Source: an uncultured Clostridia bacterium
GTDB taxonomy: Bacteria; Bacillota; Clostridia; TANB77; CAG-465
Direction of reading: 5' to 3'
Assembly: GCA_944388585.1 (NCBI GenBank)
Contig: CALXJI010000003.1
Coordinates: 79,360 to 143,359 of the forward strand
Length of the DNA stretch: 64,000 nucleotides
The position numbers were made by a program, and so were the translations under genes. This document shows positions 1 through 64,000 of the stretch, piece after piece. Below the pieces are notes generated by a model. The model was given only the letters and a program-made list of their open reading frames with translations. It was not told where the DNA came from and searched no databases. The stretch's first letter is position 1. Each line of letters starts with the position of its first letter.

Positions 1-654
1 TTTTACCATTAAATCTACTCTAAGATTTATTCTATTATATAAATATTGCCTATCCTGTTCAATACAAAATACAATAAATTCATACTTAGGACTATTTTTT
101 TCTATTCTTTCTTTTTCATTTTTCATATGCTCAGATTTTAGCATATCAGTTTTTTTAGCAATTTCTAATGCCCTAATTACTCTTTTTACATTATTCATAT
201 GTATTTTACTTGCAGATTCCTTGTCTACTTTAAGTAACATATCATATAAATATTCTTTTCCTTTTGTATTTGCTATATCTTCAAGTTCTTTTCTATATGA
301 TAAATCTGTATCTTCATCTTCAAAATTCATATCATATACAACAGAATTAACATACAGTCCTGTACCACCGGCAATAATTACTTTCTTTCCTCTTTTTACA
401 ATGTCATCAATTTTATCATAACACATACTTTTAAAATCTGCAACGCTAAAACTCTCATCTGGATTACATATATCTATCATATGATGTGGAATTCCTTGCG
501 CCTCTTCTTTTGTAACTTTAGCAGTTCCAACATCTAAGCCTTTATATATCTGCATAGAATCTGCAGAAATTATCTCAGCATCTATTTTTTTTGCAAGCTC
601 TATTGCAAGACCTGTCTTACCTGATGCTGTTGGTCCTACAATGCATATTACTTT
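1..654 (-). CDS. miaA: tRNA dimethylallyltransferase MiaA, N-terminal part (C-terminus runs off the window start); GTG start
   Basis: Minus-strand translation VEKVICIVGPTASGKTGLAIELAKKIDAEIISADSMQIYKGLDVGTAK.. carries the MiaA P-loop and DSMQIYK motif. SD GGTGA sits 5 nt before the GTG. Gene lies directly downstream of mutL as in mutS-mutL-miaA operons. Confidence 0.85.
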
Positions 655-669
655 TTCCACGTTATTCAC

Positions 670-2607
670 CTATTTTCTTAAAAACTTTCTTTCTATTTCA
701 TATTTAGATATTGGATATGCTGTTGGTCTTCCATGAGGACATGTAAAAGGATTATCTAATTTTACCATTTGATCAATAAGACTTATTTGCTCTTTTGTAT
801 CTAGTTTCATTTTTCCTTTTACTGCAGCTTTACAAGCAAGAGTTGCTAAAAATCTAAACTCTTTTTCTGATTTTTCTGTCTTATTTGCTCCAAGCAATTC
901 TTCAATAGTATCTATAAACATTGACTTATAATCTATATCATATCCTATATTTGGTACACCAGATATCTTTATTGTATCTTCACCAAATTCTTCAAGTATA
1001 AATCCACTTTTTTCAAACATTTCTTTGTTATTTAATACACTATCCATTTCCTTTTCAGATAATTTTACAAGTATTGGAATAAGTAAAAGCTGTGATTGTC
1101 TATCTTTAGAATAATATGCCTCTTTTATTTGCTCATATAATAACCTTTCATGAGCTGCATGTTGATCAATTATATACATTTTATCTTCTATTTGAATAAT
1201 TATATATGTATCAAACACATTACCTATATATTTATATAATATTGGCTCCTTTTCATTTTGAAGCATTGATGGTTCTTCTTCATATGTTTCAACATTAAAT
1301 TGTGGAGTTTCAGTTTGCTCTAGTTGTTCAGTTTTATCTAAAGATTTTTGATTGTTTTCCACATTTTCAACAACATTATTATCTACAACTTTTTCCTCTA
1401 AAACTTCTGTATTAATATCTCCTATTTTATCATTTAAACTTTCTATCAAACTATTTGTATTAACTTGTACACTAGGTTTATTATATAGTTTTTTTGTGGC
1501 ACTTTCAAAATCAAACTTTTTTTCTTCTTTTTGAATAACACCATTATTTACCAAATCTTTTGATATTTGCTCTATTTTTTGTTCTTCTTTTACAATAGAA
1601 AATGGACTTGTCTCCTTATTATTTTTTTCTAATGCACTTCTTACAGCATGATATATTACATCAAAAACTTTAGCCTCATCTGAAAATTTTACTTCAAGTT
1701 TTGCAGGATGCACATTTACATCTATAAAAGCTGGATTCATTTTTAAATTACATACAATAAATGGATGTTTATTTATTGCAAATTTTTGTTCACAAGCCTT
1801 ATCTATTGCAGTTGCAATTGTTTTATCTTTTATATATCTATTATTTATAAATGTATATTGATGCATTCTTGTAGATCTCGAAATTGACGGAAGTCCTATC
1901 ATACCAGTAACAGTCATATCTGCCATCTCATATTCTATTGGTACTACAGTATTATATATTTCTTTACCAAATATATCGTAAATAGTATCATGTAAATTTC
2001 CTGTTCCAGATGTTTGTATTATAGTTTTTCCATTATTTATATATCTAAAGCTAATATATGGATTAGATAACGCTATTCTTGTTACAACATCTTCTATATA
2101 TCCAGCTTCTGTATAATCTTTCTTTAAAAATTTAAAACGTGCTGGTACGTTATAAAAAACATCACGTATTTCAATTTGTGTGCCATCTATTGCTGGTATT
2201 TCCTGCTTTTCTATTATATTTCCAGCTTCTACTCTTACTCTTGTACCAATACTTTCATTAATATTTTTAGTTGTAAGAGTTATTTTAGAAATAGCAGCAA
2301 CTGATGCTAAAGCCTCACCTCTAAATCCCATAGAAGTTATTCTTGACAGATCTTCTTCTTTTCTTATTTTACTTGTTGCATGACGCTCAAAAGCTAAATC
2401 TATATCATCTGATTTAAAGCCTGTACCATTATCTATTATCTTTATATAACTTACTCCACCTTTATATATCTCTATACTAATAGCAGTAGCTTTTGCATCT
2501 ATTGAGTTTTCTACCAACTCTTTTACTATAGATGCAGGTCTATCAACAACTTCCCCTGCTGCAATTTTATTAATTGTTTGTTCATCTAATAATACTATAT
2601 CTCCCAT
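670..2607 (-). CDS. mutL: DNA mismatch repair protein MutL
   Basis: 645 aa; N-terminus IVLLDEQTINKIAAGEVVDRPASIVKELVENSIDA is the GHKL ATPase signature of MutL. Confidence 0.95.
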   Translation of the reverse strand: MGDIVLLDEQTINKIAAGEVVDRPASIVKELVENSIDAKATAISIEIYKGGVSYIKIIDNGTGFKSDDIDLAFERHATSKIRKEEDLSRITSMGFRGEALASVAAISKITLTTKNINESIGTRVRVEAGNIIEKQEIPAIDGTQIEIRDVFYNVPARFKFLKKDYTEAGYIEDVVTRIALSNPYISFRYINNGKTIIQTSGTGNLHDTIYDIFGKEIYNTVVPIEYEMADMTVTGMIGLPSISRSTRMHQYTFINNRYIKDKTIATAIDKACEQKFAINKHPFIVCNLKMNPAFIDVNVHPAKLEVKFSDEAKVFDVIYHAVRSALEKNNKETSPFSIVKEEQKIEQISKDLVNNGVIQKEEKKFDFESATKKLYNKPSVQVNTNSLIESLNDKIGDINTEVLEEKVVDNNVVENVENNQKSLDKTEQLEQTETPQFNVETYEEEPSMLQNEKEPILYKYIGNVFDTYIIIQIEDKMYIIDQHAAHERLLYEQIKEAYYSKDRQSQLLLIPILVKLSEKEMDSVLNNKEMFEKSGFILEEFGEDTIKISGVPNIGYDIDYKSMFIDTIEELLGANKTEKSEKEFRFLATLACKAAVKGKMKLDTKEQISLIDQMVKLDNPFTCPHGRPTAYPISKYEIERKFLRK

Positions 2608-2688
2608 AACATTCTCCTTTTTTCACATTAATTATACTATTTTTTTGTAAGTTTTACAACTATAGAAAAAAGCACAAAAATATTGTGC

Positions 2689-5292
2689 TTAATCTAATTT
2701 TTCTTTTAATTTATATAATACTTCTAAAGCATCTTTAGGTGTTAATTCATCTAAATTTATTTTTTCAAGCATACTTGTAACTTCTGCCATTTTATAATTA
2801 AACATATCTACCTGTACTTCCTCTGTTGTTATTTTCTTTCTCTTTTCGTCTATTGTCTTTTTAGCCAAATCTACATTTTCAAGATATTTTAATATTTCTT
2901 TAGCACGTGATATTACACTTCTTTTAATTCCTGCAAGTTTAGCTACATATATTCCATATGATTCATCTGCACCACCTGGTGTTATTTTTCTTAAGAAAAT
3001 AACATCATCGCCTTTTTCTTTTACTTCAACCGAATAATTTTTTACTCCTTCAATTTTACTTTCAAGTTCAATAAGTTCATGATAGTGTGTTGCAAATAAT
3101 GTTTTGGCGCCAATTTTTTCTTTATCTGCTATATATTCAACTGTAGCCCATGCAATAGCAAGTCCATCATATGTAGATGTTCCTCTTCCTATCTCATCTA
3201 ATATTATAAGACTATTTTTAGTTGCATTTTCTAATATATTAGATAGCTCTTGCATTTCAACCATAAATGTAGATTGCCCCATAGCTAAATCATCTGATGC
3301 ACCAATTCTAGTAAATATTCTATCAACAATTGATATTTTAGCACTGTCTGCTGGTACAAAGCATCCAAGTTGAGCCATATATGTAATTAATGCAACCTGT
3401 CTCATATATGTAGATTTACCAGCCATATTAGGGCCTGTAATTATTAAAAATCTATCAGATTCGTTATTTAAATATGAATCATTTGGTATAAATTGCTCAT
3501 TTTTTAAAGCTTTTTCAACAACTGCATGTCTTCCGTTTTTTATATCTATAACACCATCTTGTGTTATTTCAGGTTTTACATATTTATTATTTACTGCAAC
3601 AGTTGCAAAAGAACATAGTACATCAAGAATTGATACTATAGATGCAGTTTTTTGTATTCTAATTACTTGTTGTGCTACTTCTTCCCTTATTCTACAAAAT
3701 AAATCGTACTCAACATCCACAAGTTTTTCTTTTGCACCAAGTATTTTTTCTTCTATTTCTTTTAATTCTTCTGTAACATATCTTTCTGCACCAGCAAGTG
3801 TTTGCTTACGTATATATCTATCTTCTGGTACTTGATTTTTATATGCATTTGTTACTTCAATGTAATAACCAAATACTCTATTATATCCTATTCTTAGCCA
3901 CTTTCCTTTTATTCCTGTACGCTCTTTTTCCTTAGCTTCAAGTTCCATAAGCCACTCTTGTCCTTTAGAAGACGCCATTCTGTATTCATCTACTTGTTTA
4001 CTAAATCCATCCTTTATTATTCCGCCCTCTTTTATAGTAACACCAGCATCTTCTACTATAGCTTTATCTATTAATGTATATACATCTTCTAAAGTATCAA
4101 TAGTTTCTAAGAATTCTGTAAAATATTCGTCTTTAGTTTCATTTGAAATTTTTTCTAATAATTTTTTTAGTTGTGGTAATTTCATTAATGAATTTTTAAG
4201 TGAAGTTAATTCTCTTGCATTTACGCTTCCACCTACAACTTTAGAAATTAATCTTTCAATATCATATACAGATTTTAGTATTTCCTTAAGCTCATCTCTA
4301 TATATATTACTCTTATATAATACATCTACTGCGTTTTGACGTTTTTTTATCTCATCAATATTTAAAAGAGGAGATTCAAGCCAATGTCTTAGTGCTCTTC
4401 CTCCCATTGCAGTAACTGTTTCATCTAGCACCCATAAAAGACTACCTTTTTTTGTTTTTTCTCTGTTTGCTTCTAATATTTCAAGATTTTTACGAGTTGT
4501 TGTATCTAGTTGCATATATTTTTCTATTTCATACTTTTCTATATTATTAATTTGCTCTATAGAACCCTTTTGTGTATCTTCTACATAATTTAATAATAAA
4601 GTAGCTGCAACATCTTCTAGTTTAGATAGTTCTATGTCTTTATTTAACACAATTTTATTTAACAGTTCATTTTTTACTTCATTATTATATGTACTAACAT
4701 ATATATTGAAAATTTTATTAAATTGTTTTAAAAAAATAGCATTTTCTTTTGTTGAATCTGAAAGTATAATCTCAGATGGAGCAATTCTTGAAATTTCATT
4801 TAATATTTTTGTATTTACATCTACCCCTTTAACGCTAGAGATAAAAAACTCTCCTGTAGATATATCACAAAAAGAAATTGCACATTCTTTTCTTTCCATA
4901 TAAATACATGCAATATAATTATTCTTTTTTTCATCAAGCATTGTTAAGTCTGTAATAGTTCCAGGAGTTACAATCTTTACAACATCTCTTTTAACTATTC
5001 CCTTAGCATATCTTGGATCTTCTAATTGTTCACAAATAGCTACTTTATATCCCTTCTCTATAAGCTTAGGAATATAGGTGTTTATTGCATGATGTGGAAT
5101 GCCACACATTGGAGCTCTTTCTTCAAGTCCACAATCTTTGCCAGTCAAAGTAAGCTCTAACTCTTTACTAACAGTTATAGCATCATCAAAAAACATTTCA
5201 TAAAAATCACCAAGTCTATAAAATAAAATACAATCTTTATATTTTTCTTTTGTGTCTAAATAATTTTGCATCATTGGTGTAACTGTAGCCAT
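2689..5292 (-). CDS. mutS: DNA mismatch repair protein MutS
   Basis: 867 aa; N-terminus MQNYLDTKEKYKDCILFYRLGDFYEMFFDDA; Walker A GPNMAGKST; lies upstream of mutL. Confidence 0.95.
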   Translation of the reverse strand: MATVTPMMQNYLDTKEKYKDCILFYRLGDFYEMFFDDAITVSKELELTLTGKDCGLEERAPMCGIPHHAINTYIPKLIEKGYKVAICEQLEDPRYAKGIVKRDVVKIVTPGTITDLTMLDEKKNNYIACIYMERKECAISFCDISTGEFFISSVKGVDVNTKILNEISRIAPSEIILSDSTKENAIFLKQFNKIFNIYVSTYNNEVKNELLNKIVLNKDIELSKLEDVAATLLLNYVEDTQKGSIEQINNIEKYEIEKYMQLDTTTRKNLEILEANREKTKKGSLLWVLDETVTAMGGRALRHWLESPLLNIDEIKKRQNAVDVLYKSNIYRDELKEILKSVYDIERLISKVVGGSVNARELTSLKNSLMKLPQLKKLLEKISNETKDEYFTEFLETIDTLEDVYTLIDKAIVEDAGVTIKEGGIIKDGFSKQVDEYRMASSKGQEWLMELEAKEKERTGIKGKWLRIGYNRVFGYYIEVTNAYKNQVPEDRYIRKQTLAGAERYVTEELKEIEEKILGAKEKLVDVEYDLFCRIREEVAQQVIRIQKTASIVSILDVLCSFATVAVNNKYVKPEITQDGVIDIKNGRHAVVEKALKNEQFIPNDSYLNNESDRFLIITGPNMAGKSTYMRQVALITYMAQLGCFVPADSAKISIVDRIFTRIGASDDLAMGQSTFMVEMQELSNILENATKNSLIILDEIGRGTSTYDGLAIAWATVEYIADKEKIGAKTLFATHYHELIELESKIEGVKNYSVEVKEKGDDVIFLRKITPGGADESYGIYVAKLAGIKRSVISRAKEILKYLENVDLAKKTIDEKRKKITTEEVQVDMFNYKMAEVTSMLEKINLDELTPKDALEVLYKLKEKLD

Positions 5293-5552
5293 TATTTTGC
5301 CCCCTTAAAACAAAGATAATTATATCAAAAAATGTTGAAAAAATCAATAAAATATATTTTTGCAAAAAAGAAGTCTAAAAGAAAATTTAATATAAATATT
5401 CCTATTTTTTCTTGACTATTATTATATAATTAAATAAATTAGATAATAAATTTATAAAAATTTAAAATTTTATTATTTTATTATTTTTTTGTTATCTTTT
5501 TTATTTTTTATCGTTATATTAAATGTAAAGTTTATTTATGGAAGGAGGAGCT

Positions 5553-6077
5553 ATGAGTATTGAATATTTAGTAGAAAAATATACAAATTTAATATATAAA
5601 ATATGCTATGATATGCTCAATTCTTCTCCTGATGCACAAGACTTATCTCAAGAAGTATTTTTAAGCTTTTATTTACATTTAGAAGAATATATAAATTTAC
5701 CGGAAAATGATATAAAAAATATACTTTGTAAAATAGCACTAAACAAATGTAAAGACTTTTTAAAAAGTAAGTCATATAAATTAAAATTACTTACAAATGA
5801 CGATAGTACAGAACTTGAAAAATATGAAGAAGATAATAATATACTTGAAGAAATAATAAAAAAAGAAGAGGAAAATTATATACAAAAAATAATAAATGGT
5901 CTAAAAGAACCATATAACAACATCTTATACTTATATTATTTAAAAAGTTTTACATTAGATGAAATTAGTGATAAGCTAAATATACCAAAGCCTACTTTAA
6001 AAGTACAACTTTACAGAGGTAAGAAAATACTTAAAAATACAATAGAAATTGATAATGGAGGTGGTTATATATCATGA
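5553..6077 (+). CDS. ECF-type RNA polymerase sigma factor (sigma-70 family); alternative in-frame ATG at 5538
   Basis: Region 2 (DLSQEVFLSFY) and region 4 (TLDEISDKLNIPKPTLKVQLYRGKKILK) helix-turn-helix; SD GGAAGGAGG precedes the 5553 ATG; stop overlaps start of the next gene (ATGA). Confidence 0.75.
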   Translation: MSIEYLVEKYTNLIYKICYDMLNSSPDAQDLSQEVFLSFYLHLEEYINLPENDIKNILCKIALNKCKDFLKSKSYKLKLLTNDDSTELEKYEEDNNILEEIIKKEEENYIQKIINGLKEPYNNILYLYYLKSFTLDEISDKLNIPKPTLKVQLYRGKKILKNTIEIDNGGGYIS

Positions 6078-6478
6078 AGGAAGTAGAAAAAAATGAACAA
6101 TTAGATATAATAAATACAATTTTAAATGATGATAAAGCTTTCAATACTTATATAAATAGTATAGAAAAAGATATTGATATAAAAACACCAGATAATCTAG
6201 AAAATAACATTTTAAATTATATTAAAAATAACAAATCTCAAAATATAGAAAAACAAAATTCTAAAGTCAAAAAGTTTAAACCAATTGATATATTAAAAAT
6301 CGCTGCGTGCACTATACTTTCTGTGTTATTATGGCAAGCTATGTCACTGCCACCAGAAAGCGTTATGTCCCAAAATGAAGAGCCACAAACATACTTTACC
6401 ATTAACACAAACGATTTTTATAGAAAGATTAATCAATTTATGTTTAAACAGATAAATATAGAAAGGGGAGATAAATAA
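6074..6478 (+). CDS. putative membrane-anchored anti-sigma factor
   Basis: Translationally coupled to the sigma factor gene; single TM helix ILKIAACTILSVLLWQAM; small size typical of ECF anti-sigma factors. Confidence 0.5.
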   Translation: MKEVEKNEQLDIINTILNDDKAFNTYINSIEKDIDIKTPDNLENNILNYIKNNKSQNIEKQNSKVKKFKPIDILKIAACTILSVLLWQAMSLPPESVMSQNEEPQTYFTINTNDFYRKINQFMFKQINIERGDK

Positions 6479-6975
6479 TGAAGAAAAATATATTTTTAAC
6501 ATTCTGTTTTAGCTTTGTACCAGGTGCAGGACAAATGTACCAAGGATATATGAAAAGAGGATTATCTATATTAATACTATTTTCTGCTTTTGCCGCAATA
6601 TTTGGAACTATTTCAATTCCTCTTTTTATAATACCACTACCAGTAATATATATATATAGCTTCTTTGATACATTTTATATTAGAAATTCTTTTTCAAAAG
6701 AGGAAAAAATCGAAGATAATTTTATATGGAATGATTTTAATTTAGACTCTGTAAAAAATTCTCTTAATATTTCTAATAACAAAAAATTAATAGGTATTAT
6801 TCTTGTGTTTATAGGACTATATATTATAATTTCCAATATACTACCACAATTATTCTATGATTTAGATTTAAGAATAGTAAGTAATATGCTATATACATTA
6901 AGCTCATATATAACTCCTATTGCAATTGCAGCTTTATCTATAGTTATTGGAATAAAATTAATAGGTAGAAAATAA
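6478..6975 (+). CDS. TM2-domain-like membrane protein
   Basis: PGAGQMYQGYMKRGLSIL motif followed by hydrophobic helices; start overlaps previous stop. Confidence 0.45.
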   Translation: MKKNIFLTFCFSFVPGAGQMYQGYMKRGLSILILFSAFAAIFGTISIPLFIIPLPVIYIYSFFDTFYIRNSFSKEEKIEDNFIWNDFNLDSVKNSLNISNNKKLIGIILVFIGLYIIISNILPQLFYDLDLRIVSNMLYTLSSYITPIAIAALSIVIGIKLIGRK

Positions 6976-6990
6976 TAGGAGGATAAGTAA

Positions 6991-7650
6991 ATGGAAAATA
7001 AAAAAAGAAAAATAATTGGTAGAACAACTTTTGGTATTGCATTAATACTATTTGGTATCTCTTTAGTTATTCAAACACTATTTACTTTAGACATTTTAAA
7101 ATATATCTTAATGCTATGGCCACTAATAATAATTTCACTAGGTATTGAAATTATATACTATTCTAATAAAAATGATATTGAAGTAAAATATGATTTTTGG
7201 GGAATTATTTTAACAGGTATAGTAGTATTCTTTGGAATAATATTTAGCTTGTTTAATTATGGTGTAAATAAAATACTATATAATGATGATGTAATACAAT
7301 ATCTTCAAACACCTAATGAAGATTATATAGATTATTCATTTGATTCTAAATTAAAAATAACTAATATGGATGATTCAACTATTAATATAAAAATAATAGA
7401 AGATGAACAATGTACAGAAACTAAAGTTGTAATGAAATATACTTTAATACCGAAAACTACAGATAATGTACTAGCACTATTTGAAAATGCTGACTCACTA
7501 TATAATTACATTGACATAGATAATTTAGATTCAGATATAGCAACACTTGAAATATTGGATATACCAAGTACATTTGAAGATACAGAAATTGTTATTAATA
7601 CATCATCAAAAGATAATATATTATTAAATGGCAACTTCCATAATCTTTAA
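6991..7650 (+). CDS. LiaF-like / cell-wall-stress membrane protein (N-terminal TM region, C-terminal soluble domain)
   Basis: N-terminal pattern TTFGIALILFGISLVIQ..WPLIIISLGIEIIY resembles the LiaF/LiaI TM region; last gene of the sigma/anti-sigma operon. Confidence 0.4.
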   Translation: MENKKRKIIGRTTFGIALILFGISLVIQTLFTLDILKYILMLWPLIIISLGIEIIYYSNKNDIEVKYDFWGIILTGIVVFFGIIFSLFNYGVNKILYNDDVIQYLQTPNEDYIDYSFDSKLKITNMDDSTINIKIIEDEQCTETKVVMKYTLIPKTTDNVLALFENADSLYNYIDIDNLDSDIATLEILDIPSTFEDTEIVINTSSKDNILLNGNFHNL

Positions 7651-7694
7651 CTATACAAAAGAATTGCTCTAGAAAAATCTAGAGCTTTTCTTTT

Positions 7695-8180
7695 TTATAA
7701 CATAAAATTCACAATAATTATTGTTGATATAACTGCTGCTAAATCTCCAATAAGTCCAGCTATAATTACTATTTTCAAATCTTTTATTTTTACTTTACTA
7801 GACAAAATAGAAATTACATATAACGTTGTTTCGGTAGATGCCATAAGTATTGATGCTACAAGACCAATAAAAGTGTCAGGTCCTATATTTTTAAAAATAT
7901 CTACTACTATAGATGTTGATGCTCCACCAGATAATGGCTTCATTAGTATTAAAGGAAGTAAATTTCCTGTTATTCCAAATATAGAAATATTTTCAAGTAT
8001 TTTTGTATCATTTATAAGACCAGAAATTATAGTTATTGCAAATATATAGGGAAATATATTATATACTGTTTTTAATCCTTCTTTTGCTCCCTCTATAAAT
8101 AATGAGTATACGTTTCTTCTTTCAAAAATTCCAACTATTATTATAATTAAAATAAATAATGGTACAATATAATTACTCAT
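7695..8180 (-). CDS. spmB: spore maturation protein B (nucleoside-recognition/Gate domain)
   Basis: 161 aa; FIEGAKEGLKTVYNIFPY...LMKPLSGGASTSIVVD...GPDTFIGLVASILMASTETTLYV closely parallels B. subtilis SpmB. Confidence 0.85.
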   Translation of the reverse strand: MSNYIVPLFILIIIIVGIFERRNVYSLFIEGAKEGLKTVYNIFPYIFAITIISGLINDTKILENISIFGITGNLLPLILMKPLSGGASTSIVVDIFKNIGPDTFIGLVASILMASTETTLYVISILSSKVKIKDLKIVIIAGLIGDLAAVISTIIIVNFML

Positions 8181-8748
8181 AATATCTCCACATTATTCTC
8201 AAAGATATAAGTGCTACTATAAGTGAAATAACTGATACACTTATAACCGGTAAAATAATTTCACTTGGATTTTGTGAGTTATATAAAGTCCTAAGTGATA
8301 TCATACTAGTTGGTATTATTTGCATTGAAGCTGTATTTAAAACTATAAAAGTCGCCATAGATCTATTTAATTTTTTCTTATCTCTATTATTTTTTTGAAG
8401 CTCTTCTATACCTTTTAAACTGTTTACTGTCGCTGCATTTCCCACTCCCATCAAATTTGAAATTATATTTAAACTAATATATTCTTTTGCTTTCTCACTT
8501 ACTTCTTCCTTTTTAAATAAAAACGAAAAGAAATTATATACTTTTTTAGCAAATTTACTTAAAAAACTACAGTTAGACAATATATTAAACATACCACTCC
8601 AAAATATTAACATACTTGCAATAACAAATATGTTTTCTATCGCTCCTTTTGAGCTATTAGAAATAGATTCCACAACAACTTGTGGACTTAAGAAAATACA
8701 TGAAAAAACTATACATATTATTAAAAAAGTAGACCATATAAAAGACAT
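8173..8748 (-). CDS. spmA: spore maturation protein A
   Basis: MSFIWSTFLII..NLMGVGNAATVNSLKGIEELQ..RSMATFIVLNTASMQIIPTSMISLR parallels B. subtilis SpmA; SD GAGGTG before the internal ATG at 8748 (the longest ORF extends to 8793); overlaps spmB. Confidence 0.8.
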   Translation of the reverse strand: MSFIWSTFLIICIVFSCIFLSPQVVVESISNSSKGAIENIFVIASMLIFWSGMFNILSNCSFLSKFAKKVYNFFSFLFKKEEVSEKAKEYISLNIISNLMGVGNAATVNSLKGIEELQKNNRDKKKLNRSMATFIVLNTASMQIIPTSMISLRTLYNSQNPSEIILPVISVSVISLIVALISLRIMWRYYE

Positions 8749-8849
8749 ATTACACCTCACTAGATTATATGTCTTATTTTTTAATCTATTCAATATGTAT
8801 AATTGAAAAAAGTTTATATAATAATATATAATTATATAAGGTGAAATAA

Positions 8850-9524
8850 ATGAGTAAAAATCTATTTTTTGATGTTGGTAGAACTCTATTATATCCTAAG
8901 ACTCAAAATTGGTTTATACCACCAAATTATAACAATATACTAAATAATGTAACATTAAAGGAGTTAAAAAAATCTACTGAAAAACATAAGTACTTGTTAG
9001 ATGAACGACATATAAATACTGAGGAAGAAGAATTTGAGATGTTTTCAAAATTTTATTTATATGTATTAAAAGATCTAAATTACCCTGATATAAATCAACA
9101 AGTTATACAAAATCTCGCATACGACTGCGTATATAATGATGATAAATTTATATTTTATAAAGAAGTAAAAGATGAACTAATAAGTTTATCTAAAAATTAT
9201 AATTTATATGTTATATCTGATGCATGGCCATCAACATATAGAATATTAAAAAATTATGGTATTTTTGATCTATTTAAAAATGTATTTATATCATCTGACT
9301 TAGGATTTAAAAAATCTGATAAAACTCTTTTTGAAATAGCACTTGAAAAAATACCTTCTACCGATGAAAATTTCTTTATTGACGATAGATATGATTTACT
9401 TAAAATTTCCGAAAGTTATGGCTTTATTCCAATAATCATAGATAGAGATGATAATAAATTAACAAATTATATAGAAATAAATAACTTAACTCATTTAAAT
9501 GAATTACTAAATTACTATAAATAA
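8850..9524 (+). CDS. HAD-superfamily hydrolase
   Basis: Motif I FFDVGRTLL, later VISDAWPST, SDLGFKKSD and FIDD motifs typical of haloacid-dehalogenase-like hydrolases. Confidence 0.6.
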   Translation: MSKNLFFDVGRTLLYPKTQNWFIPPNYNNILNNVTLKELKKSTEKHKYLLDERHINTEEEEFEMFSKFYLYVLKDLNYPDINQQVIQNLAYDCVYNDDKFIFYKEVKDELISLSKNYNLYVISDAWPSTYRILKNYGIFDLFKNVFISSDLGFKKSDKTLFEIALEKIPSTDENFFIDDRYDLLKISESYGFIPIIIDRDDNKLTNYIEINNLTHLNELLNYYK

Positions 9525-9546
9525 AGTCGGACTTAAATCCGACTTT
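9524..9546. terminator. bidirectional intrinsic terminator between convergent genes
   Basis: Stem AAAGTCGG / CCGACTTT with 7-nt loop, flanked by A/T runs, lying between the 9524 and 9545 gene ends. Confidence 0.7.
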
Positions 9547-9994
9547 ATTCTATATAATCTGAAAAATCTATCAATCTATAAGTATATGCCACTTGTATTT
9601 TATTATTACTTTCCCTTTTTCTACTTTCTATTCCACCTGAATTTTCAAGAAATCTTCTCATTTTTTCATTCTTTTCATCACACCAAACAATTAAGCTTCT
9701 ATATCCTCTATCAAATAACTGTTTTTTAGTTTCAAAAAGTACTTCTGAATTTACTGTATCTTTATTTTTTACATTTCTTGTATAAATACCATATATTTCT
9801 GAATCATAATCGTCATCATCAACATCATCTGAACCAAAAAATGTAGCACTCACTATATTATTTTCTTCATTTTCATATACATACAAATACTTATCATCAT
9901 TTTTCATAAATTCTTTTATTTCTTCTTTTGATAATCCTATATTAGGTATCTCTACTATTTTATCTATATCGTTTACATTTGCTCTTCTATACAT
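9545..9994 (-). CDS. GNAT-family N-acetyltransferase (putative)
   Basis: 149 aa; C-terminal RGYRSLIVWCDEKNEKMRRFLENSGG resembles the GNAT motif A/B region. Confidence 0.45.
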   Translation of the reverse strand: MYRRANVNDIDKIVEIPNIGLSKEEIKEFMKNDDKYLYVYENEENNIVSATFFGSDDVDDDDYDSEIYGIYTRNVKNKDTVNSEVLFETKKQLFDRGYRSLIVWCDEKNEKMRRFLENSGGIESRKRESNNKIQVAYTYRLIDFSDYIE

Positions 9995-10217
9995 ATATTA
10001 CACCTCTTTAAAATTTATTAGTATTTTTCCTCAAATTATCATGTTTACATCTATATTACATTAAATTCTTAAAAAAATCAATAATTTATTTTCCTTAATT
10101 AACTATTTATATTTTATTATAATAAATAACTATTAAAATATTAACTTTAAATAATTTTATTTACAAAAAAGTAATTATTATATATAATTTATATATATTA
10201 TTTTTTTAGGTGATAGG

Positions 10218-12389
10218 ATGAAATATTTAAAATACTTTTTAAAAAAATTAAAAAATTTTCTATTAAATTTACTACTTTTATTTTTATTCTTTTCCCCATT
10301 TGTAGTATTTTTTTCTTTTATGTTAATGGCAATAGTAAGTGAAGCGATAGATAATGGTGATCTTAATTTAAATCCAAATGATTATTGTAATTTAACAGAT
10401 GTTAACTATACTGCTGTACTATATGATGATCCTGATGGAAGTGCTAGTGTTGAAATTACTGAATATCTAACATTTGATGTTCACGCAGATTCACCATCTA
10501 ATACATATAAAGAATTATGGAGGGAACTTCCTGAAGATTATGTTGATGGTCTAAGAATAACCTATGACGTTGAATCAGTATCACAAATTTTAGATAACGG
10601 TCAAGAAATACCTTATACTGAGACTGATGAAATGTATTGGGAAGATTATGACTATACAGAAAGCTCTACTATGTATTGGCACCATAGTGATGGCTCAGGA
10701 ACATATCCTGATAATGATGAATCGTTATTAATATATATTCCTTGGACATACAGAGATAAATTAACATTTAAAATTGTATATTCAATGAATAATGCATCAT
10801 TAAGGTATAAAGATTGCTCTGAATTATATTTATCTATGTATTCTGGAAATACTATTACAAAACTAAATTCTTATAAAGCTCAAATTCTTATACCAAATGA
10901 AATAATGCCTTCTACATACTATGCATATACATTTGGTACATCTAATAGTAGATTGCCTTACAGTGAATCTGACACTATAAATCCTGGATATCACACATTC
11001 TCAATTGATTTAGATAAGTCAGATTTAAAATTTGATCGTTACAGTGAATATTTAGAATTTTGTTTACTTGCTTATGGTGATGACAAACGTATCTTTACGC
11101 AAAATGCTCCTACTAATATGTATTCTGGTCAAAATGTTTTAGATGAATGTATTGCAGAAAATGAGTACTATGAGACTAGAAATGAAAGATATAAAACATA
11201 TAAGATAGTATTACTTGTAATTTCTATACTTGGATCTGGTATACTTGTTATTAGCGGTATAAGAAAGTACAAAAAAATGAAAGAAAAATACACTTTTTAT
11301 GAGCCAGAAATAGACTTTGACTACTTTAGAGAAATACCAAGTGATTTAGATCCAATTTTTGCATCAGAATTAGTTTTTATGAAAGATCCTTTTGATGAAA
11401 ACAAAGAAAAAAAAGAAGAATATGCGGCAATTTTACTTAGTTTAGTAAGGAAGAACTATATTAAATTAACTAAACTAGATGCAAATAAAGACTGGACAAA
11501 TTCTAATACCGTAATATCTTTAGAGCCTATACGCACTGAATCTTTTATTCCTACTTTTAATGACTCTCCAGATTATTCACCAGAGCCTATTTATACCTCT
11601 ATAAATGAAAATACTGGAGAAAAAGTAGAAGCACTTACAACATCTGAAAGACTTTACTTAGAACTATTAGAAAGACATTCTAAGACTAAAAATAATTCAA
11701 TTACAATAAGTCAATTACAAGAATGTATAAATTCAGACTATGAATATACAAATTCATTTATAAAAGATATTGAAAAGAAACCAGTTCTGGAAAATGGTGT
11801 AATTAAAGGATACTTTCAGACTGCAGAATATGATAAACCAAAAAAAGAGCTTGAAAAAATGGCAAAATCAAGTTTACGCTTAGGATTGTTTTTACTAGTT
11901 GTTGTAAATTGTATTTCGTATTTTACACCTTTAGCTTTATGCTTCGGAGCTTATACTATTTTAGGTGTTGCTTGCTTATGGAAATATTTTTACCTAAATA
12001 TAAAATCAAGTAATTTACTTTTACTTACACAATTTGGTGCTAATGAACAAGCAAAGTGGTATGGTCTATATAACTTCTTAAAAAGTGATACATTAATCAA
12101 AGAAAGAGAAATTCATGAATTACCTTTATGGGAAAAATACTTAATTTATGCAACTGCCTTTGGTATTTCAGAAAAAGTTATTAAAGCCATAAAAATAAAT
12201 GCAGTAGAGTTAAATATTGATAATAGTCCAATATTAAATCACAATTTTTATATTCACTCACACAACTTTCATAGAACTTCCAGAGCTTTAGGTCGTTCAA
12301 TTCATACTTTTTCAAGAGGTGGTGGATTTAGAGGTCATGGTTATGGAGGCGGTGGCCGCGGAGGTGGCGGCGGTGGCGGTGGCCATTAA
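10218..12389 (+). CDS. DUF2207-like membrane protein with C-terminal glycine-rich tail
   Basis: Signal/TM N-terminus, large extracytoplasmic domain, central TM helices, C-terminal GGGFRGHGYGGGGRGGGGGGGGH tail as in DUF2207 proteins; true start may be an internal Met. Confidence 0.5.
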   Translation: MKYLKYFLKKLKNFLLNLLLLFLFFSPFVVFFSFMLMAIVSEAIDNGDLNLNPNDYCNLTDVNYTAVLYDDPDGSASVEITEYLTFDVHADSPSNTYKELWRELPEDYVDGLRITYDVESVSQILDNGQEIPYTETDEMYWEDYDYTESSTMYWHHSDGSGTYPDNDESLLIYIPWTYRDKLTFKIVYSMNNASLRYKDCSELYLSMYSGNTITKLNSYKAQILIPNEIMPSTYYAYTFGTSNSRLPYSESDTINPGYHTFSIDLDKSDLKFDRYSEYLEFCLLAYGDDKRIFTQNAPTNMYSGQNVLDECIAENEYYETRNERYKTYKIVLLVISILGSGILVISGIRKYKKMKEKYTFYEPEIDFDYFREIPSDLDPIFASELVFMKDPFDENKEKKEEYAAILLSLVRKNYIKLTKLDANKDWTNSNTVISLEPIRTESFIPTFNDSPDYSPEPIYTSINENTGEKVEALTTSERLYLELLERHSKTKNNSITISQLQECINSDYEYTNSFIKDIEKKPVLENGVIKGYFQTAEYDKPKKELEKMAKSSLRLGLFLLVVVNCISYFTPLALCFGAYTILGVACLWKYFYLNIKSSNLLLLTQFGANEQAKWYGLYNFLKSDTLIKEREIHELPLWEKYLIYATAFGISEKVIKAIKINAVELNIDNSPILNHNFYIHSHNFHRTSRALGRSIHTFSRGGGFRGHGYGGGGRGGGGGGGGH

Positions 12390-12408
12390 TATAATCTAAA
12401 GTCAAACA

Positions 12409-12450
12409 AAAAAGAGTATTAATGAAGAAACTTCATTATATACTCTTTTT
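12409..12450. terminator. long bidirectional hairpin terminator between convergent genes
   Basis: AAAAAGAGTATTAATGAAG-aaa-CTTCATTATATACTCTTTTT, flanked by T runs on both strands. Confidence 0.7.
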
Positions 12451-13910
12451 TATTTTAATAATACATCTTCCAATTTCAGTGAATCTAATTTTATATTAAG
12501 ACTACTCTCTATTTTCTTTTTACTTATTGTTTTGTAAATTGTTTTTGAAATATATTTTTCTGCAAAACTAATTATTTCTTTATAATCATCAATATCATCA
12601 GGAAAATATATTCCGCCTTTATCCTTGTGCTTTATCATCCAACAAGTAGCAGATAAAGCTGACATGGATACAGGAGTTATTGTTGGTGTTTGCCAAAAAG
12701 AGGATTTTTTATCCTTATATAAAAAACTTTTCTTTATCCTATTTCCTACCCATACTGGTCTAAATTTATTTCCCAATAACAATACTCCTACATACTCTGT
12801 ACCATGCTTTATATTTTCCTTATAAATAATTTCAGCTCTTTCAGGATATTTATATCCTCTTATAATTGAGACATTATCATCTTGAGGCTTATTTATATCT
12901 GTATGTAAATAATCATTTACTTTAGCTTCTTTTAAATATTTTATTGCAAAATCACAAGGAGAATATAAAAATATAACTGTTGGTCTATATATAACTTTAT
13001 CTTCTTTTTTTACTTCAAGAGATTTAGCAATAGTAATTGTCTCTTCGTGCGGTACTAAAAAACCTTCAAAATATCCATTTGGATAATATGTTTTTCCCAC
13101 TTTATTAATTGCAATATCTTTAAATTCTAAAAAGCCATTTTTAAAATCTATTTTTTTAATTTCTTCCTTATCATTTATTATTTCATCAGTTCCAATATTT
13201 GCGGTTGCTTCACTCAACATTTCGAAAAAAAATGAATCAACTGACCATGTACTATATAACTTATCCTTTTCAAACTTATCTTTAACCTCTTGATAATCGT
13301 TATCATTTACATGAATTTCCTTTAAATCAAGTTCTCTGGCAAGCTCATTAAATTTATGTTCCTTCAATAACATATTATATTTTTGATTATTCTTAAATTG
13401 ATTTTTTACAATATATTCAAGTCCTGCTTTTACAAAATGAGAAACTAATCCAGGATTATTTCCATGATGGATTACAATTGGATATTTATTTACATTATTT
13501 TCTTTCCTTAATAAATTACGTAATTCATTTTTCTTTATATTTTCCTCAAAAATATTATACCAATTATCGCTCCAATCTGTTTCTCCTGTATTTAAATACA
13601 TTACATTTTTGTTGGCACACCATTCTATAAAATCTCTTGTACCAACACTATCTGCAAAATCGATCAGCAAATCTCCTTCACTCAAATATTTACTAAATAT
13701 ATTTTTAAAATTTTCTCTATTAATCTCAGCTACAATAAAATTTCCAATATTTCCTCCCATTTCAAGAAAAAAAGCATATTCAAGTTTATCCATAGAAATA
13801 ACATAATATTTTTCTTTATCAAACTTTATTTCTTTAGATACTTTTTCAAAAAAACTCTTTCCTACTGCTCCAAACCCAAATTGTACTATTCTATTATTAA
13901 ATTCAATCAT
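12450..13910 (-). CDS. homospermidine synthase-like NAD-dependent enzyme (saccharopine-dehydrogenase fold)
   Basis: 486 aa; N-terminal Rossmann motif RIVQFGFGAVGKSF parallels bacterial HSS (IVMIGFGSIGRG); length matches bacterial HSS. Confidence 0.5.
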   Translation of the reverse strand: MIEFNNRIVQFGFGAVGKSFFEKVSKEIKFDKEKYYVISMDKLEYAFFLEMGGNIGNFIVAEINRENFKNIFSKYLSEGDLLIDFADSVGTRDFIEWCANKNVMYLNTGETDWSDNWYNIFEENIKKNELRNLLRKENNVNKYPIVIHHGNNPGLVSHFVKAGLEYIVKNQFKNNQKYNMLLKEHKFNELARELDLKEIHVNDNDYQEVKDKFEKDKLYSTWSVDSFFFEMLSEATANIGTDEIINDKEEIKKIDFKNGFLEFKDIAINKVGKTYYPNGYFEGFLVPHEETITIAKSLEVKKEDKVIYRPTVIFLYSPCDFAIKYLKEAKVNDYLHTDINKPQDDNVSIIRGYKYPERAEIIYKENIKHGTEYVGVLLLGNKFRPVWVGNRIKKSFLYKDKKSSFWQTPTITPVSMSALSATCWMIKHKDKGGIYFPDDIDDYKEIISFAEKYISKTIYKTISKKKIESSLNIKLDSLKLEDVLLK

Positions 13911-13913
13911 TAT

Positions 13914-14576
13914 TTATATCTCTTCCTTTTCAAATTTTTCTTTTATTGTTTTCTTTAAAATAATTCTTTTAGGACATGCATATCCATCTGTTATATAAAT
14001 TTCAATTCCCTTACTTTGAAAATTTAATAAAATCTTTTTTATATCCTGGTTAATAGTATCACCTATAACTATTATTTTATCTATATTATTTTGTTTGAAA
14101 TATTCAGCAGACGGAACATCTTGTTTATATAAGTCCCAACTATTATCAAAAATTGATTCTTTTGATCTATATCTATTTATTCTGTAACTATCTAATAAAA
14201 AAGCTGGATTTGCATCGTTTTTTAGATTAATATTTTTTAGTATTTCACTACCATTTATTAGACAACTTTCTATTAAATAAGTGTTATTAGTAGCAATACA
14301 TCCTTGTTGTTCATCAGTGCCATTAAAAACGGGGATTGGTCTATATCCTAAATAAGATAAAGCAATTCCAAACTCTATACTCTCTTTACCAGGTAAATCC
14401 ACAAATATAGCACTATCTTGTTGATATTTCTTTATAAACACTATTTTTCTATCACACCAATCACTAATAGGTTTTCTATTATAAATATCAATTGCAACAA
14501 ATGGTACTGGTCTTACCCAATCTATCCACTTTGCTCCATTAGGTGCATATATTTTAAAAATATCTTTTCCGTTCAT
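13914..14576 (-). CDS. hypothetical protein (220 aa), translationally coupled between ATP-grasp and HSS-like genes
   Basis: No recognisable motif; several conserved-looking Cys (DWCDRK, QQGCIATNN, GYACPK); 3-4 nt intergenic gaps on both sides. Confidence 0.3.
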   Translation of the reverse strand: MNGKDIFKIYAPNGAKWIDWVRPVPFVAIDIYNRKPISDWCDRKIVFIKKYQQDSAIFVDLPGKESIEFGIALSYLGYRPIPVFNGTDEQQGCIATNNTYLIESCLINGSEILKNINLKNDANPAFLLDSYRINRYRSKESIFDNSWDLYKQDVPSAEYFKQNNIDKIIVIGDTINQDIKKILLNFQSKGIEIYITDGYACPKRIILKKTIKEKFEKEEI

Positions 14577-14587
14577 ATTATCATCCT

Positions 14588-15793
14588 CTATTTTTCAATT
14601 AAAACTGGTATATCTTCTGCATAAGAATCAATTCTTGGATATTGACTCATTCGTGCATAATATCCAGCGTGCTCTCCCTCTATTGTGTAAGAACCAATAC
14701 ATATATGATATTGTTTACCGTCTTCAGTTTTTAAAGGATTACTTTCAAATTTTTTCTGCATCAAATATTGTTTTGGATGTTTTTTTACATCTTTTAATAT
14801 TTTCTCATATTCATCATCTTTACAAGCTTCTTTTATTGAAATTTTTTCTCCTACTCTACCATAAACTGGTTTATATATGTATCCATCTTTTAATGTCGTA
14901 TTTTTTACTTCAAATGTTTCTGGTAATAAGCTTCTCCAAGTTTTCATATCAATACCAGCTTTTTCCAAATCATCCCAAACAAACGGAAATCTTTTACTTT
15001 GAGCATATATACTAATAGGATGATTGCAAGATTTTGTTAAACTACTAAAATATCCATCCCATCTACGTGGATTCATTTGTATAAGCCATTCTAGAGGAGT
15101 AAACCTAAAAATTAAATCTATACTTGTCTGGTTATTTTCTAATATACAATATGCTTTTTTATTTTTAAAATTAATATGATCTGCTGCACCATATATAATA
15201 TTATATCCTTCTTTTTTCAACCTATCTCCCATATATTGCATAACTTGTCTATCGTCACTAAAACATGTACAATGTATCATCATAATTGTACCTTTTTTAT
15301 TTAATTTTTTATTGATAACCTCTACCATTCTTTCACCAAATGAATTATATTCTAAATTAGGAATATCAATAAATTCACGTGCTACATTAGGTAATAATGA
15401 ACTTTCCGCAAAACCTCCAGGGCAATCACTATTTACTTCAGTTACAACCCAATTTCCATTTATACTCGGATGAAAATCATATCTCATAAGTCTAATATTT
15501 TGAGTTTTATCATAATTTTGCATGCTAGGAATTTGCTCTAAAATTTTCTTAGGAAGTGATAGTTTTTTTGCAATTTTTATATTTTTGTTTAAATATTCTT
15601 CTGCTATTATAGTTTCTTTATCCAAGTTTTGAGTTAATTTTACTAACTCCTCATTTTCCTCTTTACTCAATATTAAAACATATTTAGACAAAGTATTATT
15701 ATCACAAAATTGTGGATCCCATTTATAACAATCAAACATTGCTTGAATTTTATAATCGTAATACCTATCTTCAGGAATTTTTATTAATTTCAT
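14588..15793 (-). CDS. circularly permuted ATP-grasp enzyme, glutathionylspermidine-synthetase (GspS/YgiC)-like
   Basis: 401 aa; Mg-site motif VTEVNSDCPGGF (E.N..PG) lies N-terminal to the lysine loop YKPVYGRVGEKISI, the reversed order that marks GspS-type permuted ATP-grasp folds. Confidence 0.5.
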   Translation of the reverse strand: MKLIKIPEDRYYDYKIQAMFDCYKWDPQFCDNNTLSKYVLILSKEENEELVKLTQNLDKETIIAEEYLNKNIKIAKKLSLPKKILEQIPSMQNYDKTQNIRLMRYDFHPSINGNWVVTEVNSDCPGGFAESSLLPNVAREFIDIPNLEYNSFGERMVEVINKKLNKKGTIMMIHCTCFSDDRQVMQYMGDRLKKEGYNIIYGAADHINFKNKKAYCILENNQTSIDLIFRFTPLEWLIQMNPRRWDGYFSSLTKSCNHPISIYAQSKRFPFVWDDLEKAGIDMKTWRSLLPETFEVKNTTLKDGYIYKPVYGRVGEKISIKEACKDDEYEKILKDVKKHPKQYLMQKKFESNPLKTEDGKQYHICIGSYTIEGEHAGYYARMSQYPRIDSYAEDIPVLIEK

Positions 15794-15826
15794 ATATACT
15801 CACTTTCTTTTATACATTTTAGTTTA

Positions 15827-16297
15827 TTAATATATTATCCCATTATTTTCTTTATATTTTTCAAAAAGCTTACTACATTCTTCATGATCTATTTGCGTTA
15901 AATTAATATCTAATGAATTTTTACCCTTAAGATAATTATATAATGCATCATCTCTAAATCCTATTTTAGCAGCATCTTTTCTTGTTGCACCATAATATAC
16001 TTTTTTTATATTTGCCCATACAATAGCACAAAAACACATAGGACATGGTTCACAACTTGTATATAAAATATATCCAGATAAATCATATGTATTTAATTTT
16101 TTACATGCATTTCTTATAGCTTGAATTTCTGCATGTGCAGTAGGATCATTATTTTTAAGCACTTGATTATTTCCTGTAGATATTACTTCTCCATCTTTAT
16201 CTACAATAACTGCACCGAAAGGTCCTCCTTCATTGTTTATAATTCCTTCTTTTGCATTTTCATTTGCTATTTCCATATATTTATTCATACTATACAT
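15827..16297 (-). CDS. guaD: guanine deaminase (CDA fold)
   Basis: 156 aa; GGPFGAVIV..NDPTAHAEIQAIRNACKKL..ILYTSCEPCPMCFCAIVWA nearly collinear with B. subtilis GuaD (156 aa). Confidence 0.7.
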   Translation of the reverse strand: MYSMNKYMEIANENAKEGIINNEGGPFGAVIVDKDGEVISTGNNQVLKNNDPTAHAEIQAIRNACKKLNTYDLSGYILYTSCEPCPMCFCAIVWANIKKVYYGATRKDAAKIGFRDDALYNYLKGKNSLDINLTQIDHEECSKLFEKYKENNGIIY

Positions 16298-16350
16298 CTC
16301 CTATTTTAATCAAAATTAATTTTACTTATTCTTAAACATAATAGCTATAT

Positions 16351-16986
16351 TTATTTAATATACTCATAAAAACTATTAGGTATTCCATATCTTGCAAGAT
16401 GTCCATTCTTATAATTTTCATCATCTGTAACATCTTTTATAACCCAATCATAAGATTTAAAATTATTAGCTTCTTCTTCTGATTCAAATTCTATTTCTAA
16501 ATAAGCTAGGCCTTCTAACTCTCCAGAAAATATATCAATTGCTAACAAATCATCTCCATCTAAAAATTGATATCTTGTTTTTAAAATAGTATTTCCTTCT
16601 CTCTTTTTTATCAAATTTTCATATTCTTCTTTAGTAATATTTATCTCCATCTCGTCTCTTATCATTCCATCTGATGTCATATTAGTTTTTACTGTAAAAG
16701 TGTATTCTTCTCCATTATTTATTCTTCTAACTCTTATTTCTGGAGAAAAACATATATATGTTTGCTCAATCATTGAAATTTGCGAATTAGTTAAATCATA
16801 TGGAATTTTTTCCTTATCTATTATCCATTTTCTCTCTATTTCAACAGAATCTGAAGTTATAGAATTAACTTTCTCAATATATTTTTTATCATATATAATA
16901 TTTTTTAAATAAATAGTAAATACAATAATTAAAATTACTATTAAAATAAAAATTATAATATCTAGTCCAATACTTTTTTTATTCAT
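16351..16986 (-). CDS. membrane-anchored CYTH-domain (triphosphate tunnel metalloenzyme) protein
   Basis: N-terminal TM helix, then the EIERKWII signature of CYTH domains and acidic motifs (EIEFESEEE). Confidence 0.55.
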   Translation of the reverse strand: MNKKSIGLDIIIFILIVILIIVFTIYLKNIIYDKKYIEKVNSITSDSVEIERKWIIDKEKIPYDLTNSQISMIEQTYICFSPEIRVRRINNGEEYTFTVKTNMTSDGMIRDEMEINITKEEYENLIKKREGNTILKTRYQFLDGDDLLAIDIFSGELEGLAYLEIEFESEEEANNFKSYDWVIKDVTDDENYKNGHLARYGIPNSFYEYIK

Positions 16987-16996
16987 ATTCGCTCCT

Positions 16997-17317
16997 TTAT
17001 ATAATTTTTAATGTATTTACATATTCAGAGCATAACCATAAAATTATACTAATTATAATCAATACTATTAAATAAATTTTTATTTTTCTAACTTTTTCTT
17101 CTTTATCTTTTTTGGAAGTATTCATATACCATATAGCAAATAAAATATATGCAAAAACAAGCATAAAAACAAATACTTTAATAGATCCAGATATATCTGA
17201 TATTTCCATATTATGTACTTCTTGACTTGTAAGTCCTCTAACAGCAAATATATATGTAGAATTTAAAGTTAAACTAATACTGATAAATATAAAATACATT
17301 ATTTTTCTTATTTTCAT
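16997..17317 (-). CDS. small membrane protein (2 TM)
   Basis: 106 aa with two hydrophobic helices; no known motif. Confidence 0.35.
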   Translation of the reverse strand: MKIRKIMYFIFISISLTLNSTYIFAVRGLTSQEVHNMEISDISGSIKVFVFMLVFAYILFAIWYMNTSKKDKEEKVRKIKIYLIVLIIISIILWLCSEYVNTLKII

Positions 17318-17387
17318 ATACTCTTCCTCCTATGTTTTAATATTACACATATTTACTTTTTTAATAATAAACATCTTTATAAAAAAT

Positions 17388-17426
17388 AAAAGCTATAAAG
17401 TATAATATATCATACTTTATAGCTTT
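17388..17426 (-). terminator. intrinsic terminator downstream of tRNA-Arg/tadA
   Basis: 14-bp stem AAAGCTATAAAGTA / TACTTTATAGCTTT followed on the minus strand by a T run. Confidence 0.7.
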
Positions 17427-17431
17427 AATAT

Positions 17432-17508
<77 letters not shown>

Positions 17509-17554
17509 AATAACATAATATATTATACAACAAATATTCATATAATTCAAGTTT

Positions 17555-17968
17555 TCACTTTCTTAAGTCTTTAAAAAAATCACTTAATATTTTAGAGCAT
17601 TCTTTATACTCCATATTAACTAACAATTTTTTATCATATTGTGTTGAATTATTATCTAAAGCTCCAAAATATACCTTCTCAATTCTAGCCTGTTTTATCG
17701 CTCCTAAACACATTTGACATGGATATAAAGTAACATACATTTTACATCCTTCAAGTCTCCATGCCTTTAATTTTTTACATGCTTTATTTATACATAAAAT
17801 CTCTGCATGTGCTAAAGCATTTTTTTTAGTTTCACGTAAATTATATGCTCTTGAAATTATCTTATCTTCTTTTACAATAATTGCGCCAACTGGTACTTCT
17901 TTTTTTTTATAAGCTTTTTTTGCCTCTTTAAAAGCTTCAATCATATATTTATCCACATTATCCACCAT
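17555..17968 (-). CDS. tadA: tRNA-specific adenosine deaminase TadA
   Basis: 137 aa; VPVGAIIV...HAEILCINKACKKL...PCQMCLGAI zinc-binding CDA motifs (HAE, PCxxC) at TadA spacing. Confidence 0.8.
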   Translation of the reverse strand: MVDNVDKYMIEAFKEAKKAYKKKEVPVGAIIVKEDKIISRAYNLRETKKNALAHAEILCINKACKKLKAWRLEGCKMYVTLYPCQMCLGAIKQARIEKVYFGALDNNSTQYDKKLLVNMEYKECSKILSDFFKDLRK

Positions 17969-18054
17969 AATTATTATACAGTATATTTGATATAAAATAA
18001 AGCATACTTGAAATTTATTTTAAAAATGATATAATAATAGAAGATTTTAAAAAA

Positions 18055-18131
18055 GACTTTGTAACTCAGTTGGATAGAGTGCTTCCCTCCTAAGGAAGAA
18101 GTCGGCGGTTCAAATCCGCCCAAGGTCACCA
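18055..18131 (+). tRNA. tRNA-Arg (anticodon CCT)
   Basis: GACTTTGTAACTCAGTTGGATAGAGTGCTTCCCTCCTAAGGAAG..GGCGGTTCAAATCCGCCCAAGGTCACCA; anticodon loop CTCCTAA; T-arm GGTTCAAATCC. Confidence 0.9.
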
Positions 18132-18143
18132 TATTTTTCTATA

Positions 18144-18185
18144 AAACATAGTGATTTTTATATAAATACTATGTTTTTATTTTTG
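18144..18185 (+). terminator. intrinsic terminator after tRNA-Arg(CCT)
   Basis: AAAACATAGT..ACTATGTTTT stem followed by TATTTTTG. Confidence 0.7.
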
Positions 18186-18281
18186 ATAGTAAAAAATTAA
18201 ATATTAAGTATCGAAACTACTAAATAAAAATATATTATAACATGCAAAATATAAATAAAAATTATTAATTAATTTTTACAT

Positions 18282-18779
18282 TTAAACAATATATGGCTCT
18301 AATAATTTAAGTAATACCACAACTACAAATGTTGAAAATAATAAAATCATAGTATAAATATAAGAAAGTCTTTTTGAATACGGAGATGCCAACTTTGTCC
18401 ATTCATCCAAATTTTCAACTCTAACCATACCTTTCTTGTTGCACTTTGGACAAACTATTTCTTTTGCATATTTTTTATATTTTGGATAAAATACAATGCA
18501 TTCTTCCGTAGTATATTTTCCGGAATAATAATATTCTATTCTCTTTTCAACTTTTTCTTTTGACTTTCTAAAATAATGTTTTTTTATAAATCCATAGGAA
18601 AAAGTAAAAGTTTCCTTGCAATCATCACAAACACATCTAAATTGAAAACCCAAATTAGAAAGCTTTTTTTTCATTTTTTCAACAATAACTATTAATCCTA
18701 TTACAAACCATAATACAACTACTATAATTGATAATATCACATATGTTTCTGAATCCATAATACCACCCACTATCTTCAC
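18282..18779 (-). CDS. membrane protein with zinc-ribbon (2 x CxxC) between N- and C-terminal TM helices
   Basis: 165 aa; CVCDDCKETF ... CPKCNKKG; hydrophobic termini. Confidence 0.35.
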   Translation of the reverse strand: MKIVGGIMDSETYVILSIIVVVLWFVIGLIVIVEKMKKKLSNLGFQFRCVCDDCKETFTFSYGFIKKHYFRKSKEKVEKRIEYYYSGKYTTEECIVFYPKYKKYAKEIVCPKCNKKGMVRVENLDEWTKLASPYSKRLSYIYTMILLFSTFVVVVLLKLLEPYIV

Positions 18780-18860
18780 ATTTTTATATTATAATTGAAA
18801 TTGTGATATATTAAATTATATCATCTACAATATTTTTATTCCATATATTTTATATAAATT

Positions 18861-18892
18861 ATGAGACTGTTTGAAAAAACAAACAGTCTCAT
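18861..18892 (-). terminator. intrinsic terminator after the 1444-aa gene
   Basis: 13-bp stem ATGAGACTGTTTG / CAAACAGTCTCAT immediately past the stop codon. Confidence 0.7.
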
Positions 18893-18895
18893 ATT

Positions 18896-21800
18896 CTACT
18901 TTTTCACTTTCATTTTTTTATTTCTAACTCTATATTTAGAAACATTTTCTTTTATCTTTAAATTATCTTTAGCAACAGTAATAAGTAGTTTTATTCTGTT
19001 TATCTGATTTGTTTGACTTGCTCCTGGATCATAATCTACAGGAGAAATATTTGCTTGTGGGAATTTTCTTCTTATTGTTTTTATAACACCTTTTCCAACA
19101 ACATGATTTGGAAGACAAGCAAAAGGTTGTACACATACTATATTTGGTATATCATTTTCTATATATTCAATCATTTCAGCTGTTAAAAACCATCCTTCAC
19201 CTGTTTGATTTCCAATAGATAATACATTTTGTACTTTTTCTTCAAGCTCCCATATATCACATGGCGGTAAATATCCTTTTTTAGATTTTGCAAGTGCTTG
19301 TTTTGCATCTTTTTCAAATCCATCTATTAAATTAATAGCTAATTTACAAATCTTTGAAGCTATCTTATCTTTTTTAAGCAGCTTATTATTTGTTATACTA
19401 TGTGTTGCCATATATTTTACAAATCCCATAAAATCTGGCATTACTACTTCTGCACCCTCATTTTCTAATACATCTATAACGTAATTATTTCCAAATGGAT
19501 GATATTTAATTAATATTTCACCTACAACACCTACTCTAGGTTTTACCTGCTTTTTATTTATTTGAATATTTTCAAAATCATCTACCATTTGGTAAATTCC
19601 TTGCTTAAATTCTTTCATATCACCATTTGCTATTATTTCTTTTCCTTTTTCAAGCCATTTATTATATACTTTTTCTGATTCTCCTTTTTTCACTTCATAT
19701 GCTCTATTTTTAAGTAGCATTTTTTGTAAAAGATCTCCATATACAACAGCTTTTATTAACTTTACTGCAAGAGATGGAGTAATTTTAAATCCACTAGATT
19801 TTTCCATTCCTTTCACATTAAATGAAATAATAGGTATATTAGAGTATCCAGCATCTTTTAATGCTTTTCTAATAAATCCAATATAGTTAGTTGCTCTACA
19901 TCCTCCACCTGTTTGTGACATTATAAGTGCTGTTTTATTTAAATCATATTTACCAGAGTCTAATGCCTCAATCATTTGGCCTGTTGTTATAATAGAAGGA
20001 TAACATGCATCATTATTTACATATTTTAGTCCTGTCTCTATTGTATGCTCTGTACACTCTCTTAAAAGCTCAACATTATACCCCTCTGCTTTCATTGCTG
20101 CAAGTAATAACTCAAAATGTATTGGTGCCATTTGTGGTACTAAAATAGTATATCCTTCTTCTTTCATTTCTTTAGTAAATTTTACTTTATCTATTTCATA
20201 ATTTCCTAAATCTTGTTCTTGATTTTCTTGTATTTTAGGATTAGCATCTTCCATTTTCTTTTGTTGCATTCTTTTATTCATACTAGCAAGTAATGATCTT
20301 ACACGTATTCTTACAGCACCTAAATTATTTATTTCGTCTATTTTTATTAATGTATACATATTATTATAACTTGTTAATATTTCTTCTACCTCGTCTGTTG
20401 TTACAGCGTCAACGCCACATCCAAATGAATTTAGTTGTATCATTTCAAGAAAATCATGTCTTCCAACATATTCAGCTGCAGCATATAATCTTGAATGATA
20501 TACCCACTGATCTACAACTCTTATTGGTCTTCTAACTTGGGCTTTATCTGATACACTATCTTCAGATAATACACAAAGTCCAAGGCTTGTTATTAATGTA
20601 TCTATACCATGGTTTATTTCTGGATCAACATGATAAGGACGTCCAGCAAGTACAATACCCCTTAAATTGTTTTCTTTTATATAATCTACAATCTCCTGAC
20701 CTTTTTTATGCACATCATCTCTAAATCTTTGATATTCATTTTCTGCCTCTTTAGCTGCTTTTAACACTTCAGATTTTTTAAAATGGTATTCTTTAAATTC
20801 AGGAAGTTCCATTACAACTTCTGTTAATCTCTTTGGATCGAAAGGTAAAAACGGATTAATATATTTTACATCTTTAAGTTCTTCTACATTATTTTTTATT
20901 ACTTCTGAATAAGACGCTACTATTGGACAATTATATGAGTTATCTGCACCTTCAAACTCTTTACGAGAATTAGAAATACATGGATAAAAAATAGTTTTTA
21001 TCCCTTTATTTATTAAGCTCATAATATGTCCATGTGCAAGCTTTGCAGGATAGCATACAGACTCAGATGGCATAGATTCCATACCTTTTTCATATGTTTT
21101 TCTATTACTCTTTTCAGAAATTATTACCCTAAATCCAAGATTAGTAAAGAAAGTAAACCAAAATGGATAATCTTCATACATATTTAAAACTCTAGGAATT
21201 CCTATTGTTCCTCTTTTAGCATCTTCTTGTGACAATGGCTTGTATGAAAATAATCTTTCATTTTTATATTTATACATATTAGGTAAATCATTTTGAACAT
21301 TTGTATTTCCAGCACCTTTTTCACATCTATTACCTGATACAAATATTTTACCATTACCAAATTTATTTATTGTTAATCTACAATTATTTTCACATTTTCC
21401 ACATCTTGCATGAGTAATTTTAATATCTAATTTATCTATCTCATCTGGTTTTAGCATAGTAGATTTATAATAATCATCCTCATTTGCTATAAATTGCTCT
21501 TTAGCAAGTAATGCTACTCCATATGCACCCATAAGTCCTGCAATATCTGGTCTTATTACATCTCTTCCTGTTATTTTTTCAAAGCTACGTAGTACTGCAT
21601 CGTTATAAAAAGTACCACCTTGAACAACTATATTTTTACCAAGCTTTCTTACATCACGTATTTTCATAACTTTTTGAATAGCATTTTTTACAACCGAATA
21701 TGAAAGCCCACTAGATATATCTCCAACAGTTGCTCCTTCTTTTTGAGCTTGTTTTATTCTAGAATTCATAAATACAGTACATCTAGATCCTAGATCCACA

Positions 21801-23230
21801 GGTGCTTGAGATTTTATAGCTTCATTTACGAATTCTTCTATGCTTACGCCTAAACTTTTAGCAAAAGTTTCAATAAATGATCCACATCCAGATGAACAAG
21901 CTTCGTTTAGCATAATATTATCTATAGCATCATTTTTTACCTTAATGTATTTCATATCTTGTCCGCCTATATCTATAATGCTACTTACCTTTGGCATAAA
22001 CTCTTTAGCTGCAGTATAATGTGCTATTGTTTCAATTTCACTAAGATCTATATTTAATGCTGTTTGTATTAGCTTTTCACCATACCCTGTAACGCCAACA
22101 TATCTTAAAATAGCTCCATCTGGAATATTTGAATATAATTTTTTAACCATGGATATTACACTTGTTAATGGATTTCCCCTATTACTTCCATAAAGCGAGT
22201 AAAGTAATGCTCCATCTTTATCTATAGCAACTAATTTTGTAGTTGTAGATCCTGCATCTATTCCTACAAATATATCTCCTTTTGTATCTTCTAGTTTTCC
22301 TCTTTTTACCTTATCTTTTTCATGACGTTTTTTAAATTCATCATATTCTTGCTCATTTTTAAATAATGGTTCTAAAGGCTTTGTCTCTGTATATTTTGCA
22401 TCTTTAAACTCTTCTAATTTTTCTTGTAGTTGTCTAGTTGTTATTTTCTCTGTATCTAAAGATGCAAGTGCTGCTCCTTTTGCAACTAGCAAATGTGCTT
22501 CATCTGGTACAATAACTTCATCATCTTTTAGTTTTAAAGTTTCAATAAACCTTTTTCTAAGTTCTGGTAAATAATTTAATGGTCCACCTAAAAAAGCAAC
22601 TTTTCCTTTAATTGGTCTACCACATGCAAGTCCACTTATTGTCTGGTTTACTACGGCCTGAAAAATAGAGGTAGCAATATCTTCTTTTCTTGCTCCTTCA
22701 TTTATTAAAGGTTGTACATCAGTTTTTGCAAACACACCACATCTTGATGCAATAGGATATATAATTTCATGTCCCTTAGATAACTCATTTAATCCTTGTG
22801 TATCAGTGTTTAGTAAAGACGCCATTTGATCTAGAAAAGCACCTGTTCCTCCTGCACATGTTCCGTTCATTCTTTGCTCTATAAATTTATCAAAATAAAT
22901 TATTTTTGCATCTTCTCCACCAAGCTCTATTACTACATCAGTTTGTGGAATATACTTTTCTACTGCTCTTTTACAAGCAATTACCTCTTGAATAAAAGGT
23001 ATACCTAAAACTTTAGATATTTCAAGTGCACCAGACCCTGTCAAAGACATAGTATAGGTACTATTTGGAAAATCTTTTATTAGTTTTTTTAGTACTTCAT
23101 ATATAGTATTTTTAGTATCTGAATGGTGTCTAGTATAACTTGTATATAAATTCTCTAATTTATCGTTCATTACTACAATTTTTACCGTTGTTGATCCAAC
23201 ATCTAGACCAACATGTAATGTTTTATTCAT
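18896..23230 (-). CDS. fused acyl-CoA dehydratase activase-like protein (two BadF/BcrA/HgdC-type ATPase domains plus a dehydratase-component-like domain)
   Basis: 1444 aa; two acetate/sugar-kinase-fold starts (LHVGLDVGSTTVKIVVM and IFVGIDAGSTTTKLVAI); Cys-rich C-terminal domain; SD GAGGTGAA before the ATG. Confidence 0.6.
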   Translation of the reverse strand: MNKTLHVGLDVGSTTVKIVVMNDKLENLYTSYTRHHSDTKNTIYEVLKKLIKDFPNSTYTMSLTGSGALEISKVLGIPFIQEVIACKRAVEKYIPQTDVVIELGGEDAKIIYFDKFIEQRMNGTCAGGTGAFLDQMASLLNTDTQGLNELSKGHEIIYPIASRCGVFAKTDVQPLINEGARKEDIATSIFQAVVNQTISGLACGRPIKGKVAFLGGPLNYLPELRKRFIETLKLKDDEVIVPDEAHLLVAKGAALASLDTEKITTRQLQEKLEEFKDAKYTETKPLEPLFKNEQEYDEFKKRHEKDKVKRGKLEDTKGDIFVGIDAGSTTTKLVAIDKDGALLYSLYGSNRGNPLTSVISMVKKLYSNIPDGAILRYVGVTGYGEKLIQTALNIDLSEIETIAHYTAAKEFMPKVSSIIDIGGQDMKYIKVKNDAIDNIMLNEACSSGCGSFIETFAKSLGVSIEEFVNEAIKSQAPVDLGSRCTVFMNSRIKQAQKEGATVGDISSGLSYSVVKNAIQKVMKIRDVRKLGKNIVVQGGTFYNDAVLRSFEKITGRDVIRPDIAGLMGAYGVALLAKEQFIANEDDYYKSTMLKPDEIDKLDIKITHARCGKCENNCRLTINKFGNGKIFVSGNRCEKGAGNTNVQNDLPNMYKYKNERLFSYKPLSQEDAKRGTIGIPRVLNMYEDYPFWFTFFTNLGFRVIISEKSNRKTYEKGMESMPSESVCYPAKLAHGHIMSLINKGIKTIFYPCISNSRKEFEGADNSYNCPIVASYSEVIKNNVEELKDVKYINPFLPFDPKRLTEVVMELPEFKEYHFKKSEVLKAAKEAENEYQRFRDDVHKKGQEIVDYIKENNLRGIVLAGRPYHVDPEINHGIDTLITSLGLCVLSEDSVSDKAQVRRPIRVVDQWVYHSRLYAAAEYVGRHDFLEMIQLNSFGCGVDAVTTDEVEEILTSYNNMYTLIKIDEINNLGAVRIRVRSLLASMNKRMQQKKMEDANPKIQENQEQDLGNYEIDKVKFTKEMKEEGYTILVPQMAPIHFELLLAAMKAEGYNVELLRECTEHTIETGLKYVNNDACYPSIITTGQMIEALDSGKYDLNKTALIMSQTGGGCRATNYIGFIRKALKDAGYSNIPIISFNVKGMEKSSGFKITPSLAVKLIKAVVYGDLLQKMLLKNRAYEVKKGESEKVYNKWLEKGKEIIANGDMKEFKQGIYQMVDDFENIQINKKQVKPRVGVVGEILIKYHPFGNNYVIDVLENEGAEVVMPDFMGFVKYMATHSITNNKLLKKDKIASKICKLAINLIDGFEKDAKQALAKSKKGYLPPCDIWELEEKVQNVLSIGNQTGEGWFLTAEMIEYIENDIPNIVCVQPFACLPNHVVGKGVIKTIRRKFPQANISPVDYDPGASQTNQINRIKLLITVAKDNLKIKENVSKYRVRNKKMKVKK

Positions 23231-23256
23231 ATCTATTTCACCTCAATTTATATCTT

Positions 23257-23271
23257 TTTCGACATATATAT
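23257..23271. promoter_or_regulatory. Spo0A-box-containing 15-mer TTTCGACATATATAT (copy 1)
   Basis: Lies 27 nt upstream of the start of the 1444-aa gene, in the divergent promoter region shared with the HD gene. Confidence 0.4.
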
Positions 23272-23405
23272 TATATCATAACTTTATTAAAAGTAAATAA
23301 ACAAAATAGTGTGTATTGTCATATTGAATATGCATAAATACTGTGTTATAATTACTCTACATTTAAATATTTTTCTTTTAAAAAATTTGAAAAGAGGTGT
23401 TTATT

Positions 23406-24077
23406 ATGATTAATAATAAAAGTGATACTATATTAAGATTTTACTTACTTGCAACTACTTTAAAAAATAAAATACGTCAAGGCTCAATATATTGGAATGT
23501 TACTGCCAAAAGAAGAGAAAGTATAGCAGAACATGTATATGATACATGTATATTAGCAATTGCTATCGATTCAGAATATAAACTAGATATAGATATAAAA
23601 AAAGTAGTAGAAATGCTTGTTATTCATGAACTCGAAGAAATAATTATAGGAGATATCACTCCCTTTGATAATATAAGCAATGAAGAAAAACTTCAAATGG
23701 GTAAAAAAGCTGTACTTGACATTCTTGATGGTTTAAAAAAAGAACAAGAATATATTGAACTTACTGATGAATTTAATTTAAAACAGACTAAAGAAGCAAA
23801 ATTTGCTTATTTATGTGATAAATTAGATTTTGATTTGCAAATGAAATTATATGCAGATCAAGGATATATTAAACTTGATCAAAAATCTAAAAGTCCAATT
23901 TTTAAAAACACTAAAGTACAAAACATATTAAAAAATGGTGCTAAATCCGCTCCTGATGTATTTTATAATTATGATGTAGAAAAATATATTAATTATCCAG
24001 AATTTAAAAATTTACTAGATTATGCATACTCTAATAATCTTAATGATTTACTGAATAATTATTTAAAAAATTTTTGA
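23406..24077 (+). CDS. HD-domain 5'-deoxynucleotidase (YfbR-like)
   Basis: ESIAEHVYDTCILA (H..D), IHELEEIIIGDITP metal-binding motifs as in YfbR; SD AAGAGGTG before the ATG at 23406 (ORF track begins at GTG 23397). Confidence 0.6.
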   Translation: MINNKSDTILRFYLLATTLKNKIRQGSIYWNVTAKRRESIAEHVYDTCILAIAIDSEYKLDIDIKKVVEMLVIHELEEIIIGDITPFDNISNEEKLQMGKKAVLDILDGLKKEQEYIELTDEFNLKQTKEAKFAYLCDKLDFDLQMKLYADQGYIKLDQKSKSPIFKNTKVQNILKNGAKSAPDVFYNYDVEKYINYPEFKNLLDYAYSNNLNDLLNNYLKNF

Positions 24078-24101
24078 GCTTGTTGTTTTCAAGCTCTTTT
24101 T

Positions 24102-24857
24102 TTATTTAAAAAATTCTTGTAATCCTATATATATCCCCCAAGCTAACTTTTCTTGATAATCTTCTTGCTCTAGTTTTTTTGCTTCTTCTTCATTAGATAA
24201 AAAGCCACATTCTACAGTTACAGTTGCATTTTCTACATGATCCATAATATAAATACCTTTTAATACCAATGGTACTCTATTATTAGGGGTGGAAATAGTA
24301 TTGTTTAACGAATCTTGTATATTTTTTGCAAGTCTTATACTTTCTTCATTTCCTTCTTGATAAAAAGTCTGCCAACCACTATATACATTTGATGGGTACT
24401 TATTAAGATGAATAGAGATAAAAGCATCTACATCTTCATCATTTCCTATCAATACTCTATTTTTTATATCACTTACCTTTTTTTCTTTTAAAGTTGTAGC
24501 ATCAGAAGAATATATTCCATTTTCATCGCTTCGAGTAAGATATACTACTCCCCCACTTTGCTCAATAAGTTTTTGAAGTTTTAATGCAATTTTTAAATTT
24601 ATTGCTTCCTCTGTCGTACCATAAACTCCAACTGCACCTTCATCTGGAAGCCCATGCCCCGCATCTATTACTACCACATGAGATGTTATAGGTGTAGAAT
24701 TTGTAGCTATTGTTTCTGAGCTTTTATTTAAAAATATTATACTAAGTAATATAATTAAAATTATTAAAAAAATGAAAAAAATTAATTTGTACTTTTTCAA
24801 AATATCACCTAGTATAATGTATGTCTTTTTTATTATTTTGATTACATCAAATAACAA
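24102..24857 (-). CDS. cwlD: N-acetylmuramoyl-L-alanine amidase (Amidase_3, CwlD-like, sporulation/germination)
   Basis: Signal/TM N-terminus; VVVIDAGHGLPDEGAVG...SIHLN motifs of Amidase_3; size and context fit CwlD. Confidence 0.7.
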   Translation of the reverse strand: MLFDVIKIIKKTYIILGDILKKYKLIFFIFLIILIILLSIIFLNKSSETIATNSTPITSHVVVIDAGHGLPDEGAVGVYGTTEEAINLKIALKLQKLIEQSGGVVYLTRSDENGIYSSDATTLKEKKVSDIKNRVLIGNDEDVDAFISIHLNKYPSNVYSGWQTFYQEGNEESIRLAKNIQDSLNNTISTPNNRVPLVLKGIYIMDHVENATVTVECGFLSNEEEAKKLEQEDYQEKLAWGIYIGLQEFFK

Positions 24858-24864
24858 TTAATAT

Positions 24865-24900
24865 ACAAAAAACAGGCGGGAGCAAAATTTCTCCCGCCTG
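24865..24900 (-). terminator. GC-rich intrinsic terminator of cysS
   Basis: CAGGCGGGAG-caaaattt-CTCCCGCCTG followed on the minus strand by TTTTTTG. Confidence 0.8.
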
Positions 24901-24915
24901 CCTTTCTGCTAACTT

Positions 24916-26385
24916 TTAAGCGTTATATAACGCTTTAAAATCCCAAACAACACCATCTCTGGTATCACTAAGAATAATTCCCTTTTTATCAAGCTCTGCC
25001 CTAATAGCATCAGCCTTCTGAAAGTCTTTCTCTTTCTTAGCTTCTGCTCTTAAAGCAATCTGCTCTTCTATATAGGAAACGTCAACAGAAGTTTTTTGCA
25101 AGTACTTATCCTTCATCTGCGAAATGAAGTCGTCTGGATTCTGTGTGAAAAGACCTAAGATACCGTATACCTCCTTAACATTAGCAAGGATTTTAGCGAC
25201 TGTGTTGGCAACTTTAACCCTATTTGCCTTCTTAGCTGTTTTCATGAGATTGTTAGCATATTTGAAAATACCATACAACTCAGAAATCGCCGCAGAAGTA
25301 TTGAAATCATCATCCATAACCTCAATAAATTTAGGAATGATGTTTCCGGAAATGTCGCCATCAACAGATTCGCTGTCAACGCTACCGCCATACTGAGAGA
25401 CAAAGTTCTCAATTGCTTTTATCACATTGTAAAAATAATACATGTGCTTTTCAGCAAGTGAAAAGTCTTTATCAAGCAGATCCATGTCAGATGTGTAATG
25501 CTTAGAAAACATAACATACTTGATAACTTCGTAGTTATACATCTTCAAAGCATCCCTGATTGTAAGCGAATTACCAAGCGACTTACTCATTTTCTCACCA
25601 TTGATTTTGATAAGTCCGCAATGCGACCAATATCTAGCAAACTGCTTGCCAGTATAAGCTTCGCTCTGTGCGATCTCATTTTCATGATGAGGAAATACTA
25701 AGTCCTTTCCACCGCCATGAATATCGATGGTTTCGCCCAAGTTGTTAAGAACCATAGCAGAGCACTCAATGTGCCAACCAGGTCTTCCAAGTCCCCAAGG
25801 TGACTCCCAAGAAATTTCGCCGGGTTTTGCCGATTTCCAAAGTGCAAAATCCAACGGATCATGTTTACCTTCCTCGACATCCTTTCTTACACCGTTTAAC
25901 AGTTCGTCAATACGACGTTTAGAAAGTTTACCGTACTCAGGAAAGCTTCTTACACTGAAATACACATCACCTTTATCGGTAGCATATGCATGCCCCAATT
26001 CAATGAGTCCCTGTACGAGACGGATGATGTTATCAATGTTTTCAGATGCTTTTGGTTTAATGTCTGCATCAGTAACATGCAGATTTCTCATGTCAAGCTC
26101 AGTTTCAGCAATTTGCTCTCTTGAAAATTCAAGTGCATCCTTGCCAAGCTTGTTTGCACTGTTGATGATTTTATCATCTACGTCTGTATAGTTGCGAACA
26201 TAAGTTACATCATACCCTCTGTAACGAAGGTAATCCGCAACCATTGCATAGGCAATTGCTTGCCTTGCATGACCAATGTGGCTCAAGTCATAGACTGTGA
26301 TACCACAAGCGTACATTTTGACTTTGTTTGGCTCGATAGGAATGAATTCCTCTTTCTTACCAGTCATTGAATTGTAAATTTTCAT
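24916..26385 (-). CDS. cysS: cysteine--tRNA ligase
   Basis: 489 aa; [18 protein letters not shown] (HIGH motif), KMSKSLGN (KMSKS motif); base composition far more GC-rich than neighbours. Confidence 0.9.
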
Positions 26386-26549
26386 TGTGGTTTTCCTCCT
26401 TTACTGTTAATAAAGTTGCAATATCAGTACTTGTCAAAAAAAGTTTTGAATTTAACATCACTTCAAAATTTTTTAGTGACTCATACTAAAAACTACGTCA
26501 TAATTATAGCATAATAGTTTACATATTTCAACAGTTTTATGTAAATTTT

Positions 26550-27464
26550 TTATTTATATAACTCTGTAGATAAATATCTTTCTCCAGAGTCTGGCAATAT
26601 AATTACAACTTTTTTATTATTTTTAGCATAATGTTTAGCTGCATCAATAACAGAACCAGAAGAAATTCCTACTAATAATCCCTCTTTTTGTGCCACTTCT
26701 CGTGAAGATTGGTAAGCTTCGTCAGTTGTAACTGTATATACCTCATCTATTATATTTCTATCTAATATCTCTGGTATAAAATTAGCTCCTATTCCTTGTA
26801 TTCCGTGTTGTCCAGCTATACCCTTAGAAATCAATGGAGATTCAGCAGGCTCTACTGCCACTATTTTTATATCTTTATTTTTTTCTTTTAAATATTTTGC
26901 AATTCCAGTCAAAGTACCTCCAGTTCCTACAGATGCGATAAATACATCTATATTTCCATCCATATCTTCCCAAATTTCAGGTCCTGTTGTCTTATAATGA
27001 GCATTAACGTTTGCAGGATTTGTAAATTGCCCAGCAATAATAGCTCCAGGAGTTTGTTTAAGTATTTCGTCCGCTTTATCTAAAGAACCTTGCATTCCAA
27101 GTGCTGCATCAGTTAAAACGACCTCTGCGCCATATGCCTTTAATACTTTAATTCTCTCTTCACTCATACTTGAAGGCATTGTTAAAATAACTTTATATCC
27201 CTTTAATCTTGCAATAAAAGCAAGACCAATTCCTGTATTACCACTTGTAGGTTCTATTATTGTTGCTCCAGGTTTTAAAATTCCTTTTCTTTCAGCATCT
27301 TCTATAATTTCAAGTGCTGCTCTATCTTTTACACTTCCAGCAGGATTATACTTTTCTAGTTTTGCATAAATTTCTCCTGTTAAATTATTTGTTTTTTCCA
27401 TATTATTAAGTCTTAGCATTGGTGTATTTCCAACCAATTCAATTAAATTTTGATATACCTTCAT
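26550..27464 (-). CDS. cysK: cysteine synthase A (O-acetylserine sulfhydrylase)
   Basis: 304 aa; NPAGSVKDRAAL PLP-lysine motif; GNTGIGLA; 12 nt downstream of cysE. Confidence 0.9.
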   Translation of the reverse strand: MKVYQNLIELVGNTPMLRLNNMEKTNNLTGEIYAKLEKYNPAGSVKDRAALEIIEDAERKGILKPGATIIEPTSGNTGIGLAFIARLKGYKVILTMPSSMSEERIKVLKAYGAEVVLTDAALGMQGSLDKADEILKQTPGAIIAGQFTNPANVNAHYKTTGPEIWEDMDGNIDVFIASVGTGGTLTGIAKYLKEKNKDIKIVAVEPAESPLISKGIAGQHGIQGIGANFIPEILDRNIIDEVYTVTTDEAYQSSREVAQKEGLLVGISSGSVIDAAKHYAKNNKKVVIILPDSGERYLSTELYK

Positions 27465-27476
27465 TTTTATTCCTCC

Positions 27477-28076
27477 TTATCTTTTTATTATTCTATCTGT
27501 AGGTACACCTACAGCAGTCACATCATCTTCAAGATTTTTAAGCACTACTGCACCAGCTCCTATTTTTACATTATTTCCTATTGTTATTGGTCCTAAAATC
27601 TTTGCACCTGCACCTATTAGAACATTATTTCCAATAGTTGGATGTCTTTTAACCTTATCTTTACCAGTTCCTCCAAGAGTAACTTGATGATAAATTGTAC
27701 AATCATCTCCTACAATAGCTGTTTCACCTATAACAACTCCCATACCATGATCTATAAATAATCTTTTACCAATTTTTGCACCAGGATGAATTTCTATACC
27801 TGTAAAAAATCTTCCAAGTTGTGAAACCAATCTAGCTAAAAAGAATCTATTATGTCTATATAGAAAATTACCTATTCTATAATATATTAATATATGAAAT
27901 CCTTGATATAGTAAAATAACTTCTAATAAACTTTTAACTGCTGGATCTTTTTCTTTTATATTTTTAGCATCTAAATATAATTGTTTTATTCCATAAAAGA
28001 AACCTTTTTCTTTTATTTTTAATTCCTTTTTTTCATTAGTAGATACTTTTATTAAACTCACTTTATTAATTTCCAT
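27477..28076 (-). CDS. cysE: serine O-acetyltransferase
   Basis: 199 aa; hexapeptide-repeat left-handed beta-helix ([28 protein letters not shown]); SD GAAGGAG before the ATG. Confidence 0.85.
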
Positions 28077-28104
28077 TACTATTACTCCTTCATTACTAAA
28101 AATA

Positions 28105-28141
28105 ACTACAAAAAAACTATGTAGTTGCCTACATAGTTCAT
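28105..28141 (-). terminator. leader (attenuator) terminator upstream of cysE
   Basis: Minus strand: AACTATGTAG-GCAA-CTACATAGTT followed by TTTTTTTG, 28 nt before the cysE SD. Confidence 0.7.
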
Positions 28142-28217
28142 ATATTTAATTAAAAAATATATTCTCTTTACTGTAGGCACGAAATTAGACACTCATACCT
28201 ACATTCAGATACGAGCG

Positions 28218-28262
28218 TTATTTCATACAACAACAGCAGTTTACGAATATATTTTTTTTCAT
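28218..28262 (-). CDS. candidate Cys leader peptide MKKNIFVNCCCCMK
   Basis: ATG 7 nt after SD AAAGGAGAG; codons TGC TGT TGT TGT in a row; lies between a consensus promoter and the leader terminator. Confidence 0.55.
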   Translation of the reverse strand: MKKNIFVNCCCCMK

Positions 28263-28303
28263 ATAAATTCTCTCCTTTTCTATATTATGCACTATTATAT
28301 AAT

Positions 28304-28332
28304 ATAATAAAAAAAAAGTCAATATTTTATTT
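28304..28332 (-). promoter_or_regulatory. sigma-A-type promoter for the cysE-cysK leader
   Basis: Minus strand: TTGACT - 17 nt - TATAAT, both consensus hexamers. Confidence 0.65.
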
Positions 28333-28350
28333 ATTGTTATTATAAAATTC

Positions 28351-28384
28351 AATAAAAACTAGGGGAGAATTAATTCTCCCCTAG
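28351..28384 (-). terminator. GC-rich intrinsic terminator of the CyuA-like gene
   Basis: CTAGGGGAGAAT/TAATTCTCCCCTAG perfect palindrome followed on the minus strand by TTTTTATT. Confidence 0.75.
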
Positions 28385-28412
28385 CCGACTACTTGATTTA
28401 CTGATTACGGTC

Positions 28413-29717
28413 TCATCTTACGATGATGTCCAAGATGCTCTTGTCCATGACCACAGCCGAGTCTTTCTCAATTTTTGCGTAATTCTGAACAGTCTGTTTG
28501 ATGTCGGAACTTACGATGCCAACGTCGTCTGTAATGCACCCCTTGCCACTAAGTGCAAGATCAGCCGCATACATTCCGGCGGAGACACACGCACACACCT
28601 TCATTGCACAGGTGCTTTTTGCACCGTCGCAAAACATACCAGACACAGTACCAAGCATATTCTGAATCGCATATTCTGCCTGCTTATAATCACCGCCAAG
28701 AAGATATACGATACCAGTAGTTGCTCCAGTACTTGCGATGACAGCTCCGCACAAATGAGAAAGAACATTAAGTTCTTTCTTAATGTACATTGCCGTCAAG
28801 TCAGCTACTGCCACAGCACGAAGCATCTTTTCTTCAGAAGCTCCGATTTCTTTTGCCACCTGTACAACAGGCAACGTGGTAGTAAGGCCCTGATTTCCGC
28901 TTCCAGTGCACGCCATTACAGCTAACGGTGCTCCACCCATTCTTGCATCAATTGCAGAAGTGGTCGTAGAGATAACCCTGGAGAAGATTGTATCTTCACC
29001 GAAAGGCTGAGCCTTTCCTACATTAAGTCCGTAGTTTGTAACTTTACCGTGCTCACTAATTGCAGTATTGAGTTCCACAGCTTTTTTGAAGATAGAGAGG
29101 TCATCAGTGGTATTTGCATACTCAAAGATTTCCTTCATGGTAATTTCTTCATACTCAGCTTTGCTGTCAGTGGTGCTGTCAGCTTCGCCTTCACTCATCT
29201 TAGAGTGAATAACTTCACCGTTCCGTTCGATGAGAACAACATTTGTGTGCTCATCTTCGATTACGACCCTCGCCATGTTGCAACAACAACAGCAACAACA
29301 GCTCTTCTTCGAAGAATCTTCCTTGCCATAAGCAGTGACCTGGATAAAAAGAGATTTCGGCGAATCGGTAATCTTCACCGACACATTATCCTTGGAAAAT
29401 TCATAGGCATAATCCTGATCCTCTTTTGCAACATTGCCAAGAAGTTCAAAACCATCCTCAGACTTTCCAAACAGGCCACCCTCTGCAGTCACGAATGCTG
29501 CGCCAACGTAGTTGGAGCCAGGTACACCAGCATCCATTGCATTCTTAGCCATATTAGGGCTAAGTTCAACTTCAAATCTGGTAGGCTCTTCGCCCAGTGC
29601 TTCTTTTGCAATAGCACTTGCATATGCAATTGCAATAGGCTCTGTGCATCCAGTGGATACTAACAAATACTTGTCCATCAGTTTCTGAATTTTGTGTTTC
29701 TGTTTCGTGGTAAGCAT
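28413..29717 (-). CDS. L-cysteine desulfidase-like (CyuA/YhaM, UPF0597, serine-dehydratase-like) with internal 7-Cys run
   Basis: STGCTEPIAIAYASAIA N-terminal signature of UPF0597/CyuA; ~435 aa from the ATG at 29717 (SD AAAGGAGGAAAAATT; the longer ORF to 29798 is unlikely); SCCCCCCCN insert; GC ~48%. Confidence 0.6.
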   Translation of the reverse strand: MLTTKQKHKIQKLMDKYLLVSTGCTEPIAIAYASAIAKEALGEEPTRFEVELSPNMAKNAMDAGVPGSNYVGAAFVTAEGGLFGKSEDGFELLGNVAKEDQDYAYEFSKDNVSVKITDSPKSLFIQVTAYGKEDSSKKSCCCCCCCNMARVVIEDEHTNVVLIERNGEVIHSKMSEGEADSTTDSKAEYEEITMKEIFEYANTTDDLSIFKKAVELNTAISEHGKVTNYGLNVGKAQPFGEDTIFSRVISTTTSAIDARMGGAPLAVMACTGSGNQGLTTTLPVVQVAKEIGASEEKMLRAVAVADLTAMYIKKELNVLSHLCGAVIASTGATTGIVYLLGGDYKQAEYAIQNMLGTVSGMFCDGAKSTCAMKVCACVSAGMYAADLALSGKGCITDDVGIVSSDIKQTVQNYAKIEKDSAVVMDKSILDIIVR

Positions 29718-29855
29718 AATTTTTCCTCCTTTACTACGAAAAACCATAACCAATTGCAACAAGTAATCAAACACCATGTGGATGTAATTACACCACATTT
29801 AAATATGTTTAATTACAAGAAGAATTTTATCACTATTACATTTATATGTCAACAC

Positions 29856-29876
29856 CAAAACGCAAATAATTTGCGT
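29856..29876. promoter_or_regulatory. perfect 10-1-10 palindrome AAACGCAAAT-A-ATTTGCGTTT in divergent intergenic region (candidate operator)
   Basis: Exact inverted repeat centred between the divergent CyuA-like gene and the 30006 gene; no upstream gene for which it could be a terminator. Confidence 0.4.
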
Positions 29877-30005
29877 TTTTGCTATTTTTATTCTTTTTTA
29901 GATACTTTTTTTTACATTTCTATTGATTTTTAAGCTTTTTTATGTTATATTAAAGTCCTGTAGCAGTTGGCTATTCTTATCTTATTAGAAAGGAAGGTTA
30001 TTGTC

Positions 30006-30425
30006 ATGTTATCAATTATGAACGTAGAACTCATTCAATTTCAACAAGCACGGTTCATGTCCGAAGATAATCATCGCTACCTCGAAAAGGGAAAGAAAAT
30101 AAAAAAACATCTTTCTCTTTCGGAAGATGAAGAAGACACTTTGAAAGCTCTTGAGGGCAAAGACCTCACTGCAAGATCATTGATTCTCTATCAAAAGCTT
30201 CTCATTAAAAAAGCACTCTACGAAGGTGTTAACAATGGGAGATTTCTGTATGAGATTGATTTTGGTGTTCCTCTTGAAGAAGAGGTAAAGCAGTGGTCAA
30301 GAACTTTCGGATATGCATTAAGTGCTAAATCTAACACAATTTGGGTTACTGGTCGTGACGGCTGGCAGTATGAGTCAATTGACTCTCCACCCCCTTCTAA
30401 AACGGAATTCACCTTGCTTTGGTGA
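30006..30425 (+). CDS. hypothetical protein (139 aa), GC-rich, divergent from the CyuA-like gene
   Basis: SD GAAAGGAAGG before the ATG at 30006 (ORF track starts at 29967); no known motif. Confidence 0.4.
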   Translation: MLSIMNVELIQFQQARFMSEDNHRYLEKGKKIKKHLSLSEDEEDTLKALEGKDLTARSLILYQKLLIKKALYEGVNNGRFLYEIDFGVPLEEEVKQWSRTFGYALSAKSNTIWVTGRDGWQYESIDSPPPSKTEFTLLW

Positions 30426-30463
30426 AATATTCCACAAAAAATGAATGCTTAGACAATCATTTC

Positions 30464-30492
30464 CACCGAGTAAAATCGGTGGTTTTTATTTA
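30464..30492 (+). terminator. intrinsic terminator
   Basis: CCACCGA-gtaaaa-TCGGTGG followed by TTTTTATTT. Confidence 0.75.
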
Positions 30493-30660
30493 TTCACTCT
30501 AATTCAATTTTTTTAATTACATTACATATTCTACTACTCTATATTATCATCTTACACAAATATTTATTAATATTATTTAATTTTAACTTTTATCTATTTA
30601 TATTATTATCATAAAAACGAATTAAAAACATATATTATAATATATATTTTAAAAAGGAGA

Positions 30661-31578
30661 ATGTATATGAATAATATGAATAATTCATATCCATCAATAC
30701 CATATGTTGGATATAAAAATAAAAACATAAAAATACCTATTACTTTCAAAGGCCAACATCAATCAGTTCAGCCTGGAATGGAATATAAAATGGAACCATT
30801 ACCTATATTTGAAAACCCAAATTATTCTCCAAGTGATAAACTAAAAAATAAAACAGTCATTATTTCTGGTGGAGATAGTGGAATAGGAAGAGCGATAAGC
30901 GTTTTATTTGCAAAAGAGGGAGCAGATATTGTTATTAACTATTTAAACGAACACGAAGATGCTAATTTTACAAAAAAAAGTGTAGAAAAACATGGTAGAA
31001 AGTGTTTACTTATTCCTGGAGATTTAAGAGAAGAAAAATTATCCCAAGAAATAGTAAATAAAACTATATCTACTTTTGGAAAAATAGATATTCTAATAAA
31101 TAATTGTGGAGTTCAATATCCTCAAGACAGTATTCTAGATATATCTAGCAAGCAATTAAAAGATACATTTGAAACTAATATCTTTACCTTCTTTTATTTG
31201 ACGAAAGCTGTTTTACCACATTTAAAAGAAAACAGTAGTATTATTAATACAACTTCAATTACAGCCTTCGACGGAAAAAAGAATTTAATAGACTACTCAG
31301 CTACAAAAGGAGCAATAACTGTATTTACAAAATCTCTTGCACTATCACTTGCAGACAAAAAAATTCGCGTCAATGCCGTTGCTCCCGGTCCAATATGGAC
31401 ACCTCTTATTCCGTCGTCTTTTAGCATAGAAGAAGTAGAAATATTTGGTACAGAAACTCCTCTTAAAAGAGCAGGTCAACCCTTTGAGCTTGCACCAGCA
31501 TATTTGTATCTTGCAAGTGATGAATCAAGATATGTAACAGGGCAAATATTACACGTAAATGGTGGGACTATTGTATAG
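30661..31578 (+). CDS. SDR-family oxidoreductase (YhdF-like)
   Basis: VIISGGDSGIGRAISVLFAKEGADIVINY Rossmann motif; NNCG; Y..K active-site spacing. Confidence 0.7.
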   Translation: MYMNNMNNSYPSIPYVGYKNKNIKIPITFKGQHQSVQPGMEYKMEPLPIFENPNYSPSDKLKNKTVIISGGDSGIGRAISVLFAKEGADIVINYLNEHEDANFTKKSVEKHGRKCLLIPGDLREEKLSQEIVNKTISTFGKIDILINNCGVQYPQDSILDISSKQLKDTFETNIFTFFYLTKAVLPHLKENSSIINTTSITAFDGKKNLIDYSATKGAITVFTKSLALSLADKKIRVNAVAPGPIWTPLIPSSFSIEEVEIFGTETPLKRAGQPFELAPAYLYLASDESRYVTGQILHVNGGTIV

Positions 31579-31605
31579 ATAATATACAATAAATATGCTA
31601 TAATA

Positions 31606-32082
31606 TTGTCGGTGATAGAATTGGAAGAATTAGTAAAATATTTTAAGAAATATAATCTAGAATCTAGAATTAAAACTTTTTCATCTTCTTCTGCAACAGT
31701 AGAACTTGCTGCTAAAGCTTTAAACTGTAATCCAGAAAATATAGCAAAGACTTTATCATTTGATGTAAACAATAATACAATATTAATAGTAACAGCAGGA
31801 GATATGAAAATAGATAATGCTAAATTTAAAAACAAATTCAATGTAAAGCCTAAAATGTTAAAGTTAGAAGAAGTCGAAGAAAAAACTGGATATCCTGTAG
31901 GAGGAGTTTGTCCTTTTAATCTAAAAAATAATATACATGTGTTTTTAGATTTATCTTTAAAAAGATTTGAAAAAATATATCCTGCATGTGGAACTCCAAA
32001 TAGTGCTATATTACTTACTATTGAAGAACTTGAAAAATACTCTGATTTTACTGAATGGATAGATGTATGCAAAAGAAAGTGA
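31606..32082 (+). CDS. YbaK/ProX-type aminoacyl-tRNA deacylase domain protein
   Basis: 158 aa; pattern of the YbaK/EbsC trans-editing domain (..VKTLSF..; GYPVGGVCPF). Confidence 0.55.
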   Translation: MSVIELEELVKYFKKYNLESRIKTFSSSSATVELAAKALNCNPENIAKTLSFDVNNNTILIVTAGDMKIDNAKFKNKFNVKPKMLKLEEVEEKTGYPVGGVCPFNLKNNIHVFLDLSLKRFEKIYPACGTPNSAILLTIEELEKYSDFTEWIDVCKRK

Positions 32083-32149
32083 ACCCAACTAGGTTCACTT
32101 TAAAATTACTTATTACAATAATGTATCATCAAAAATTAATATTTCTTAA

Positions 32150-32683
32150 TTAGCTTTTATATACATCTTTTCCATATCTATTCTTTATTTTTATCTTTAT
32201 CCTTCTTATTCTTGTTCTAATAGTCTTTTCATTAGTATTTAAAATCGTTCCTATTTCTGCAGTAGTATATCCACGAGAAAAATACAAAATAACAATTGTT
32301 TTTTCGTCTTTAGACAAAAAATCTATTAAATTAAATAAATCTATATTACTATCTACTTCAATATATTCATCATTAGTTTCAAAGTAATTATCACACTCTA
32401 AATCGTCATAAGAATAAAAATTTCTCATATTATTTCTCATTATATTATTACAATTATTTATTAAAACCCTAGTTATCCATCCATTAAAAGAGCCATCATT
32501 TCTTAAAGTATTTATGTTTCTAAATGTTTGATATATTGTCTCTTGAACAGCATCTTTTATATCTTCATCTTGATCCAATCTACTTTTTGCAATAACAAAT
32601 AGCTTTCTTTCATACAACTCAATTAATTTAGCAAAAGCATCCTTATCTCCTTCTTTTGATCTTTTAATTAAATTCTCTTCCAT
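32150..32683 (-). CDS. ECF-type RNA polymerase sigma factor
   Basis: Region 2 DAVQETIYQTF; region 4 GYTTAEIGTILNTNEKTIRTRIRRIK. Confidence 0.7.
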   Translation of the reverse strand: MEENLIKRSKEGDKDAFAKLIELYERKLFVIAKSRLDQDEDIKDAVQETIYQTFRNINTLRNDGSFNGWITRVLINNCNNIMRNNMRNFYSYDDLECDNYFETNDEYIEVDSNIDLFNLIDFLSKDEKTIVILYFSRGYTTAEIGTILNTNEKTIRTRIRRIKIKIKNRYGKDVYKS

Positions 32684-32778
32684 ATTTTCCCCTCTTCTTA
32701 TTCACACGAAAATTATATCATAAAAAATAGGATTTAGGTATTTCATTCCTAAATCCCAATAATGATTTTAGAGTAAAT

Positions 32779-33546
32779 TTATTCATTAGTGATATAAGTA
32801 TCTATATACTCTTGTAATGATTCGAACTCTCCAGTTTCATTATTTTTTATCTCCAATGAAGATATATCTAGATTCTGAACAGCAACCCTTGATTTATTTT
32901 GTTGTATATTTAGTTCTCTCAAACCATTTCCAAGTCCTATTACCTCGTATTGCTCATCTGAATTTTCTTTTAAATATACTAAATAGCTCTTTCCAGATTC
33001 TATTTCTATATCACCAGATATCAATACATTAATGTAAGTATTATCTAAATCAATACTTGTATTATTCTCAGAACGTAGGTATTCACGCTTTAAATTAGCT
33101 GCATCCGGTTGAGTTTCTTCCCAATCTGACATTTTCATTATTCCACCTGGTTTTGTATACTCTATAACTTGTCCTTGTTCTAATTCTCCTTTTAAAACAG
33201 TATTAATAAGCATTTTACCATCTGTCATTCCAATTAAACTTCCTTCAGGATCAGCCCCATCTAATGAAATAACAGTTGCAAGTGCAATACAATCAGCATC
33301 TTCACCTAACTTATTTGGTGTAAATTCTTCTACTAAGCAAAGCTGTGTAACACAATCATATGTTGAATTTTTAATTTCATCTGTAATATAACTTGTTATC
33401 TCATATGTCTGCTCCTTAATATTTGAATTTTCTTTAACCTCACCATATAGATTGTCATTTTTTAATTTATATCCTACTAAAACAGTAAAATATAATAGAA
33501 CAATAACACTTGCCACAACAACAACAATCTTTTTTTTCATAAACAT
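32779..33546 (-). CDS. membrane-anchored extracytoplasmic protein (signal-anchor N-terminus)
   Basis: MFMKKKIVVVVASVIVLLYFTVLVGY signal anchor; remainder hydrophilic, acidic; sits upstream of the ECF sigma gene. Confidence 0.35.
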   Translation of the reverse strand: MFMKKKIVVVVASVIVLLYFTVLVGYKLKNDNLYGEVKENSNIKEQTYEITSYITDEIKNSTYDCVTQLCLVEEFTPNKLGEDADCIALATVISLDGADPEGSLIGMTDGKMLINTVLKGELEQGQVIEYTKPGGIMKMSDWEETQPDAANLKREYLRSENNTSIDLDNTYINVLISGDIEIESGKSYLVYLKENSDEQYEVIGLGNGLRELNIQQNKSRVAVQNLDISSLEIKNNETGEFESLQEYIDTYITNE

Positions 33547-33702
33547 TCCCCCTCTTTAAATAACTTACACCTAATAAAATTTGAGCTAAATATAAAATGT
33601 ACAAACTCAATATTGCCATTTCTTTAACTGCATCTACTATAATAGACGGAAAATTTATGAAATTTGTTTCAAAAAACAAAAAAATCTTAAAAATTACAAT
33701 TT

Positions 33703-34188
33703 TTAAGACTCTTTTTGTATTATTTTGTCATTTTTTATTACAAAATGTTTAATATTATTTGTTAATCCTTTTATTATTTCTTGCTTTAGAAAATCTGGTT
33801 TAAACTTATCTAATTGATTAATAGAGATCCATTTAAATTCTAGCAAAGTACCATCTTGTTCTTTCTTAATATAGTCTTTCAAATCTACTTTATCCTTAAA
33901 TTCTAATAAATAATATAATCCTAATTCATGACATTTTACTCTTTTACTATAAAAAAAATTTTCTGTTACATATAATAATCTTTTTATACTTACATTCATG
34001 TCTGTTTCTTCCTTAAACTCTCGTATAATAGCTTCTTTGCTATCTTCATTTAGCTCAACATGTCCACCAGGTAAGCAAAAAAAATCATTATCATTTATTT
34101 TTACACATAGTAATTTATTATTATTTATTGCTATACCAGATACCCTATATTTAAATCTGATATTATATTTTTCTAATTCAATATCCAT
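33703..34188 (-). CDS. NUDIX hydrolase
   Basis: Nudix box GGHVELNEDSKEAIIREFKEETDMNV (G.5E.7REUXEEXGU). Confidence 0.8.
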   Translation of the reverse strand: MDIELEKYNIRFKYRVSGIAINNNKLLCVKINDNDFFCLPGGHVELNEDSKEAIIREFKEETDMNVSIKRLLYVTENFFYSKRVKCHELGLYYLLEFKDKVDLKDYIKKEQDGTLLEFKWISINQLDKFKPDFLKQEIIKGLTNNIKHFVIKNDKIIQKES

Positions 34189-34197
34189 ATACCCTCA

Positions 34198-35094
34198 CTA
34201 AATAGATTTTGTATCTACATATCTAGCTGGTTTTATATCAAAATTAACCGGCTGCGATAAAGCTGTTAATATATTTTTTCTAATATCTCCATCTAAATAT
34301 TTTATATCATTTTCATCTGATTGAATACATTGTTTTAATTTTCCTGAGCTTGTTACTCTTAAATGCATTTTTTTACATACGTCACATTCTCTTATCCTAC
34401 AATGTGAGTGAAAAAATGTTACAGCTATAAAATCATCACTATCAACTCCATGATATTCTTTAAATAATTCATCAAATTTAGAAGTTAAGTTGAAATCTGA
34501 TAATATTCTATCTTTCATTTTTAAATATTCTATGTCAGTAGAGTCAGCAACTTCATTTTTCACTTCTTCTAAAATTTTTATTCTTATTTTATTCTTCTTT
34601 GCCCAATCAACTAATTTATATAAATTATTATAATCACCATTATATACAGTAGAAATAGTAACATTAACACCTGTTTCTTTTACTTTTAAAATATTTTCTA
34701 AAGCTTTTTTAGAGCTAATACCAACAGGTGATTGTTTAGATATTGGAGCATCATAATAGTCTAATCCAACTACAACTCTATATATCCATCCCTTTTTAAT
34801 CATATACATTAACTTGTCTATTTCAACTATATTAGTATTTATTCCAACTTTTAAATGATACTTTTCTGCAAGCATCTGACATATATCATAAATTTCTTTA
34901 TGAATAAGTGGTTCTCCTCCAGTAAGTCTAACTTGCTCTAAGCCCAAATCATATGAATTTTTTATTAATTTTTCTATATCATCTTTTGATAATTGATTAA
35001 TTATCTTATTTCCCTCATTATGACAATAAACACATTTCATATTACATGCTGATGTTATAGATATTCTATATTCATTTTTTGGCAATTGTAACAT
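34198..35094 (-). CDS. MoaA-like radical SAM enzyme (two Fe-S cluster motifs)
   Basis: CNMKCVYC (CxxxCxxC) plus RLTGGEPL SAM motif; C-terminal C-x2-C-x13-C (CDVCKKMHLRVTSSGKLKQC), the MoaA auxiliary-cluster spacing; 298 aa; no moaC/moaB/mog neighbours. Confidence 0.6.
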   Translation of the reverse strand: MLQLPKNEYRISITSACNMKCVYCHNEGNKIINQLSKDDIEKLIKNSYDLGLEQVRLTGGEPLIHKEIYDICQMLAEKYHLKVGINTNIVEIDKLMYMIKKGWIYRVVVGLDYYDAPISKQSPVGISSKKALENILKVKETGVNVTISTVYNGDYNNLYKLVDWAKKNKIRIKILEEVKNEVADSTDIEYLKMKDRILSDFNLTSKFDELFKEYHGVDSDDFIAVTFFHSHCRIRECDVCKKMHLRVTSSGKLKQCIQSDENDIKYLDGDIRKNILTALSQPVNFDIKPARYVDTKSI

Positions 35095-35117
35095 TTTACT
35101 TCCTCTCCTTTAAAAAA

Positions 35118-35891
35118 TTAATATCTTTTTTTACCCAAATCTATTCTTAAATTATCAAAATTTAAATCATATTTTCTAGTAGAATATTTATATAGTTCAT
35201 TTATTCTTTCCAGTTTTTGTTCTTTTGTTGTTCCTTCTTCTATTGCATTAAAAAATAGTTGTATAAAATTCTTTTCAGGAATTTTCTTATGTTGTGCTAA
35301 TTGTAATCTCTCATTTGTATACAATTTGTATATTTTTGTTTGTGACAAATTTGAAAAGCCATTTAATTTATGATAAAAATCTCTTATTCTTTCAACTGTT
35401 AAAAAATAATAATTTTCAAAATAAGGATCATTTTGTATTCTTAATTCATTTAAAGCTAAAACTGCTTTATGAATTCCTGCAATCTGATATATTGCCTCAT
35501 GTTTTGTATAACATGGTAATGGTCTGGAATATTTCTCTTTTATATATGCTACTAAGTCTGAAATTTTTCCATTTCTATCAAATATTACTTCACCATATCC
35601 AATCATTGATAATAATGAATCTTCACATTTCATATAATCTGAATTTGCACGTTCATAAATTTTTGATATTGTTCTTTCAAAATACTCTACTTGTATTCCA
35701 TTAACATTTTTATATCCTTTTATTTGATTTGTGTCTGAATCATCATCATACAATATCATTAAATCTATGTCTGAAAACTCATTTGCTGTTTGAGTATGAT
35801 AGCTACCATAAAAGATTATACCTTCTACTTCTTCATTTTTTAAATAATTCATATCATCTATAAATTTATTTAAAGCATCTCTATAATTCAT
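35118..35891 (-). CDS. nucleotidyltransferase-domain protein (Pol-beta superfamily, KNTase/ANT-like two-domain architecture)
   Basis: GSYHTQTANEFSDIDLMILYDDDSD (G[SG]..9-13 DhD) NTase motif plus a helical C-terminal domain; SD GAGGTG before the internal ATG at 35891 (the ORF extends to 35972). Confidence 0.55.
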   Translation of the reverse strand: MNYRDALNKFIDDMNYLKNEEVEGIIFYGSYHTQTANEFSDIDLMILYDDDSDTNQIKGYKNVNGIQVEYFERTISKIYERANSDYMKCEDSLLSMIGYGEVIFDRNGKISDLVAYIKEKYSRPLPCYTKHEAIYQIAGIHKAVLALNELRIQNDPYFENYYFLTVERIRDFYHKLNGFSNLSQTKIYKLYTNERLQLAQHKKIPEKNFIQLFFNAIEEGTTKEQKLERINELYKYSTRKYDLNFDNLRIDLGKKRY

Positions 35892-36014
35892 AAAACACCT
35901 CAAAAAAATCCAATAGAAATTTTTATAATTTCTACTGGACATAATTATACCATATAATATTACTTTTTTCAATACTACAAAGATAATATTTTACATAAAT
36001 TAATTTCATAACTA

Positions 36015-36176
36015 TTTAATTTTTATTTTTATTCTTTTATGATCGATTTTCATATCTTCTATTTCTATTTCTTTAAGCTCTGCAGGTGAATCATCTATAT
36101 TGCCAGAATATATAATATCTTCATTCTGATAAATATCAACATCATAACATCTTATATCTTTAATCCACATAAATAT
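36015..36176 (-). CDS. small hypothetical ORF (53 aa) below the ORF-track cut-off
   Basis: MWIKDIRCYDVDIYQNEDIIYSGNIDDSPAELKEIEIEDMKIDHKRIKIKIK; ends 4 nt before the ylbF-like gene start. Confidence 0.25.
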
Positions 36177-36179
36177 CAC

Positions 36180-36527
36180 CTAAAACTTTACCAACTCTTC
36201 TATTGCTTCACCCATTGATTTTTGTAAATCTGCTAATATTATATTTATTTTCATTTCACATTCTAAAATTTTTCTACAATCATCATTTTGAATTACAATA
36301 GAATATAAATTTTCCATCTCTTGTTGTTTTTCTTTAGAAATATCTTTACCATTTAAATAACTAATTTGTACTTCATTTTGCTTCTCTTTAAAGTCTTTTA
36401 ACATGTTATATACTTCATTATTCTTTTTTAAATTTTCTTTTAAATCTAAATATTCTTTATACTCTTGAGTTTCTTTAAAAGATTCAACAAGTTTATTAAT
36501 ATTTTCATGAAAATTCATTAATATCAT
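36180..36527 (-). CDS. YlbF/YmcA (YheA, UPF0342) family regulator
   Basis: 115 aa; helical pattern ESFKETQEYKEYLDLKENL..MLKDFKEKQNEVQ..ECEMKINIILADLQKSMGEAIEEL collinear with the B. subtilis YheA/YmcA family. Confidence 0.55.
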   Translation of the reverse strand: MILMNFHENINKLVESFKETQEYKEYLDLKENLKKNNEVYNMLKDFKEKQNEVQISYLNGKDISKEKQQEMENLYSIVIQNDDCRKILECEMKINIILADLQKSMGEAIEELVKF

Positions 36528-36581
36528 CCTTTCTTTAGGATAATATTATATAACATTTTGATTATTTTTTAAACACTTTAT

Positions 36582-37274
36582 TTAAATTTCATCTAAACTA
36601 CTACAAATATCATATTGTGTTTTTGTAAGCTTTTGTTTTCTAACATTTACTAACTCCGTTATATTTTGAATTATATTATTCTCATTTATACAATCATTAT
36701 TAAAATTCACCTTATATTTTAACTTATTTAATTTATTAGCTATTTCTTTTATCTGTCTTAAATCAAAATTATCATATGCATCATACCAATCATTACACAA
36801 TTCCTTAAAGTCATCTACTTTATTCATACATTTTTCAACATTCAAATCTATTTTCTTTTTAAATTCTGTACTTGAAATAAAGCTTTTTAAATCTCCAAAA
36901 AAATCATCTATATAATTATAAAATATATTTCCATATTTTTTTGTTGTACTAACTATATCTATTCCAATGTTGATACAATTAGATAAGCCTCCCTTAAATG
37001 CAGCTTCCACCATTTTATTAATTTCACTAATATTTTTTTCTGGTACTCCTGCTATTTCAAGGCCTTCTTTTATACTACTTGTAAGTGCAGTATTCAATAT
37101 TTTTAAAAAATCTCCCTGTTTTAATACTTTCTTTACATCAATTAAAACCTCTTTAATATGTTCATTTACTGGCATTCCTTTAATAACATAATTTGCACCT
37201 TTATCTATTATATTTAATATTATATTCATAAGTTCTTCTTTATTCTTTTCTACTTCTAAATCTTCTTTTTGCAT
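36582..37274 (-). CDS. hypothetical soluble protein (230 aa), third gene of the ATPase operon
   Basis: No recognisable motif; 2-nt gap to the upstream ATPase gene. Confidence 0.3.
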   Translation of the reverse strand: MQKEDLEVEKNKEELMNIILNIIDKGANYVIKGMPVNEHIKEVLIDVKKVLKQGDFLKILNTALTSSIKEGLEIAGVPEKNISEINKMVEAAFKGGLSNCINIGIDIVSTTKKYGNIFYNYIDDFFGDLKSFISSTEFKKKIDLNVEKCMNKVDDFKELCNDWYDAYDNFDLRQIKEIANKLNKLKYKVNFNNDCINENNIIQNITELVNVRKQKLTKTQYDICSSLDEI

Positions 37275-37276
37275 TT

Positions 37277-38404
37277 TTACTCCTCCTCTATATTAATTAA
37301 TTTATATATTATTTCATTTCTTACTTTTTCAAATTTAATAACTCCAATTGATTTTAATAGTTTTTTTAAATTATATCTTATATAAATTTTTTTGCCCGTC
37401 AATATATATTTATCTATAAAAAAACTATCTTTTATTACACCATATATGATTATATCTAATTTATTTTCAATTACTTTTATTAGTTCTTTTTTTCCTTTAA
37501 ATTTATTTATTATAAATTTACTTTTCCTTAATAGCCTTTCGTCTATAAATCTTGTTTCACTAGCAAATTCTCTTATCATACTTTTAAAAAATTGTATGCA
37601 AAAAATATATTCTACATTTAATTCTTCAAAAATATTATACATACTATTTAGCATAACTGTAGAAGTATCTACAATTACATAGTCATAATAATTACTAAAA
37701 TATACTAATAAATCAATTATATTTTTATTTTTTATAATAGGAATACTTTTAGAATTTAAAATATACTTAATATTATTGCTTTTTATATTATTGCTCTGAT
37801 AGCTTATCAAATCTTTTATATCTTCTTTTTTTATATCTTCTATTAAATTATTTAAGCCATAGTTTTTATCACTACTAACATATAAATCAAGGCATGGATA
37901 TATAAAATCAAAATCTAATATTATAACATTTTTATTTGTATTTTTTACTATTTCTTCCGAAAGAATTCTACAAAGAATTGTTTTACCAGATTTTCTTAAT
38001 CCTGTAACAATAAAAATATTACTTTTATTTTGACTCTTTTTATATATAATCATCTTAGGATTATTTATATTTTCTAATATTTCATCAAAAGAAATGTAAT
38101 TTCCTACAATAATATTAAAAATTTCTTTAGCAAATAATTTTTCTTTCATTTCTTTATTTAAATCACTTAATATTACAACTATTCTATTCTTACTATTTTT
38201 ATCTTTTATAGTATATAAATACTCTATAAAGTCCACTTTTCCTTTTACTTTATCTCTTGTTATTACAATTATTTCTTCTTCAAAAGTGATACTCTTTAAA
38301 ACCTGTTCTTTAGTTGAAAATATGAATATTTCATACTTATTTATGTACATATTTTTTATTTTATCTTCTAAATATTTATTATTCAATGCTATTATCATTT
38401 TCAT
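37277..38404 (-). CDS. P-loop NTPase, ParA/MinD/CpaE(TadZ)-like fold, with N-terminal receiver-like region
   Basis: Canonical Walker A GLRKSGKT at aa ~135, Walker B-like VIILDFD, then YVIVDTST as in ParA-type ATPases; ~120-aa N-terminal extension. Confidence 0.45.
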   Translation of the reverse strand: MKMIIALNNKYLEDKIKNMYINKYEIFIFSTKEQVLKSITFEEEIIVITRDKVKGKVDFIEYLYTIKDKNSKNRIVVILSDLNKEMKEKLFAKEIFNIIVGNYISFDEILENINNPKMIIYKKSQNKSNIFIVTGLRKSGKTILCRILSEEIVKNTNKNVIILDFDFIYPCLDLYVSSDKNYGLNNLIEDIKKEDIKDLISYQSNNIKSNNIKYILNSKSIPIIKNKNIIDLLVYFSNYYDYVIVDTSTVMLNSMYNIFEELNVEYIFCIQFFKSMIREFASETRFIDERLLRKSKFIINKFKGKKELIKVIENKLDIIIYGVIKDSFFIDKYILTGKKIYIRYNLKKLLKSIGVIKFEKVRNEIIYKLINIEEE

Positions 38405-39929
38405 TTAAAATTATCCTTTCATATTCATTAGCACTAATTACTATAGGAGCTTTATTGTTTGATATAGATAATATTGCTTCACCTTTTTGTAGATTACTTA
38501 TATTAAATTCTGATAAATCAATAAAACTACTTAAATTCTCTACATCCTTATATACCATTTTAAAAATAAGTTTAAACGACGAATTATTTAATATACTTTT
38601 TGCAAAAATTCCATTATCATATGTAAAAAAATCATTTATATCTTGAGTTATTGTAATAATAGAAGCACGTCTTTTTCTAATTGTTTTATACATATTTGAT
38701 ATACTTAATAAAAGTTGTTTACTTTGAGCATATTTCCACATTTCATCTATATATATAATAGTATTCTTTCCGTCTAAATAGCTATTTACTATATTATTTA
38801 AGACATATGAAATAATAGTAGAATCACTATTAAAATAATTAACATCAAATATGTATAAATTTTTTTCTAATGATATATTAGTTTTATCTGAAAAGAATTT
38901 AATATTAGATTTTATTTTATCATCCAATAATTTTTTTAAATATTTATCCTCAACAGTTTCAACTAAATCTTTTAATGTAGGAAATTTATCATAATTTATA
39001 ATGGTACTATCTAAGCATATCTTGCCATCTTCTTCTGTTTTTAAAATAGTGTTAATGTCTTCAGTTATATTAAATTTAAAATATATATCTTTTATTTTAA
39101 GTTTTAAATATTCAATATATATCTTTTCAATACCACATATTTCTACTAAAAAATTTATCACTTTTTTTATTTTTTCATCTAAAAAGCTTTTATCATTTAT
39201 ATTTTTTAAATCATTTTTGGTTATTTGTAATAAATTAAAATAACAACCATCTGTTATTATCTGCCCCTCAAGTTGATTACAAAGATAAAAATATTCTTTC
39301 TCAATATCTAAAACAATCTGATTTATATTTTTAAAAAAATTTCTTATAATATTTAGCTTAACAAAATAAGATTTTCCACTGCCACTACTTCCAAAAATAC
39401 ACATATTTGAATTTTCATATTTATTAGAAAATATATCTAATATACATATTTTATTATCTAATTTAGTATATCCTATAAAAACCCCATTTATATCTACAAA
39501 ATTACTACTAATATATGGAAATAAATTAGTTAATACGCTACTTGTAACAAATAAGTTATAGTTAATTTCTTTTTTTATTGGTAAATTCAAAAGATAATAA
39601 TCTAATTGTCTAAAATTAGTAATCTCTGAAATAAAATTTTTAGAATAAAGTTTAGATTTAAAACTTGACAAAATATTTAATAAATTTACTATATTATCTG
39701 AATAAAACGTTAAAGTTATATTTAAATTATATATTTCTTGATTTTCAATTTGAATTTTTCTTCTAAGTTCTTTTGCCTCTTTAGATGTCCTATCTATAAT
39801 ATCTATATTACTTTGATTTTCTTTAATAGTATGCTTTTCACTCTCAGACCTTCCAATGGTATATGAAATGTCATTTAAGACCTTATATGCATCTAATTTT
39901 TTTATATATAAAGACATGTCATAATCCAC
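38379..39929 (-). CDS. VirB4/TrsE/HerA-superfamily (AAA_10/DUF87) ATPase, C-terminal ATPase portion; in-frame open extension continues to 40091 with no canonical start
   Basis: Walker A FGSSGSGKSYF; motif IVLDIEKEYFYL..EGQII (compare VirB4 DPEGEY..GG); arginine-finger/sensor RKRRASIITITQDINDF (VirB4/HerA RK..TQ..D). ORF-track start is GTG at 39929; the 50 codons upstream are stop-free in 25%-GC DNA. Confidence 0.6.
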   Translation of the reverse strand: MDYDMSLYIKKLDAYKVLNDISYTIGRSESEKHTIKENQSNIDIIDRTSKEAKELRRKIQIENQEIYNLNITLTFYSDNIVNLLNILSSFKSKLYSKNFISEITNFRQLDYYLLNLPIKKEINYNLFVTSSVLTNLFPYISSNFVDINGVFIGYTKLDNKICILDIFSNKYENSNMCIFGSSGSGKSYFVKLNIIRNFFKNINQIVLDIEKEYFYLCNQLEGQIITDGCYFNLLQITKNDLKNINDKSFLDEKIKKVINFLVEICGIEKIYIEYLKLKIKDIYFKFNITEDINTILKTEEDGKICLDSTIINYDKFPTLKDLVETVEDKYLKKLLDDKIKSNIKFFSDKTNISLEKNLYIFDVNYFNSDSTIISYVLNNIVNSYLDGKNTIIYIDEMWKYAQSKQLLLSISNMYKTIRKRRASIITITQDINDFFTYDNGIFAKSILNNSSFKLIFKMVYKDVENLSSFIDLSEFNISNLQKGEAILSISNNKAPIVISANEYERIILNENDNSIE

Positions 39930-40075
39930 AGCTTTATCTATGGCATTTATTAAATCTAAGAAAAAAATATATTCAGGTAAAGAAGTAATATGTAAAGAAG
40001 CTATATATTTATTATCTACTACAACATATCTTAAATTAGTATTATCTATATAATCTGGTAAAACTTCATTTATGT

Positions 40076-40627
40076 CTATAATATCACCTCTTTATTAATT
40101 GTCTCATACATCAAAAATTGTAGTTTTTCCTTAGACATTATTCTTTTTGTATTACATCCAATATTATCTATTCTTCTTATTAAATTATCTATATTATTAA
40201 TATCATAGTCAGAATCACTTTTAAAAGATATTACTAAATAAAATTTTGTTGTATAGATTTTCTCATTTTCTAATTGCTTACTTATACTTGAAATATAATT
40301 ATTTACATGACTTAAATATCTCTTACTTCCATTCTTATTTATACATATCTTAAGATTTGATATATACTTATCAATATTTATTTTTTTATTTGATATAAAA
40401 ATTTGAAATTCTAAATTAAATTCACGAAGAAACTCACCATATAGATTTAAAATATTTGATTGAACGTCTATTGAAAAATTTAAAAAAGTAACAGGCTCTA
40501 CTTCATAAATATATACTTTTTTTACGAAATCTTTTTCTTTTATTAATATATATTTATCTGTAATATTTATAAGATTAAATATTTCATTTACATCTGCATA
40601 TTTTATATTTATCCCTCCATTTCTTAA
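40076..40627 (-). pseudogene. ORF resembling a VirB4 N-terminal domain, with no ATG/GTG/TTG start; possibly the frameshifted 5' part of the ATPase gene
   Basis: Stop-free 183-codon frame (..ADVNEIFNLINITDKYILIKEKDFVKKVYIYEVEPVTFLNFSIDVQS..) bounded by TAA at 40628 and TAG at 40076. SD GGAGGG is followed by ATA AAT ATA; the only nearby ATG is out of frame (MQM*). The frame is +1 relative to the downstream ATPase frame and overlaps it by 16 nt. Confidence 0.4.
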
Positions 40628-40690
40628 TTAAAACTTATACCATCATTTTCTTATAACGTCAATATTTTTTTACTGATTTTTTATCGCAAC

Positions 40691-40704
40691 TTTCGACACT
40701 ATAA
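40691..40704 (+). promoter_or_regulatory. Spo0A-box (TTCGACA = TGTCGAA on the opposite strand) abutting a TATAAT -10
   Basis: TTTCGACACTATAAT about 75 nt upstream of the 40778 operon; part of the repeat TCGCAA-N-TTTCGACA. Confidence 0.4.
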
Positions 40705-40777
40705 TTTAAATTTTCAATATTAAATTATCACAAACTAAAAAACAATGCATATAATTTAATATATAGGAGATGATAAT

Positions 40778-40933
40778 ATGAATGATAATAATATCAATAA
40801 AAAATTAATGGACGTATTAGGCTCTTTAGATAAAGATAAAATAGAGCAAGTAACAAAAATGGTTCAAAATATGTCTAGTGAAGATCTAAACAATATTGCA
40901 AAAATGCTAGGGGTAAATAACAAGAACAAATAA
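40778..40933 (+). CDS. small hypothetical protein (51 aa)
   Basis: SD TAGGAGATG; MNDNNINKKLMDVLGSLDKDKIEQVTKMV..; first gene of a three-gene + strand operon. Confidence 0.4.
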   Translation: MNDNNINKKLMDVLGSLDKDKIEQVTKMVQNMSSEDLNNIAKMLGVNNKNK

Positions 40934-40934
40934 T

Positions 40935-41300
40935 ATGAATGATGATAATAAAGATGCTTTAAATAATCTTATTAATAGCATTCAAGAAAAAATGAATGGT
41001 AATGAAAGCAGTCAAAAAGAAGAAAATAATGGCTCATTTGATTTGTCTTCAATATTAAATGCCTTCAATCAAAGTAAAGAAGAAAATAGTAATAATACTG
41101 AATCTTCTTTTGATCCTTCGCTTCTTTTAAAAATTCAAAAAATAATTAGTAGTATGAATAACAATAATCCTAAAAAGGATTTACTGCTTTCTTTAAAACC
41201 TTTTCTTAGAAAATCTAGACAAGACAAAATGAATGAATATCTAACCATTTTAAATGTTATATCTGCTTTAGAAGCTTTTAAAAATAAGGATAGTGATTAA
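40935..41300 (+). CDS. hypothetical protein (121 aa), possibly sporulation-related
   Basis: 2-nt gap from the previous gene; low-complexity N/S-rich N-terminus, helical C-terminus. Confidence 0.4.
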   Translation: MNDDNKDALNNLINSIQEKMNGNESSQKEENNGSFDLSSILNAFNQSKEENSNNTESSFDPSLLLKIQKIISSMNNNNPKKDLLLSLKPFLRKSRQDKMNEYLTILNVISALEAFKNKDSD

Positions 41301-41302
41301 AT

Positions 41303-41728
41303 ATGTATTATTATAATTATAATCCATTTTATATGCGCAATAGAAACTATTATTATAATAGAAATATGCAAAATATATCAGAAAATGTTGAAAGTGAAAA
41401 AAAAGATACTGAATCACAACAAAGTGATACAATATCCTTTCAAAAATTCTACAATAATAATGCCAATCCAAACTGTGATAACACTATTAACGAAAGTGAA
41501 GAAAAAATACACACTAATAATTCTACTAAAAAAAGAAATAATAAGTTTATTTCATTTGATAGAACACAAATAAATTTGTTAGGCTTCACCTTTGAAATAG
41601 ATGATTTAATAATAATAGGAATAATCATATTATTACTATTGGAATCAGATGAAAATTATGCATTAATTATTATATTAGGATTAATTTTATTAAATGTAAA
41701 TTTAAGTGATATTCTTAATATTTTCTAA
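41303..41728 (+). CDS. hypothetical Tyr/Asn-rich protein with C-terminal TM helices (141 aa)
   Basis: MYYYNYNPFYMRNRNYYYNR low-complexity start; C-terminal LIIIGIIILLLLE..IIILGLILL hydrophobic segments. Confidence 0.4.
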   Translation: MYYYNYNPFYMRNRNYYYNRNMQNISENVESEKKDTESQQSDTISFQKFYNNNANPNCDNTINESEEKIHTNNSTKKRNNKFISFDRTQINLLGFTFEIDDLIIIGIIILLLLESDENYALIIILGLILLNVNLSDILNIF

Positions 41729-41851
41729 ATAATATTTTGTAAGTAATACATCTATTTCTTCACTCGTTTTTAATATCTGCTCGTATGAACAATTTTCTTC
41801 AATTTCTTTGTCTAATTTTTGTTTTAAAAACTCGATCTCATTAGTTATCAT
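41702..41851 (-). CDS. Spo0E-like sporulation regulatory phosphatase family protein (49 aa), not in the ORF track
   Basis: MITNEIEFLKQKLDKEIEENCSYEQILKTSEEIDVLLTKYYLENIKNIT fits the Spo0E-like helix-loop-helix (IE.LR..L...; S.ELD.LI..Y); SD AAGAGGAG; TTGACT-17-TATAAA promoter and a Spo0A box upstream. Confidence 0.5.
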   Translation of the reverse strand: MITNEIEFLKQKLDKEIEENCSYEQILKTSEEIDVLLTKYYLENIKNIT

Positions 41852-41932
41852 ACATATCTCCTCTTTTTTTACATATTTATACCATTTGTTGACTTATTAG
41901 TCAACATTTTTGATATACTTTTTCGTCGCAAG

Positions 41933-41947
41933 TTTCGACATATATAT
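41933..41947. promoter_or_regulatory. Spo0A-box-containing 15-mer TTTCGACATATATAT (copy 2)
   Basis: Identical 15-mer also at 23257-23271; contains TTCGACA. Confidence 0.4.
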
Positions 41948-42021
41948 CTCGTGGTATAAAACTAGTTTATGCAACTAATAAAATTTAATTTACTATATAT
42001 AAAAATTAGTGATATTTCTTA

Positions 42022-43311
42022 CTATTTAGATATAATTTTTGAAGAAACTTGATTATCAATAGTTAGTTTATTTAAGAAATTCCTTATATCTTCTTTGGTT
42101 ATTCCTTTTAAAACCTCTATTTGATAATATACATCTGTCTTATTAAGTATAGAATCAATAATTCTTCTATAACTTACATTCAAATTATCTGATGAAAGAA
42201 TAGCTTCTCCTATCTTTTTCTTTTTTATTATATTAAACATTTCATCATCAACGGGCATGTTTTTTATTTTTTCTATATACTCTAATATATCTTTTTCTAC
42301 CTCATCAATCTTAGTTGAAAGAGTTGATATTATAACATGTGAAAATGAATCACTTCCTTCATATTGCATATCTATACTATCATTAACTTTTCCAGAGTTG
42401 TATTCTTTTTCAAAAAAATCTGATTGTTTAGAAAAATACATATCTGATATAATATTAACAATTATCTCATTTTTTAATATTTCTTTACCTTCCGCTAAAT
42501 CTAATTTATATCCTATACAAAGTTGAGGTAAATATATATCCATTTTTTGCACTATTTCTTTTTGTGCTATTTTCTTTTCTTCCTCTGTCCTAAATTTCTG
42601 AATCTTATTTTTAGGCAAGTTTTTATTTTCATATTTTTTTAAGTTTTCTTCTATTAAATTAATTGTATGTTCTACATCAACATCTCCTACAACAATAAAA
42701 AACATATTTTGAGGACTATAAAAAGTATTATAACAAGTATATAATAATTCTTTTGTTATATGAGATATTGATTCTATTGTTCCAGCTATATCAATTTTTA
42801 CAGGATTTTGATTATACATTGCACGTAATGCATTAAAATATACCATAAAATTAGGATCATCATCATACATACTTATCTCTTGACCTATGATACCTTGTTC
42901 TTTTTGAACGTTTTCATCCGTAAAATAAGGCTCTTTTATTAATTTTACAAGCATTTCAATTGACTCATCAAATTTTTCTGATGTTTCAAAAAAATATACA
43001 GTCTGATCAAAAGAAGTATATGCGTTTGATGAAACACCCATTTTAGAAAATAAATCTAGTGCATTTGCTCCTTCTTTTTCAAACAATTTATGCTCTAAAA
43101 AATGAGCGATACCATCAGGTACTTTAGTTCTTTTATTAGTATTAATATCTATAAAATCGTTATCTACAGATCCATATTTTGTTCCAAACATTCCTATTTT
43201 TTTTGAAAATCCCTGTTTTTTACAAATATACACTTCAAGTCCATCAGGTAAAGTTGTAGTAAAAGTACTTTCTCCTAATTCTTGAGAATTCATGACAGCT
43301 ATTTTATTCAT
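42022..43311 (-). CDS. M16-family zinc peptidase (catalytic subunit, HxxEH)
   Basis: GIAHFLEHKLFEKEG inverted zinc-binding motif of pitrilysin/insulinase family. Confidence 0.8.
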   Translation of the reverse strand: MNKIAVMNSQELGESTFTTTLPDGLEVYICKKQGFSKKIGMFGTKYGSVDNDFIDINTNKRTKVPDGIAHFLEHKLFEKEGANALDLFSKMGVSSNAYTSFDQTVYFFETSEKFDESIEMLVKLIKEPYFTDENVQKEQGIIGQEISMYDDDPNFMVYFNALRAMYNQNPVKIDIAGTIESISHITKELLYTCYNTFYSPQNMFFIVVGDVDVEHTINLIEENLKKYENKNLPKNKIQKFRTEEEKKIAQKEIVQKMDIYLPQLCIGYKLDLAEGKEILKNEIIVNIISDMYFSKQSDFFEKEYNSGKVNDSIDMQYEGSDSFSHVIISTLSTKIDEVEKDILEYIEKIKNMPVDDEMFNIIKKKKIGEAILSSDNLNVSYRRIIDSILNKTDVYYQIEVLKGITKEDIRNFLNKLTIDNQVSSKIISK

Positions 43312-44551
43312 CTATCTCACCTCCAAGTAAAAACACCTTTTCAATTTCAATCTTATTTGCAACTTCTGTTACATCTTCAATTTTAACATTTTTAATCTCT
43401 TCTCGCATTTGATCAATAGATATATCTGCATCCTTAAAAGCAATTAAATTAGATAATTTCATTTTTGCCATAGCAACTTTTGAGTCCTTCCATTCTAAAA
43501 GATCAGCAAGTAAACTATCTCTTGCACTTTTAAATTCTATATCTGTTATATTTCCTTTTCTCATATCTTCAAGTTGCATTTTTATTACTTCCAATGCTTT
43601 TGAATAATTCTCCTTATTAATTCCAGCATATATTACAATTATATCTTTAAATCTATAATATCTTGATCTTACAGTATAAGCAAGTGATTCTTTTTCTCTA
43701 ACATTTTGAAACAATTTAGATGATGGTGTAGTACCTAAAATAGCATTATATACATTCAATACATAAAAATCTTTTGGTGTACATTCCTTTATTCTAAGTC
43801 CTAAAGATAAAACACTTTGTGTTGTATCTTGAATTTCTTTTACTTCTTCGTATTTATAATTTTCTTGTTTTTTTATATTATATTTTAAATTTTCAATCTT
43901 ACTATTAGGATTTCTATCATACTGTTTAAATATTTTTTCCACATCATTTTCTATGTTATCATATCCATCTAAATTTCCAGATATAATTACAGTTAAACTA
44001 TTATTTATTAATCTATTATATGCACCATTTATATCATATACTTCAAGTTTTTCAACAACATCTTTTTCACCATATAAATATGTACCAAAAGGCTCACCTT
44101 TACAAAGTAACTCTTCAGCTCTTTGTATACCATATTTTAACTTTTCATCTTTTCTTTCATTTATTCTTTGCAATATAAAATCTCTTTCTCTATCTAATAT
44201 ATCCTGTGTCCAATCTGCTGGGTTATATATCATTTCTCTTAAAAATAATAATACTTTTTCTAATAATTCTTCTTTACTTGGAATAAATTTTTTATTTACA
44301 AACTCAACTCTAAATTCTAGATTATATAAATCTCCAAACTTTTCAATATTTACATCAAAATTTGCTCCATATAAAGAATTTAAGTATTTTTCTATATCCT
44401 TCTGTGTAGTATATTTTTTAGAGCTCTTTGCCATTAAAGATGCAAGTACAGCATAGCTTGAAAAAATTTTCGTATCACTAACTTCTTGTGTAAAATTATA
44501 TGATATATAAATACTTTTAAACTTGTTATTATTAATTTTATAAATATTCAT
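43304..44551 (-). CDS. M16-family peptidase-like protein (non-catalytic partner; no HxxEH)
   Basis: 415 aa, overlaps the start of the catalytic M16 gene; M16 fold pattern without zinc motif, as in YmfF/YmfH-type pairs. Confidence 0.6.
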   Translation of the reverse strand: MNIYKINNNKFKSIYISYNFTQEVSDTKIFSSYAVLASLMAKSSKKYTTQKDIEKYLNSLYGANFDVNIEKFGDLYNLEFRVEFVNKKFIPSKEELLEKVLLFLREMIYNPADWTQDILDRERDFILQRINERKDEKLKYGIQRAEELLCKGEPFGTYLYGEKDVVEKLEVYDINGAYNRLINNSLTVIISGNLDGYDNIENDVEKIFKQYDRNPNSKIENLKYNIKKQENYKYEEVKEIQDTTQSVLSLGLRIKECTPKDFYVLNVYNAILGTTPSSKLFQNVREKESLAYTVRSRYYRFKDIIVIYAGINKENYSKALEVIKMQLEDMRKGNITDIEFKSARDSLLADLLEWKDSKVAMAKMKLSNLIAFKDADISIDQMREEIKNVKIEDVTEVANKIEIEKVFLLGGEIDE

Positions 44552-44601
44552 TTAACCTCTCCTTTACATTAAATTAAGCCAAGATTTAACTTGGCTTTTA
44601 C

Positions 44602-45045
44602 TTAAATATTAGCAAGTTTTTCTTTTACTATATCACTTACTAATTTTCCATCTGCTTTTCCAGCAGTCTTAGGTCTTAAAATTGACATTACCTTTCCCAT
44701 ATCTTTCATAGATATAGCTTGAGATTCGATAATAGCTTGGTCAACTAGTTTCTCAATCTCTTCTTTTGACAATTGCTCTGGTAAGTATTTAGATAAAACT
44801 TCAATCTCTTTTTTTAAACCTTCAACAATATCTTCTCTATTTGCATCTTCATATTCTTTAAGAGATTCTTTTCTTTTTTTAACCTCTTTAGCAACAATAG
44901 CGCAAATTTCATCATCATTTAAAGTTTTTTGTGTATCTTTTTCTACTTGAAGTATTGATGCTCTAAGCATTGTTATTGCATCCTTTTTAATAGTATCTTT
45001 TTCCTTCATTGCCTCTTTTAAATCTTGTAATAATTGTTCCTTCAT
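44602..45045 (-). CDS. GatB/YqeY-domain protein
   Basis: 147 aa; LKEAMKEKDTIKKDAITMLRASI..GKADGKLVSDIVKEKL pattern of YqeY. Confidence 0.7.
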   Translation of the reverse strand: MKEQLLQDLKEAMKEKDTIKKDAITMLRASILQVEKDTQKTLNDDEICAIVAKEVKKRKESLKEYEDANREDIVEGLKKEIEVLSKYLPEQLSKEEIEKLVDQAIIESQAISMKDMGKVMSILRPKTAGKADGKLVSDIVKEKLANI

Positions 45046-45083
45046 TTATATTATCTCCCTTCATTAAAATTATATGTATTTTT

Positions 45084-46157
45084 TTAAATATTATTTACTT
45101 TAAAATTATTACTTACTGTACTATCCGATTTTATCTCTCTATTTTTAATCATGCTAACAATCCATAAAACAATAAATATTGTTGACATTCCAACTAATAA
45201 TGCAAGTTTCCAAACATCTTGAGTAATTAATGAAATAGCTATTATACATAAAGTACTTGTTACTGTATATAATATTAATACTGCTTGTCTTTGAGTAAAT
45301 CCCGCTTTTATTAGTCTATGATGTACATGTCCTCCATCAGGTGCAAACAATGGCTTTCTTTTTATAGCTCTTCTTACCATCGCAAAAACTGTATCAAATA
45401 TTGGTACACCAAGTATAAGTACTGGAGCTAAATATTCAACCGTAGTATATCCTCGAGAAAATCCAAGAATTGTAACGCATGCCATTGTAAATCCTAAAAA
45501 ATTTGAGCTACAATCTCCCATAAAAGTCTTTGCTGGATTAAAGTTATACGGTAAAAATCCAATTCCCGCTCCTACTACTGCAGCTGTTATTATGATTGCT
45601 TCTAAACTTGAAGAAGTAGATATAAATAGCATAAGTAAAGATAGCGCTGAAATTGAAGTAAGCCCTGCTGCAAGTCCGTCAAGTCCATCTATTAAATTCA
45701 TAGCATTAAGTACGGTTATAATCCATAAAAAAGTAACTGGTAATGAAAATATTCCTAAATTAATGCTTCCGATATTTTCGATTCTTACTCCAAATATAAA
45801 TACTATAAAAATAGCAGCAAATTCAAATATAGCTTTATATCTAGCTTTAAGAGTAAAGATATCATCTATTATTCCCATTGTAAATATTAAAATAGCTCCA
45901 ATTAAATATCCATAAAATTGTGTATTAAAAGCTATCGATTCAACATCTTTTGTAATTATATAATATACAAACATAGCAATCATTGCAGAAGCAAATATTG
46001 CTATTCCTCCACATCTTGGCATTGGTTTTGAATGTACCCTTCGACTATCTTTTGGAACATCCACAAGTCCATGTTTCTTACACATAGATATAACAAATGG
46101 TGTTAATATAATACAGCAGACAAAAGCTATTACAACTATACTATAAACTATCGCCAT
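45084..46157 (-). CDS. polyprenyl-phosphate N-acetylhexosamine-1-phosphate transferase (MraY/WecA/TagO family, Glycos_transf_4)
   Basis: Multi-TM; NAMNLIDGLDGLAAG signature of the MraY-like family. Confidence 0.75.
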   Translation of the reverse strand: MAIVYSIVVIAFVCCIILTPFVISMCKKHGLVDVPKDSRRVHSKPMPRCGGIAIFASAMIAMFVYYIITKDVESIAFNTQFYGYLIGAILIFTMGIIDDIFTLKARYKAIFEFAAIFIVFIFGVRIENIGSINLGIFSLPVTFLWIITVLNAMNLIDGLDGLAAGLTSISALSLLMLFISTSSSLEAIIITAAVVGAGIGFLPYNFNPAKTFMGDCSSNFLGFTMACVTILGFSRGYTTVEYLAPVLILGVPIFDTVFAMVRRAIKRKPLFAPDGGHVHHRLIKAGFTQRQAVLILYTVTSTLCIIAISLITQDVWKLALLVGMSTIFIVLWIVSMIKNREIKSDSTVSNNFKVNNI

Positions 46158-46608
46158 ACTCTACACCATCCTTTTGACAGTCTTCTATTTTTTTTATTTT
46201 ATCTATTCTTCTTTGATGCCTTCCACCAGCAAACTCTGTTGATATAAACGTATCAACAATATCTTCTACTGCAATATTTTCAAGTCTCGCTCCCAAACAT
46301 AATACATTTGCATCATTATCTTGCCTTGTCATTTTTGCCATATACTTATCTGTACATACAGAAGCTCTTATTCCATTTACTTTATTACATGCTATGGATA
46401 TACCAATACCTGTTCCACAAATAGCTATTCCTAAACACTTTTTATCAAGAACATTTCTACTTACTATATATCCTATATCTGGATAATCATCTCCTGTTTG
46501 ATCATTAAAATTAGTAACATCTATAACATCTATTCTTTTTTCTTTTAAATGATTAATTATTCTTTTTTTAAGTTCTATCCCTGTATGGTCTGATCCAATT
46601 ATTATCAT
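46141..46608 (-). CDS. rpiB: ribose-5-phosphate isomerase B
   Basis: 155 aa; IIIGSDHTGIELK...CGTGIGISIACNK motifs of RpiB/LacAB. Confidence 0.8.
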   Translation of the reverse strand: MIIIGSDHTGIELKKRIINHLKEKRIDVIDVTNFNDQTGDDYPDIGYIVSRNVLDKKCLGIAICGTGIGISIACNKVNGIRASVCTDKYMAKMTRQDNDANVLCLGARLENIAVEDIVDTFISTEFAGGRHQRRIDKIKKIEDCQKDGVEYGDSL

Positions 46609-46621
46609 ATATACACTTCCT

Positions 46622-47080
46622 TTATATCATTTCTAGAAGTTTATCCACACAATCAACAATTTCCTTTGCACATGATTTATATATACTTAAATTATATCCC
46701 CATGGATCATCAATATCTATATTTTTTATATCTTTTCCTATTACATATTCTTTAAGTGTGAATACTTTTTCTTTTAATTTTGGAAAATACGCTAAAATAT
46801 TATATTTATGCTGCTCTGTCATACAAAATATTAAATCATAATTTTGTATATCTATATCAAATATATTTGTAGCTCTATGATTAGATAAATCAACACCATA
46901 CTCCTTCATTGCAAGTATTGCATTTTTTGTTGAAATATCACCATTTACAGCAGATGTACCACAAGATGAGACAATTACATCATTTTCCCTTTTTAAGTCA
47001 TACAGTCTTTTTTGCATATAATGATGTGCCATTGCGCTTCTGCAAATATTTCCAGTACATACAAACATAATTTTTTTCAT
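46622..47080 (-). CDS. low-molecular-weight protein-tyrosine phosphatase
   Basis: MFVCTGNICRSAMA (C.GN.CRS P-loop) and DP motif (DIDDPWG). Confidence 0.8.
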   Translation of the reverse strand: MKKIMFVCTGNICRSAMAHHYMQKRLYDLKRENDVIVSSCGTSAVNGDISTKNAILAMKEYGVDLSNHRATNIFDIDIQNYDLIFCMTEQHKYNILAYFPKLKEKVFTLKEYVIGKDIKNIDIDDPWGYNLSIYKSCAKEIVDCVDKLLEMI

Positions 47081-47226
47081 AATGTATCCTCCAATTAAAT
47101 ATACAAAAATATATTATCACATTTACGTTTCAAAGTCAAACAACTTCGCTTATATCACTAGTTTTTATTATATCCCAAAAACAATAAAATAATATAAAAA
47201 AACAACTCTTAATTTTTTATTAAGAG

Positions 47227-48033
47227 TCATTTAATCATTTTTTCAAACATATTTCTACTATATGTTTTTTTATACACATTCAGTTTATACAATTTTTTGG
47301 TATCAATTTCTATACTAATTTCATTTAAATTCTTCAAATCAATATCTACTTGCTGACCATCTATAAAAATCTCAATATCATCTAAATTAGATAATATTTT
47401 TAGTCCAAATTTCTTTCCGACTAATGAATTTGTTATATAATCTTTTGTTCTATTATTTTGTATCGGAGCAAATAAAGTAGCACATATAGCATCTATTCCC
47501 TCGCAAAGAATAGGTCCACCCAAGCTTTTATTATATGCAGTAGATCCTAAAGGTGTCGCAAAAACTATACCTGAAGATACAACTTTTTCTTTAAACTCTA
47601 TAGTGTCATTTAATTCAAATTCAATTTTTCTATATTTTTTTCCAACTACTTGCAATTCATTTATAGCATTATCTGTTATAATTTTATCTCTATACAAATA
47701 TGAAATTTTTGCAATAGAAAATTTGCTTATTTTATCATTACTTATATTATTTTCATTTTCTTTTAAAAAAGTTATTATTTTATCTATTTGTGCACATGAT
47801 ATATCTTGTAAGTAGCCTAAATTTCCACAGTTTACTCCAATATATAAAGGAAAAGATGAATAATTTAATTTTCTTATCGATTTTAAAAATGTACCATCTC
47901 CACCAATAATTATAACTAAATCTGCCAAATTATCTACCAAATTAAAGCCATTAGATAGTAGCTTATTTTTTAAAATTCGCGCTTGAATCTTACTATTGTC
48001 ATTATACATAATTTGTATGTTCACGTATAACAC
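47227..48033 (-). CDS. nadK: NAD kinase
   Basis: IIIGGDGTFL (GGDG), NCGNLGYL motifs; 268 aa. Confidence 0.85.
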   Translation of the reverse strand: MLYVNIQIMYNDNSKIQARILKNKLLSNGFNLVDNLADLVIIIGGDGTFLKSIRKLNYSSFPLYIGVNCGNLGYLQDISCAQIDKIITFLKENENNISNDKISKFSIAKISYLYRDKIITDNAINELQVVGKKYRKIEFELNDTIEFKEKVVSSGIVFATPLGSTAYNKSLGGPILCEGIDAICATLFAPIQNNRTKDYITNSLVGKKFGLKILSNLDDIEIFIDGQQVDIDLKNLNEISIEIDTKKLYKLNVYKKTYSRNMFEKMIK

Positions 48034-48164
48034 CTCCTTTAATATTAATTAGTAGATTAATTTTATAATTATATGCATATTTTAACATAGTTTTAATAGC
48101 ATTTCAATATTGAATTATTTATCTTAATATGATATATTTTAATAAAAATAGGAGGTAGAAAATA

Positions 48165-48704
48165 ATGCTAAATAATATAAAAAAGTATGAAAAAATGTCT
48201 ATTGCTACGTCAATACTTTTAATTGTATTTGCATTATGCTTAATTTTTAGTCCACAAGCATCGCTTAATTTTATGGTAATTGTTATTGGCGTATTTCTTG
48301 CTTTATCTGGTATAGTACATATAGTGTCATATTTTACTTCAGATAAAGAATTTAGATCAATAAGTACTGAACTTATAGAAGGAACTATATATACAATTTT
48401 GGGCATATTTTTAATTTTTAAACCAACTATATTAAACGAGTTTTTAGCAATAATAATTGGTGCTTGGCTTATAATTCAATTTATAATAAAATTCCAATTT
48501 GCTTTTAATTTAAAATCACTTTCATCTCCTGCATGGGGACTAATGCTTTTAAGTGCCATTGGACATTTAATTTTTGGTATATTGATTTTAATAAATCCTT
48601 TCGCATCAATGGTAACTCTTACAACAATAGCAGGTATAATTTTACTTATATCTGAAATATTTAATATAGTAGAATCAATATATTTATTATCTAGAAAACA
48701 ATAA
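48165..48704 (+). CDS. HdeD/DUF308-family membrane protein
   Basis: Six hydrophobic segments with repeating G..L..G pattern typical of DUF308. Confidence 0.5.
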   Translation: MLNNIKKYEKMSIATSILLIVFALCLIFSPQASLNFMVIVIGVFLALSGIVHIVSYFTSDKEFRSISTELIEGTIYTILGIFLIFKPTILNEFLAIIIGAWLIIQFIIKFQFAFNLKSLSSPAWGLMLLSAIGHLIFGILILINPFASMVTLTTIAGIILLISEIFNIVESIYLLSRKQ

Positions 48705-48723
48705 AACTAGGAAGATATTCTTC

Positions 48724-49368
48724 CTAGTTTTTTAATATATAATTTAAGTCTTCTATAGCTAAGTCTATATTTCTCATTCCATTACCAATGGGATAAAATA
48801 CAGGATATACACTATATTCATTTTCTTTAATACTCATTCTAAACTCTTGTTTTCTAACAGACTTTACACAAATTTTCTGATTTAAAAAAATACTACTTAC
48901 TTGATTTCCAAAAACTATAATTTTTCTAGGCTTTACAATATCTATTTCTTCATATAAAAGATCTAAATATTGCTTTAGCACTCTATCTGGCAAAGGTCTT
49001 GCATCTATTTGTGTACATTTTCCAAGATTAGTAACATATATTTTATTTCTACTTAATATGTCATAAACATTTTTTGCAAAATCTTCTGTCCAATCATTAG
49101 GCTTTTTAGATAATATATCATCAAATAAATCTTTATCGATTATCCCTATGCTATAAAACAACTTCCAAATATTCTTTGTTCCAATCCAAGGAGCTCTAAT
49201 TCCTTTCCATTCTTTTGTTGATGCAATATTTTTTCCTGTAGGGTTCATAAATACAAAACATACATCTGGATTATTTTTACATCCTCCATTATATATAGAA
49301 CAAAGAGTTGGATCACCATATTCTAATTGTAACTTATCATAATATTTATTTAATTCTTCTACTCTCAT
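48724..49368 (-). CDS. uracil-DNA glycosylase-superfamily protein (putative)
   Basis: CFVFMNPTG (motif-1-like, compare GMNPG/GINPG) and YVTNLGKC; weak call. Confidence 0.35.
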   Translation of the reverse strand: MRVEELNKYYDKLQLEYGDPTLCSIYNGGCKNNPDVCFVFMNPTGKNIASTKEWKGIRAPWIGTKNIWKLFYSIGIIDKDLFDDILSKKPNDWTEDFAKNVYDILSRNKIYVTNLGKCTQIDARPLPDRVLKQYLDLLYEEIDIVKPRKIIVFGNQVSSIFLNQKICVKSVRKQEFRMSIKENEYSVYPVFYPIGNGMRNIDLAIEDLNYILKN

Positions 49369-49405
49369 ATAAAAAATATATCACATTTTAGTAAAAAAAT
49401 AAATA

Positions 49406-49895
49406 CTAATTCTTCATTAATATTTCTAATTCATACCATTTTTTTATTAATTCTCTTGATACTTTAGTCTTTTTTAATATACTAGAATATAAAACTTCAG
49501 GATTAGAATATATTTCATCTAAAGGTGAACAGCCATAAAATAAAATATTATTTAACTGAGTTGCAGATAAATCACCAAAATTATAAATTATAATATCAAT
49601 TATGCTTTTAATATTTGAAGGTATTTTTTGTCCTAGTTCTATCTTGATAGAATCAATCATCAAAGCTTCAAAAGGATTATTATATAAAACATTAAATAAA
49701 TTTTTATTATAAATGCCGAAAAATATCTACTAAAAATCCTTCCTCATATAATCCTTTATCATCATATATACACATACAATGAGCATCTGCTAAATATAAT
49801 AAAGCATTTAACTTTACAGCATTAATACTTTTTTTCTTTTTTTGATATACAGAAATAATATAATATGAATCTAATAAAATATTACTCATATACAT
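49406..49895 (-). pseudogene. Panacea (DUF4065, SocA-like) domain gene split by a frameshift at a T-run
   Basis: The ORFs 49707..49895 and 49406..49663 plus the stop-free linker (..DIFFGIYNKNLFNVLYNNPFEALMIDS..) together give a ~150-aa Panacea-like protein (AVKLNALLYLADAHCM..; NFGDLSATQLNNIL); the frames switch at ATTTTTC near 49690. Confidence 0.5.
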
Positions 49896-50021
49896 CCCTC
49901 CTTAAATTAAATTATTATATTTAATGTACATAAATCATTTAAGTACAATTTATTATACCATAATAAAAGTAAAAATAAAAGATATTATTAACATAACTTT
50001 TATTAATAATATCTTTAACTA

Positions 50022-50774
50022 CTATTTTTCTTTTCTTTTTTGTCTTACATATACAAACTTACTCAAAATATTATCTGGTACTATTTTAGCAAAAACTCTA
50101 AGTATCTTTATATCCACTCCAGGAGTAATATCTGTTTTTCCTTTTAATAATTTATCTACAGTATATTTAGCCACATAATCACTAGATAATGAATTCATGC
50201 TAAATTTGACATTAGCAACATTATTAAAATTAGTTCTAACAGGTCCAGGATTTAATGTTGCTACTTTTACATTTAATCTATCTTTTTTTAGTTCCTCGTT
50301 TATGGATTCAGAAAGCACAAACACATATGATTTAGAAGCATAATATGCATCCATAAGTGGACCAGGTAAATGTCCAGCAATTGATGACACATTTAAAATA
50401 TATCCACTATTCTTCTTTACCATTTCTTTTAAAAATAATTTTGTAAGTACATGAACAGCCATAACATTTGTGTTGATAAGTTGAATTTCTCTATCTAAAT
50501 CTGTAGCTATAAATTTACCAAAAACTCCAAATCCTGCATTATTTACAAGTATATCTACATATCCAACCCTATTAAATAGTTCTATACAATTTTCTTTCAC
50601 ACTAATATCCATTGGTATTACTTCAACACTAGCATTTACTTCATTTTTTAGCTCTTCTAGTTTTTCTTTTTTCCTTGCAACTACAATTATATCATATCCT
50701 CTTCTTGCAAGCTCCTTTGCAATATCTCTTCCAATTCCAGAAGAAGCACCTGTTATTAAAGCTCTTTTTGCCAT
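50022..50774 (-). CDS. SDR-family oxidoreductase
   Basis: ALITGASSGIGRDIAKELARRGYDIIVVAR; NNAG; YASKSY active site. Confidence 0.8.
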   Translation of the reverse strand: MAKRALITGASSGIGRDIAKELARRGYDIIVVARKKEKLEELKNEVNASVEVIPMDISVKENCIELFNRVGYVDILVNNAGFGVFGKFIATDLDREIQLINTNVMAVHVLTKLFLKEMVKKNSGYILNVSSIAGHLPGPLMDAYYASKSYVFVLSESINEELKKDRLNVKVATLNPGPVRTNFNNVANVKFSMNSLSSDYVAKYTVDKLLKGKTDITPGVDIKILRVFAKIVPDNILSKFVYVRQKRKEK

Positions 50775-50828
50775 ATTCCATTCTCCTCCTTACTAAATAA
50801 TACCAAGAATTAATTAATTGTACAAGCT

Positions 50829-51245
50829 TTATATATTTTCTGCTAAAAATTTATCTAATTTTTCTAAGATCTTATATACTTTATCTTTATCCTCTCTATC
50901 TTTAAAATAAAAATCACTAAGTATATCCTTTTGACCTAAAACTTTAATTCCTGCTATTCTTATTAAAAATACTTTTATTGTTCCAAGTTTTGTATTATAA
51001 TACTTTTTTCTACTTTCTACATTTTCGTCAACTTTTTCTTTAACATCTTTTTTTACTATATTATAAAATAATTTATCTAACTCATCTTTATATTTTTTCT
51101 CAAGTAGAAATATATTTTTCTCCTTATAATTCACATCATCTTCTACAATAGCTCCATCTATTAAAATTATATCTTTTACAATCTCATTTATTTTTGTATC
51201 TTTAATCTCTTTAATTTTTTCTAATACTTCTTCTGATTTTTCCAT
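50829..51245 (-). CDS. hypothetical protein (138 aa)
   Basis: Lys/Glu-rich helical protein, no motif; coupled to the upstream 154-aa gene. Confidence 0.3.
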   Translation of the reverse strand: MEKSEEVLEKIKEIKDTKINEIVKDIILIDGAIVEDDVNYKEKNIFLLEKKYKDELDKLFYNIVKKDVKEKVDENVESRKKYYNTKLGTIKVFLIRIAGIKVLGQKDILSDFYFKDREDKDKVYKILEKLDKFLAENI

Positions 51246-51254
51246 ATTACCCTC

Positions 51255-51719
51255 CTATATACTATTTCTAAGACAAGATAATATATCTTCGTCTATATCA
51301 TCTAATCTTTCGTTTAATGTATTTATATCTACAACATCATCTGCTATAGAATATTTTTTCATATACATATCTATTCCATCAGCCACATTTTCTTCAGCTA
51401 TCTTCCTTACGCACATATACCCGCAACACCTTATTATCCATTTTCTTAATATACTTAAACTATTTCTAATTATTGATTCCTCAGATAAATTGCTAGTAGT
51501 ATATCTACTAGTCATCAGCTCTATAGCTTTTGCATACCCCATTTTTTCTAAATCAAAATTATATTTTTCTTTCATCTTATTATATATATTAGTTTTATAT
51601 GCTACATCTGAACTTAAAATTGCAAATTCTATTATTTTAATATCTCTTATACTATCAGATATAAAATATTCAAATTTTGTTTTTACAATAAAATCATATA
51701 TATATTCTACTTTTTCCAT
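51255..51719 (-). CDS. hypothetical protein (154 aa)
   Basis: No motif; Cys-containing segment RCCGYMCVRK. Confidence 0.3.
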   Translation of the reverse strand: MEKVEYIYDFIVKTKFEYFISDSIRDIKIIEFAILSSDVAYKTNIYNKMKEKYNFDLEKMGYAKAIELMTSRYTTSNLSEESIIRNSLSILRKWIIRCCGYMCVRKIAEENVADGIDMYMKKYSIADDVVDINTLNERLDDIDEDILSCLRNSI

Positions 51720-51913
51720 ATTATCCCTCCATTTTTATTAAAATTATACTACTTAAAAATTTGTATGCTATATTTTAGACAAAACTTTTAATAACAAGAC
51801 AAATTAAAATAATTTATCTTTTTGTATTACAAATTTATTTTTTTTTGTTTATATTTTATATATTATTGAAAATTTTATTTTTTTTATTATATAATTATTA
51901 TATCGGTGATATT

Positions 51914-52615
51914 ATGGAAGAAATAGATTTAAAAGAAATAATTTACTATATTTTTAAGAAAAAACTTTTTGTTATACTTGCAATAATTATATGTGGTGTA
52001 ATTGGTATTTTTTATACAAAATATATGGTTACCCCTATGTATTCATCTTATAGCACAGTTGTGCTTTCAAAGCCAGAAGATAATACAGTAATAACAAATA
52101 ATACTAGTAATACTACATCTAATTCTATTACACAAAATGATGTAACATTAAATCAGAAATTAATATCTACTTATAGTGAGATAATGAAAAGTAGAAGTGT
52201 TGCAGAACAAGTAATAAATGAGCTTAATCTAAACATTAGTGAAAATGAACTTATGTCTAATGTATCAGTAAGTGCAAAAGATGATACAGAAATGCTAAAA
52301 ATTTCCGTATCAAATAAAGATCCTCAAATTGCTGCTCAAATTGCGAACTCAATAACAGAAGTTTTCAAAATAAAAATTAAAGAAATATATAATATAGAAA
52401 ATGTAACTACTATAGATACAGCTATTGCAAGTAACAGTCCATATAATGTAAATTATATTAAAAATAGTGCAATTTTTGCATTAATTGGTGCAATCTCAAG
52501 TTGTGGTATTTTATTCTTACTTTTTTATTTTGATACAAGAATAAAATCTAAAGAGGAAGTAGAAGATCTTTTAAATTTAGAAGTTTTAGCTGTTATTCCA
52601 GAAATCAAAGAATAA
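51914..52615 (+). CDS. capsular polysaccharide chain-length determinant (Wzz/CpsC/YveK-like)
   Basis: N-terminal TM, Wzz-like periplasmic region, C-terminal TM (FALIGAISSCGILFLLFYF); SD GGTGAT before the ATG at 51914 (ORF track starts at 51845). Confidence 0.65.
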   Translation: MEEIDLKEIIYYIFKKKLFVILAIIICGVIGIFYTKYMVTPMYSSYSTVVLSKPEDNTVITNNTSNTTSNSITQNDVTLNQKLISTYSEIMKSRSVAEQVINELNLNISENELMSNVSVSAKDDTEMLKISVSNKDPQIAAQIANSITEVFKIKIKEIYNIENVTTIDTAIASNSPYNVNYIKNSAIFALIGAISSCGILFLLFYFDTRIKSKEEVEDLLNLEVLAVIPEIKE

Positions 52616-52627
52616 GAGGTGGATAAT

Positions 52628-53377
52628 ATGAAAAAAGATTTAATAATTCATGAAGCTCCAAAATCTCCCGTTTCAGAAGCTATAAGAACGCTAAGAACTA
52701 GCATTACATATAAAATGACTAAAACTCATGATAAAGTATTTTTAATTACTAGTTCATCAATTGAGGAAGGTAAAAGTTGGGTTGTATCAAATCTTGCTAT
52801 TGCTTTTACACAATCCAAACAAAAAGTTTTAATAATAGATGCAGATTTAAGAAAAGGTAGACAAGCTAACATTTTTTCATTAAATAGTTCTTATGGATTT
52901 TCTAATGCTTTAGATAATTCGAAAATCTCTAATGATAATAATAGTCTAGATGAAGAAATTCAAAAAGCAATTTTCAAAACACAAATAGATAATTTATTTA
53001 TAATGCCTTCAGGAATGTTTCCATCAAAGCCATCTGAACTTCTTGAAAATGAGCAATTTGATATTATTTTAGAAAACTTAAAAGATAAATTCGACATTAT
53101 ACTACTTGATGCTCCACCTATTAATATAGTTACTGATAGTATGATTCTTTGTAACAAAGCAGATAGTGTAATAATTGTATGTGCAATCGGAAAAACTAAA
53201 AGAGATTCATTAGTTGAAACAAAAAAGAAAATCAAAAATATGGGCGGAAATATTTTAGGTGTAGTAATAAATAAAATGCCAATAGATAAACTAAAAGAAT
53301 ACACTAAAGATTATACTAAATACAATAATAATAAAATTATAAAAATTGAAAATCCAAAATTAAAAAATATTTCCTAA
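52628..53377 (+). CDS. capsular tyrosine-protein kinase (BY-kinase, CpsD/CapB-like)
   Basis: Walker A ITSSSIEEGKSWVVSNLA, Walker A' IIDADLRKG, Walker B ILLDAPP; SD AAGAGGTGG before the ATG at 52628; no C-terminal Tyr cluster was recognised. Confidence 0.7.
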   Translation: MKKDLIIHEAPKSPVSEAIRTLRTSITYKMTKTHDKVFLITSSSIEEGKSWVVSNLAIAFTQSKQKVLIIDADLRKGRQANIFSLNSSYGFSNALDNSKISNDNNSLDEEIQKAIFKTQIDNLFIMPSGMFPSKPSELLENEQFDIILENLKDKFDIILLDAPPINIVTDSMILCNKADSVIIVCAIGKTKRDSLVETKKKIKNMGGNILGVVINKMPIDKLKEYTKDYTKYNNNKIIKIENPKLKNIS

Positions 53378-53405
53378 AACAGCTTTTTAAGCTGTTTTTT
53401 ATTTT
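53377..53405 (+). terminator. intrinsic terminator
   Basis: AACAGCTT-ttt-AAGCTGTT followed by TTTTTTATTTTT. Confidence 0.75.
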
Positions 53406-53518
53406 TATTTTTATTTATGTCTAAATTTGTTGACTTTTGTAATGCACTGTGATAAATTCAATATGTACTTTATGTACAAGATAGCATTAAATAATTATTT
53501 ATGTTAGGAGGATTCAAA

Positions 53519-55375
53519 ATGATTAACGAAATCTATTGTAGTCTGGATCCAGAATGCAAAGATCCTGTAGGTCCTGTACAACAAGGAACAAATGTCAGAT
53601 TTAGCATACGGTTAGATAAGGTTAGTATGGTTGATTCGCCTAAGCTTGTAATTTTTCAAATAGATAATTGGGAAAAACGGCAATCAATCGATCTAAAACT
53701 TACACACATTTCTAAAACAAGTAACTTCTATACTTGCTACTTCACACCCAAAGAAGCAGATGTATATTTTTATTACTTTACTTTGTATATCAATGGTAGA
53801 TACGTTGAACTTAGGAAAGGTAAATATTCAAAATGCTTTTTTGGTGGAAAAGAAAATGAATGTTTTCAGCTCACAGTCTTTACGAAAAACATCAATGTAC
53901 CCGATTTTATGAAAGGAGCGATTTTCTATCAGATATTCCCTGATAGGTTTTTCTCTTCTGGTGAATTTAAAGAAAATGTACCTCAAGATAGGAAAATCCA
54001 TTCTAATTGGTACGAAAATCCAAACTATTTACCTGAAAACGGACTTATTCTAAATGATGATTATTTTGGTGGAGATTTAAATGGTATAACCCAAAAGCTT
54101 GATTATATTGCATCCTTTGGGGTAACAATCATCTACCTTAATCCGATCTTTGAAGCTCATTCAAATCACAGGTATAATACTGCAAACTATTTAAAAATAG
54201 ATCCTCTTCTTGGAAAAGAAGATGATTTTGTAACACTTTGCAGTGAAGCGCGAAAAAGAGGTATCAGAATTATCCTTGACGGAGTATTTAATCATACTGG
54301 CTCTGACAGTATATACTTTAACAAGGAAAAAAGATACGCAACCATTGGTGCATATAACAGTCCTGATAGTGAATATTTTGACTGGTATTGCTTTTACAAT
54401 TATCCAGATGGATATGACTCTTGGTGGAATTTTGATACTTTACCTAAACTTAACAAAAATTCACAAGATTGTCTTGACTTTATATGTCAAGTAATAAAAA
54501 AGTGGATTAGACTCGGTGCCTCTGGTTTTAGGTTTGACGTAATTGATGAACTTACTAACCATATGGTTTATCACATTGCGCAAACTCTTAAAAACGAAGA
54601 TACATTTGATTCTCAAAAGGCTACCATGATAGGAGAAGTATGGGAAGATCTCTCGACTAAAGAGGCGTATGGAGAAAGAAAGCATTATCTTACGCAAAAT
54701 ACACTTGATAGCGCTATGAACTATGTCTATAAAGATGCTCTTTTTGATTTCTTTGAAAATAGAAGTGCACAAAATCTTTTAGACAACATTCTTCGCATAA
54801 TCGAGAACTATCCTAAAGACTGTTTAGATGCCATGATGAACATAATTTCTAGTCATGACATTGAAAGGGCACTTACACGCCTTGCAAAAGGATCCGCTAA
54901 TGGCCGTGATAGATACTGGCAAGCTCAAAACGATTTCTTAAATGGAGAAGAATATCAAAGAGGTAAAGAACTTTTAAAGCTTTTAGCTACTATTCAATAC
55001 TTCTTACCTGGCAACCCTTGTATCTACTACGGTGACGAAGCAGGTGTCTATGGATTTAAAGATCCTTTTAATAGGAAAACTTATCCATGGGGACGCGAAG
55101 ACCAAGATCTCATCTACTTTTTTAGAACTTTGGGTTCTATCAGAAGAAATGAGATATATCTTAAAGATGCATCTTTCCTTCCCGTACTATTTTATGGTGG
55201 AATCTGTGTCTTTGCTAGAGAAGCACTTGACAAAACTCAGCGAATTTACATTGGTGTAAATATTTCTGATACTCCTTTAGACTTAAGCTTTGTTGGGGCA
55301 AGAGAAGTATTAAACTCTTCTGGAAATCCAGCTGATATGGTGCTTAATCCGTATTCGTCTATTATTCTTAAGTGA
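53519..55375 (+). CDS. GH13 alpha-amylase-family glycosidase (neopullulanase/cyclomaltodextrinase-like, N-terminal E-set domain)
   Basis: GH13 conserved regions DGVFNHTG (I), GFRFDVIDE (II), GEVWE (III), SSHDIER (IV); SD AGGAGG before the ATG at 53519. Confidence 0.8.
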   Translation: MINEIYCSLDPECKDPVGPVQQGTNVRFSIRLDKVSMVDSPKLVIFQIDNWEKRQSIDLKLTHISKTSNFYTCYFTPKEADVYFYYFTLYINGRYVELRKGKYSKCFFGGKENECFQLTVFTKNINVPDFMKGAIFYQIFPDRFFSSGEFKENVPQDRKIHSNWYENPNYLPENGLILNDDYFGGDLNGITQKLDYIASFGVTIIYLNPIFEAHSNHRYNTANYLKIDPLLGKEDDFVTLCSEARKRGIRIILDGVFNHTGSDSIYFNKEKRYATIGAYNSPDSEYFDWYCFYNYPDGYDSWWNFDTLPKLNKNSQDCLDFICQVIKKWIRLGASGFRFDVIDELTNHMVYHIAQTLKNEDTFDSQKATMIGEVWEDLSTKEAYGERKHYLTQNTLDSAMNYVYKDALFDFFENRSAQNLLDNILRIIENYPKDCLDAMMNIISSHDIERALTRLAKGSANGRDRYWQAQNDFLNGEEYQRGKELLKLLATIQYFLPGNPCIYYGDEAGVYGFKDPFNRKTYPWGREDQDLIYFFRTLGSIRRNEIYLKDASFLPVLFYGGICVFAREALDKTQRIYIGVNISDTPLDLSFVGAREVLNSSGNPADMVLNPYSSIILK

Positions 55376-55385
55376 ATCATTTTGC

Positions 55386-55420
55386 GCACTGTAGGTGTAC
55401 CTACAGTGCGTTTTCTTTTT
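55386..55420 (+). terminator. intrinsic terminator of the GH13 gene
   Basis: GCACTGTAGGT-GT-ACCTACAGTGC followed by TTTTCTTTTT. Confidence 0.8.
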
Positions 55421-55533
55421 AAAAAATAAAATATTTATTGTCGAATTATGTAGTTTAGTATTTATGTATGTTGACTTTTATAGCAAATTGTAGTAAATTA
55501 AATTTGTCAATATTTAGAAAGGGAGGATAAAAA

Positions 55534-56862
55534 ATGACTACGCAACTCATTTCCTTTATTAAGATTATGAGTCAAACAATAATGTTTTTTTCATTTATTA
55601 TTAGTACAAATGAAACTTATAATAATAAAAAAATCAAACTATCAAAAAAGCTTTATATTCTTTGCTTTAGTGTAATAATTTCTGTAGTTATAAATCTTTT
55701 AAGTGAAGATTTATCTTTTTTAATATATGGTATTTTTATAATTCCTTTATACATAATTTATAAATACATATTAGAAGCTAAAAATAATGTAACATTATTA
55801 TCTTTGCTTTTATTTTATATAATGATATCTTTAAGTGAAATGATATCTTACTTTTTAATTAGAGAATCCTTTAATGTTTATCTTGAGAATTTTTATTCTA
55901 ATTTTAGAATATCAGCTTGTTTTATAGTACTAAAACTTTTTATATTTATTACGCTTTTAATATTACTAAATAAATATATGAGAAAAAATTTAAAAAAGCT
56001 TCATGAAGTAGTTGATACTTTCACAAATCACGAATTAATATTTCTAGTATCTCTATCTTGTAGCATAATAATACCAGGACTATTAAAATTCTCTTTAGAA
56101 AAAAGTGACTACAATTTTAATTTTCTTTCACTAGATATATTTCAACTTGCTATAATTTGTATGTTAATTTTTTCATATTTTAAATACATACATTTTTATA
56201 AAAAAAGTCAATCAGAATTACTAGAATCAAAGACATATAATAAAGCATTAGTTGAAACAGTTGAAAATTTACGCATATTAAAGCATGATTATAACAACAT
56301 ACTGCAATCAATAAATGGCTACATTATAACAGAACAATATGATGAATTAGAAAAACACATGCAAAAGTTAACAAAAGAAGCTGGCAATATTTCTAATCTT
56401 GAATGCATTAATCCAGAAATAATCAATCAACCAGCAATATATGGAATAGTAGGTGGAAAATACTTTGTAGCAAGCTCTAAAAATATAGAATTTAAAGTAG
56501 ATGTATTAACAGATATAAGTACCATAGACTTTGATTTTACTGATCTTTCGAGAATTCTTGGAATATTACTAGATAATGCAATTGAGGCAAGTGAAAAAAC
56601 AAAAACTCCTAAAATTTATTTAACCTTTAAATATGATAAAGCAAAGCAAGCTAATATAATAACTATAAAAAATTCTGTTATATCAGGCTTAAAATTAGAT
56701 GTTTCTAAAATTTTCAACAAGGGAGAATCCTCAAAAAAAATAAAATCTGGTATAGGGCTTTGGGAAGTAAAGAAAATAATTGCTTCAAAATCTAATTCAC
56801 AAATTTATGCTAGCTTAAATAATAATGAATTTTGTCAAACAATAATAATAGAAAAAATATAA
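55534..56862 (+). CDS. AgrC/ComD-like (HPK10, GHKL) membrane sensor histidine kinase, orphan
   Basis: 6-7 N-terminal TM helices; cytoplasmic H-box region ILKHDYNNILQSINGY; C-terminal ATPase motifs LLDNAIEAS and SGIGLWEVKKI; SD GGGAGG; no adjacent response regulator. Confidence 0.65.
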   Translation: MTTQLISFIKIMSQTIMFFSFIISTNETYNNKKIKLSKKLYILCFSVIISVVINLLSEDLSFLIYGIFIIPLYIIYKYILEAKNNVTLLSLLLFYIMISLSEMISYFLIRESFNVYLENFYSNFRISACFIVLKLFIFITLLILLNKYMRKNLKKLHEVVDTFTNHELIFLVSLSCSIIIPGLLKFSLEKSDYNFNFLSLDIFQLAIICMLIFSYFKYIHFYKKSQSELLESKTYNKALVETVENLRILKHDYNNILQSINGYIITEQYDELEKHMQKLTKEAGNISNLECINPEIINQPAIYGIVGGKYFVASSKNIEFKVDVLTDISTIDFDFTDLSRILGILLDNAIEASEKTKTPKIYLTFKYDKAKQANIITIKNSVISGLKLDVSKIFNKGESSKKIKSGIGLWEVKKIIASKSNSQIYASLNNNEFCQTIIIEKI

Positions 56863-56892
56863 AAATCCAAATTGAAAATCAATTTGGATTTT

Positions 56893-57612
56893 TTAATTAA
56901 ACGTTTCTAGCTTTTTATAAAATTTTAAATTTTTATCCACATATTCTTTATTGCAATTTTTCATATATTCATAATGTAATTTACAATAATTTACCATATA
57001 AAAATATGCAGAAGTAATTAATTGTTTATTCAGCTTTTCAATATTAACTACTATATTATCTATATTAATTGATATATTAGTATTTAAAAATTCACTCTTG
57101 CATTGATAGAACTTTATTTTATCAATAATATTATATCTGTCCCTAATTTGAAATCTTCTAAAATACTTATCTGTATTTTTTATTTGAATAAATCCATTAT
57201 ATAAAGATAGTTTTACTAACTCTTCTTGATATGCCTCTAAATATAAATTATTAGAAAACTCTATATCAAGTGACACTTTCATATTTGGTAATTCTTTAGA
57301 AAATATTTCAAGTATTTTTGATATATGTTTATATTTATTATCTATATCTTTTATAATATCTATATCGGAAGAAAAAACATATTTAAATTTAATAGCAGAA
57401 ATTTCCTCATCAGCTTCTATATACATATGAATATCTTTTTTTATATAGGATAATTTTTTTCTTCCTATATCCCATCCGCTTTCTAATAACTGTTTTTCAT
57501 TTTTCTTTATATAAGCTATAAATTTTTTATATACTTTTTCAGCTCTAATATGAAAATCTAAAATAACTTGTGTACTACTATTTCCGTATAATTTGTTTGC
57601 ACTCTCTTTCAT
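56893..57612 (-). CDS. hypothetical protein (239 aa)
   Basis: No motif; an out-of-frame ATG with a perfect SD lies 70 nt upstream (see findings). Confidence 0.3.
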   Translation of the reverse strand: MKESANKLYGNSSTQVILDFHIRAEKVYKKFIAYIKKNEKQLLESGWDIGRKKLSYIKKDIHMYIEADEEISAIKFKYVFSSDIDIIKDIDNKYKHISKILEIFSKELPNMKVSLDIEFSNNLYLEAYQEELVKLSLYNGFIQIKNTDKYFRRFQIRDRYNIIDKIKFYQCKSEFLNTNISINIDNIVVNIEKLNKQLITSAYFYMVNYCKLHYEYMKNCNKEYVDKNLKFYKKLETFN

Positions 57613-57978
57613 TAGCTTTTGCTTGCAAAAATAAATTGCTAGCGTCCTTTGATCTTTTTTGACCTACAAAATAATTGTTCATAATAAAACCTCCTATTAT
57701 TAAATATTAGTTACACACTAACTTGCACACTATATTATAGCATACATTTTACATAAAATAAAGTGAGAGACTAAAAAATATTATTATTTTTGTAAAAATT
57801 ACAAAATTTTAACTTTCTATACCCAGATATACTTAAATAATCTTTTATTCTTTTACAATATATATTTTTTAATTTATAACTTTTATTATAATTAAATATT
57901 GCATACTCACATGTATTACACTTATATACATACTTCATACATATATTATTTACAAAAAATAAAAGACCAAACGGTCTT

Positions 57979-58536
57979 TTACATCTTTTCTTTTACTTTA
58001 TCTTCTGCATATCTCATAGCTTGAATTGTTTCATCAAATAGTCTATCTAAATCCCAATTTAGTCTTTCAGCTCCAGCCTTTATTACATCTCTTGAACAAC
58101 CTGCAGCAAATTTTTTGTCTTTAAATTTTTTATTCAAACTTGATACTTCCATATCTTTTGTACTATGTGAAGGTCTCATTTTTGCAGCTGCCCATATTAA
58201 TCCTGTTAATTCATCTGTAGCAAATAAAATCTTTTCCATTTCATTTGTTGGCTCAACATCACTACACAAACCATATCCATGTGAACATACTGCATGTACC
58301 AAATTATCATCTACATTTTCTTCATTTAAAAGTTCAATACATTTTTTACAATGGTCTTGTGGCCACATTTCATAGTCTATATCATGTAAAAGTCCTGCAA
58401 TTGACCAAAATTCTTCATCCTCATTATATTTTTTAGCAAAATATTCCATAACATATGATACAGTTAATGCATGTTCTATATGAAATGGCTCTTTATTATA
58501 TTTTTTTAATAAATCATAAGCTTCATTCCAATTCAT
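57979..58536 (-). CDS. HD-domain phosphohydrolase
   Basis: HIEHALTVSY (H) ... GLLHDIDYEMW (HD) metal-binding motifs. Confidence 0.7.
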   Translation of the reverse strand: MNWNEAYDLLKKYNKEPFHIEHALTVSYVMEYFAKKYNEDEEFWSIAGLLHDIDYEMWPQDHCKKCIELLNEENVDDNLVHAVCSHGYGLCSDVEPTNEMEKILFATDELTGLIWAAAKMRPSHSTKDMEVSSLNKKFKDKKFAAGCSRDVIKAGAERLNWDLDRLFDETIQAMRYAEDKVKEKM

Positions 58537-58582
58537 TTTTTCTCATCCTTTCTTATAGTATTATAATTAATATTATCATACA

Positions 58583-60103
58583 ATGTCAATATTTACACAT
58601 ATTATATATATGGATATTAATTCAAAATCTATTTGGGAATATGAAGTAAAAAATACTAACTATAAAATATTAAACTCAGATATTACTACAGATATATGTA
58701 TAATTGGAGGTGGAATAGCTGGAATAAATATTGCATATAAACTGTATAAAAACAACTTAGATTTTATAGTATTAGAAAAAAATAAAATATGTAATAAGAC
58801 AACCAAATACTCTACTGCTAAAATCACTGCTCAGCATGGACTTATATATTATAATATAAAACAAAAATATGGAATAAATAATGCAAGAAAATATTTAGAG
58901 TCAAATTTAAAAGCTGTTGAAGAATATAAAGAAATAATATCAAATGAAAATATAGATTGTGATTTTGAAACTTGTGACTCTGTTATATTTACTCAAGATA
59001 TTAATAAAAAGAAAGATATTGAAAAAGAATATAATTGCCTAAAAAGTATTGGATACACAAATGTAGAAATATTAGATAATGAAACAATACTACCTAATAT
59101 AAAATATAGCATTAAATTTAAAAATCAAGCTAAATTTAATCCAGTAAAATATATTTATGCTTTATCTAATTTATTTGATAAAAGAATATATGAGTATACA
59201 AATGTAAAAAGTATAAAACGAGATGGCAATAAATATATTATATATGCAAATAATAGTAAAATTATCTGTAATAAAGTAATACTATGTACCCACTTTCCAA
59301 TAAAAGATATACCAGGATTTTACTTTTTTAAAATGTATCAAGACACATCTTATGCTATTGCAGCTAATATTAAAAATATAGACTTTAAAGATGTATATTT
59401 AAACTTAGATAATCCTACTATATCTCTTAGAACGACCAAAATAAATAACGATAATATTTTAATTGTAGGTGGGAATAATACTAAAACTGGAGATACTGCT
59501 TTAGAAGAAAAATATAAGTTTTTAGAAAATGTTGCAAAGCAAATTGCACCAAACTGTAAAATACTAGATAGGTGGAGTACTCAAGATTGTATGACTCTTG
59601 ATCAAATCCCATACATAGGCTGTTTTTCAAAATTTTTGCCAAATTTATATATAGCTACTGGCTTCAATAAATGGGGATTTACCACATCTATTGTAGCTTC
59701 AAATATAATATTAAATAAACTTTTAAATAAAAAAAATGACTCTTACAATACTTTTTTTGCAACAAGAGTACATCCAATAAAAAATATAAGCAAATTATAC
59801 TATAATATAGACCAAAGTATACAATCAATATTATTAAATAAATTTAAGATAAAAAAAGATATTTTAGATAATATTCCAAATGATACTGGTAGAATTTTAA
59901 AAGTGAATAATAAAAAAATAGGAATATATAAAGATAAAAACGGAAAAATATTTAAAGTTCATCCTTATTGTTCTCATCTAAAATGCGTCTTAACATTTAA
60001 TGCAGAGGATAAAACATGGGACTGTCCATGTCATGGCTCAAGATTTGATATATATGGTAATATATTAAACTCACCTGCAAATATAAACATACATATAGAA
60101 TAA
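58583..60103 (+). CDS. FAD-dependent oxidoreductase with C-terminal Rieske [2Fe-2S] domain
   Basis: ICIIGGGIAGINIAYKL dinucleotide-binding motif; C-terminal CSHLKC..17..CPCHGSRF (CxH..CxxH). Confidence 0.7.
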   Translation: MSIFTHIIYMDINSKSIWEYEVKNTNYKILNSDITTDICIIGGGIAGINIAYKLYKNNLDFIVLEKNKICNKTTKYSTAKITAQHGLIYYNIKQKYGINNARKYLESNLKAVEEYKEIISNENIDCDFETCDSVIFTQDINKKKDIEKEYNCLKSIGYTNVEILDNETILPNIKYSIKFKNQAKFNPVKYIYALSNLFDKRIYEYTNVKSIKRDGNKYIIYANNSKIICNKVILCTHFPIKDIPGFYFFKMYQDTSYAIAANIKNIDFKDVYLNLDNPTISLRTTKINNDNILIVGGNNTKTGDTALEEKYKFLENVAKQIAPNCKILDRWSTQDCMTLDQIPYIGCFSKFLPNLYIATGFNKWGFTTSIVASNIILNKLLNKKNDSYNTFFATRVHPIKNISKLYYNIDQSIQSILLNKFKIKKDILDNIPNDTGRILKVNNKKIGIYKDKNGKIFKVHPYCSHLKCVLTFNAEDKTWDCPCHGSRFDIYGNILNSPANINIHIE

Positions 60104-60123
60104 GAGCTTTTGCTCTTATTCTA
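60098..60123. terminator. bidirectional terminator overlapping both stop codons of the convergent genes
   Basis: GAATAAGAGC-tttt-GCTCTTATTC; the plus gene's TAA and purB's TAA (as tta) lie inside the stem. Confidence 0.7.
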
Positions 60124-61471
60124 TAAAATCTACTAGTTTTGATGCTAATCCAATATAAGTTGAAGGTCTTAAATTTAATAATCTTTTCCTATCTTCTTCA
60201 TCTATATCTAAACTAGTTATATAATCTTTTAACATGTCTAATGTTACTTCTTTTCCCCTTGTAAATTTTTTTAAACTTTCATATGCATCATTATATCCAT
60301 TTTTTCTAAGTACTGTTTGTATAGCTTCTGCAAGTATTTCTGGATTATCATCTAACTCATTTTCTAAGACTTTTACATCTACTTCCATTTTTTCAAATCC
60401 TTTTATACTTTGAATAATAGATACTAGTGTATGTGAAAAGACTACACCTATATTTCTTAAAGTAGATGAATCACTTAAATCTCTTTGCATTCTAGATATT
60501 TGTAAATTATTAGTAAAATTATCTATTATACTATTTGCCATATGTATATTTGCCATTGAATTTTCATGATTTATAGGGTTAACTTTATGCGGCATTACTG
60601 AAGAACCAACTTCTGTTTCAATAACTCTTTGTTTAAAATATTTTCTACTTATATACATCCACATATCACTATTAAAATCCAAAGTTACATTGTTAAATAA
60701 TTTTATATAACTAAAAAATTCACATAATACATCATGAGACTCGATTTGTGTAGTTAAATAATTAAATTTAAGTCCTAAAGAATTGACAAACTCTTTATTA
60801 AATTCTATCCAATTTATATTTTTATACGCCACAATATGTGCATTGTAGTTTCCCACTGCACCACTAAATTTTCCACAAAACTTAATATTTGATACTTTAT
60901 CTAAAATATACTTCCATCTATAGACAAATACAGCAAGTTCTTTGCCAACTGTTGTAGGAGTGGCAGGTTGGCCATGAGTATGTGCAAGCATAGGTATATT
61001 TTTATACTTTATTGCTTTTTGTTGAACTTTATTAATTAATTCTTTCATATTATAAGCTAAAATTTTATCCACAAATTCTTTGCACATTAATGCATATGCT
61101 AAATTATTTATATCTTCTGATGTACATCCAAAATGTACAAAATTTTTGTATTTGCCAATATTATTTTTATCCATTTCTTCTTTTATATAATACTCTATAG
61201 CTTTAACATCATGATTTGTTACTTTTTCAATTTCCTTTACTCTAATAGCACCATTTATATCAAAAGTATTATATATTTTATCCACATTTTCCACTATTTC
61301 TTTGTTGACATTACAAATATCACTCTTTAAAATATACTTTAACCATTCAATTTCAATTTTTACCCTATATTTTATATATGCATATTCACTAAAATATTCA
61401 CTTACTTTTTCTGTTATATCTCTATATCTTCCATCAATAGGTGATATACAAAACAATGTATTTAGCTCCAT
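60116..61471 (-). CDS. purB: adenylosuccinate lyase
   Basis: 451 aa; fumarate-lyase signature GSSVMPHKVNPINHEN. Confidence 0.9.
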   Translation of the reverse strand: MELNTLFCISPIDGRYRDITEKVSEYFSEYAYIKYRVKIEIEWLKYILKSDICNVNKEIVENVDKIYNTFDINGAIRVKEIEKVTNHDVKAIEYYIKEEMDKNNIGKYKNFVHFGCTSEDINNLAYALMCKEFVDKILAYNMKELINKVQQKAIKYKNIPMLAHTHGQPATPTTVGKELAVFVYRWKYILDKVSNIKFCGKFSGAVGNYNAHIVAYKNINWIEFNKEFVNSLGLKFNYLTTQIESHDVLCEFFSYIKLFNNVTLDFNSDMWMYISRKYFKQRVIETEVGSSVMPHKVNPINHENSMANIHMANSIIDNFTNNLQISRMQRDLSDSSTLRNIGVVFSHTLVSIIQSIKGFEKMEVDVKVLENELDDNPEILAEAIQTVLRKNGYNDAYESLKKFTRGKEVTLDMLKDYITSLDIDEEDRKRLLNLRPSTYIGLASKLVDFIE

Positions 61472-61481
61472 CTTTTCCCTC

Positions 61482-62753
<1,272 letters not shown>

Positions 62754-62783
62754 CTATCATCTCTCCTTTTCTAAACTATAAGT

Positions 62784-62821
62784 AAAAAAAAGATAAGAAG
62801 GTATTTTACTACCTTCTTATC
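62784..62821 (-). terminator. intrinsic terminator just upstream of the purA SD (terminator of the upstream gene and/or a leader attenuator)
   Basis: Minus strand: GATAAGAAGGTA-loop-TACCTTCTTATC followed by T8, ending about 10 nt before the purA SD GGAGAG. Confidence 0.7.
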
Positions 62822-62971
62822 TTACACGTTCGGCAAAGAAGCAAGTCTTTTGCTTGCATTTATAACTTAATATATAATTATTAAAGTTAAATCTTCTTTG
62901 CATTGCTATACTCCTTATAATTTTTTACATTAAAAGTATACATTAAATTATTTCCTTTGTCAATGACTTAT

Positions 62972-63835
62972 TTAACTTTTTGTTTTATATAAAGTTGTAA
63001 TGCTTATCTCAGGTGGATCAAATATTCTAATGGGTCTTGTAGAATTTCCAATTCCCCTACTTACTATTATTTGAGTATCTTTCTTTTTATGAATTCCAGA
63101 TGCAAGAGTTGTAAAGAACCAATTTTTCCTTGCTGTAGCAACACCTATTCCAAAAAATCGTATTCCTCCTCCATGAAGGTGCCCTGAAAAAACAAGATCA
63201 AATCCTTCTTTTACATACACCTCAAAATCCATTGGATCATGAGATAGTAATATATTATACTCATTTTTATTAATAACTCCTATTTTTTCTTCATAATCTT
63301 TTTTATATTTTTCCAAAACTTGTTCTGTTAAATCTTTTCTTGATGCAATATGACTAAAAATATATGATACTCCATATAAGTTCAATTTTTGATTTTCTCT
63401 TGTTAGCTCAATCTTTTTATCATCTAATACTACTACTCCTAAAGTTTCTAATTTATTCTTAAAATCTTGAATCTCTTTACTTTTTAATATCATTTCATGA
63501 TTTCCATAAACAAAATATATATTGTTAGATTTTATTTTACTAATAAATTCTAATGCTGGTCTATAATCTCTTTTTTGTCTTATAATAAAATCCCCTGTTA
63601 TAACTACAATATCTATTTTTTCCCCTTTAATTTTATTATTTATTAAATTAATTAATCTTTTGTTATTTTTACCATAAGTTGTACAATGCCAATCAGATAA
63701 ATGTAATATTTTAAAGCCATTAAATGCTTGTGGTAATTTATTACTTTTTACTTTATATCTACTTACAAAAATAACTTTATAATTTACATATATAAATAAT
63801 ATAACCAAAAGTATAATTATAATTAATATATTCAT
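62972..63835 (-). CDS. membrane-anchored metallophosphoesterase (calcineurin-like)
   Basis: N-terminal TM; GDFI, GNHE, SGHLHGGG metallophosphatase motifs. Confidence 0.75.
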   Translation of the reverse strand: MNILIIIILLVILFIYVNYKVIFVSRYKVKSNKLPQAFNGFKILHLSDWHCTTYGKNNKRLINLINNKIKGEKIDIVVITGDFIIRQKRDYRPALEFISKIKSNNIYFVYGNHEMILKSKEIQDFKNKLETLGVVVLDDKKIELTRENQKLNLYGVSYIFSHIASRKDLTEQVLEKYKKDYEEKIGVINKNEYNILLSHDPMDFEVYVKEGFDLVFSGHLHGGGIRFFGIGVATARKNWFFTTLASGIHKKKDTQIIVSRGIGNSTRPIRIFDPPEISITTLYKTKS

Positions 63836-63882
63836 ATTTGTACCTCAATAGCTAAATTATCTCATATAGAGCAAACTTTTTC

Positions 63883-63911
63883 AAGAAAAAACAGTAGAAA
63901 AATCTACTGTT
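63883..63911 (-). terminator. intrinsic terminator of the partial gene at the window end
   Basis: AACAGTAG-aaaaat-CTACTGTT followed on the minus strand by TTTTTTCTT. Confidence 0.7.
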
Positions 63912-63916
63912 CCTTT

Positions 63917-64000
63917 CTAATATTTAGGCATTAGTATTGCAAGAAGTATATATAATAATACACCTGTTCCAAAACAGATAACTGCAATACAAAAGGCAAG
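63917..64000 (-). CDS. C-terminal fragment of a membrane protein (gene continues beyond the window)
   Basis: Minus-strand frame LAFCIAVICFGTGVLLYILLAILMPKY* ending at 63917. Confidence 0.4.
   Translation of the reverse strand, partial: LAFCIAVICFGTGVLLYILLAILMPKY

Follow-up and report, generated by a model that had tools for sequence, protein, structure and literature searches.

What could three adjacent genes of the window, the 64-kb stretch of DNA from an uncultured gut Clostridia bacterium analyzed here, produce together, and to which carboxylate might the product be attached? Minus-strand ORFs of 401, 220, and 486 aa span positions 12450-15793, with intergenic gaps of 11 nt and 3 nt. They encode a putative amide ligase, an unannotated protein designated here as the partner, and an NAD enzyme of the homospermidine synthase (HSS) family. 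The preliminary description had reported three minus-strand genes with 3-11-nt gaps, and the ORF coordinates and junction reads agree with it. The ligase-to-partner junction reads ...TAGAGGATGATAATATG, and the partner-to-HSS-like junction reads ...AGGAAGAGATATAAATAATG. At the 3' end of each upstream gene, a Shine-Dalgarno-like purine run is present as the ribosome-binding site (RBS) for the next start. Translational coupling of the three-gene operon is the best explanation of this layout, and the 3-nt gap, together with an RBS placed within the partner gene, argues for co-translation of the HSS-like protein with the partner.

A hairpin with U-tracts on both strands is located at about 12404-12455, where the HSS-like and DUF2207 genes converge; its minimum free energy is -23 kcal/mol (z = -6.5) on one strand and -18.8 kcal/mol (z = -6.3) on the other. 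The operon is closed by this strong bidirectional intrinsic terminator. No precursor-peptide ORF was found within the operon. An upstream riboswitch was ruled out, as the Rfam search gave tRNAs only; in two related loci (L010 and L011) the trio directly follows a tRNA. The deaminase, CYTH, and 106-aa genes upstream in the window were rejected as members of the system because they are not upstream of the trio in the related loci L002-L014. An anti-phage defence system was also ruled out, since neither the trio nor the DUF2207 protein gave a PADLOC match.

The 401-aa protein (14588-15793, minus strand) scores 86 bits with the Pfam family GSP_synth (PF03738; cut-off 29.3). The match extends from residue 39 to residue 398 of the protein and from position 27 to position 370 of the profile, which has 371 positions. 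It also matches PHROG 6215, 'glutathionylspermidine synthase' (E = 2.7e-16), and its sole PDB sequence match is YgiC (7uk8; phmmer E = 2.6e-3). The order of its motifs is circularly permuted: positions 96-190 of the Dala_Dala_lig_C profile, belonging to the C-terminal part of that profile, align to residues 48-140, and the CP_ATPgrasp_2 match and the lysine loop with K308 lie at residues 285-371, after the E-x-N of the Mg site. The earlier assignment of this protein to permuted ATP-grasp enzymes of the GSP_synth type is thus retained, and the motifs TEVNSDCPGGF, YKPVYGRVGEKISI, and RIVQFGFGAVGKS listed at that time were all found in the translations. In the alignment with GspS, the ligase residues R104, D106, E119, N121, K308, R313, and R381 correspond to R316, D318, E330, N332, K533, R538, and R598, and these seven ATP/Mg residues are invariant across the alignment A3. 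The glutathione-binding residues S335, S337, and C338 of GspS are replaced by C124, G126, and G127. Only the synthetase half of GspS aligns to the ligase, and the CHAP amidase domain is missing. The score with NCBIfam PRK10507 is 37 bits versus a cut-off of 882. These comparisons place the 401-aa protein in the same superfamily as YgiC and YjfC, as a separate, divergent clade. Because its identity to YgiC, YjfC, and GspS is only 17-18%, its amine and acid substrates are extrapolated. Glutathione is probably not the acceptor; most Clostridia are not known to synthesize it.

For the 486-aa protein (12450-13910, minus strand), all 14 matches in the PDB search are HSS proteins, and the best of them, 2ph5, is aligned through residues 2-457 with the e-value 3.1e-39. 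The Rossmann motif is GFGAVG, of the GxGxxG type, and the Pfam family Sacchrp_dh_NADP is matched with 47.7 bits. The score with Sacchrp_dh_C, 29.7 bits, is under the cut-off of 31. The HSS-like character noticed at first from the sequence is therefore upheld over the full length, and an identity as a carboxy(nor)spermidine or saccharopine dehydrogenase was rejected, as no such PDB chain was found at E <= 0.01. The catalytic HSS residues N162, W229, E237, H296, and E298 (Krossa 2016) correspond to N152, W222, E230, H288, and E290, and they are identical in the six HSS-like sequences compared, which represent four lineages. In the substrate pocket, E210, Y323, and D361 of HSS are replaced by D203, F314, and E372, and the same replacements are seen in all six sequences. 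The ionic-slide residue E117 is replaced by T111 here and by Ala in three of the other lineages. These pocket substitutions are specific to the operon-linked HSS-like clade. In addition, about 13 or more residues are inserted at around 330-360 relative to 2ph5. Because of this altered pocket, the 486-aa protein is likely to be an HSS relative that uses a non-canonical donor or acceptor amine.

The 220-aa protein (13914-14576, minus strand) has no match in Pfam, NCBIfam, PADLOC, or PHROG, and Foldseek found nothing significant in PDB or BFVD for its AlphaFold2 model, an alpha/beta domain with a pLDDT of 94.7. This is in line with the first impression of a middle gene without any recognized motif. 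The top matches, though insignificant, are isochorismatase-like amidohydrolases (TM about 0.3, E >= 0.02). In the 50%-identity library, the partner family is represented by 889 clusters. Its conserved residues are Asp, Asn, Arg, Trp, and Pro; neither a nucleophile (Cys, Ser, His, or Lys) nor a triad is conserved. Profile alignment with hhalign detected no homology to E. coli YjfK (DUF2491), and with YgiB (DUF1190) the GGFG tail alone was aligned, without significance (E = 0.16). No match was obtained by tblastn against phages and plasmids. The scan of genome contigs with a single partner protein yielded only closely related sequences, all of them belonging to the same clade of Clostridia.

The same trio in the same order was found in 12 of 14 related loci from metagenome-assembled genomes (MAGs), and the remaining two contigs end ahead of the third gene. 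Four further lineages, with partner identities of 42-52% and otherwise unrelated flanks, also contain the trio. The HSS-like gene is present at the same position in five of eight related lineages with the tail-less type of partner, is missing in the other three, and is missing from all 80 soil-type loci; the ligase is thus independent of it. In each of 45 environmental loci, the ligase gene is immediately followed by the partner gene, and P0124, found in three independent assemblies, is a single protein in which ligase and partner are fused. These two form the conserved core, and the HSS-like enzyme is accessory. Gene linkage and this one fusion show that the 220-aa protein is a dedicated partner subunit of the ligase clade. 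In correction of the preliminary description, the conserved unit is the ligase-partner pair and not the trio, with an optional HSS-like gene and a constant DUF2207 neighbour. In soil-type environmental loci, a DUF350 gene is directly upstream of the ligase gene (35/36). The window locus has no DUF350, DUF1190, or PspA context, and DUF2207 is found there instead.

The C-termini of the partner family indicate a possible acceptor. The C-terminal residue is Gly in 93 of 108 tail-type representatives and in 76 of 79 metagenomic partner ORFs, versus 6% of background ORFs, and the GGFG motif of these tails varies little or not at all. E. coli YgiB and YjfM, and a DUF1190 protein of phage Motura, end with ...RGGFG...GG, and all of them are encoded beside YgiC-type ligases. 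In glutathione, the carboxylate that GspS amidates is that of the C-terminal glycine. The GGFG tail ending in glycine, shared by the partner family, YgiB, and YjfM, suggests that protein C-termini are the acceptors of these ligases. The window's own 220-aa partner has no Gly tail. As the conserved pocket is kept in this tail-less form, the partner would be more than a passive carrier. It is most likely an acceptor-recognition or polyamine-binding module.

At this locus, the neighbour with a comparable tail is the 723-aa DUF2207 membrane protein (10218-12389, plus strand; Pfam DUF2207 and DUF2207_C), whose C-terminus is SRGGGFRGHGYGGGGRGGGGGGGGH. It is the sole ORF of the window with a Gly-rich C-terminal tail, which is predicted to be cytoplasmic from hydropathy and the positive-inside rule. 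Despite unrelated flanks, a DUF2207 gene is convergent with the operon in all seven tail-less-type lineages with enough sequence. Being convergent, it is not co-transcribed with the operon. The DUF2207 protein is a candidate acceptor or functional partner.

The locus is best read as a translationally coupled polyamine-conjugation operon, whose acceptor, as the pattern among relatives suggests, may be a Gly-rich protein or peptide C-terminus, with the cytoplasmic DUF2207 tail as the best candidate; we give this reading a probability of about 0.55. By homology, the HSS-like enzyme with bound NAD would oxidize a diamine and join it to another amine, giving a triamine of the homospermidine type. 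As its ATP/Mg residues and the chemistry of GspS, YgiC, and YjfC imply, the ligase would convert a carboxylate to an acyl-phosphate and then to an amide with that polyamine. The 220-aa partner would recognize the acceptor or bind the polyamine, and the acceptor here would be the tail of the adjacent DUF2207 protein. Such a hypothetical sequence of polyamine synthesis and carboxylate ligation is consistent with all findings. Against this reading stand the low identity of the ligase to YgiC, YjfC, and GspS, the convergent orientation of the DUF2207 gene, and the loci that keep the ligase without the HSS-like gene. Gly-rich tails are probably common among DUF2207 proteins in general, the DUF2207 tail ends with His or Ser, not Gly, in most lineages, the window's partner is itself tail-less, and YgiB and YjfM have lipoprotein signals, which are awkward for a cytoplasmic ligase.

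A polyamine-amide metabolite had been proposed as the product in the preliminary description, whereas comparison among relatives favors the C-terminus of a peptide or protein as the acceptor. Still, the polyamine from the HSS-like enzyme could be coupled to a small free acid, for example an amino acid, a thiol peptide, or some other metabolite. The product would be a soluble polyamine amide comparable to glutathionylspermidine, with the 220-aa protein as an accessory enzyme or regulator. Small-molecule conjugates are the products of GspS and trypanothione synthetase, the best-known members of the family, and both the missing tail of the window's partner and the missing precursor-peptide ORF fit such a product. 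Glutathionylhomospermidine was suggested for hss-gss clusters by Li et al. (PMC9992855). The loss of the glutathione-binding residues in the ligase argues against a free acid, which would also leave the invariant DUF2207, DUF350, and DUF1190 neighbours and the conserved Gly-terminated tails unexplained, and we consider it unlikely, though the most credible of the alternatives. The reverse order of reactions is doubtful: the ligase would attach putrescine or cadaverine to the carboxylate, and the HSS-like enzyme would then add an aminobutyl group to the tethered amine. Deoxyhypusine synthase performs a comparable aminobutyl extension on a protein lysine, and the four altered pocket positions, with the catalytic residues kept, fit a changed acceptor amine. 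However, many lineages keep the ligase pair without the HSS-like gene, the HSS-like pocket shows no sign of opening, and the deep and gated pocket of Blastochloris viridis HSS (BvHSS) is suited to free diamines (PMC4725965).

In a further alternative, the partner might be an amidase that reverses the ligation, so that the pair resembles the two domains of GspSA. The strict pairing, the occasional fusion, and the synthetase/amidase precedents in GspSA and TryS agree with this, as do the isochorismatase-like amidohydrolases at the top of the Foldseek results. As those fold matches are insignificant, and neither a nucleophile nor a triad is present among the conserved residues (Asp, Asn, Arg, Trp, and Pro), an amidase is more doubtful still than the reverse order. 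Least probable of all is the absence of a joint pathway, in which the HSS-like enzyme makes bulk homospermidine and the neighbouring ligase-partner pair, unrelated to it, uses an amine other than a polyamine. The lineages and soil-type loci lacking the HSS-like gene, and the extrapolated polyamine substrate of the ligase clade, would fit this. Co-translation from an RBS within the partner gene, the insertion of the HSS-like gene kept at the same position in five lineages, the clade-specific pocket substitutions, and the independent hss-DUF1190-gss cluster of phage Motura, along with beta-proteobacterial clusters, all speak for one pathway.

Polyamine conjugation to a Gly-rich C-terminus, the preferred reading, can be extended tentatively beyond this locus. 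The ligase clade, and by extension YgiC/YjfC, might be protein C-terminal polyaminating enzymes, by which the GGFG...G tails of membrane-associated partner proteins (the tailed 220-aa family, DUF1190, and here DUF2207) would be amidated with spermidine or homospermidine, with the 220-aa domain as an adaptor for recognition of the tail or the polyamine. If so, this would be a ubiquitin-like C-terminal tagging chemistry previously unrecognized in bacteria and tied to envelope function, and the long-sought physiological substrate class of YgiC/YjfC would be named. Polyamine metabolism would also be linked to covalent modification of envelope proteins in gut Clostridia, soil bacteria, and possibly E. 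coli. The locus is part of a large sister system that lacks annotation and comprises some 900 clusters of the 50%-identity library. Its comparative pattern, with GGFG tails ending in Gly, membrane proteins encoded nearby, and a dedicated but optional polyamine synthase, makes the hypothesis open to mass spectrometry.

Among known systems, the bacterial HSS proteins of Blastochloris viridis, Legionella (2ph5), and Pseudomonas (6y87) share with the 486-aa protein the full-length alignment, the GxGxxG motif, the Asn, the Trp, and the Glu-His-Glu triad. The substitutions E210 to D, Y323 to F, D361 to E, and E117 to T or A, fixed in the operon-linked clade, distinguish it from them. The ligase belongs to the same ATP-grasp family as E. 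coli GspSA and trypanothione synthetase-amidase, with presumed acyl-phosphate chemistry followed by attack of the polyamine. Unlike GspSA, it has no CHAP domain, and the S335/S337/C338 set is replaced.

Clusters of hss and gss genes are already in the literature, where they were noted but never characterized (PMC9992855). In Achromobacter phage Motura and in beta-proteobacteria, an HSS homologue, a small protein, and a GSP_synth ligase are likewise encoded side by side, with a function that is likewise inferred. Unlike the window, Motura has the reversed gene order, a ligase of the canonical YgiC type (480 bits to PF03738 versus 86), and a DUF1190-like middle gene of 127 aa instead of the 220-aa family. 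The Motura HSS is 21% identical to the 486-aa protein.

YgiC and YjfC themselves were earlier regarded as orphans, but they are now annotated as peptide-spermidine ligases (Pederick 2023, as cited in PMC11762307); the physiological substrates of these widespread ligases are still described as unknown (PMC11762307). The active-site loop of the 401-aa ligase is N-S-D-C-P-G-G-F, versus N-A-D-T-P-T-S-L in YgiC/YjfC. Its partner is a folded alpha/beta domain resembling DUF1190 in the tail motif only, and soil-type loci carry the 220-aa family where DUF1190 would be. Like YgiC and YjfC, the 401-aa ligase is a stand-alone GSP_synth ATP-grasp enzyme with no amidase domain and with the same ATP/Mg residues, and it adjoins a small partner gene, as they do in E. 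coli (DUF1190 YgiB/YjfM, DUF350 YjfL). The soil-type relatives of the window pair, with DUF350 directly upstream, share the YjfL context, and the tailed members of the partner family share the C-terminal RGGFG...G(G) with YgiB and YjfM.

Three minus-strand ORFs, positioned exactly as in the preliminary description, encode a ligase (14588-15793, 401 aa), a partner protein (13914-14576, 220 aa), and an enzyme similar to homospermidine synthase (HSS; 12450-13910, 486 aa). The gaps are 11 nt (ligase/partner) and 3 nt (partner/HSS-like), and a Shine-Dalgarno-like purine-rich run sits within the end of each upstream gene; thus, the three genes appear to be translationally coupled. A hairpin at ~12404-12455 with U-tracts on both strands (z = -6.5 and -6.3) is the predicted terminator of both this operon and the convergent plus-strand gene at 10218-12389, which encodes a 723-aa DUF2207 protein. 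The window is chromosomal (GC ~25%) and also contains mutS, mutL, and a sigma factor gene. Within the genome collection, it is most closely related to MAGs of uncultured Clostridia/Eubacteriales obtained from gut samples.

Between a minus-strand tRNA gene (17435-17508) and the operon, a 106-aa membrane protein, a TM and CYTH-domain protein, and a cytidine/guanine-deaminase-like protein are encoded on the minus strand (15827-17317). This block was found only in the window and the related locus L001; in loci L010 (6400-6785 compared) and L011, the three-gene operon directly follows the tRNA gene. The block looks like a small lineage-specific insertion beside the tRNA gene. Its deaminase (15827-16297, minus), a second paralogue, shows a weak partial match to the PADLOC anti-phage dCTP deaminase model (E = 4.7e-11) and falls far below the cut-off of NCBIfam antiphage_deaminase; these matches probably reflect merely the common zinc-deaminase core. 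A tadA-like deaminase gene (17555-17968) is flanked by the minus-strand tRNA gene, which is followed by a terminator-like 17-bp hairpin (17389-17426), and by a plus-strand tRNA gene (18055-18128). The minus-strand gene at 18896-23230 encodes a giant CoA-enzyme activase-type protein of 1444 aa with two BcrAD_BadFG ATPase modules and DUF2229, conserved in L010 and L011 (87% identity).

The ligase belongs to the Pfam family GSP_synth, as had been proposed (86 bits; cut-off 29.3). Residues 48-140 align to the C-terminal, Mg-site half of the D-Ala-D-Ala ligase profile and precede the lysine-loop region (residues 285-371), an order that confirms the circular permutation. E. coli YgiC is its sole sequence relative in PDB. 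Its ATP/Mg residues (R104, D106, E119, N121, K308, R313, and R381) are invariant in an alignment with E. coli GspS, YgiC, and YjfC, the ligase of phage Motura, and environmental relatives; in that order, they match R316, D318, E330, N332, K533, R538, and R598 of GspS. The glutathione-contacting S335, S337, and C338 of GspS are replaced by C, G, and G, and the identity to YgiC, YjfC, and GspS is 17-18%; an identification as glutathionylspermidine synthetase was rejected on these grounds. The protein is thus an intact amide ligase of the GSP_synth superfamily, in a clade of its own. YgiC and YjfC, introduced earlier as orphan members, are now both named peptide-spermidine ligases in RefSeq after Pederick et al. 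2023, a study cited in the review PMC11762307, which states their physiological substrate as unknown.

All 14 PDB sequence matches of the 486-aa protein are homospermidine synthases, the best being Legionella 2ph5 (E = 3.1e-39, residues 2-457), and no carboxynorspermidine or saccharopine dehydrogenase chain was among the matches at E ≤ 0.01. The HSS-like assignment thus stands. Eight residues listed by Krossa et al. (PMC4725965) as conserved and functional in the HSS family, and E117, named elsewhere in that paper as the "ionic slide" residue, were mapped through a HMMER alignment to B. viridis HSS (BvHSS). BvHSS N162, W229, E237, H296, and E298 are conserved as N152, W222, E230, H288, and E290, whereas E210, Y323, D361, and E117 are changed to D203, F314, E372, and T111. 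The substitutions of E210, Y323, and D361 recur unchanged in each of the six operon-linked sequences compared, which represent four lineages (the window clade and the related loci L019, L103, and L111); at the E117 position, the window clade has T and the other three have A. The catalytic machinery is accordingly retained, and the substrate pocket has been systematically remodelled. The enzyme probably retains NAD-dependent amine-condensing chemistry, while exact identity of its product with sym-homospermidine is not assumed.

The partner, described previously as having no recognizable motif, indeed matched nothing in Pfam, NCBIfam, PADLOC, PHROGs, or PDB sequences. It is not an orphan, however; exhaustive HMMER search of a 50%-identity representative library revealed 889 homologous clusters at E ≤ 0.001, 591 of them at E ≤ 1e-10. 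The AlphaFold2 model (74-sequence alignment) is alpha/beta and of high confidence (pLDDT 94.7, pTM 0.91), and Foldseek against PDB and BFVD returned nothing significant (top matches TM ~0.3). Most conserved positions are occupied by Asp, Asn, Arg, Trp, Phe, Pro, or Gly, with DLPG, GYRPVPLYN, PPAFLLDxxR, and FDNRW..FPQDxPSA among the motifs; these residues would be compatible with an acidic and aromatic ligand site.

A metagenome scan with the partner-family sub-alignment returned 80 soil-type loci. The ligase-partner linkage is obligate: a homologue of the window ligase lies immediately upstream of the partner on the same strand in 45 of 45 loci with enough upstream sequence, and one natural fusion (P0124, 673 aa) occurs in JGI, ENA, and Logan assemblies. 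Neither an HSS-like nor a DUF2207 gene was found in any of the 80. A DUF350 membrane protein is encoded immediately upstream of the ligase in 35 of 36 soil-type loci (L054, 4946-5743, and 34 others); it is ~265 aa, against 132 aa for E. coli YjfL, and one example gave two matched stretches.

Most partner family members are ~250 aa, a globular domain followed by the tail ...GLRRNSAGGFGxxVPxPxSGG. The window partner has no such Gly tail. Its tail-less relatives (partner identity 40-52%, GC 24-44%) have unrelated flanks. The order ligase, partner, HSS-like, and then convergent DUF2207 is seen in the window clade, L019, L103, and L111; the contig of L102 ends after the HSS-like gene; L104/L105, L109, and L112 have ligase, partner, and convergent DUF2207 without the HSS-like gene. 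Thus, ligase and partner constitute the invariant core. The trio is conserved together in five of eight tail-less lineages, the HSS-like gene being accessory, and DUF2207 is the constant convergent neighbour in all seven with room. In L016-L018 and L104, the ligase-partner pair has a divergent LemA gene upstream, and in L104 it lies between LemA and DUF2207. These two families usually occur as neighbours, and the pair may have entered a LemA/DUF2207 unit by insertion.

Gly-terminated tails are conserved in the wider family. Across the tailed members, G237 and G240 never vary, and G238 and F239 hardly do. The C-terminal residue is glycine in 93 of 108 tail-type representatives and in 76 of 79 complete metagenomic partner ORFs, against 6% of other long ORFs at the same loci. 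AlphaFold2 predicts the tail with moderate confidence (pLDDT 70-79): the GGFG region forms a short beta-bridge, and the last four residues stay free. Long forms (400-473 aa) carry an inserted multi-pass membrane segment and a Gly/Tyr/Arg-rich tail ending in GGFGG; in P0165, P0177, P0184, and P0207 the fused segment has no Pfam match. Some lineages therefore have membrane-tethered members of the family. Similar C-termini are seen in the partners of canonical YgiC-type ligases: E. coli YgiB (...TRGGFGES...SRSMGG), YjfM (...SRGGYGRSSSARGHWGG), and the phage Motura DUF1190-like protein (...VRGGFGSTGSSFSAGG). With hhalign, the tail motif alone was aligned between the partner family and YgiB, non-significantly (E = 0.16). 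On the simplest reading, the Gly-terminated tails would be the acyl substrates: glutathione is amidated by GspS at its glycine carboxylate, and peptides receive spermidine from YgiC and YjfC. As a caveat, YgiB and YjfM bear lipoprotein signals. The only ORF with a Gly-rich C-terminus within the 64-kb window is the DUF2207 protein (...SRGGGFRGHGYGGGGRGGGGGGGGH). This tail is kept in distant lineages and is predicted to be cytoplasmic (hydropathy and positive-inside rule); however, it mostly ends in His or Ser, not Gly, and Gly-rich tails are probably common among DUF2207 proteins generally.

The HSS-like enzyme is likely the source of a homospermidine-type amine, with which the ligase would amidate a carboxylate, while the partner may give recognition of the acceptor or the polyamine. 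The acceptor is probably a protein or peptide, to judge from the comparison across relatives, and would be modified at its C-terminus, here perhaps the DUF2207 tail. Polyamine synthesis with ATP-dependent conjugation, as first proposed, is thus plausible, but its centre shifts to the ligase-partner pair and its acceptor from an unspecified carboxylate to such a polypeptide. Alternatively, the product could be a small molecule, or the steps could run in reverse order. The partner could also act as an amidase; the family alignment lacks any conserved Cys, Ser, His, or Lys, which argues against a classical amidase. The HSS-like enzyme might share no joint pathway with the pair; where present, its gene is always at the same insertion place, with the same pocket substitutions. 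Under the preferred reading of polypeptide amidation, the comparative pattern yields a hypothesis, open to direct testing, on what this widespread ligase family would use as substrates.

The gene combination had been thought unfamiliar as a characterized pathway. The system is indeed uncharacterized, but hss-gss clustering was already reported in phage Motura and beta-proteobacteria, with glutathionyl-homospermidine proposed (Li et al. 2023, PMC9992855), and Ravi et al. 2024 (PMC11237479) reported PspA operons in which GSP-synthetase-like ATP-grasp genes accompany DUF350, DUF1190, and DUF2491. Neither a DUF2207 link to these ligases nor the 220-aa partner family was found in the literature searched. 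In Motura, the cluster reads hss-DUF1190-gss, and its ligase is of the canonical YgiC type. The window locus is therefore a variant of this kind of system: its ligase belongs to a divergent clade, its partner domain is non-homologous, its HSS is remodelled, and its membrane neighbour differs.

Follow-up and report, generated by a model that had tools for sequence, protein, structure and literature searches.

A GC-rich second cysS gene, linked to cysteine biosynthesis genes, is vertically inherited in AT-rich uncultured Clostridia

The window, which is the whole 64-kb stretch of DNA analysed here, has a GC content of 26.2% and carries a cysE-cysK-cysS cluster on its minus strand. The last gene of this cluster, here called cysS2 (24916..26385, 489 aa), is, judging from its domains and motifs, a genuine cysteine–tRNA ligase. 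The protein combines a tRNA-synt_1e domain (Pfam, E 5e-126) with DALR_2, an anticodon-binding DALR domain, and scores 524 bits against the NCBIfam cysS equivalog TIGR00435 (cutoff 340). It is not MshC, since its score against that model (265 bits) lies below the cutoff of 485. The HIGH, WHIECS and KMSKS motifs are found at residues 36, 204 and 265; the WHIECS segment presumably corresponds to the zinc-site region of known CysRS. Between cysS2 and its orthologue at locus L011, dN/dS is about 0.06.

We find that cysS2 is a GC-rich island in AT-rich DNA, as the initial annotation had proposed. Its total GC is 39.3%, with GC1, GC2 and GC3 values of 0.480, 0.318 and 0.380. Fifty-eight other ORFs of the window have a GC3 of 0.128 ± 0.024 (maximum 0.193), which places cysS2 at z = 10.3. 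The approximately 50% GC reported for positions 25741-25800 is exactly 50% in that 60-nt window, and the described antisense ORFs are present (25124-25396 and 25727-26191). Across the whole window, 2.1% of 60-nt windows have at least 45% GC, most of them inside cysS2 or between 28.4 and 30.4 kb. The rise in GC begins at the cysS2 start codon: the 117-nt leader (26386-26502) has 27% GC, and leaders and intergenic DNA together range from 24 to 27%, so coding sequence alone is enriched. Codon usage follows the CAG, AAG, ATC, GGC and CTT style of mid-GC Clostridia, and ATA, TTA and CTA are absent. The intrinsic terminator on the minus strand (CAGGCGGGAG..CTCCCGCCTG, about 24866-24903), also cited as GC-rich, does have a 10-bp stem with 8 G-C pairs followed by a T-run. 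This is not diagnostic, because intrinsic terminators in general have GC-rich stems.

Such a contrast is not typical of cysS genes. Across 63 unrelated genomes, cysS lies 0.04 ± 0.06 above the median GC3 of the ORFs that flank it, compared with 0.25 in the window. These 63 control loci are the usable matches from a scan of genome contigs with the whole CysRS; among the matches listed, the best was 50% identical, and the universal motif WHIECSAM dominated the scan. An assembly artefact can be rejected. In the assembly collection, the identical CysRS protein is indexed in 186 blocks and recorded on contigs as long as 576 kb; 23 contigs were read, and all 10 places shown, on contigs of 69-240 kb, have an identical context. 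Public gut datasets contain the species in abundance.

The cysteine biosynthesis genes next to cysS2 do not share its composition. On the minus strand, cysK (cysteine synthase A, 26550..27464; TIGR01139, 425 bits, cutoff 351) has a GC3 of 0.125 and encodes no Cys residue, and cysE (serine O-acetyltransferase, 27477..28076; TIGR01172, 236 bits, cutoff 211) has a GC3 of 0.055 and encodes one. Both are thus of native composition, though sandwiched between GC-rich genes. The GC-rich gene beyond cysE (28413..29717, minus strand, 434 aa; GC 44.7%, GC3 0.42) matches SDH_alpha (PF03313, E 8e-48) and is 36-42% identical to homologues named 'L-cysteine desulfidase' at source. By homology, it belongs to the L-cysteine desulfidase family (CyuA / UPF0597) as a predicted enzyme. 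The window gene falls in a separate subfamily (at least 45% identity) that is restricted to uncultured Clostridia, and it contains seven consecutive Cys codons at 29300-29280. Divergent to it lies a small partner ORF (30006..30425, plus strand, 139 aa; GC 39%, GC3 about 0.35), homologues of which adjoin the desulfidase-family gene at L013, L098, L099 and L108. The small ORF had no match in Pfam or NCBIfam, its single-sequence structure model reached a pLDDT of 58, and a metagenome scan with its alignment returned four loci and no added context. The compositional anomaly is therefore common to cysS2, the desulfidase-family gene and the small ORF, with cysE and cysK exempt. An alpha-amylase gene at 53501-55375 also deviates, but more mildly (GC3 0.27) and with another pattern of codons.

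The surroundings of cysS2 comprise an amidase gene, an HD-domain gene, cysK and cysE. No neighbour belongs to a Pfam integrase or transposase family, nor to any other mobility, resistance or biosynthetic-cluster family. The only tRNA genes of the window lie 7 kb from cysS2. Scans of viral contigs with the desulfidase-family gene and the CysRS C-terminus were negative, which leaves a phage-borne cassette unsupported.

cysS2 has its own leader. This region (26386..26502, minus strand) contains a palindrome, TCACT-N12-AGTGA (26458-26479), that occurs once in the window; it also has a hairpin with a trailing U-run and, ahead of the RBS, a TTGCAA box. The leader is conserved upstream of GC-rich cysS genes at L013, L098 and L107 (alignment A3). 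Between cysK and cysS2 lies a promoter-like site on the minus strand (26503..26531; TTGAAA-17-TATAAT with an extended -10 TG) that matches at 11 of 12 positions and is conserved at the same three loci. The T-box is the usual regulatory device of aaRS and cys genes in Firmicutes. An Rfam search of the window found no T-box leader (RF00230) upstream of aaRS or cys genes, nor any other match at the gathering threshold, and positions 24700-30700 gave none at E <= 5. RNAalifold on a MAFFT alignment of the cysS2 leaders gave no consensus; individual folds suggest alternative hairpins, weakly for L107 and L098. We found no motif shared between the cysS2 leader and the regions upstream of the desulfidase-family gene.

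A different conserved element, observed in passing, precedes cysE (28107..28322, minus strand). It consists of a promoter (28322-28294), a leader ORF with an RBS (MKKNIFVNCCCCMK, 28262-28218) that contains tandem Cys codons, and a terminator followed by a T-run (28139-28114). Alternative UGUAGG/CCUACA pairings are possible, and the RNA fold has a z of -6.5. Both hairpins are kept in 10 of the 11 aligned leaders, and a UGUAGG to UGCAGG change is compensated in all partners. We interpret the element as a ribosome-mediated leader-peptide attenuator with a putative response to cysteine. Leader ORFs of this kind, with 3-4 tandem Cys codons, precede both cysteine biosynthesis genes and native cysS genes.

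cysS2 is a second, operon-linked type of cysS that has been vertically inherited since before related lineages split. Orthologues lie directly after cysK at L011/L012 and L013/L014, which represent related AT-rich Clostridia lineages. Amino acid identity to the orthologues at L011 and L013 is 86% and 81% for cysS2, and 88% and 80% for cysK; BcrAD is 86% identical. Third-base excess identity of cysS2 (0.38 and 0.23, respectively) likewise matches that of native genes (0.26-0.42). The orthologues are themselves GC-elevated, with a GC3 of 0.24 at L011 and 0.52 at L013, compared with 0.38 in the window. This is the lineage-wide pattern that the initial annotation had named as grounds against a recent transfer. 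L013 carries both a GC-rich cysS2 and a native-composition cysS1, 68% identical and 8 kb apart. The L013 cysS1 has a poly-Cys leader peptide, and the leader of cysS2 is different. A search with the L013 cysS1, extended to cluster members and to one candidate (P0317 at L100), gave no gene linked to the window species by common samples or by abundance.

These comparisons change how the gene should be read. The initial annotation described a xenologous or recently replaced cysS. The foreign-looking composition and the distinct second type hold up; recency, replacement and an origin from a donor do not. A recent import fails because the orthologues share the same position and diverge, at both amino acid and synonymous sites, to the same extent as their native neighbours. 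A foreign donor finds no support either. The nearest other CysRS homologues (72-77% identity) come from genomes of 27-29% GC, where the genes have a native GC3 of 0.13-0.17. The 242 nearest family members include no mid-GC donor, and all have an AT-type amino acid composition. The suggested link to antibiotic-like inhibitors gained no support from a Pfam search of the neighbouring genes, which show no family for antibiotic or inhibitor biosynthesis.

The anomaly recurs at other loci of AT-rich Clostridia, where a cysS lies beside cysteine genes. At L098, L099, L107 and L108, the cysS gene, desulfidase-family gene and small ORF have a GC3 of 0.26-0.50, with flanks at 0.14-0.18, and cysE, cysK and PALP genes are of native composition. 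The L098/L107 cysS grouped with the window clade in none of 200 bootstraps of a neighbour-joining tree, in which deep branches are weakly supported and paralogue recombination is present (P0063). The cysS at L099 is of an unrelated type, about 32% identical. These separate GC-rich clades may share ancestry, as the common cysS2 leader hints. In other contexts, cysS genes are of native composition (L095, L096, L097, L100, L106 and the L013 cysS1). The L106 gene is a mosaic: its C-terminal half is cysS2-like (75-82% identity), it occupies a cysS1-type locus, and its GC3 is 0.10-0.20. At L108, further GC3-rich genes have no connection with cysteine, among them a phosphorylase gene (GC3 0.47).

The three codon positions of cysS2 are out of balance. 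In a regression across 69 cysS genes, GC1 and GC2 fall short of expectation in each of the six GC3-rich ones. The GC3 implied by GC1 and GC2 is 0.21-0.25 in the window, against an observed 0.38; it is 0.36-0.38 against 0.52 at L013, and 0.09-0.10 against 0.33 at L099. Since GC1 and GC2 lag behind GC3, this is the opposite of what amelioration from a GC-rich donor would produce.

Neutral decay of a single import also fits poorly. At two-fold sites of native genes, the strong or weak (S/W) state is nearly uncorrelated between orthologues (r = 0.04 and 0.13), so that a single import followed by neutral decay needs an extreme ancestral G/C content. At the point estimate, the required ancestral two-fold G/C fraction is greater than 1; at the upper 95% bound of r, it is 0.92-1.02 for L013 and 0.66 for L011, values drawn from few native G/C sites at nearly saturated divergence under a simple two-state model. 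Four-fold sites agree with two-fold sites. The site-wise S/W correlation by itself does not separate decay from stationarity and is not decisive, because a nearly all-G/C ancestor also predicts low covariance. Within species, SNPs at third positions of the three GC-rich genes comprise 10 S>W and 7 W>S changes, where decay would give roughly 5:1; these are small numbers, and the minor allele served to assign polarity.

We tentatively favour, at somewhat less than even confidence, the reading that GC-rich cysS2 is a gene-specific codon or nucleotide state kept by selection. Co-divergence, recurrence, restriction to the coding sequence and a poor fit to neutral decay are shown by the data; from these, together with the absent donor, a disequilibrium in the wrong direction for amelioration, dependence on context and the SNP split within species, we infer selection. 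On this reading, cysS2 would predate the split of the window lineage from at least two uncultured AT-rich Clostridia lineages, with vertical descent since, and its G/C-rich third positions would be a long-lived state common to the desulfidase-family gene and the small ORF. The coding sequence itself would most likely be the target of selection, through effects on translation or on mRNA. The GC-rich genes avoid ATA, TTA and CAA, use less AAA and GAA, and have fewer U-ending two-fold codons; the preferred C- and G-ending codons could be read by Watson-Crick pairing. Expression might then rely less on wobble-base tRNA modifications, several of which would need cysteine-derived sulfur or SAM. Alternatively, it might rely less on the protection of mRNA by translating ribosomes. 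Both wobble modification and ribosome protection would probably be compromised under cysteine limitation.

Several observations weigh against maintenance by selection. The spread of orthologue GC3 resembles non-equilibrium more than a stable optimum. GARP is 0.20-0.23 against a family median of 0.18, a slight GC-ward amino acid shift which suggests a nucleotide-level force or an earlier residence in a genome richer in GC. The codon pattern is like that of ordinary mid-GC Clostridia, and cysE and cysK, equally genes for cysteine limitation, are unaffected. The GC3-rich genes at L108 that are unrelated to cysteine fit a genome mosaic with imports. A stronger version of the selection reading is that the second CysRS, the desulfidase-family enzyme and the partner protein share a private dialect of G/C-ending codons, under selection and proof against cysteine limitation; we consider this doubtful. 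Cysteine limitation would cripple sulfur- or SAM-dependent wobble modification and stall ribosomes on the remaining, AU-rich transcriptome, and the translation or mRNA survival of the dialect genes would stay functional or be specifically tuned. The dialect would then form a regulon encoded in codon usage, beside the poly-Cys leader-peptide 'ribulon'.

The main rival to selection is an old horizontal acquisition with unusually slow or uneven amelioration, which we regard as rather unlikely but still deserving of weight. In a shared ancestor, cysS2 would have come from a GC-richer, unsampled relative within the CysRS family, and the desulfidase-family gene and partner ORF would have been acquired separately. 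Vertical inheritance would have followed, with drift toward host composition still under way and differing in rate between lineages. The shift of all amino acid families in the style of mid-GC Clostridia, the slight change in amino acid composition, and the graded GC3 of the orthologues (0.52, 0.38, 0.24) are all consistent with this history. So are the native cysS1 kept at L013, which makes cysS2 an added copy, the clearly foreign type of the L099 cysS, and the further GC-rich genes at L108. Against it, we find no donor-like homologue in 5.8 billion proteins, and the closest relatives have AT-rich hosts. GC1 and GC2 lie below the GC3-based expectation rather than above it, and the L013 comparison needs an ancestral two-fold G/C of about 0.9 or more. 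Old transfer also has to accommodate a native cysE-cysK pair that has a GC-rich block on either side, both in the window and at L013, and other gene arrangements elsewhere in which cysE, cysK and PALP are still native. Furthermore, three cysS lineages that form no common group show the anomaly, and where a cysS2-like segment occupies a cysS1-type locus, its composition is entirely AT-type. The reading of the initial annotation, in which a foreign cysS recently replaced the native one, perhaps under pressure from an aaRS inhibitor, is extremely improbable. It draws on the strong compositional contrast and on the known propensity of aaRS genes for horizontal replacement. However, the lineages of L011 and L013 share the feature, the gene has diverged there in step with the genome, the exact protein sits in an unchanging context at all 10 places shown, and L013 retains both cysS copies; neither a donor nor an adjoining Pfam mobility, resistance or biosynthetic-cluster gene was found.

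Processes other than a single transfer have also been weighed. Repeated introgression, or GC-biased gene conversion (gBGC), at recombination or exchange hot spots among co-resident Clostridia would hold GC high through frequent heteroduplex repair or the entry of GC-richer alleles. This could explain the recombinant cysS2 haplotypes seen within the species (P0127 and P0128 versus P0122 and the window) and the cysS1/cysS2 mosaic P0063, and GC1 and GC2 trailing GC3 would fit an ongoing GC-ward push. This explanation is nevertheless unlikely: adjoining leaders and intergenic DNA are not enriched, the intervening cysE and cysK are untouched, cysS2 has diverged as much as native genes with no sign of recent allele replacement, and no GC-rich allele pool was seen. 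In addition, the shift in GC3 from 0.12 to 0.4-0.6 far exceeds the effects of bacterial gBGC in the literature. Ordinary translational selection for very high expression through host-optimal codons is more improbable again, and we largely reject it. The avoidance of ATA and TTA, the excess of NNC codons, and the preference for T over A at four-fold sites do follow the usual direction of optimal codons in Firmicutes, and the window amylase has a milder form of the pattern. Yet genes for the typically abundant proteins PFL, AhpC and FtsZ have a GC3 of 0.10-0.18 in relatives, as do those for RpoD, LeuRS and ProRS. The amylase keeps AAA, GAA and CAA where the GC-rich genes use AAG, GAG and CAG (NNG fraction 0.03-0.22 versus 0.3-0.86), and further members of the same cysS family have a native composition.

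The two-CysRS arrangement has parallels among duplicated aaRS genes with separate regulation, such as thrS/thrZ and tyrS/tyrZ of B. subtilis and the mupA IleRS2 resistance copy. As in those pairs, two diverged CysRS genes occur in one genome (L013, 68% identity) with leaders of their own, and cysS2, with a leader distinct from that of cysS1, is linked to biosynthesis genes for its cognate amino acid. Unlike those pairs, cysS2 lacks a T-box, its neighbours have no Pfam match that would tie it to an inhibitor or biosynthetic cluster, and it shows a persistent, lineage-wide codon anomaly, which to our knowledge has not been described for thrS/thrZ, tyrS/tyrZ or mupA-type pairs. In the model of Lawrence and Ochman, compositionally atypical genes are acquired DNA undergoing amelioration. 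The sharp contrast of cysS2 with its host, strongest at third positions, agrees with that model. Its co-divergence in relatives, the lack of a donor, and the lag of GC1 and GC2 behind GC3 do not, and at the decay rates of native genes the signal would be largely gone.

Codon-based gene control is known from bldA and TTA codons in Streptomyces and from the theory of starvation-robust codons. The anomaly resembles such control in that a small functional set of genes relies on synonymous codons seldom used elsewhere in the genome, so that translation could depend on a particular tRNA or physiological state. It differs in that every amino acid family is shifted instead of one codon, and our evidence is one of comparative composition. 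Another example of control through codon choice is provided by the serine TCN codons of B. subtilis sinR (PMC3862929). For the element upstream of cysE, similar cases are uORFC-8-2, a leader-peptide attenuator with Cys codons upstream of cysS in Rhodobacterales (PMC8632094), and the polycysteine short ORFs of mycobacteria (bioRxiv 10.1101/834739). The element shares with Cys-codon leader attenuators a short ORF with tandem Cys codons, hairpins and a terminator; it is distinct in its AT-rich Clostridia host, its UGUAGG/CCUACA triple motif and its lack of an Rfam family.

Atypical GC is routinely read as recent horizontal transfer, a reading that fails its own tests at cysS2. If the state is maintained by selection, it would represent a natural, whole-gene synonymous recoding that marks off a functional module and connects the physiology of sulfur and cysteine with codon usage. 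Caution would then also be called for in composition-based detection of horizontal transfer in AT-rich genomes. If cysS2 is instead an old import, its amelioration has been far slower than native synonymous turnover predicts, which itself needs explaining. Under either reading, these gut and rumen Clostridia combine a two-CysRS arrangement with a putative cysteine-sensing leader-peptide system in place of the usual T-box.

The cysS gene of the window is a GC-rich coding sequence in AT-rich surroundings. As the initial annotation had claimed, this gene (24916-26385, minus strand; 489 amino acids) stands apart from its context, with a GC content of 39.3% against 26.2% for the window and GC1/2/3 of 0.480/0.318/0.380. 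Its GC3 lies 10 s.d. from the mean of the 58 other ORFs of the window (0.128, s.d. 0.024, maximum 0.193). The internal 60-nt stretch at 25741-25800, put at ~50% GC, is exactly 50%, and the antisense ORFs reported within cysS are present. A GC-rich terminator does lie at about 24866-24903; it is nevertheless uninformative, as any intrinsic terminator is expected to have a GC-rich stem. Across 63 unrelated genomes, cysS GC3 minus that of flanking ORFs is +0.04 ± 0.06, compared with +0.25 here. Pfam domains tRNA-synt_1e and DALR_2, a TIGR00435 equivalog match of 524 bits (cutoff 340), and HIGH, KMSKS, and WHIECS motifs identify the predicted product as a bona fide cysteine--tRNA ligase (CysRS). 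In the assembly collection, 186 blocks index the identical protein, and gene order is unchanged at all 10 places among the matches listed, which rules out a chimeric assembly.

GC-rich and native genes form a mosaic at the cysteine locus. Three genes of the window are GC-rich: cysS, an SDH_alpha / L-cysteine-desulfidase-family gene (28413-29717, minus; GC3 0.42), and a small divergent ORF (30006-30425, plus; GC3 about 0.35). Between them lie cysK (GC3 0.125) and cysE (GC3 0.055), both of native composition. The enrichment ends at the borders of the coding sequences: GC is 24-27% in the leaders of cysS and cysE and in the DNA between the desulfidase-family gene and the small ORF. All three GC-rich genes shift to AAG, GAG, and CAG, and ATA and TTA are nearly gone.

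The desulfidase-family gene also carries seven Cys codons in tandem (SCCCCCCCN; 29280-29300, minus) in a variable loop. Homologs have CC..CCN variants of this run, and the homolog in L013, a bovine metagenome contig, is without it (alignment A1, of desulfidase-family proteins); in one strain (L007) the called gene encodes 433 amino acids instead of 434. The tandem Cys codons might sense Cys-tRNA supply from within the ORF of a cysteine-degrading enzyme; alternatively, they might encode a metal-binding loop. The small-ORF protein (120-140 amino acids) has no Pfam or NCBIfam match, and its single-sequence AlphaFold model is of low confidence (pLDDT 58). It adjoins a desulfidase-subfamily gene in all loci seen, namely the window and four relatives (L013:5884-6309, L098:9076-9441, L099:4397-4804, and L108:11470-11868, all minus), where it is also GC3-rich.

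Elsewhere in the window, genes for tRNA-Arg(ACG) (17432-17508, minus) and tRNA-Arg(CCT) (18055-18131, plus) flank a cytidine/adenosine-deaminase-fold gene (17555-17968, minus), TadA-like by the Pfam matches of its ortholog in L001. tRNA-Arg(ACG) is a TadA substrate. The AGG-dedicated tRNA is retained despite the 26% GC genome.

The closest cysS homologs from other species occupy the same genomic place. One lineage (L011/L012) encodes a CysRS 86% identical to that of the window, in cysK-cysS order, with a cysS GC3 of 0.24 in a 26% GC context. Another (L013/L014; 81% identity) has the whole mosaic, with GC3 of 0.60 for the small ORF, 0.57 for the desulfidase-family gene, 0.11 for cysE, 0.085 for cysK, and 0.52 for cysS. 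L013 also has an additional cysS of native composition (GC3 0.108) 8 kb upstream; since this cysS1 is only 68% identical to the GC-rich gene, the latter represents a distinct second type, cysS2. Amino acid identities to the window (L011/L013) are 86/81% for cysS2 and 88/80% for cysK, and 86% for the native neighbor BcrAD. Third-base excess identity at conserved residues is 0.38 and 0.23 for cysS2 and 0.26-0.42 for native genes; between the window and L011, cysS2 has a dN of 0.074 and a dS of 1.26. As cysS2 has diverged like its native neighbors, it was present in the common ancestor and has since descended vertically under purifying selection. By these comparisons, the GC-rich gene is an old second CysRS, linked to the operon and passed on vertically. 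The initial annotation's proposal of a recent cysS replacement thus fails, and we consider it highly improbable: GC-raised orthologs sit at the same place in both lineages, the congruent, lineage-wide pattern it had named as counterevidence. Among cysS2 protein variants of the window species (P0122, P0127, and P0128), two haplotypes differ by 9 residues, and recombinant haplotypes carry just the first 2 or last 7 of these differences, indicating intragenic homologous recombination.

The search for a donor yielded AT-rich relatives. The next cysS homologs (72-77% identity) have GC3 of 0.13-0.17 and lie in genomes of 27-29% GC, where their surroundings are unrelated and of housekeeping type. GC-rich cysS sequences nest within an AT-rich radiation in neighbor-joining (NJ) trees, the method used throughout. 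No GC-rich donor was found among the 242 nearest CysRS family members from 5.8 billion proteins, DNA having been examined for a handful of them; the most “GC-like” amino acid composition among the 242 is that of the cysS2 clade itself (GARP ≤0.23). Sources of the desulfidase subfamily (≥45% identity) are named solely “Clostridia bacterium” metagenome-assembled genomes, and other named L-cysteine desulfidases are at most 42% identical to the window protein. Scans of viral contigs for the desulfidase-family gene and the CysRS C-terminus were negative.

Similar mosaics recur in more distant AT-rich contigs, examined by way of their desulfidase-subfamily members and additional cysS homologs. In L098, GC3 is 0.32 for each of cysS, the small ORF, and the desulfidase-family gene, versus 0.15 for cysE, 0.18 for cysK, and about 0.16 for the flanks. 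L099 pairs a divergent 466-residue cysS (GC3 0.33; only about 32% identical) and a desulfidase-family gene (0.43) with a native PALP gene (0.14). In L107, a cysK fragment (0.07) precedes cysS (0.36), and in L108 the HD_4 (0.44), desulfidase-family (0.40), and small-ORF (0.50) genes accompany a PALP gene at 0.18. The L098/L107 cysS joins the window clade in 0 of 200 NJ bootstraps. Conversely, native GC3 is seen in six members of the same cysS family that sit in other contexts (L095, L096, L097, L100, L106, and the L013 cysS1). The L106 gene (P0063; L106:2175-3647) has a leader and N-terminal 240 residues that are cysS1-like (about 90% identical to L013 cysS1), and a C-terminal half (residues 301-480) 75-82% identical to L013 cysS2 and 37-55% to cysS1, which points to recombination between the two types. 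This mosaic is AT-type throughout (GC3 0.10-0.20); therefore, GC-richness tracks locus and context rather than protein ancestry.

Two observations run counter to this. A homologous promoter and leader precede the GC-rich cysS in the window, L013, L098, and L107 (window 26386-26531, minus; L013:9808-10000; L098:5283-5390; L107:232-346), so these genes may be one old paralog family scrambled by recombination. The window cysS2 has its own promoter (26531-26503, minus), followed by a roughly 110-nt leader, distinct from the poly-Cys leaders described below and conserved from the window clade to the L098/L107 clade. This leader contains a TCACT-N11/12-AGTGA palindrome (N12 in the window), a TTGCAA box, and a hairpin followed by a U-run, and may act as an operator or attenuator. 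Moreover, L108 has GC3-rich genes unrelated to cysteine (0.40-0.47; L108:2351-2806, 4094-5749, 9203-9931, and 13774-14136), so the phenomenon may extend beyond cysteine genes. The GC3-rich extras of L108 include a glycogen phosphorylase gene (0.47) and the HD_4 gene, which lies immediately upstream of the desulfidase-family gene and belongs to a Pfam family associated with RelA/SpoT-type (p)ppGpp hydrolases.

An old import followed by neutral amelioration fits these genes poorly. In native genes, the G/C versus A/T state of conserved two-fold sites is nearly uncorrelated from one ortholog to the other (r = 0.04 for window versus L011 and 0.13 for window versus L013). Under one shared process, the product of two descendants' excess G/C fractions equals the squared ancestral excess times r. 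Observed two-fold fractions (0.42 and 0.63 for cysS2; 0.44 and 0.72 for the desulfidase-family gene) then demand that the ancestral G/C fraction exceed 1 when r is set to its point estimate, and that it be 0.92-1.02 (L013) or 0.66 (L011) when r is set to its upper 95% bound, figures that rest on few native G/C sites, near-saturated divergence, and simple models. Four-fold sites point the same way: even an all-G/C start predicts a present GC4 of 0.23-0.29; cysS2 has 0.10-0.30 (L011, at 0.10, is compatible with the model), and the desulfidase-family gene and small ORF reach 0.41-0.50. The very GC-rich donor so required is excluded by codon-position disequilibrium. When a GC-rich gene decays in an AT-rich host, its GC1 and GC2 are expected to exceed the values implied by its GC3; when 69 cysS genes are fitted by regression, the six that are GC3-rich all deviate the opposite way (implied versus observed GC3: window, 0.21-0.25 versus 0.38; L013, 0.36-0.38 versus 0.52; L099, 0.09-0.10 versus 0.33). 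They resemble genes for AT-type proteins in which synonymous sites have been pushed toward, or held at, G/C. Third-position polymorphisms within species in the three GC-rich genes, small in number and polarized by minor allele, comprise 10 changes from G/C to A/T and 7 the other way, where a decaying gene should give about 5:1.

By sequence comparison, then, the anomaly is lineage-wide, confined to coding sequence, common to two neighboring gene families, recurrent, and ill-fitting to neutral decay. We tentatively favor its maintenance by a gene-specific force, of which selection on the coding sequence would be the simplest. As a speculative mechanism, the affected genes may have become less dependent on tRNA modification: they shed codons whose decoding relies on modified wobble bases and prefer C- or G-ending ones. 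ATA decoding needs lysidine; AAA, GAA, and CAA decoding needs xm5s2U34, whose sulfur derives from cysteine; the tRNA that decodes TTA carries a modified wobble U; and queuosine favors U-ending two-fold codons. Alternatively, raised GC might shield these mRNAs during ribosome stalling caused by a lack of Cys-tRNA, an idea that Cys counts of 3 in CysRS and 15 in the desulfidase-family protein fit, versus 0 in CysK and 1 in CysE; the small ORF's 0 counts against it. Three points weigh against simple selection: the wide GC3 spread among orthologs, the small amino acid shift, and the fact that cysE and cysK are spared. Our preference is therefore guarded, and an old transfer whose amelioration has been anomalously slow or uneven is a possible, if doubtful, alternative. 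Recombination or GC-biased gene conversion as the source of the anomaly we regard as unlikely. High-expression codon bias is more improbable still: the alpha-amylase-family gene of the window (53501-55375, plus; GC3 moderately raised, 0.27) favors C-ending two-fold codons and CTT and retains AAA, GAA, and CAA, a pattern consistent with expression-linked bias and unlike the cysS-type anomaly.

The native genes of the locus have a regulatory signature of their own. No T-box was found in the window (Rfam). Behind a strong promoter (28322-28294, minus), the cysE leader contains a 14-codon ORF, MKKNIFVNCCCCMK (28262-28218, minus), and a terminator (28139-28114, minus), and folds with a z-score of -6.5. 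It has the features of a poly-Cys leader-peptide transcription attenuator (28107-28322, minus), with alternative UGUAGG/CCUACA pairings. Leaders of this kind (M..F.NCCC(C)..), which match no Rfam family, lie upstream of cysE, cysK, PALP, and native cysS1-type genes in eight relatives (L011:8714-8758; L013:1500-1541 and about 8076-8120; L098:7098-7166 and 11905-11946; L099:9017-9061; L108:13117-13161, minus; L095:about 9799-9834; L100:about 9824-9865; L106:about 2006-2047). Both hairpins are kept in 10 of 11 aligned leaders, the L098 cysE leader being the exception, and UGUAGG to UGCAGG changes come with compensatory changes in the pairing partners (first hairpin, terminator, and implied antiterminator). 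Cysteine leader-peptide attenuators are known from Rhodobacterales cysS (PMC8632094) and from mycobacteria (bioRxiv 10.1101/834739). The window leader is a new instance of this kind, in Clostridia, in which a poly-Cys leader appears to stand in for the usual T-box at these loci.

Follow-up and report, generated by a model that had tools for sequence, protein, structure and literature searches.

A predicted cysteine-keyed leader-peptide attenuator upstream of cysE and cysK in an uncultured Clostridia bacterium

Upstream of the cysE-cysK genes of an uncultured Clostridia bacterium lies a candidate ribosome-mediated leader-peptide transcription attenuator that is predicted to be keyed to cysteine and to control both genes. 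We favor this reading, with a probability of roughly 0.78, because of the conservation of the leader, the covariation within its helices, and its behavior in ribosome-constrained folding, and the attenuator first proposed from inspection of the sequence has thus gained computational support. The element appears to be a new sequence family within an established kind of regulator, and in the literature searched it is the first from Firmicutes; the principle of regulation is not new, and the novelty lies in the RNA family and in its occurrence in Clostridia. All positions below refer to the 64,000-nucleotide stretch that was analyzed (the window).

Organization of the cysE leader

The components described in the first-pass annotation – a promoter, a Shine-Dalgarno (SD) sequence, a 14-codon open reading frame (ORF) with four Cys codons, and a set of pairing segments – are all present on the minus strand. 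The terminator reported with its run of seven T residues upstream of the cysE SD is likewise present, with the U-tract ending 18 nt before the SD and not 28 nt as first given. The features are as follows.

28294..28322 (-): predicted sigma-70-type promoter; -35 TTGACT 28322-28317, 17-nt spacer, -10 TATAAT 28299-28294
28270..28278 (-): SD AAAGGAGAG, placed 7 nt 5' of the leader AUG
28218..28262 (-): leader ORF MKKNIFVNCCCCMK, 14 codons plus stop
28227..28238 (-): Cys run UGC UGU UGU UGU, codons 9-12 of 14; proposed sensing site for charged tRNA-Cys
28206..28218 (-): segment B, ACGCUCGUAUCUG; its first base is the last base of the leader stop codon; partner C
28189..28205 (-): segment C, AUGUAGGUAUGAGUGU; common partner of B and D, nearly invariant in the family
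28169..28185 (-): segment D, AUUUCGUGCCUACAGUA; alternative partners are the leader ORF, C, or the terminator 5' arm plus loop
28152-28164 (-): segment E, GAAUAUAUUUUUU; pairs with the 5' half of the ORF in the untranslated state
28140..28164 (-): E/E' region, in which part of E (AUAUAUUU, 28162-28155) pairs with E' (AAAUAUAU, 28147-28140) as an alternative inside the antiterminator
28110..28139 (-): intrinsic terminator with an 11-bp stem; 5' arm (F5') 28139-28129, loop GCAA 28128-28125, 3' arm (F3') 28124-28114, U7 28116-28110
27477..28076 (-): cysE, serine O-acetyltransferase, long 199-aa form, first regulated gene (NCBIfam TIGR01172, E 2e-70)
26550..27464 (-): cysK, cysteine synthase A (NCBIfam TIGR01139, E 2e-127)

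The promoter hexamers are near-consensus (11 of 12 matches), and transcription is predicted to start near 28287, about 25 nt 5' of the leader ORF. Equivalent promoter boxes, TTGACA-17-TATAAT or TATAAA, precede the leaders at the related loci L170, L174, and L177. A terminator belonging to the upstream gene, at 28386-28357, isolates the leader-cysE unit. The cysE ATG is at 28076, with its SD, GAAGGAG, at 28091-28085; a gap of 12 nt separates cysE from cysK, no terminator was found between them, and they are presumably co-transcribed. The next gene is identified by NCBIfam as cysS, which is probably also controlled via read-through.

The segments downstream of the leader ORF can form several competing helices. 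Segments B and C form a helix of 13 bp (-14.9 kcal/mol) and C and D one of 12 bp (-15.6 kcal/mol), while the antiterminator D:F5', in which UGCCUACA at 28179-28172 pairs with UGUAGGCA at 28133-28126, is mutually exclusive with the terminator (AACTATGTAG-GCAA-CTACATAGTT at 28138-28115, -13.5 kcal/mol). These relationships involve the repeated segments UGUAGG (28204-28199), CCUACAG (28177-28171), and CUAUGUAGG (28136-28128). When the ORF is untranslated its 5' half, which we refer to as segment A (28257-28245), pairs with E, and the part from the Cys codons to the stop pairs with D. The four relay helices are nearly isoenergetic (-14.9, -15.6, -14.5, and -13.5 kcal/mol), and the 214-nt leader as a whole folds at -59.4 kcal/mol as compared with -35.5 +/- 3.8 in shuffled sequences (z = -6.3).

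None of the riboregulators commonly associated with cysteine genes was recognized here, in agreement with the earlier failure to find a T-box core by eye. The T-box model (RF00230) has no match at E <= 10 in 27000-30500, and neither the window as a whole nor any of the 20 nearest cysE loci contains one; covariance models for the SAM or S-box riboswitch (RF00162) and its relatives have no match in 27000-30500 or in the window. At the gathering threshold Rfam identifies nothing but two tRNAs in the whole window, and relaxing the threshold to E <= 10 within 27000-30500 yields only chance matches to the terminator of the upstream gene.

Conservation and covariation of the leader family

The leader belongs to a family in which five distinct sequences, representing four lineages, are joined by close variants. 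Orthologous cysE leaders had been proposed as the place to look for a conserved Cys-run ORF, and one with two to four Cys codons is indeed found in three further lineages as well as in a 96%-identical strain. In that strain (L170-173) the leader, MIKNIFVNCCCCMK, lies upstream of the orthologous long-form cysE; MKKFIFTNCCCMI and MKNVIFTNCCCMI occur in L174 and L186-189 (CysE 74% identical; a cysE-cysS operon), MKKNIFVNYCCMK in L175 (CysE 74%), and MKKIILANCCCMK in L177 (CysE 72%), all followed by a stop codon. The Cys codons fall at the equivalent place and number 4, 3, 3, and 2 in the relatives, with L175 having the two. The ORF is 13-14 codons long with its frame kept in all of the relatives, the sole indel being one whole Cys codon, and segment B follows the last Cys codon, across two further codons and the stop, at a distance that does not vary in the family. 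All five members retain a GGAG or GAGG core in the leader SD. The peptide is fairly conserved (M-K-K-x-I-F/L-x-N-C-C-C-M-K), and in L186 a change of KKF to KNV leaves the helices untouched. The cysE start is about 85-110 nt downstream of the terminator in L174, L175, and L177.

An independent RNAalifold prediction recovers the ORF:D/E pairing, B:C, and the terminator, and five pairs in the alignment stay paired despite changes on both sides. The named helices are 92-97% paired, as compared with 19-56% after a shift of the 3' partners by 1-3 columns. Paired cells make up 95% of B:C, where both sides have changed in one pair and a single side in four others; in the terminator the figure is 98%, with one compensatory change from A-U to G-C. 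The antiterminator core is 100% paired in the five sequences and includes a compensatory change from G-C to A-U at alignment columns 106:169, and since one of these bases sits in the terminator loop the terminator is unable to account for the change. The closing pair of A:E varies among C-G, U-A, and A-U, its 5' base being the third position of ORF codon 6; one of these changes alters the encoded residue from Phe to Leu, which indicates that a constraint acts on the RNA. Segment C and the cores of D and F5' are nearly invariant in the alignment, which for C can be attributed to its having two partners. The family is small and the covariation statistics are consequently weak, with 2-22 of 500 shuffles reaching the observed scores.

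In shuffles that preserve dinucleotides, four TGY codons in a row are expected to turn up 0.07 times in a 64-kb window, and on both strands of about 0.85 Mb of fetched loci, SD-preceded ORFs of at most 45 codons with three or more Cys codons in succession occur only directly upstream of cysE. A relaxed screen (at least two Cys codons, an ATG start, and at most 45 codons) added doubtful cases only, L004, L032, and L045. Of the 160 other cysE loci examined, 159 lack the leader, the exception being the different design at L091 described below, and no Cys-run leader was found within 900 nt upstream of 80 GTDB cysE loci whose CysE products are at most 81% identical. The nearest-scoring CysE proteins, of a short 171-174-aa form with 77-84% identity, lack both the leader and a T-box and are encoded in differing gene contexts; these loci are not the appropriate ones for comparison. 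A profile search for long-form CysE returned none beyond P0001, P0006, P0022, P0029, and P0037, and the P0029 contig is uninformative as to the leader because it includes only 53 nt of upstream sequence. With nhmmer, no further copies of the family profile were found in the window or in 189 loci, and a motif scan of viral contigs gave no match. The species that carries the window is present in at least 175 blocks of the assembly collection.

A second design, which we refer to as the type-2 leader, has 6-7 Cys codons directly upstream of cysE in an unrelated Clostridia lineage (L091, L178). Here an anti-SD, CACCU, lies just 5' of the Cys run and pairs with the cysE SD, GAGGUG, and the peptide is unrelated to that of the window leader, with the Cys run alone in common. 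By analogy with the mycobacterial polycysteine short ORFs, the type-2 leader seems to work by freeing a sequestered SD.

A predicted relay of ribosome position

Ribosomes of E. coli generally protect mRNA to +13 or +15 from the P site, and we folded the leaders with footprints of both extents, using transcripts cut before the terminator 3' arm as well as full-length transcripts. Folding with and without the leader masked had been suggested in the first-pass annotation. On the truncated transcripts of all five sequences, the thermodynamically predicted outcome switches with the position of the footprint. With the footprint on the Cys codons, 19 of 20 conditions give MFE folds that contain B:C and 7-11 bp of D:F5', and with it on the stop codon, nine of ten give C:D (10-12 bp) without D:F5'. 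In full-length folds the terminator forms in all cases with the footprint on the stop codon, and it also folds with no ribosome. For the window, L175, and L177, the terminator persists in most Cys-stall conditions in full-length equilibrium folds, such that antitermination must depend on co-transcriptional kinetics. A wide mask, to +18 from the P site, partly covers B, and the terminator always returned with it in equilibrium folding.

These folds suggest a relay of five segments downstream of the Cys codons, with B:C, C:D, the antiterminator D:F5', and the terminator F5':F3' as its helices. When cysteine is scarce, the lead ribosome would stall when a Cys codon occupies its A site, with its front edge at most at the stop codon, leaving B free to form B:C. 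The stalled ribosome would also cover the ORF bases that otherwise pair with D, such that D would be unpaired as the terminator 5' arm emerges; D:F5' could then form, and RNA polymerase would read into cysE. When cysteine is plentiful, the ribosome would reach the UAA and cover or melt 9-11 nt of B, freeing C to pair with D, which in turn would leave the terminator 5' arm free to form the terminator and stop transcription at the U7 tract. With no translation, the ORF would pair with D and E, and B:C and the terminator would form, giving termination by default. What the analysis itself shows is the set of parts, their conservation and covariation, and how the predicted folds behave; that ribosomes really stall, that the antiterminator is trapped kinetically, that transcripts begin at the predicted site, and that the leader responds to cysteine are inferred. 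It had been left open by eye which stem a stalled ribosome masks, as the Cys codons lie some way upstream of UGUAGG; in the predicted folds the answer is provided by the extra hairpin between them, B:C, which relays the ribosome position.

Alternative explanations

The leader might instead act mainly on translation or mRNA stability, for example by masking the cysE SD, which we consider improbable. There are precedents in the type-2 leader, with its pairing of anti-SD and cysE SD in L091 and L178, and in the experimentally validated mycobacterial case, which is translational (10.1101/834739); moreover, the MFE fold of the window includes a weak A/U-rich helix over the cysE SD region (28106-28098 with 28089-28081), and the terminator wins at equilibrium in several members. 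Nonetheless, a canonical terminator with an 11-bp stem and U7 is present in five of five members, shows a compensatory change, and overlaps a covarying alternative helix, and its distance from the cysE start in L174, L175, and L177 places the SD beyond the reach of the switch. Also of low probability is an attenuator controlled by a protein or ligand, in which the ORF is incidental or serves translation-coupled unfolding and the Cys codons are not the sensor. The near invariance of C and of the D and F5' cores is what is often seen for binding sites, and L175 retains just two Cys codons, but the two partners of C explain its invariance, and every lineage keeps the Cys run, the frame, the SD, and the exact spacing to B, with a single Cys codon as the only indel. 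The restriction of short Cys-run ORFs to sites upstream of cysE in 0.85 Mb, the unrelated leader of another lineage that shares the Cys run alone, and the lack of an Rfam family match all argue in the same direction.

A functional Cys-rich micropeptide that binds metal, is redox-active, or serves as a precursor for modification is a very unlikely product of the ORF; it would be co-transcribed with cysE by coincidence, and the terminator would be an ordinary, partial one. The fair conservation of the peptide would fit, but most of its codons lie within conserved RNA helices where substitutions, including the one that changes an amino acid, are compensated in the non-coding strand; the Cys count varies from two to four, the KKF to KNV change in L186 spares the helices, the type-2 peptide is unrelated except for its Cys run, and modification or export genes are not adjacent. 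As for the reading in which a short ORF lies by chance between promoter-like hexamers and a terminator in an AT-rich spacer, this DNA, at 26% G+C, does have many promoter-like sites (25 found as against 17.7 expected), but the rarity of the Cys run, the z-score of the fold, and above all the conservation of the whole unit with covariation across CysE proteins only 72-74% identical practically refute it.

Relationship to known regulatory systems

The leader resembles the trpL, hisL, leuL, thrL, and pheL attenuators in its constitutive promoter, its SD-driven short ORF, and its tandem codons for the amino acid of the pathway, and it shares with the enterobacterial systems a mutually exclusive antiterminator and terminator and default termination without translation. 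In the Salmonella his attenuator, helices A:B, C:D, and E:F are set against B:C and D:E, and the window leader is likewise a multi-hairpin relay. It differs from the enterobacterial attenuators in its amino acid, Cys, and its host group, Clostridia, in having no sequence or covariance-model similarity to them (no Rfam match), and in that the stalled ribosome would spare the first relay hairpin, B:C, which the terminating ribosome would melt.

The cysteine genes of Firmicutes and cysS are textbook territory of T-boxes, S-boxes, and CymR, and cysE-cysS of B. subtilis is under a Cys T-box. Similarly, the ubiG operon of C. acetobutylicum has a Cys-specific T-box leader (PMC2566862). Cys T-boxes and the window leader share their genes, their position, their signal (uncharged versus charged tRNA-Cys), and their output (terminator versus antiterminator), but a T-box binds the tRNA directly through the Stem I specifier codon and the T-box sequence, with no need for translation; these features are absent from the window leader, whose approximately 175 nt the ORF and the relay helices take up completely. 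Leader peptides have replaced T-boxes elsewhere in Gram-positives, as with the His leader of Bacillus hisS/hisZ paralogues (PMC2965389) and with a Leu-rich peptide at the ilv-leu operon of S. aureus (PMC5794164), but these serve other amino acids and their sequences are unrelated to the window leader. Among leader-peptide attenuators of Firmicutes, the literature searched describes none for cysteine or in Clostridia.

The suggestion that this might be an undescribed regulatory class does not hold, as Cys-codon leaders have been known as predictions since 2005 and 2021 and as a validated system since 2020. In Actinobacteria, Seliverstov et al. predicted Cys-run leader peptides ahead of cys operons in 2005 (PMC1262725), and the polycysteine short ORFs of Mycobacterium smegmatis were shown experimentally to be cysteine-responsive attenuators, constituting a 'Cys ribulon', which sense charged tRNA-Cys and de-repress operons of cysteine metabolism (Canestrari et al., Mol Microbiol 2020; bioRxiv 10.1101/834739). 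The window leader has in common with these at least two consecutive Cys codons in a short ORF upstream of cysteine genes. The mycobacterial short ORFs, however, are leaderless, without an SD or an intrinsic terminator, and the studied case acts on downstream translation initiation, whereas about 25 nt of 5' UTR, an SD, and a canonical terminator/antiterminator pair belong to the window element, which shows no sequence relationship to them. It is not leaderless, with the -10 ending at 28294, the AUG at 28262, and a strong SD between the two, and the switch of its family ends in a terminator rather than in the RBS-sequestering duplex that is seen in the type-2 leader of L091 and L178. A further parallel is uORFC-8-2 of Rhodobacterales cysS, a Cys-codon upstream ORF with a terminator motif (Brewer et al. 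2021; PMC8632094); both are predicted ribosome-mediated attenuators with tandem Cys codons within the first stem and a U-run terminator before a gene of cysteine use. By its description, uORFC-8-2 is set apart from the window family in being a two-stem element of Alphaproteobacteria that precedes cysS only and has two Cys codons, at positions 14-15 of a longer peptide, whereas the family described here precedes cysE-cysK (cysE-cysS in L174), with 2-4 Cys codons at positions 8-12 and a five-segment relay.

Other Cys-codon runs in the window

An in-frame run of 5-7 Cys codons is present in the adjacent gene of the L-cysteine desulfidase family (29300-29280). A third apparent run, 'CCCC' at 33526-33515, is spurious, being out of frame in a real gene for which the true reading is VVVV. 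One may speculate that these uncultured gut Clostridia have a small cysteine 'ribulon' built from Cys-codon runs alone, in which the two leader designs, one transcriptional and one SD-masking, induce synthesis when tRNA-Cys charging falls and the desulfidase Cys run acts with the opposite sign, but we regard this as doubtful. If it were true, the cysteine-degrading desulfidase would be completed only at abundant charged tRNA-Cys, and amino acid sensing by codon runs would operate in a leader and in a structural gene at one locus.

Implications

The predicted cysE attenuator would place ribosome sensing where direct tRNA sensing is usual, in uncultured gut Clostridia of low G+C content, and would extend the idea of the mycobacterial 'Cys ribulon' to another phylum. 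The presence of two unrelated designs at cysE supports the view that leader-peptide attenuators emerge many times over and on a local scale. The leader adds a previously unannotated short ORF and an RNA family without an Rfam model to the annotation of these genomes, and with its stop codon abutting the first relay hairpin it offers a compact candidate cysteine-responsive part of about 175 nt.

Organization of the leader

The leader lies on the minus strand of the window upstream of genes identified by NCBIfam as cysE, cysK and cysS, and its parts are as follows.

Features of the leader locus
28386-28357, strong terminator belonging to the gene upstream of the leader
28322-28294, minus, promoter TTGACT-17-TATAAT, 11 of 12 positions matched
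28278-28270, minus, SD AAAGGAGAG of the leader ORF
28262-28218, minus, leader ORF, product MKKNIFVNCCCCMK followed by a stop
28238-28227, minus, Cys codons of the leader ORF
28139-28114, minus, terminator with an 11-bp stem and GCAA loop
28116-28110, minus, U7 tract of the terminator
28076, minus, cysE ATG

The promoter, SD, Cys-run ORF and terminator before cysE are all present exactly as the first-pass annotation had described them, although the distance from the end of the U tract to the cysE SD is 18 nt, not the 28 nt it had claimed. The promoter ranks among the three best promoter-like sites in a 4-kb range and, because the upstream gene ends in its own strong terminator, the leader forms a transcription unit of its own. 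By chance, 0.07 runs of four TGY codons would be expected per window, and the leader fold is 6.3 standard deviations better than those of shuffled sequences. A scan with Rfam 15, at E ≤ 10 over 27000-30500 and at the gathering threshold over the whole window, gave neither a T-box nor a SAM match at E ≤ 10 in 27000-30500, in agreement with the lack of a T-box core reported earlier; the matches there were chance ones on the neighbouring terminator only, and two tRNAs were the sole matches above the gathering threshold in the window.

Conservation among cysE loci

The window-type leader was not found at 80 cysE loci of GTDB species (CysE at most 81% identical), nor at 80 metagenome cysE loci. The best-scoring CysE proteins are a shorter form of 171-174 aa in other gene contexts; the true orthologues are the long-form proteins, and a contig look-up found the leader in every long-form lineage with upstream sequence.

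Leader peptides at long-form cysE loci (each followed by a stop)
L161-169, same species as the window; CysE identical; peptide identical to the window's
L170-173; CysE 96%; MIKNIFVNCCCCMK
L174; CysE 74%, cysE-cysS operon; MKKFIFTNCCCMI
L186-189; 90% CysE cluster shared with L174 (P0006); MKNVIFTNCCCMI
L175; CysE 74%; MKKNIFVNYCCMK
L177; CysE 72%; MKKIILANCCCMK

Alignment of five distinct leaders (alignment A2) shows that the SD, reading frame and Cys run are kept, as are all of the helices and the interval that leads from the Cys run over two codons and the stop directly to the start of segment B; the only indel in the ORF is of exactly one Cys codon. The leader is a real and conserved feature.

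Other cysE loci show features of their own. The top-scoring GTDB CysE (L001; short form, 81%) is preceded by a spacer of ~640 nt that has no Rfam match and that contains, at 2690-2960, a long inverted repeat (…CAGCCCAAAAGCATAAATATATAATATT… / …AATATTATATATTTATGCTTTTGGGCTG…) followed by a terminator-like hairpin; this could be a different leader or the scar of a mobile element. In Thermosyntropha lipolytica DSM 11003 (L045) a short ORF, MGCSCLGDGCC, with four Cys in 11 codons, ends shortly before cysE, ~33 nt upstream of it, and could be a further Cys-sensing leader of independent origin or a chance occurrence.

Competing helices and the position of the ribosome

In the unconstrained minimum-free-energy fold the leader ORF is paired with downstream RNA and the terminator is a separate hairpin.

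Helices of the leader RNA (minus strand)
28257-28245 with 28164-28152, segment A (codons 2-6) with segment E, unconstrained fold
28238-28233 with 28174-28169, UGCUGU of the Cys codons with ACAGUA in segment D, unconstrained fold
28228-28220 with 28185-28177, GUAUGAAAU with AUUUCGUGC in segment D, unconstrained fold
28218-28206 with 28201-28189, hairpin B:C nested within the ORF:D/E pairing, unconstrained fold, -14.9 kcal/mol
C:D, alternative helix, UGUAGGUAUGAG with UUCGUGCCUACA, -15.6 kcal/mol
28179-28172 with 28133-28126, D:F5' (antiterminator), alternative helix, UGCCUACA with UGUAGGCA, -14.5 kcal/mol
Terminator, -13.5 kcal/mol

D:F5' takes up the terminator loop and half of the terminator 5' arm (F5'), and the near-equal predicted energies of the four relay helices are as would be expected for a switch. 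RNAalifold, with no structure input, predicted the ORF:D/E pairing, B:C and the terminator, with five pairs holding through changes on both sides; across the five leaders 92-97% of cells in the named structures are paired, versus 19-56% with the partners slid by 1-3 columns. The closing pair of A:E is C-G, U-A or A-U. Its 5' base is position three of ORF codon 6, where one of the changes replaces Phe by Leu, so it is the RNA and not the peptide that is constrained. In C:D, one pair goes from A-U to G-C and several go from G-U to A-U, with every change in D; segment C is invariant, as expected because it has two partners. At the outer pair of the antiterminator core G-C is replaced by A-U and, since the 3' base of this pair is part of the terminator loop, only antiterminator pairing explains the change. 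The observed scores were reached by 2-22 of 500 shuffles, and with five sequences these controls are only suggestive.

Folding with the ORF masked, also proposed earlier, was done for each of the five leaders at full length and cut just before the terminator 3' arm, with the mask covering 12 nt on the upstream side of the P-site codon and extending on the other side to +13 or +15, the general footprint limits of bacterial ribosomes. When the first or the last Cys codon is in the A site, B:C is retained (11-13 bp) and D:F5' forms 7-11 bp in 19 of 20 conditions; at L174 the antiterminator is favoured in the full-length RNA too. When the stop codon is in the A site, the mask covers B, C:D forms (10-12 bp), D:F5' is absent in nine of ten conditions, and the terminator is present in all full-length folds, as it is without a ribosome. 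The masked folds answer the caveat of the first-pass annotation, which could not tell by eye which stem a stalled ribosome masks: the Cys codons need not touch its 'segment 1' (UGUAGG).

We favor, with a probability of about 0.78, a leader-peptide transcription attenuator that senses cysteine. On this reading, a ribosome that stalls at the last Cys codon would reach as far as the stop codon, the edge of B, and a terminating ribosome would invade B. The process would involve actual stalling, pausing and coupling of RNA polymerase, and an antiterminator that is trapped kinetically; such trapping is required, as the equilibrium favours the terminator in the window, L175 and L177. In its logic the switch would follow the trp and his attenuators and add one relay step, and we lean modestly towards this specific five-segment relay as the route by which the leader acts.

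A second cysE leader design

An unrelated leader is present in the Clostridia metagenome-assembled genome GCA_028701115.1 and related contigs (L091, 458-652; L178, about 2310-2503; also L179-L185), in which cysK comes first, then the leader and cysE, and CysE shares ~71% identity with that of the window. It has a consensus promoter, an SD and a 25-codon ORF, MNKIINNAPRCCCCCCNNVNLNIKI or MNKIMNNAPCCCCCCCNNVNLIIKI, with 6-7 consecutive Cys codons and a stop 56-57 nt ahead of the cysE ATG. The bases CACCU(C), which directly precede the Cys run, can pair with the cysE SD, GAGGUG, and would be covered if a ribosome stalled at the first Cys codons. This matches the SD-release mechanism demonstrated in mycobacteria and suggests a translational attenuator of the mycobacterial kind. 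In ~0.85 Mb of retrieved loci searched on both strands, short SD-preceded ORFs with at least three Cys codons occur only at these two types of cysE leader.

Neighbouring genes

The gene directly upstream of the leader (28413-29717, minus) encodes an L-cysteine desulfidase-family protein (PF03313, UPF0597) with seven in-frame Cys codons at 29280-29300 (minus; …KKSCCCCCCCNMAR…), a run of 7, 6 or 5 among strains. A Cys-rich loop (CCxCCCC, CxxCC, CCC) occupies the same position in homologues of at least 50% identity, and those at most 41% identical are without it entirely. The run could be an expanded structural, Fe-S or persulfide loop, or it could let the translation of a cysteine-degrading enzyme sense cysteine. 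Divergent from this gene is an ORF at 29967-30425 (plus; 139-152 aa) that is kept in all same-species contigs and has neither a Pfam nor an NCBIfam match. The cysK-cysS spacer (26386-26549, minus) has its own good promoter, TTGAAA-17-TATAAT with extended TG (26531-26503), and neither a T-box nor a Cys-run ORF; the cysS 5' UTR of ~110 nt has a pair of A/U-rich hairpins, with a U run after the second.

Almost every gene near the locus is on the minus strand, and the plus strand of the window is very low in G+C (26%) and strongly asymmetric (T 39.6%, A 34.1%, C 15.9%, G 10.3%). TGY repeats in this T-rich genome also come from Val (GTT) runs; TGTTGTTGTTGT at 33515-33526 (minus), a candidate further Cys run, is out of frame in gene 32779-33546, which reads KKKIVVVVA.

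Relation to known systems

Cys-run leader peptides were predicted before cys operons of Actinobacteria by Seliverstov et al. 2005 (PMC1262725), and Canestrari et al. 2020 (10.1101/834739) proved leaderless polycysteine short ORFs to be cysteine-responsive attenuators acting via RBS accessibility. In Rhodobacterales, cysS is preceded by the uORFC-8-2 motif of Brewer et al. 2021 (PMC8632094), which has two Cys codons and a terminator. Cys T-boxes are the norm in Firmicutes and Clostridia (e.g. PMC2566862), and Naville and Gautheret 2010 (PMC2965389) reported the first 'regular' Firmicutes leader peptide, for His. No account of a Cys leader peptide from Firmicutes or Clostridia came up in the literature searched, which leaves out most subscription journals, so that absence is not proof. 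The suggestion of an undescribed regulatory class does not hold, Cys leader peptides having been published. What appears new is the sequence family and its occurrence in Clostridia: the leader belongs to a known kind, in a family of sequences and a taxon for which it is new.
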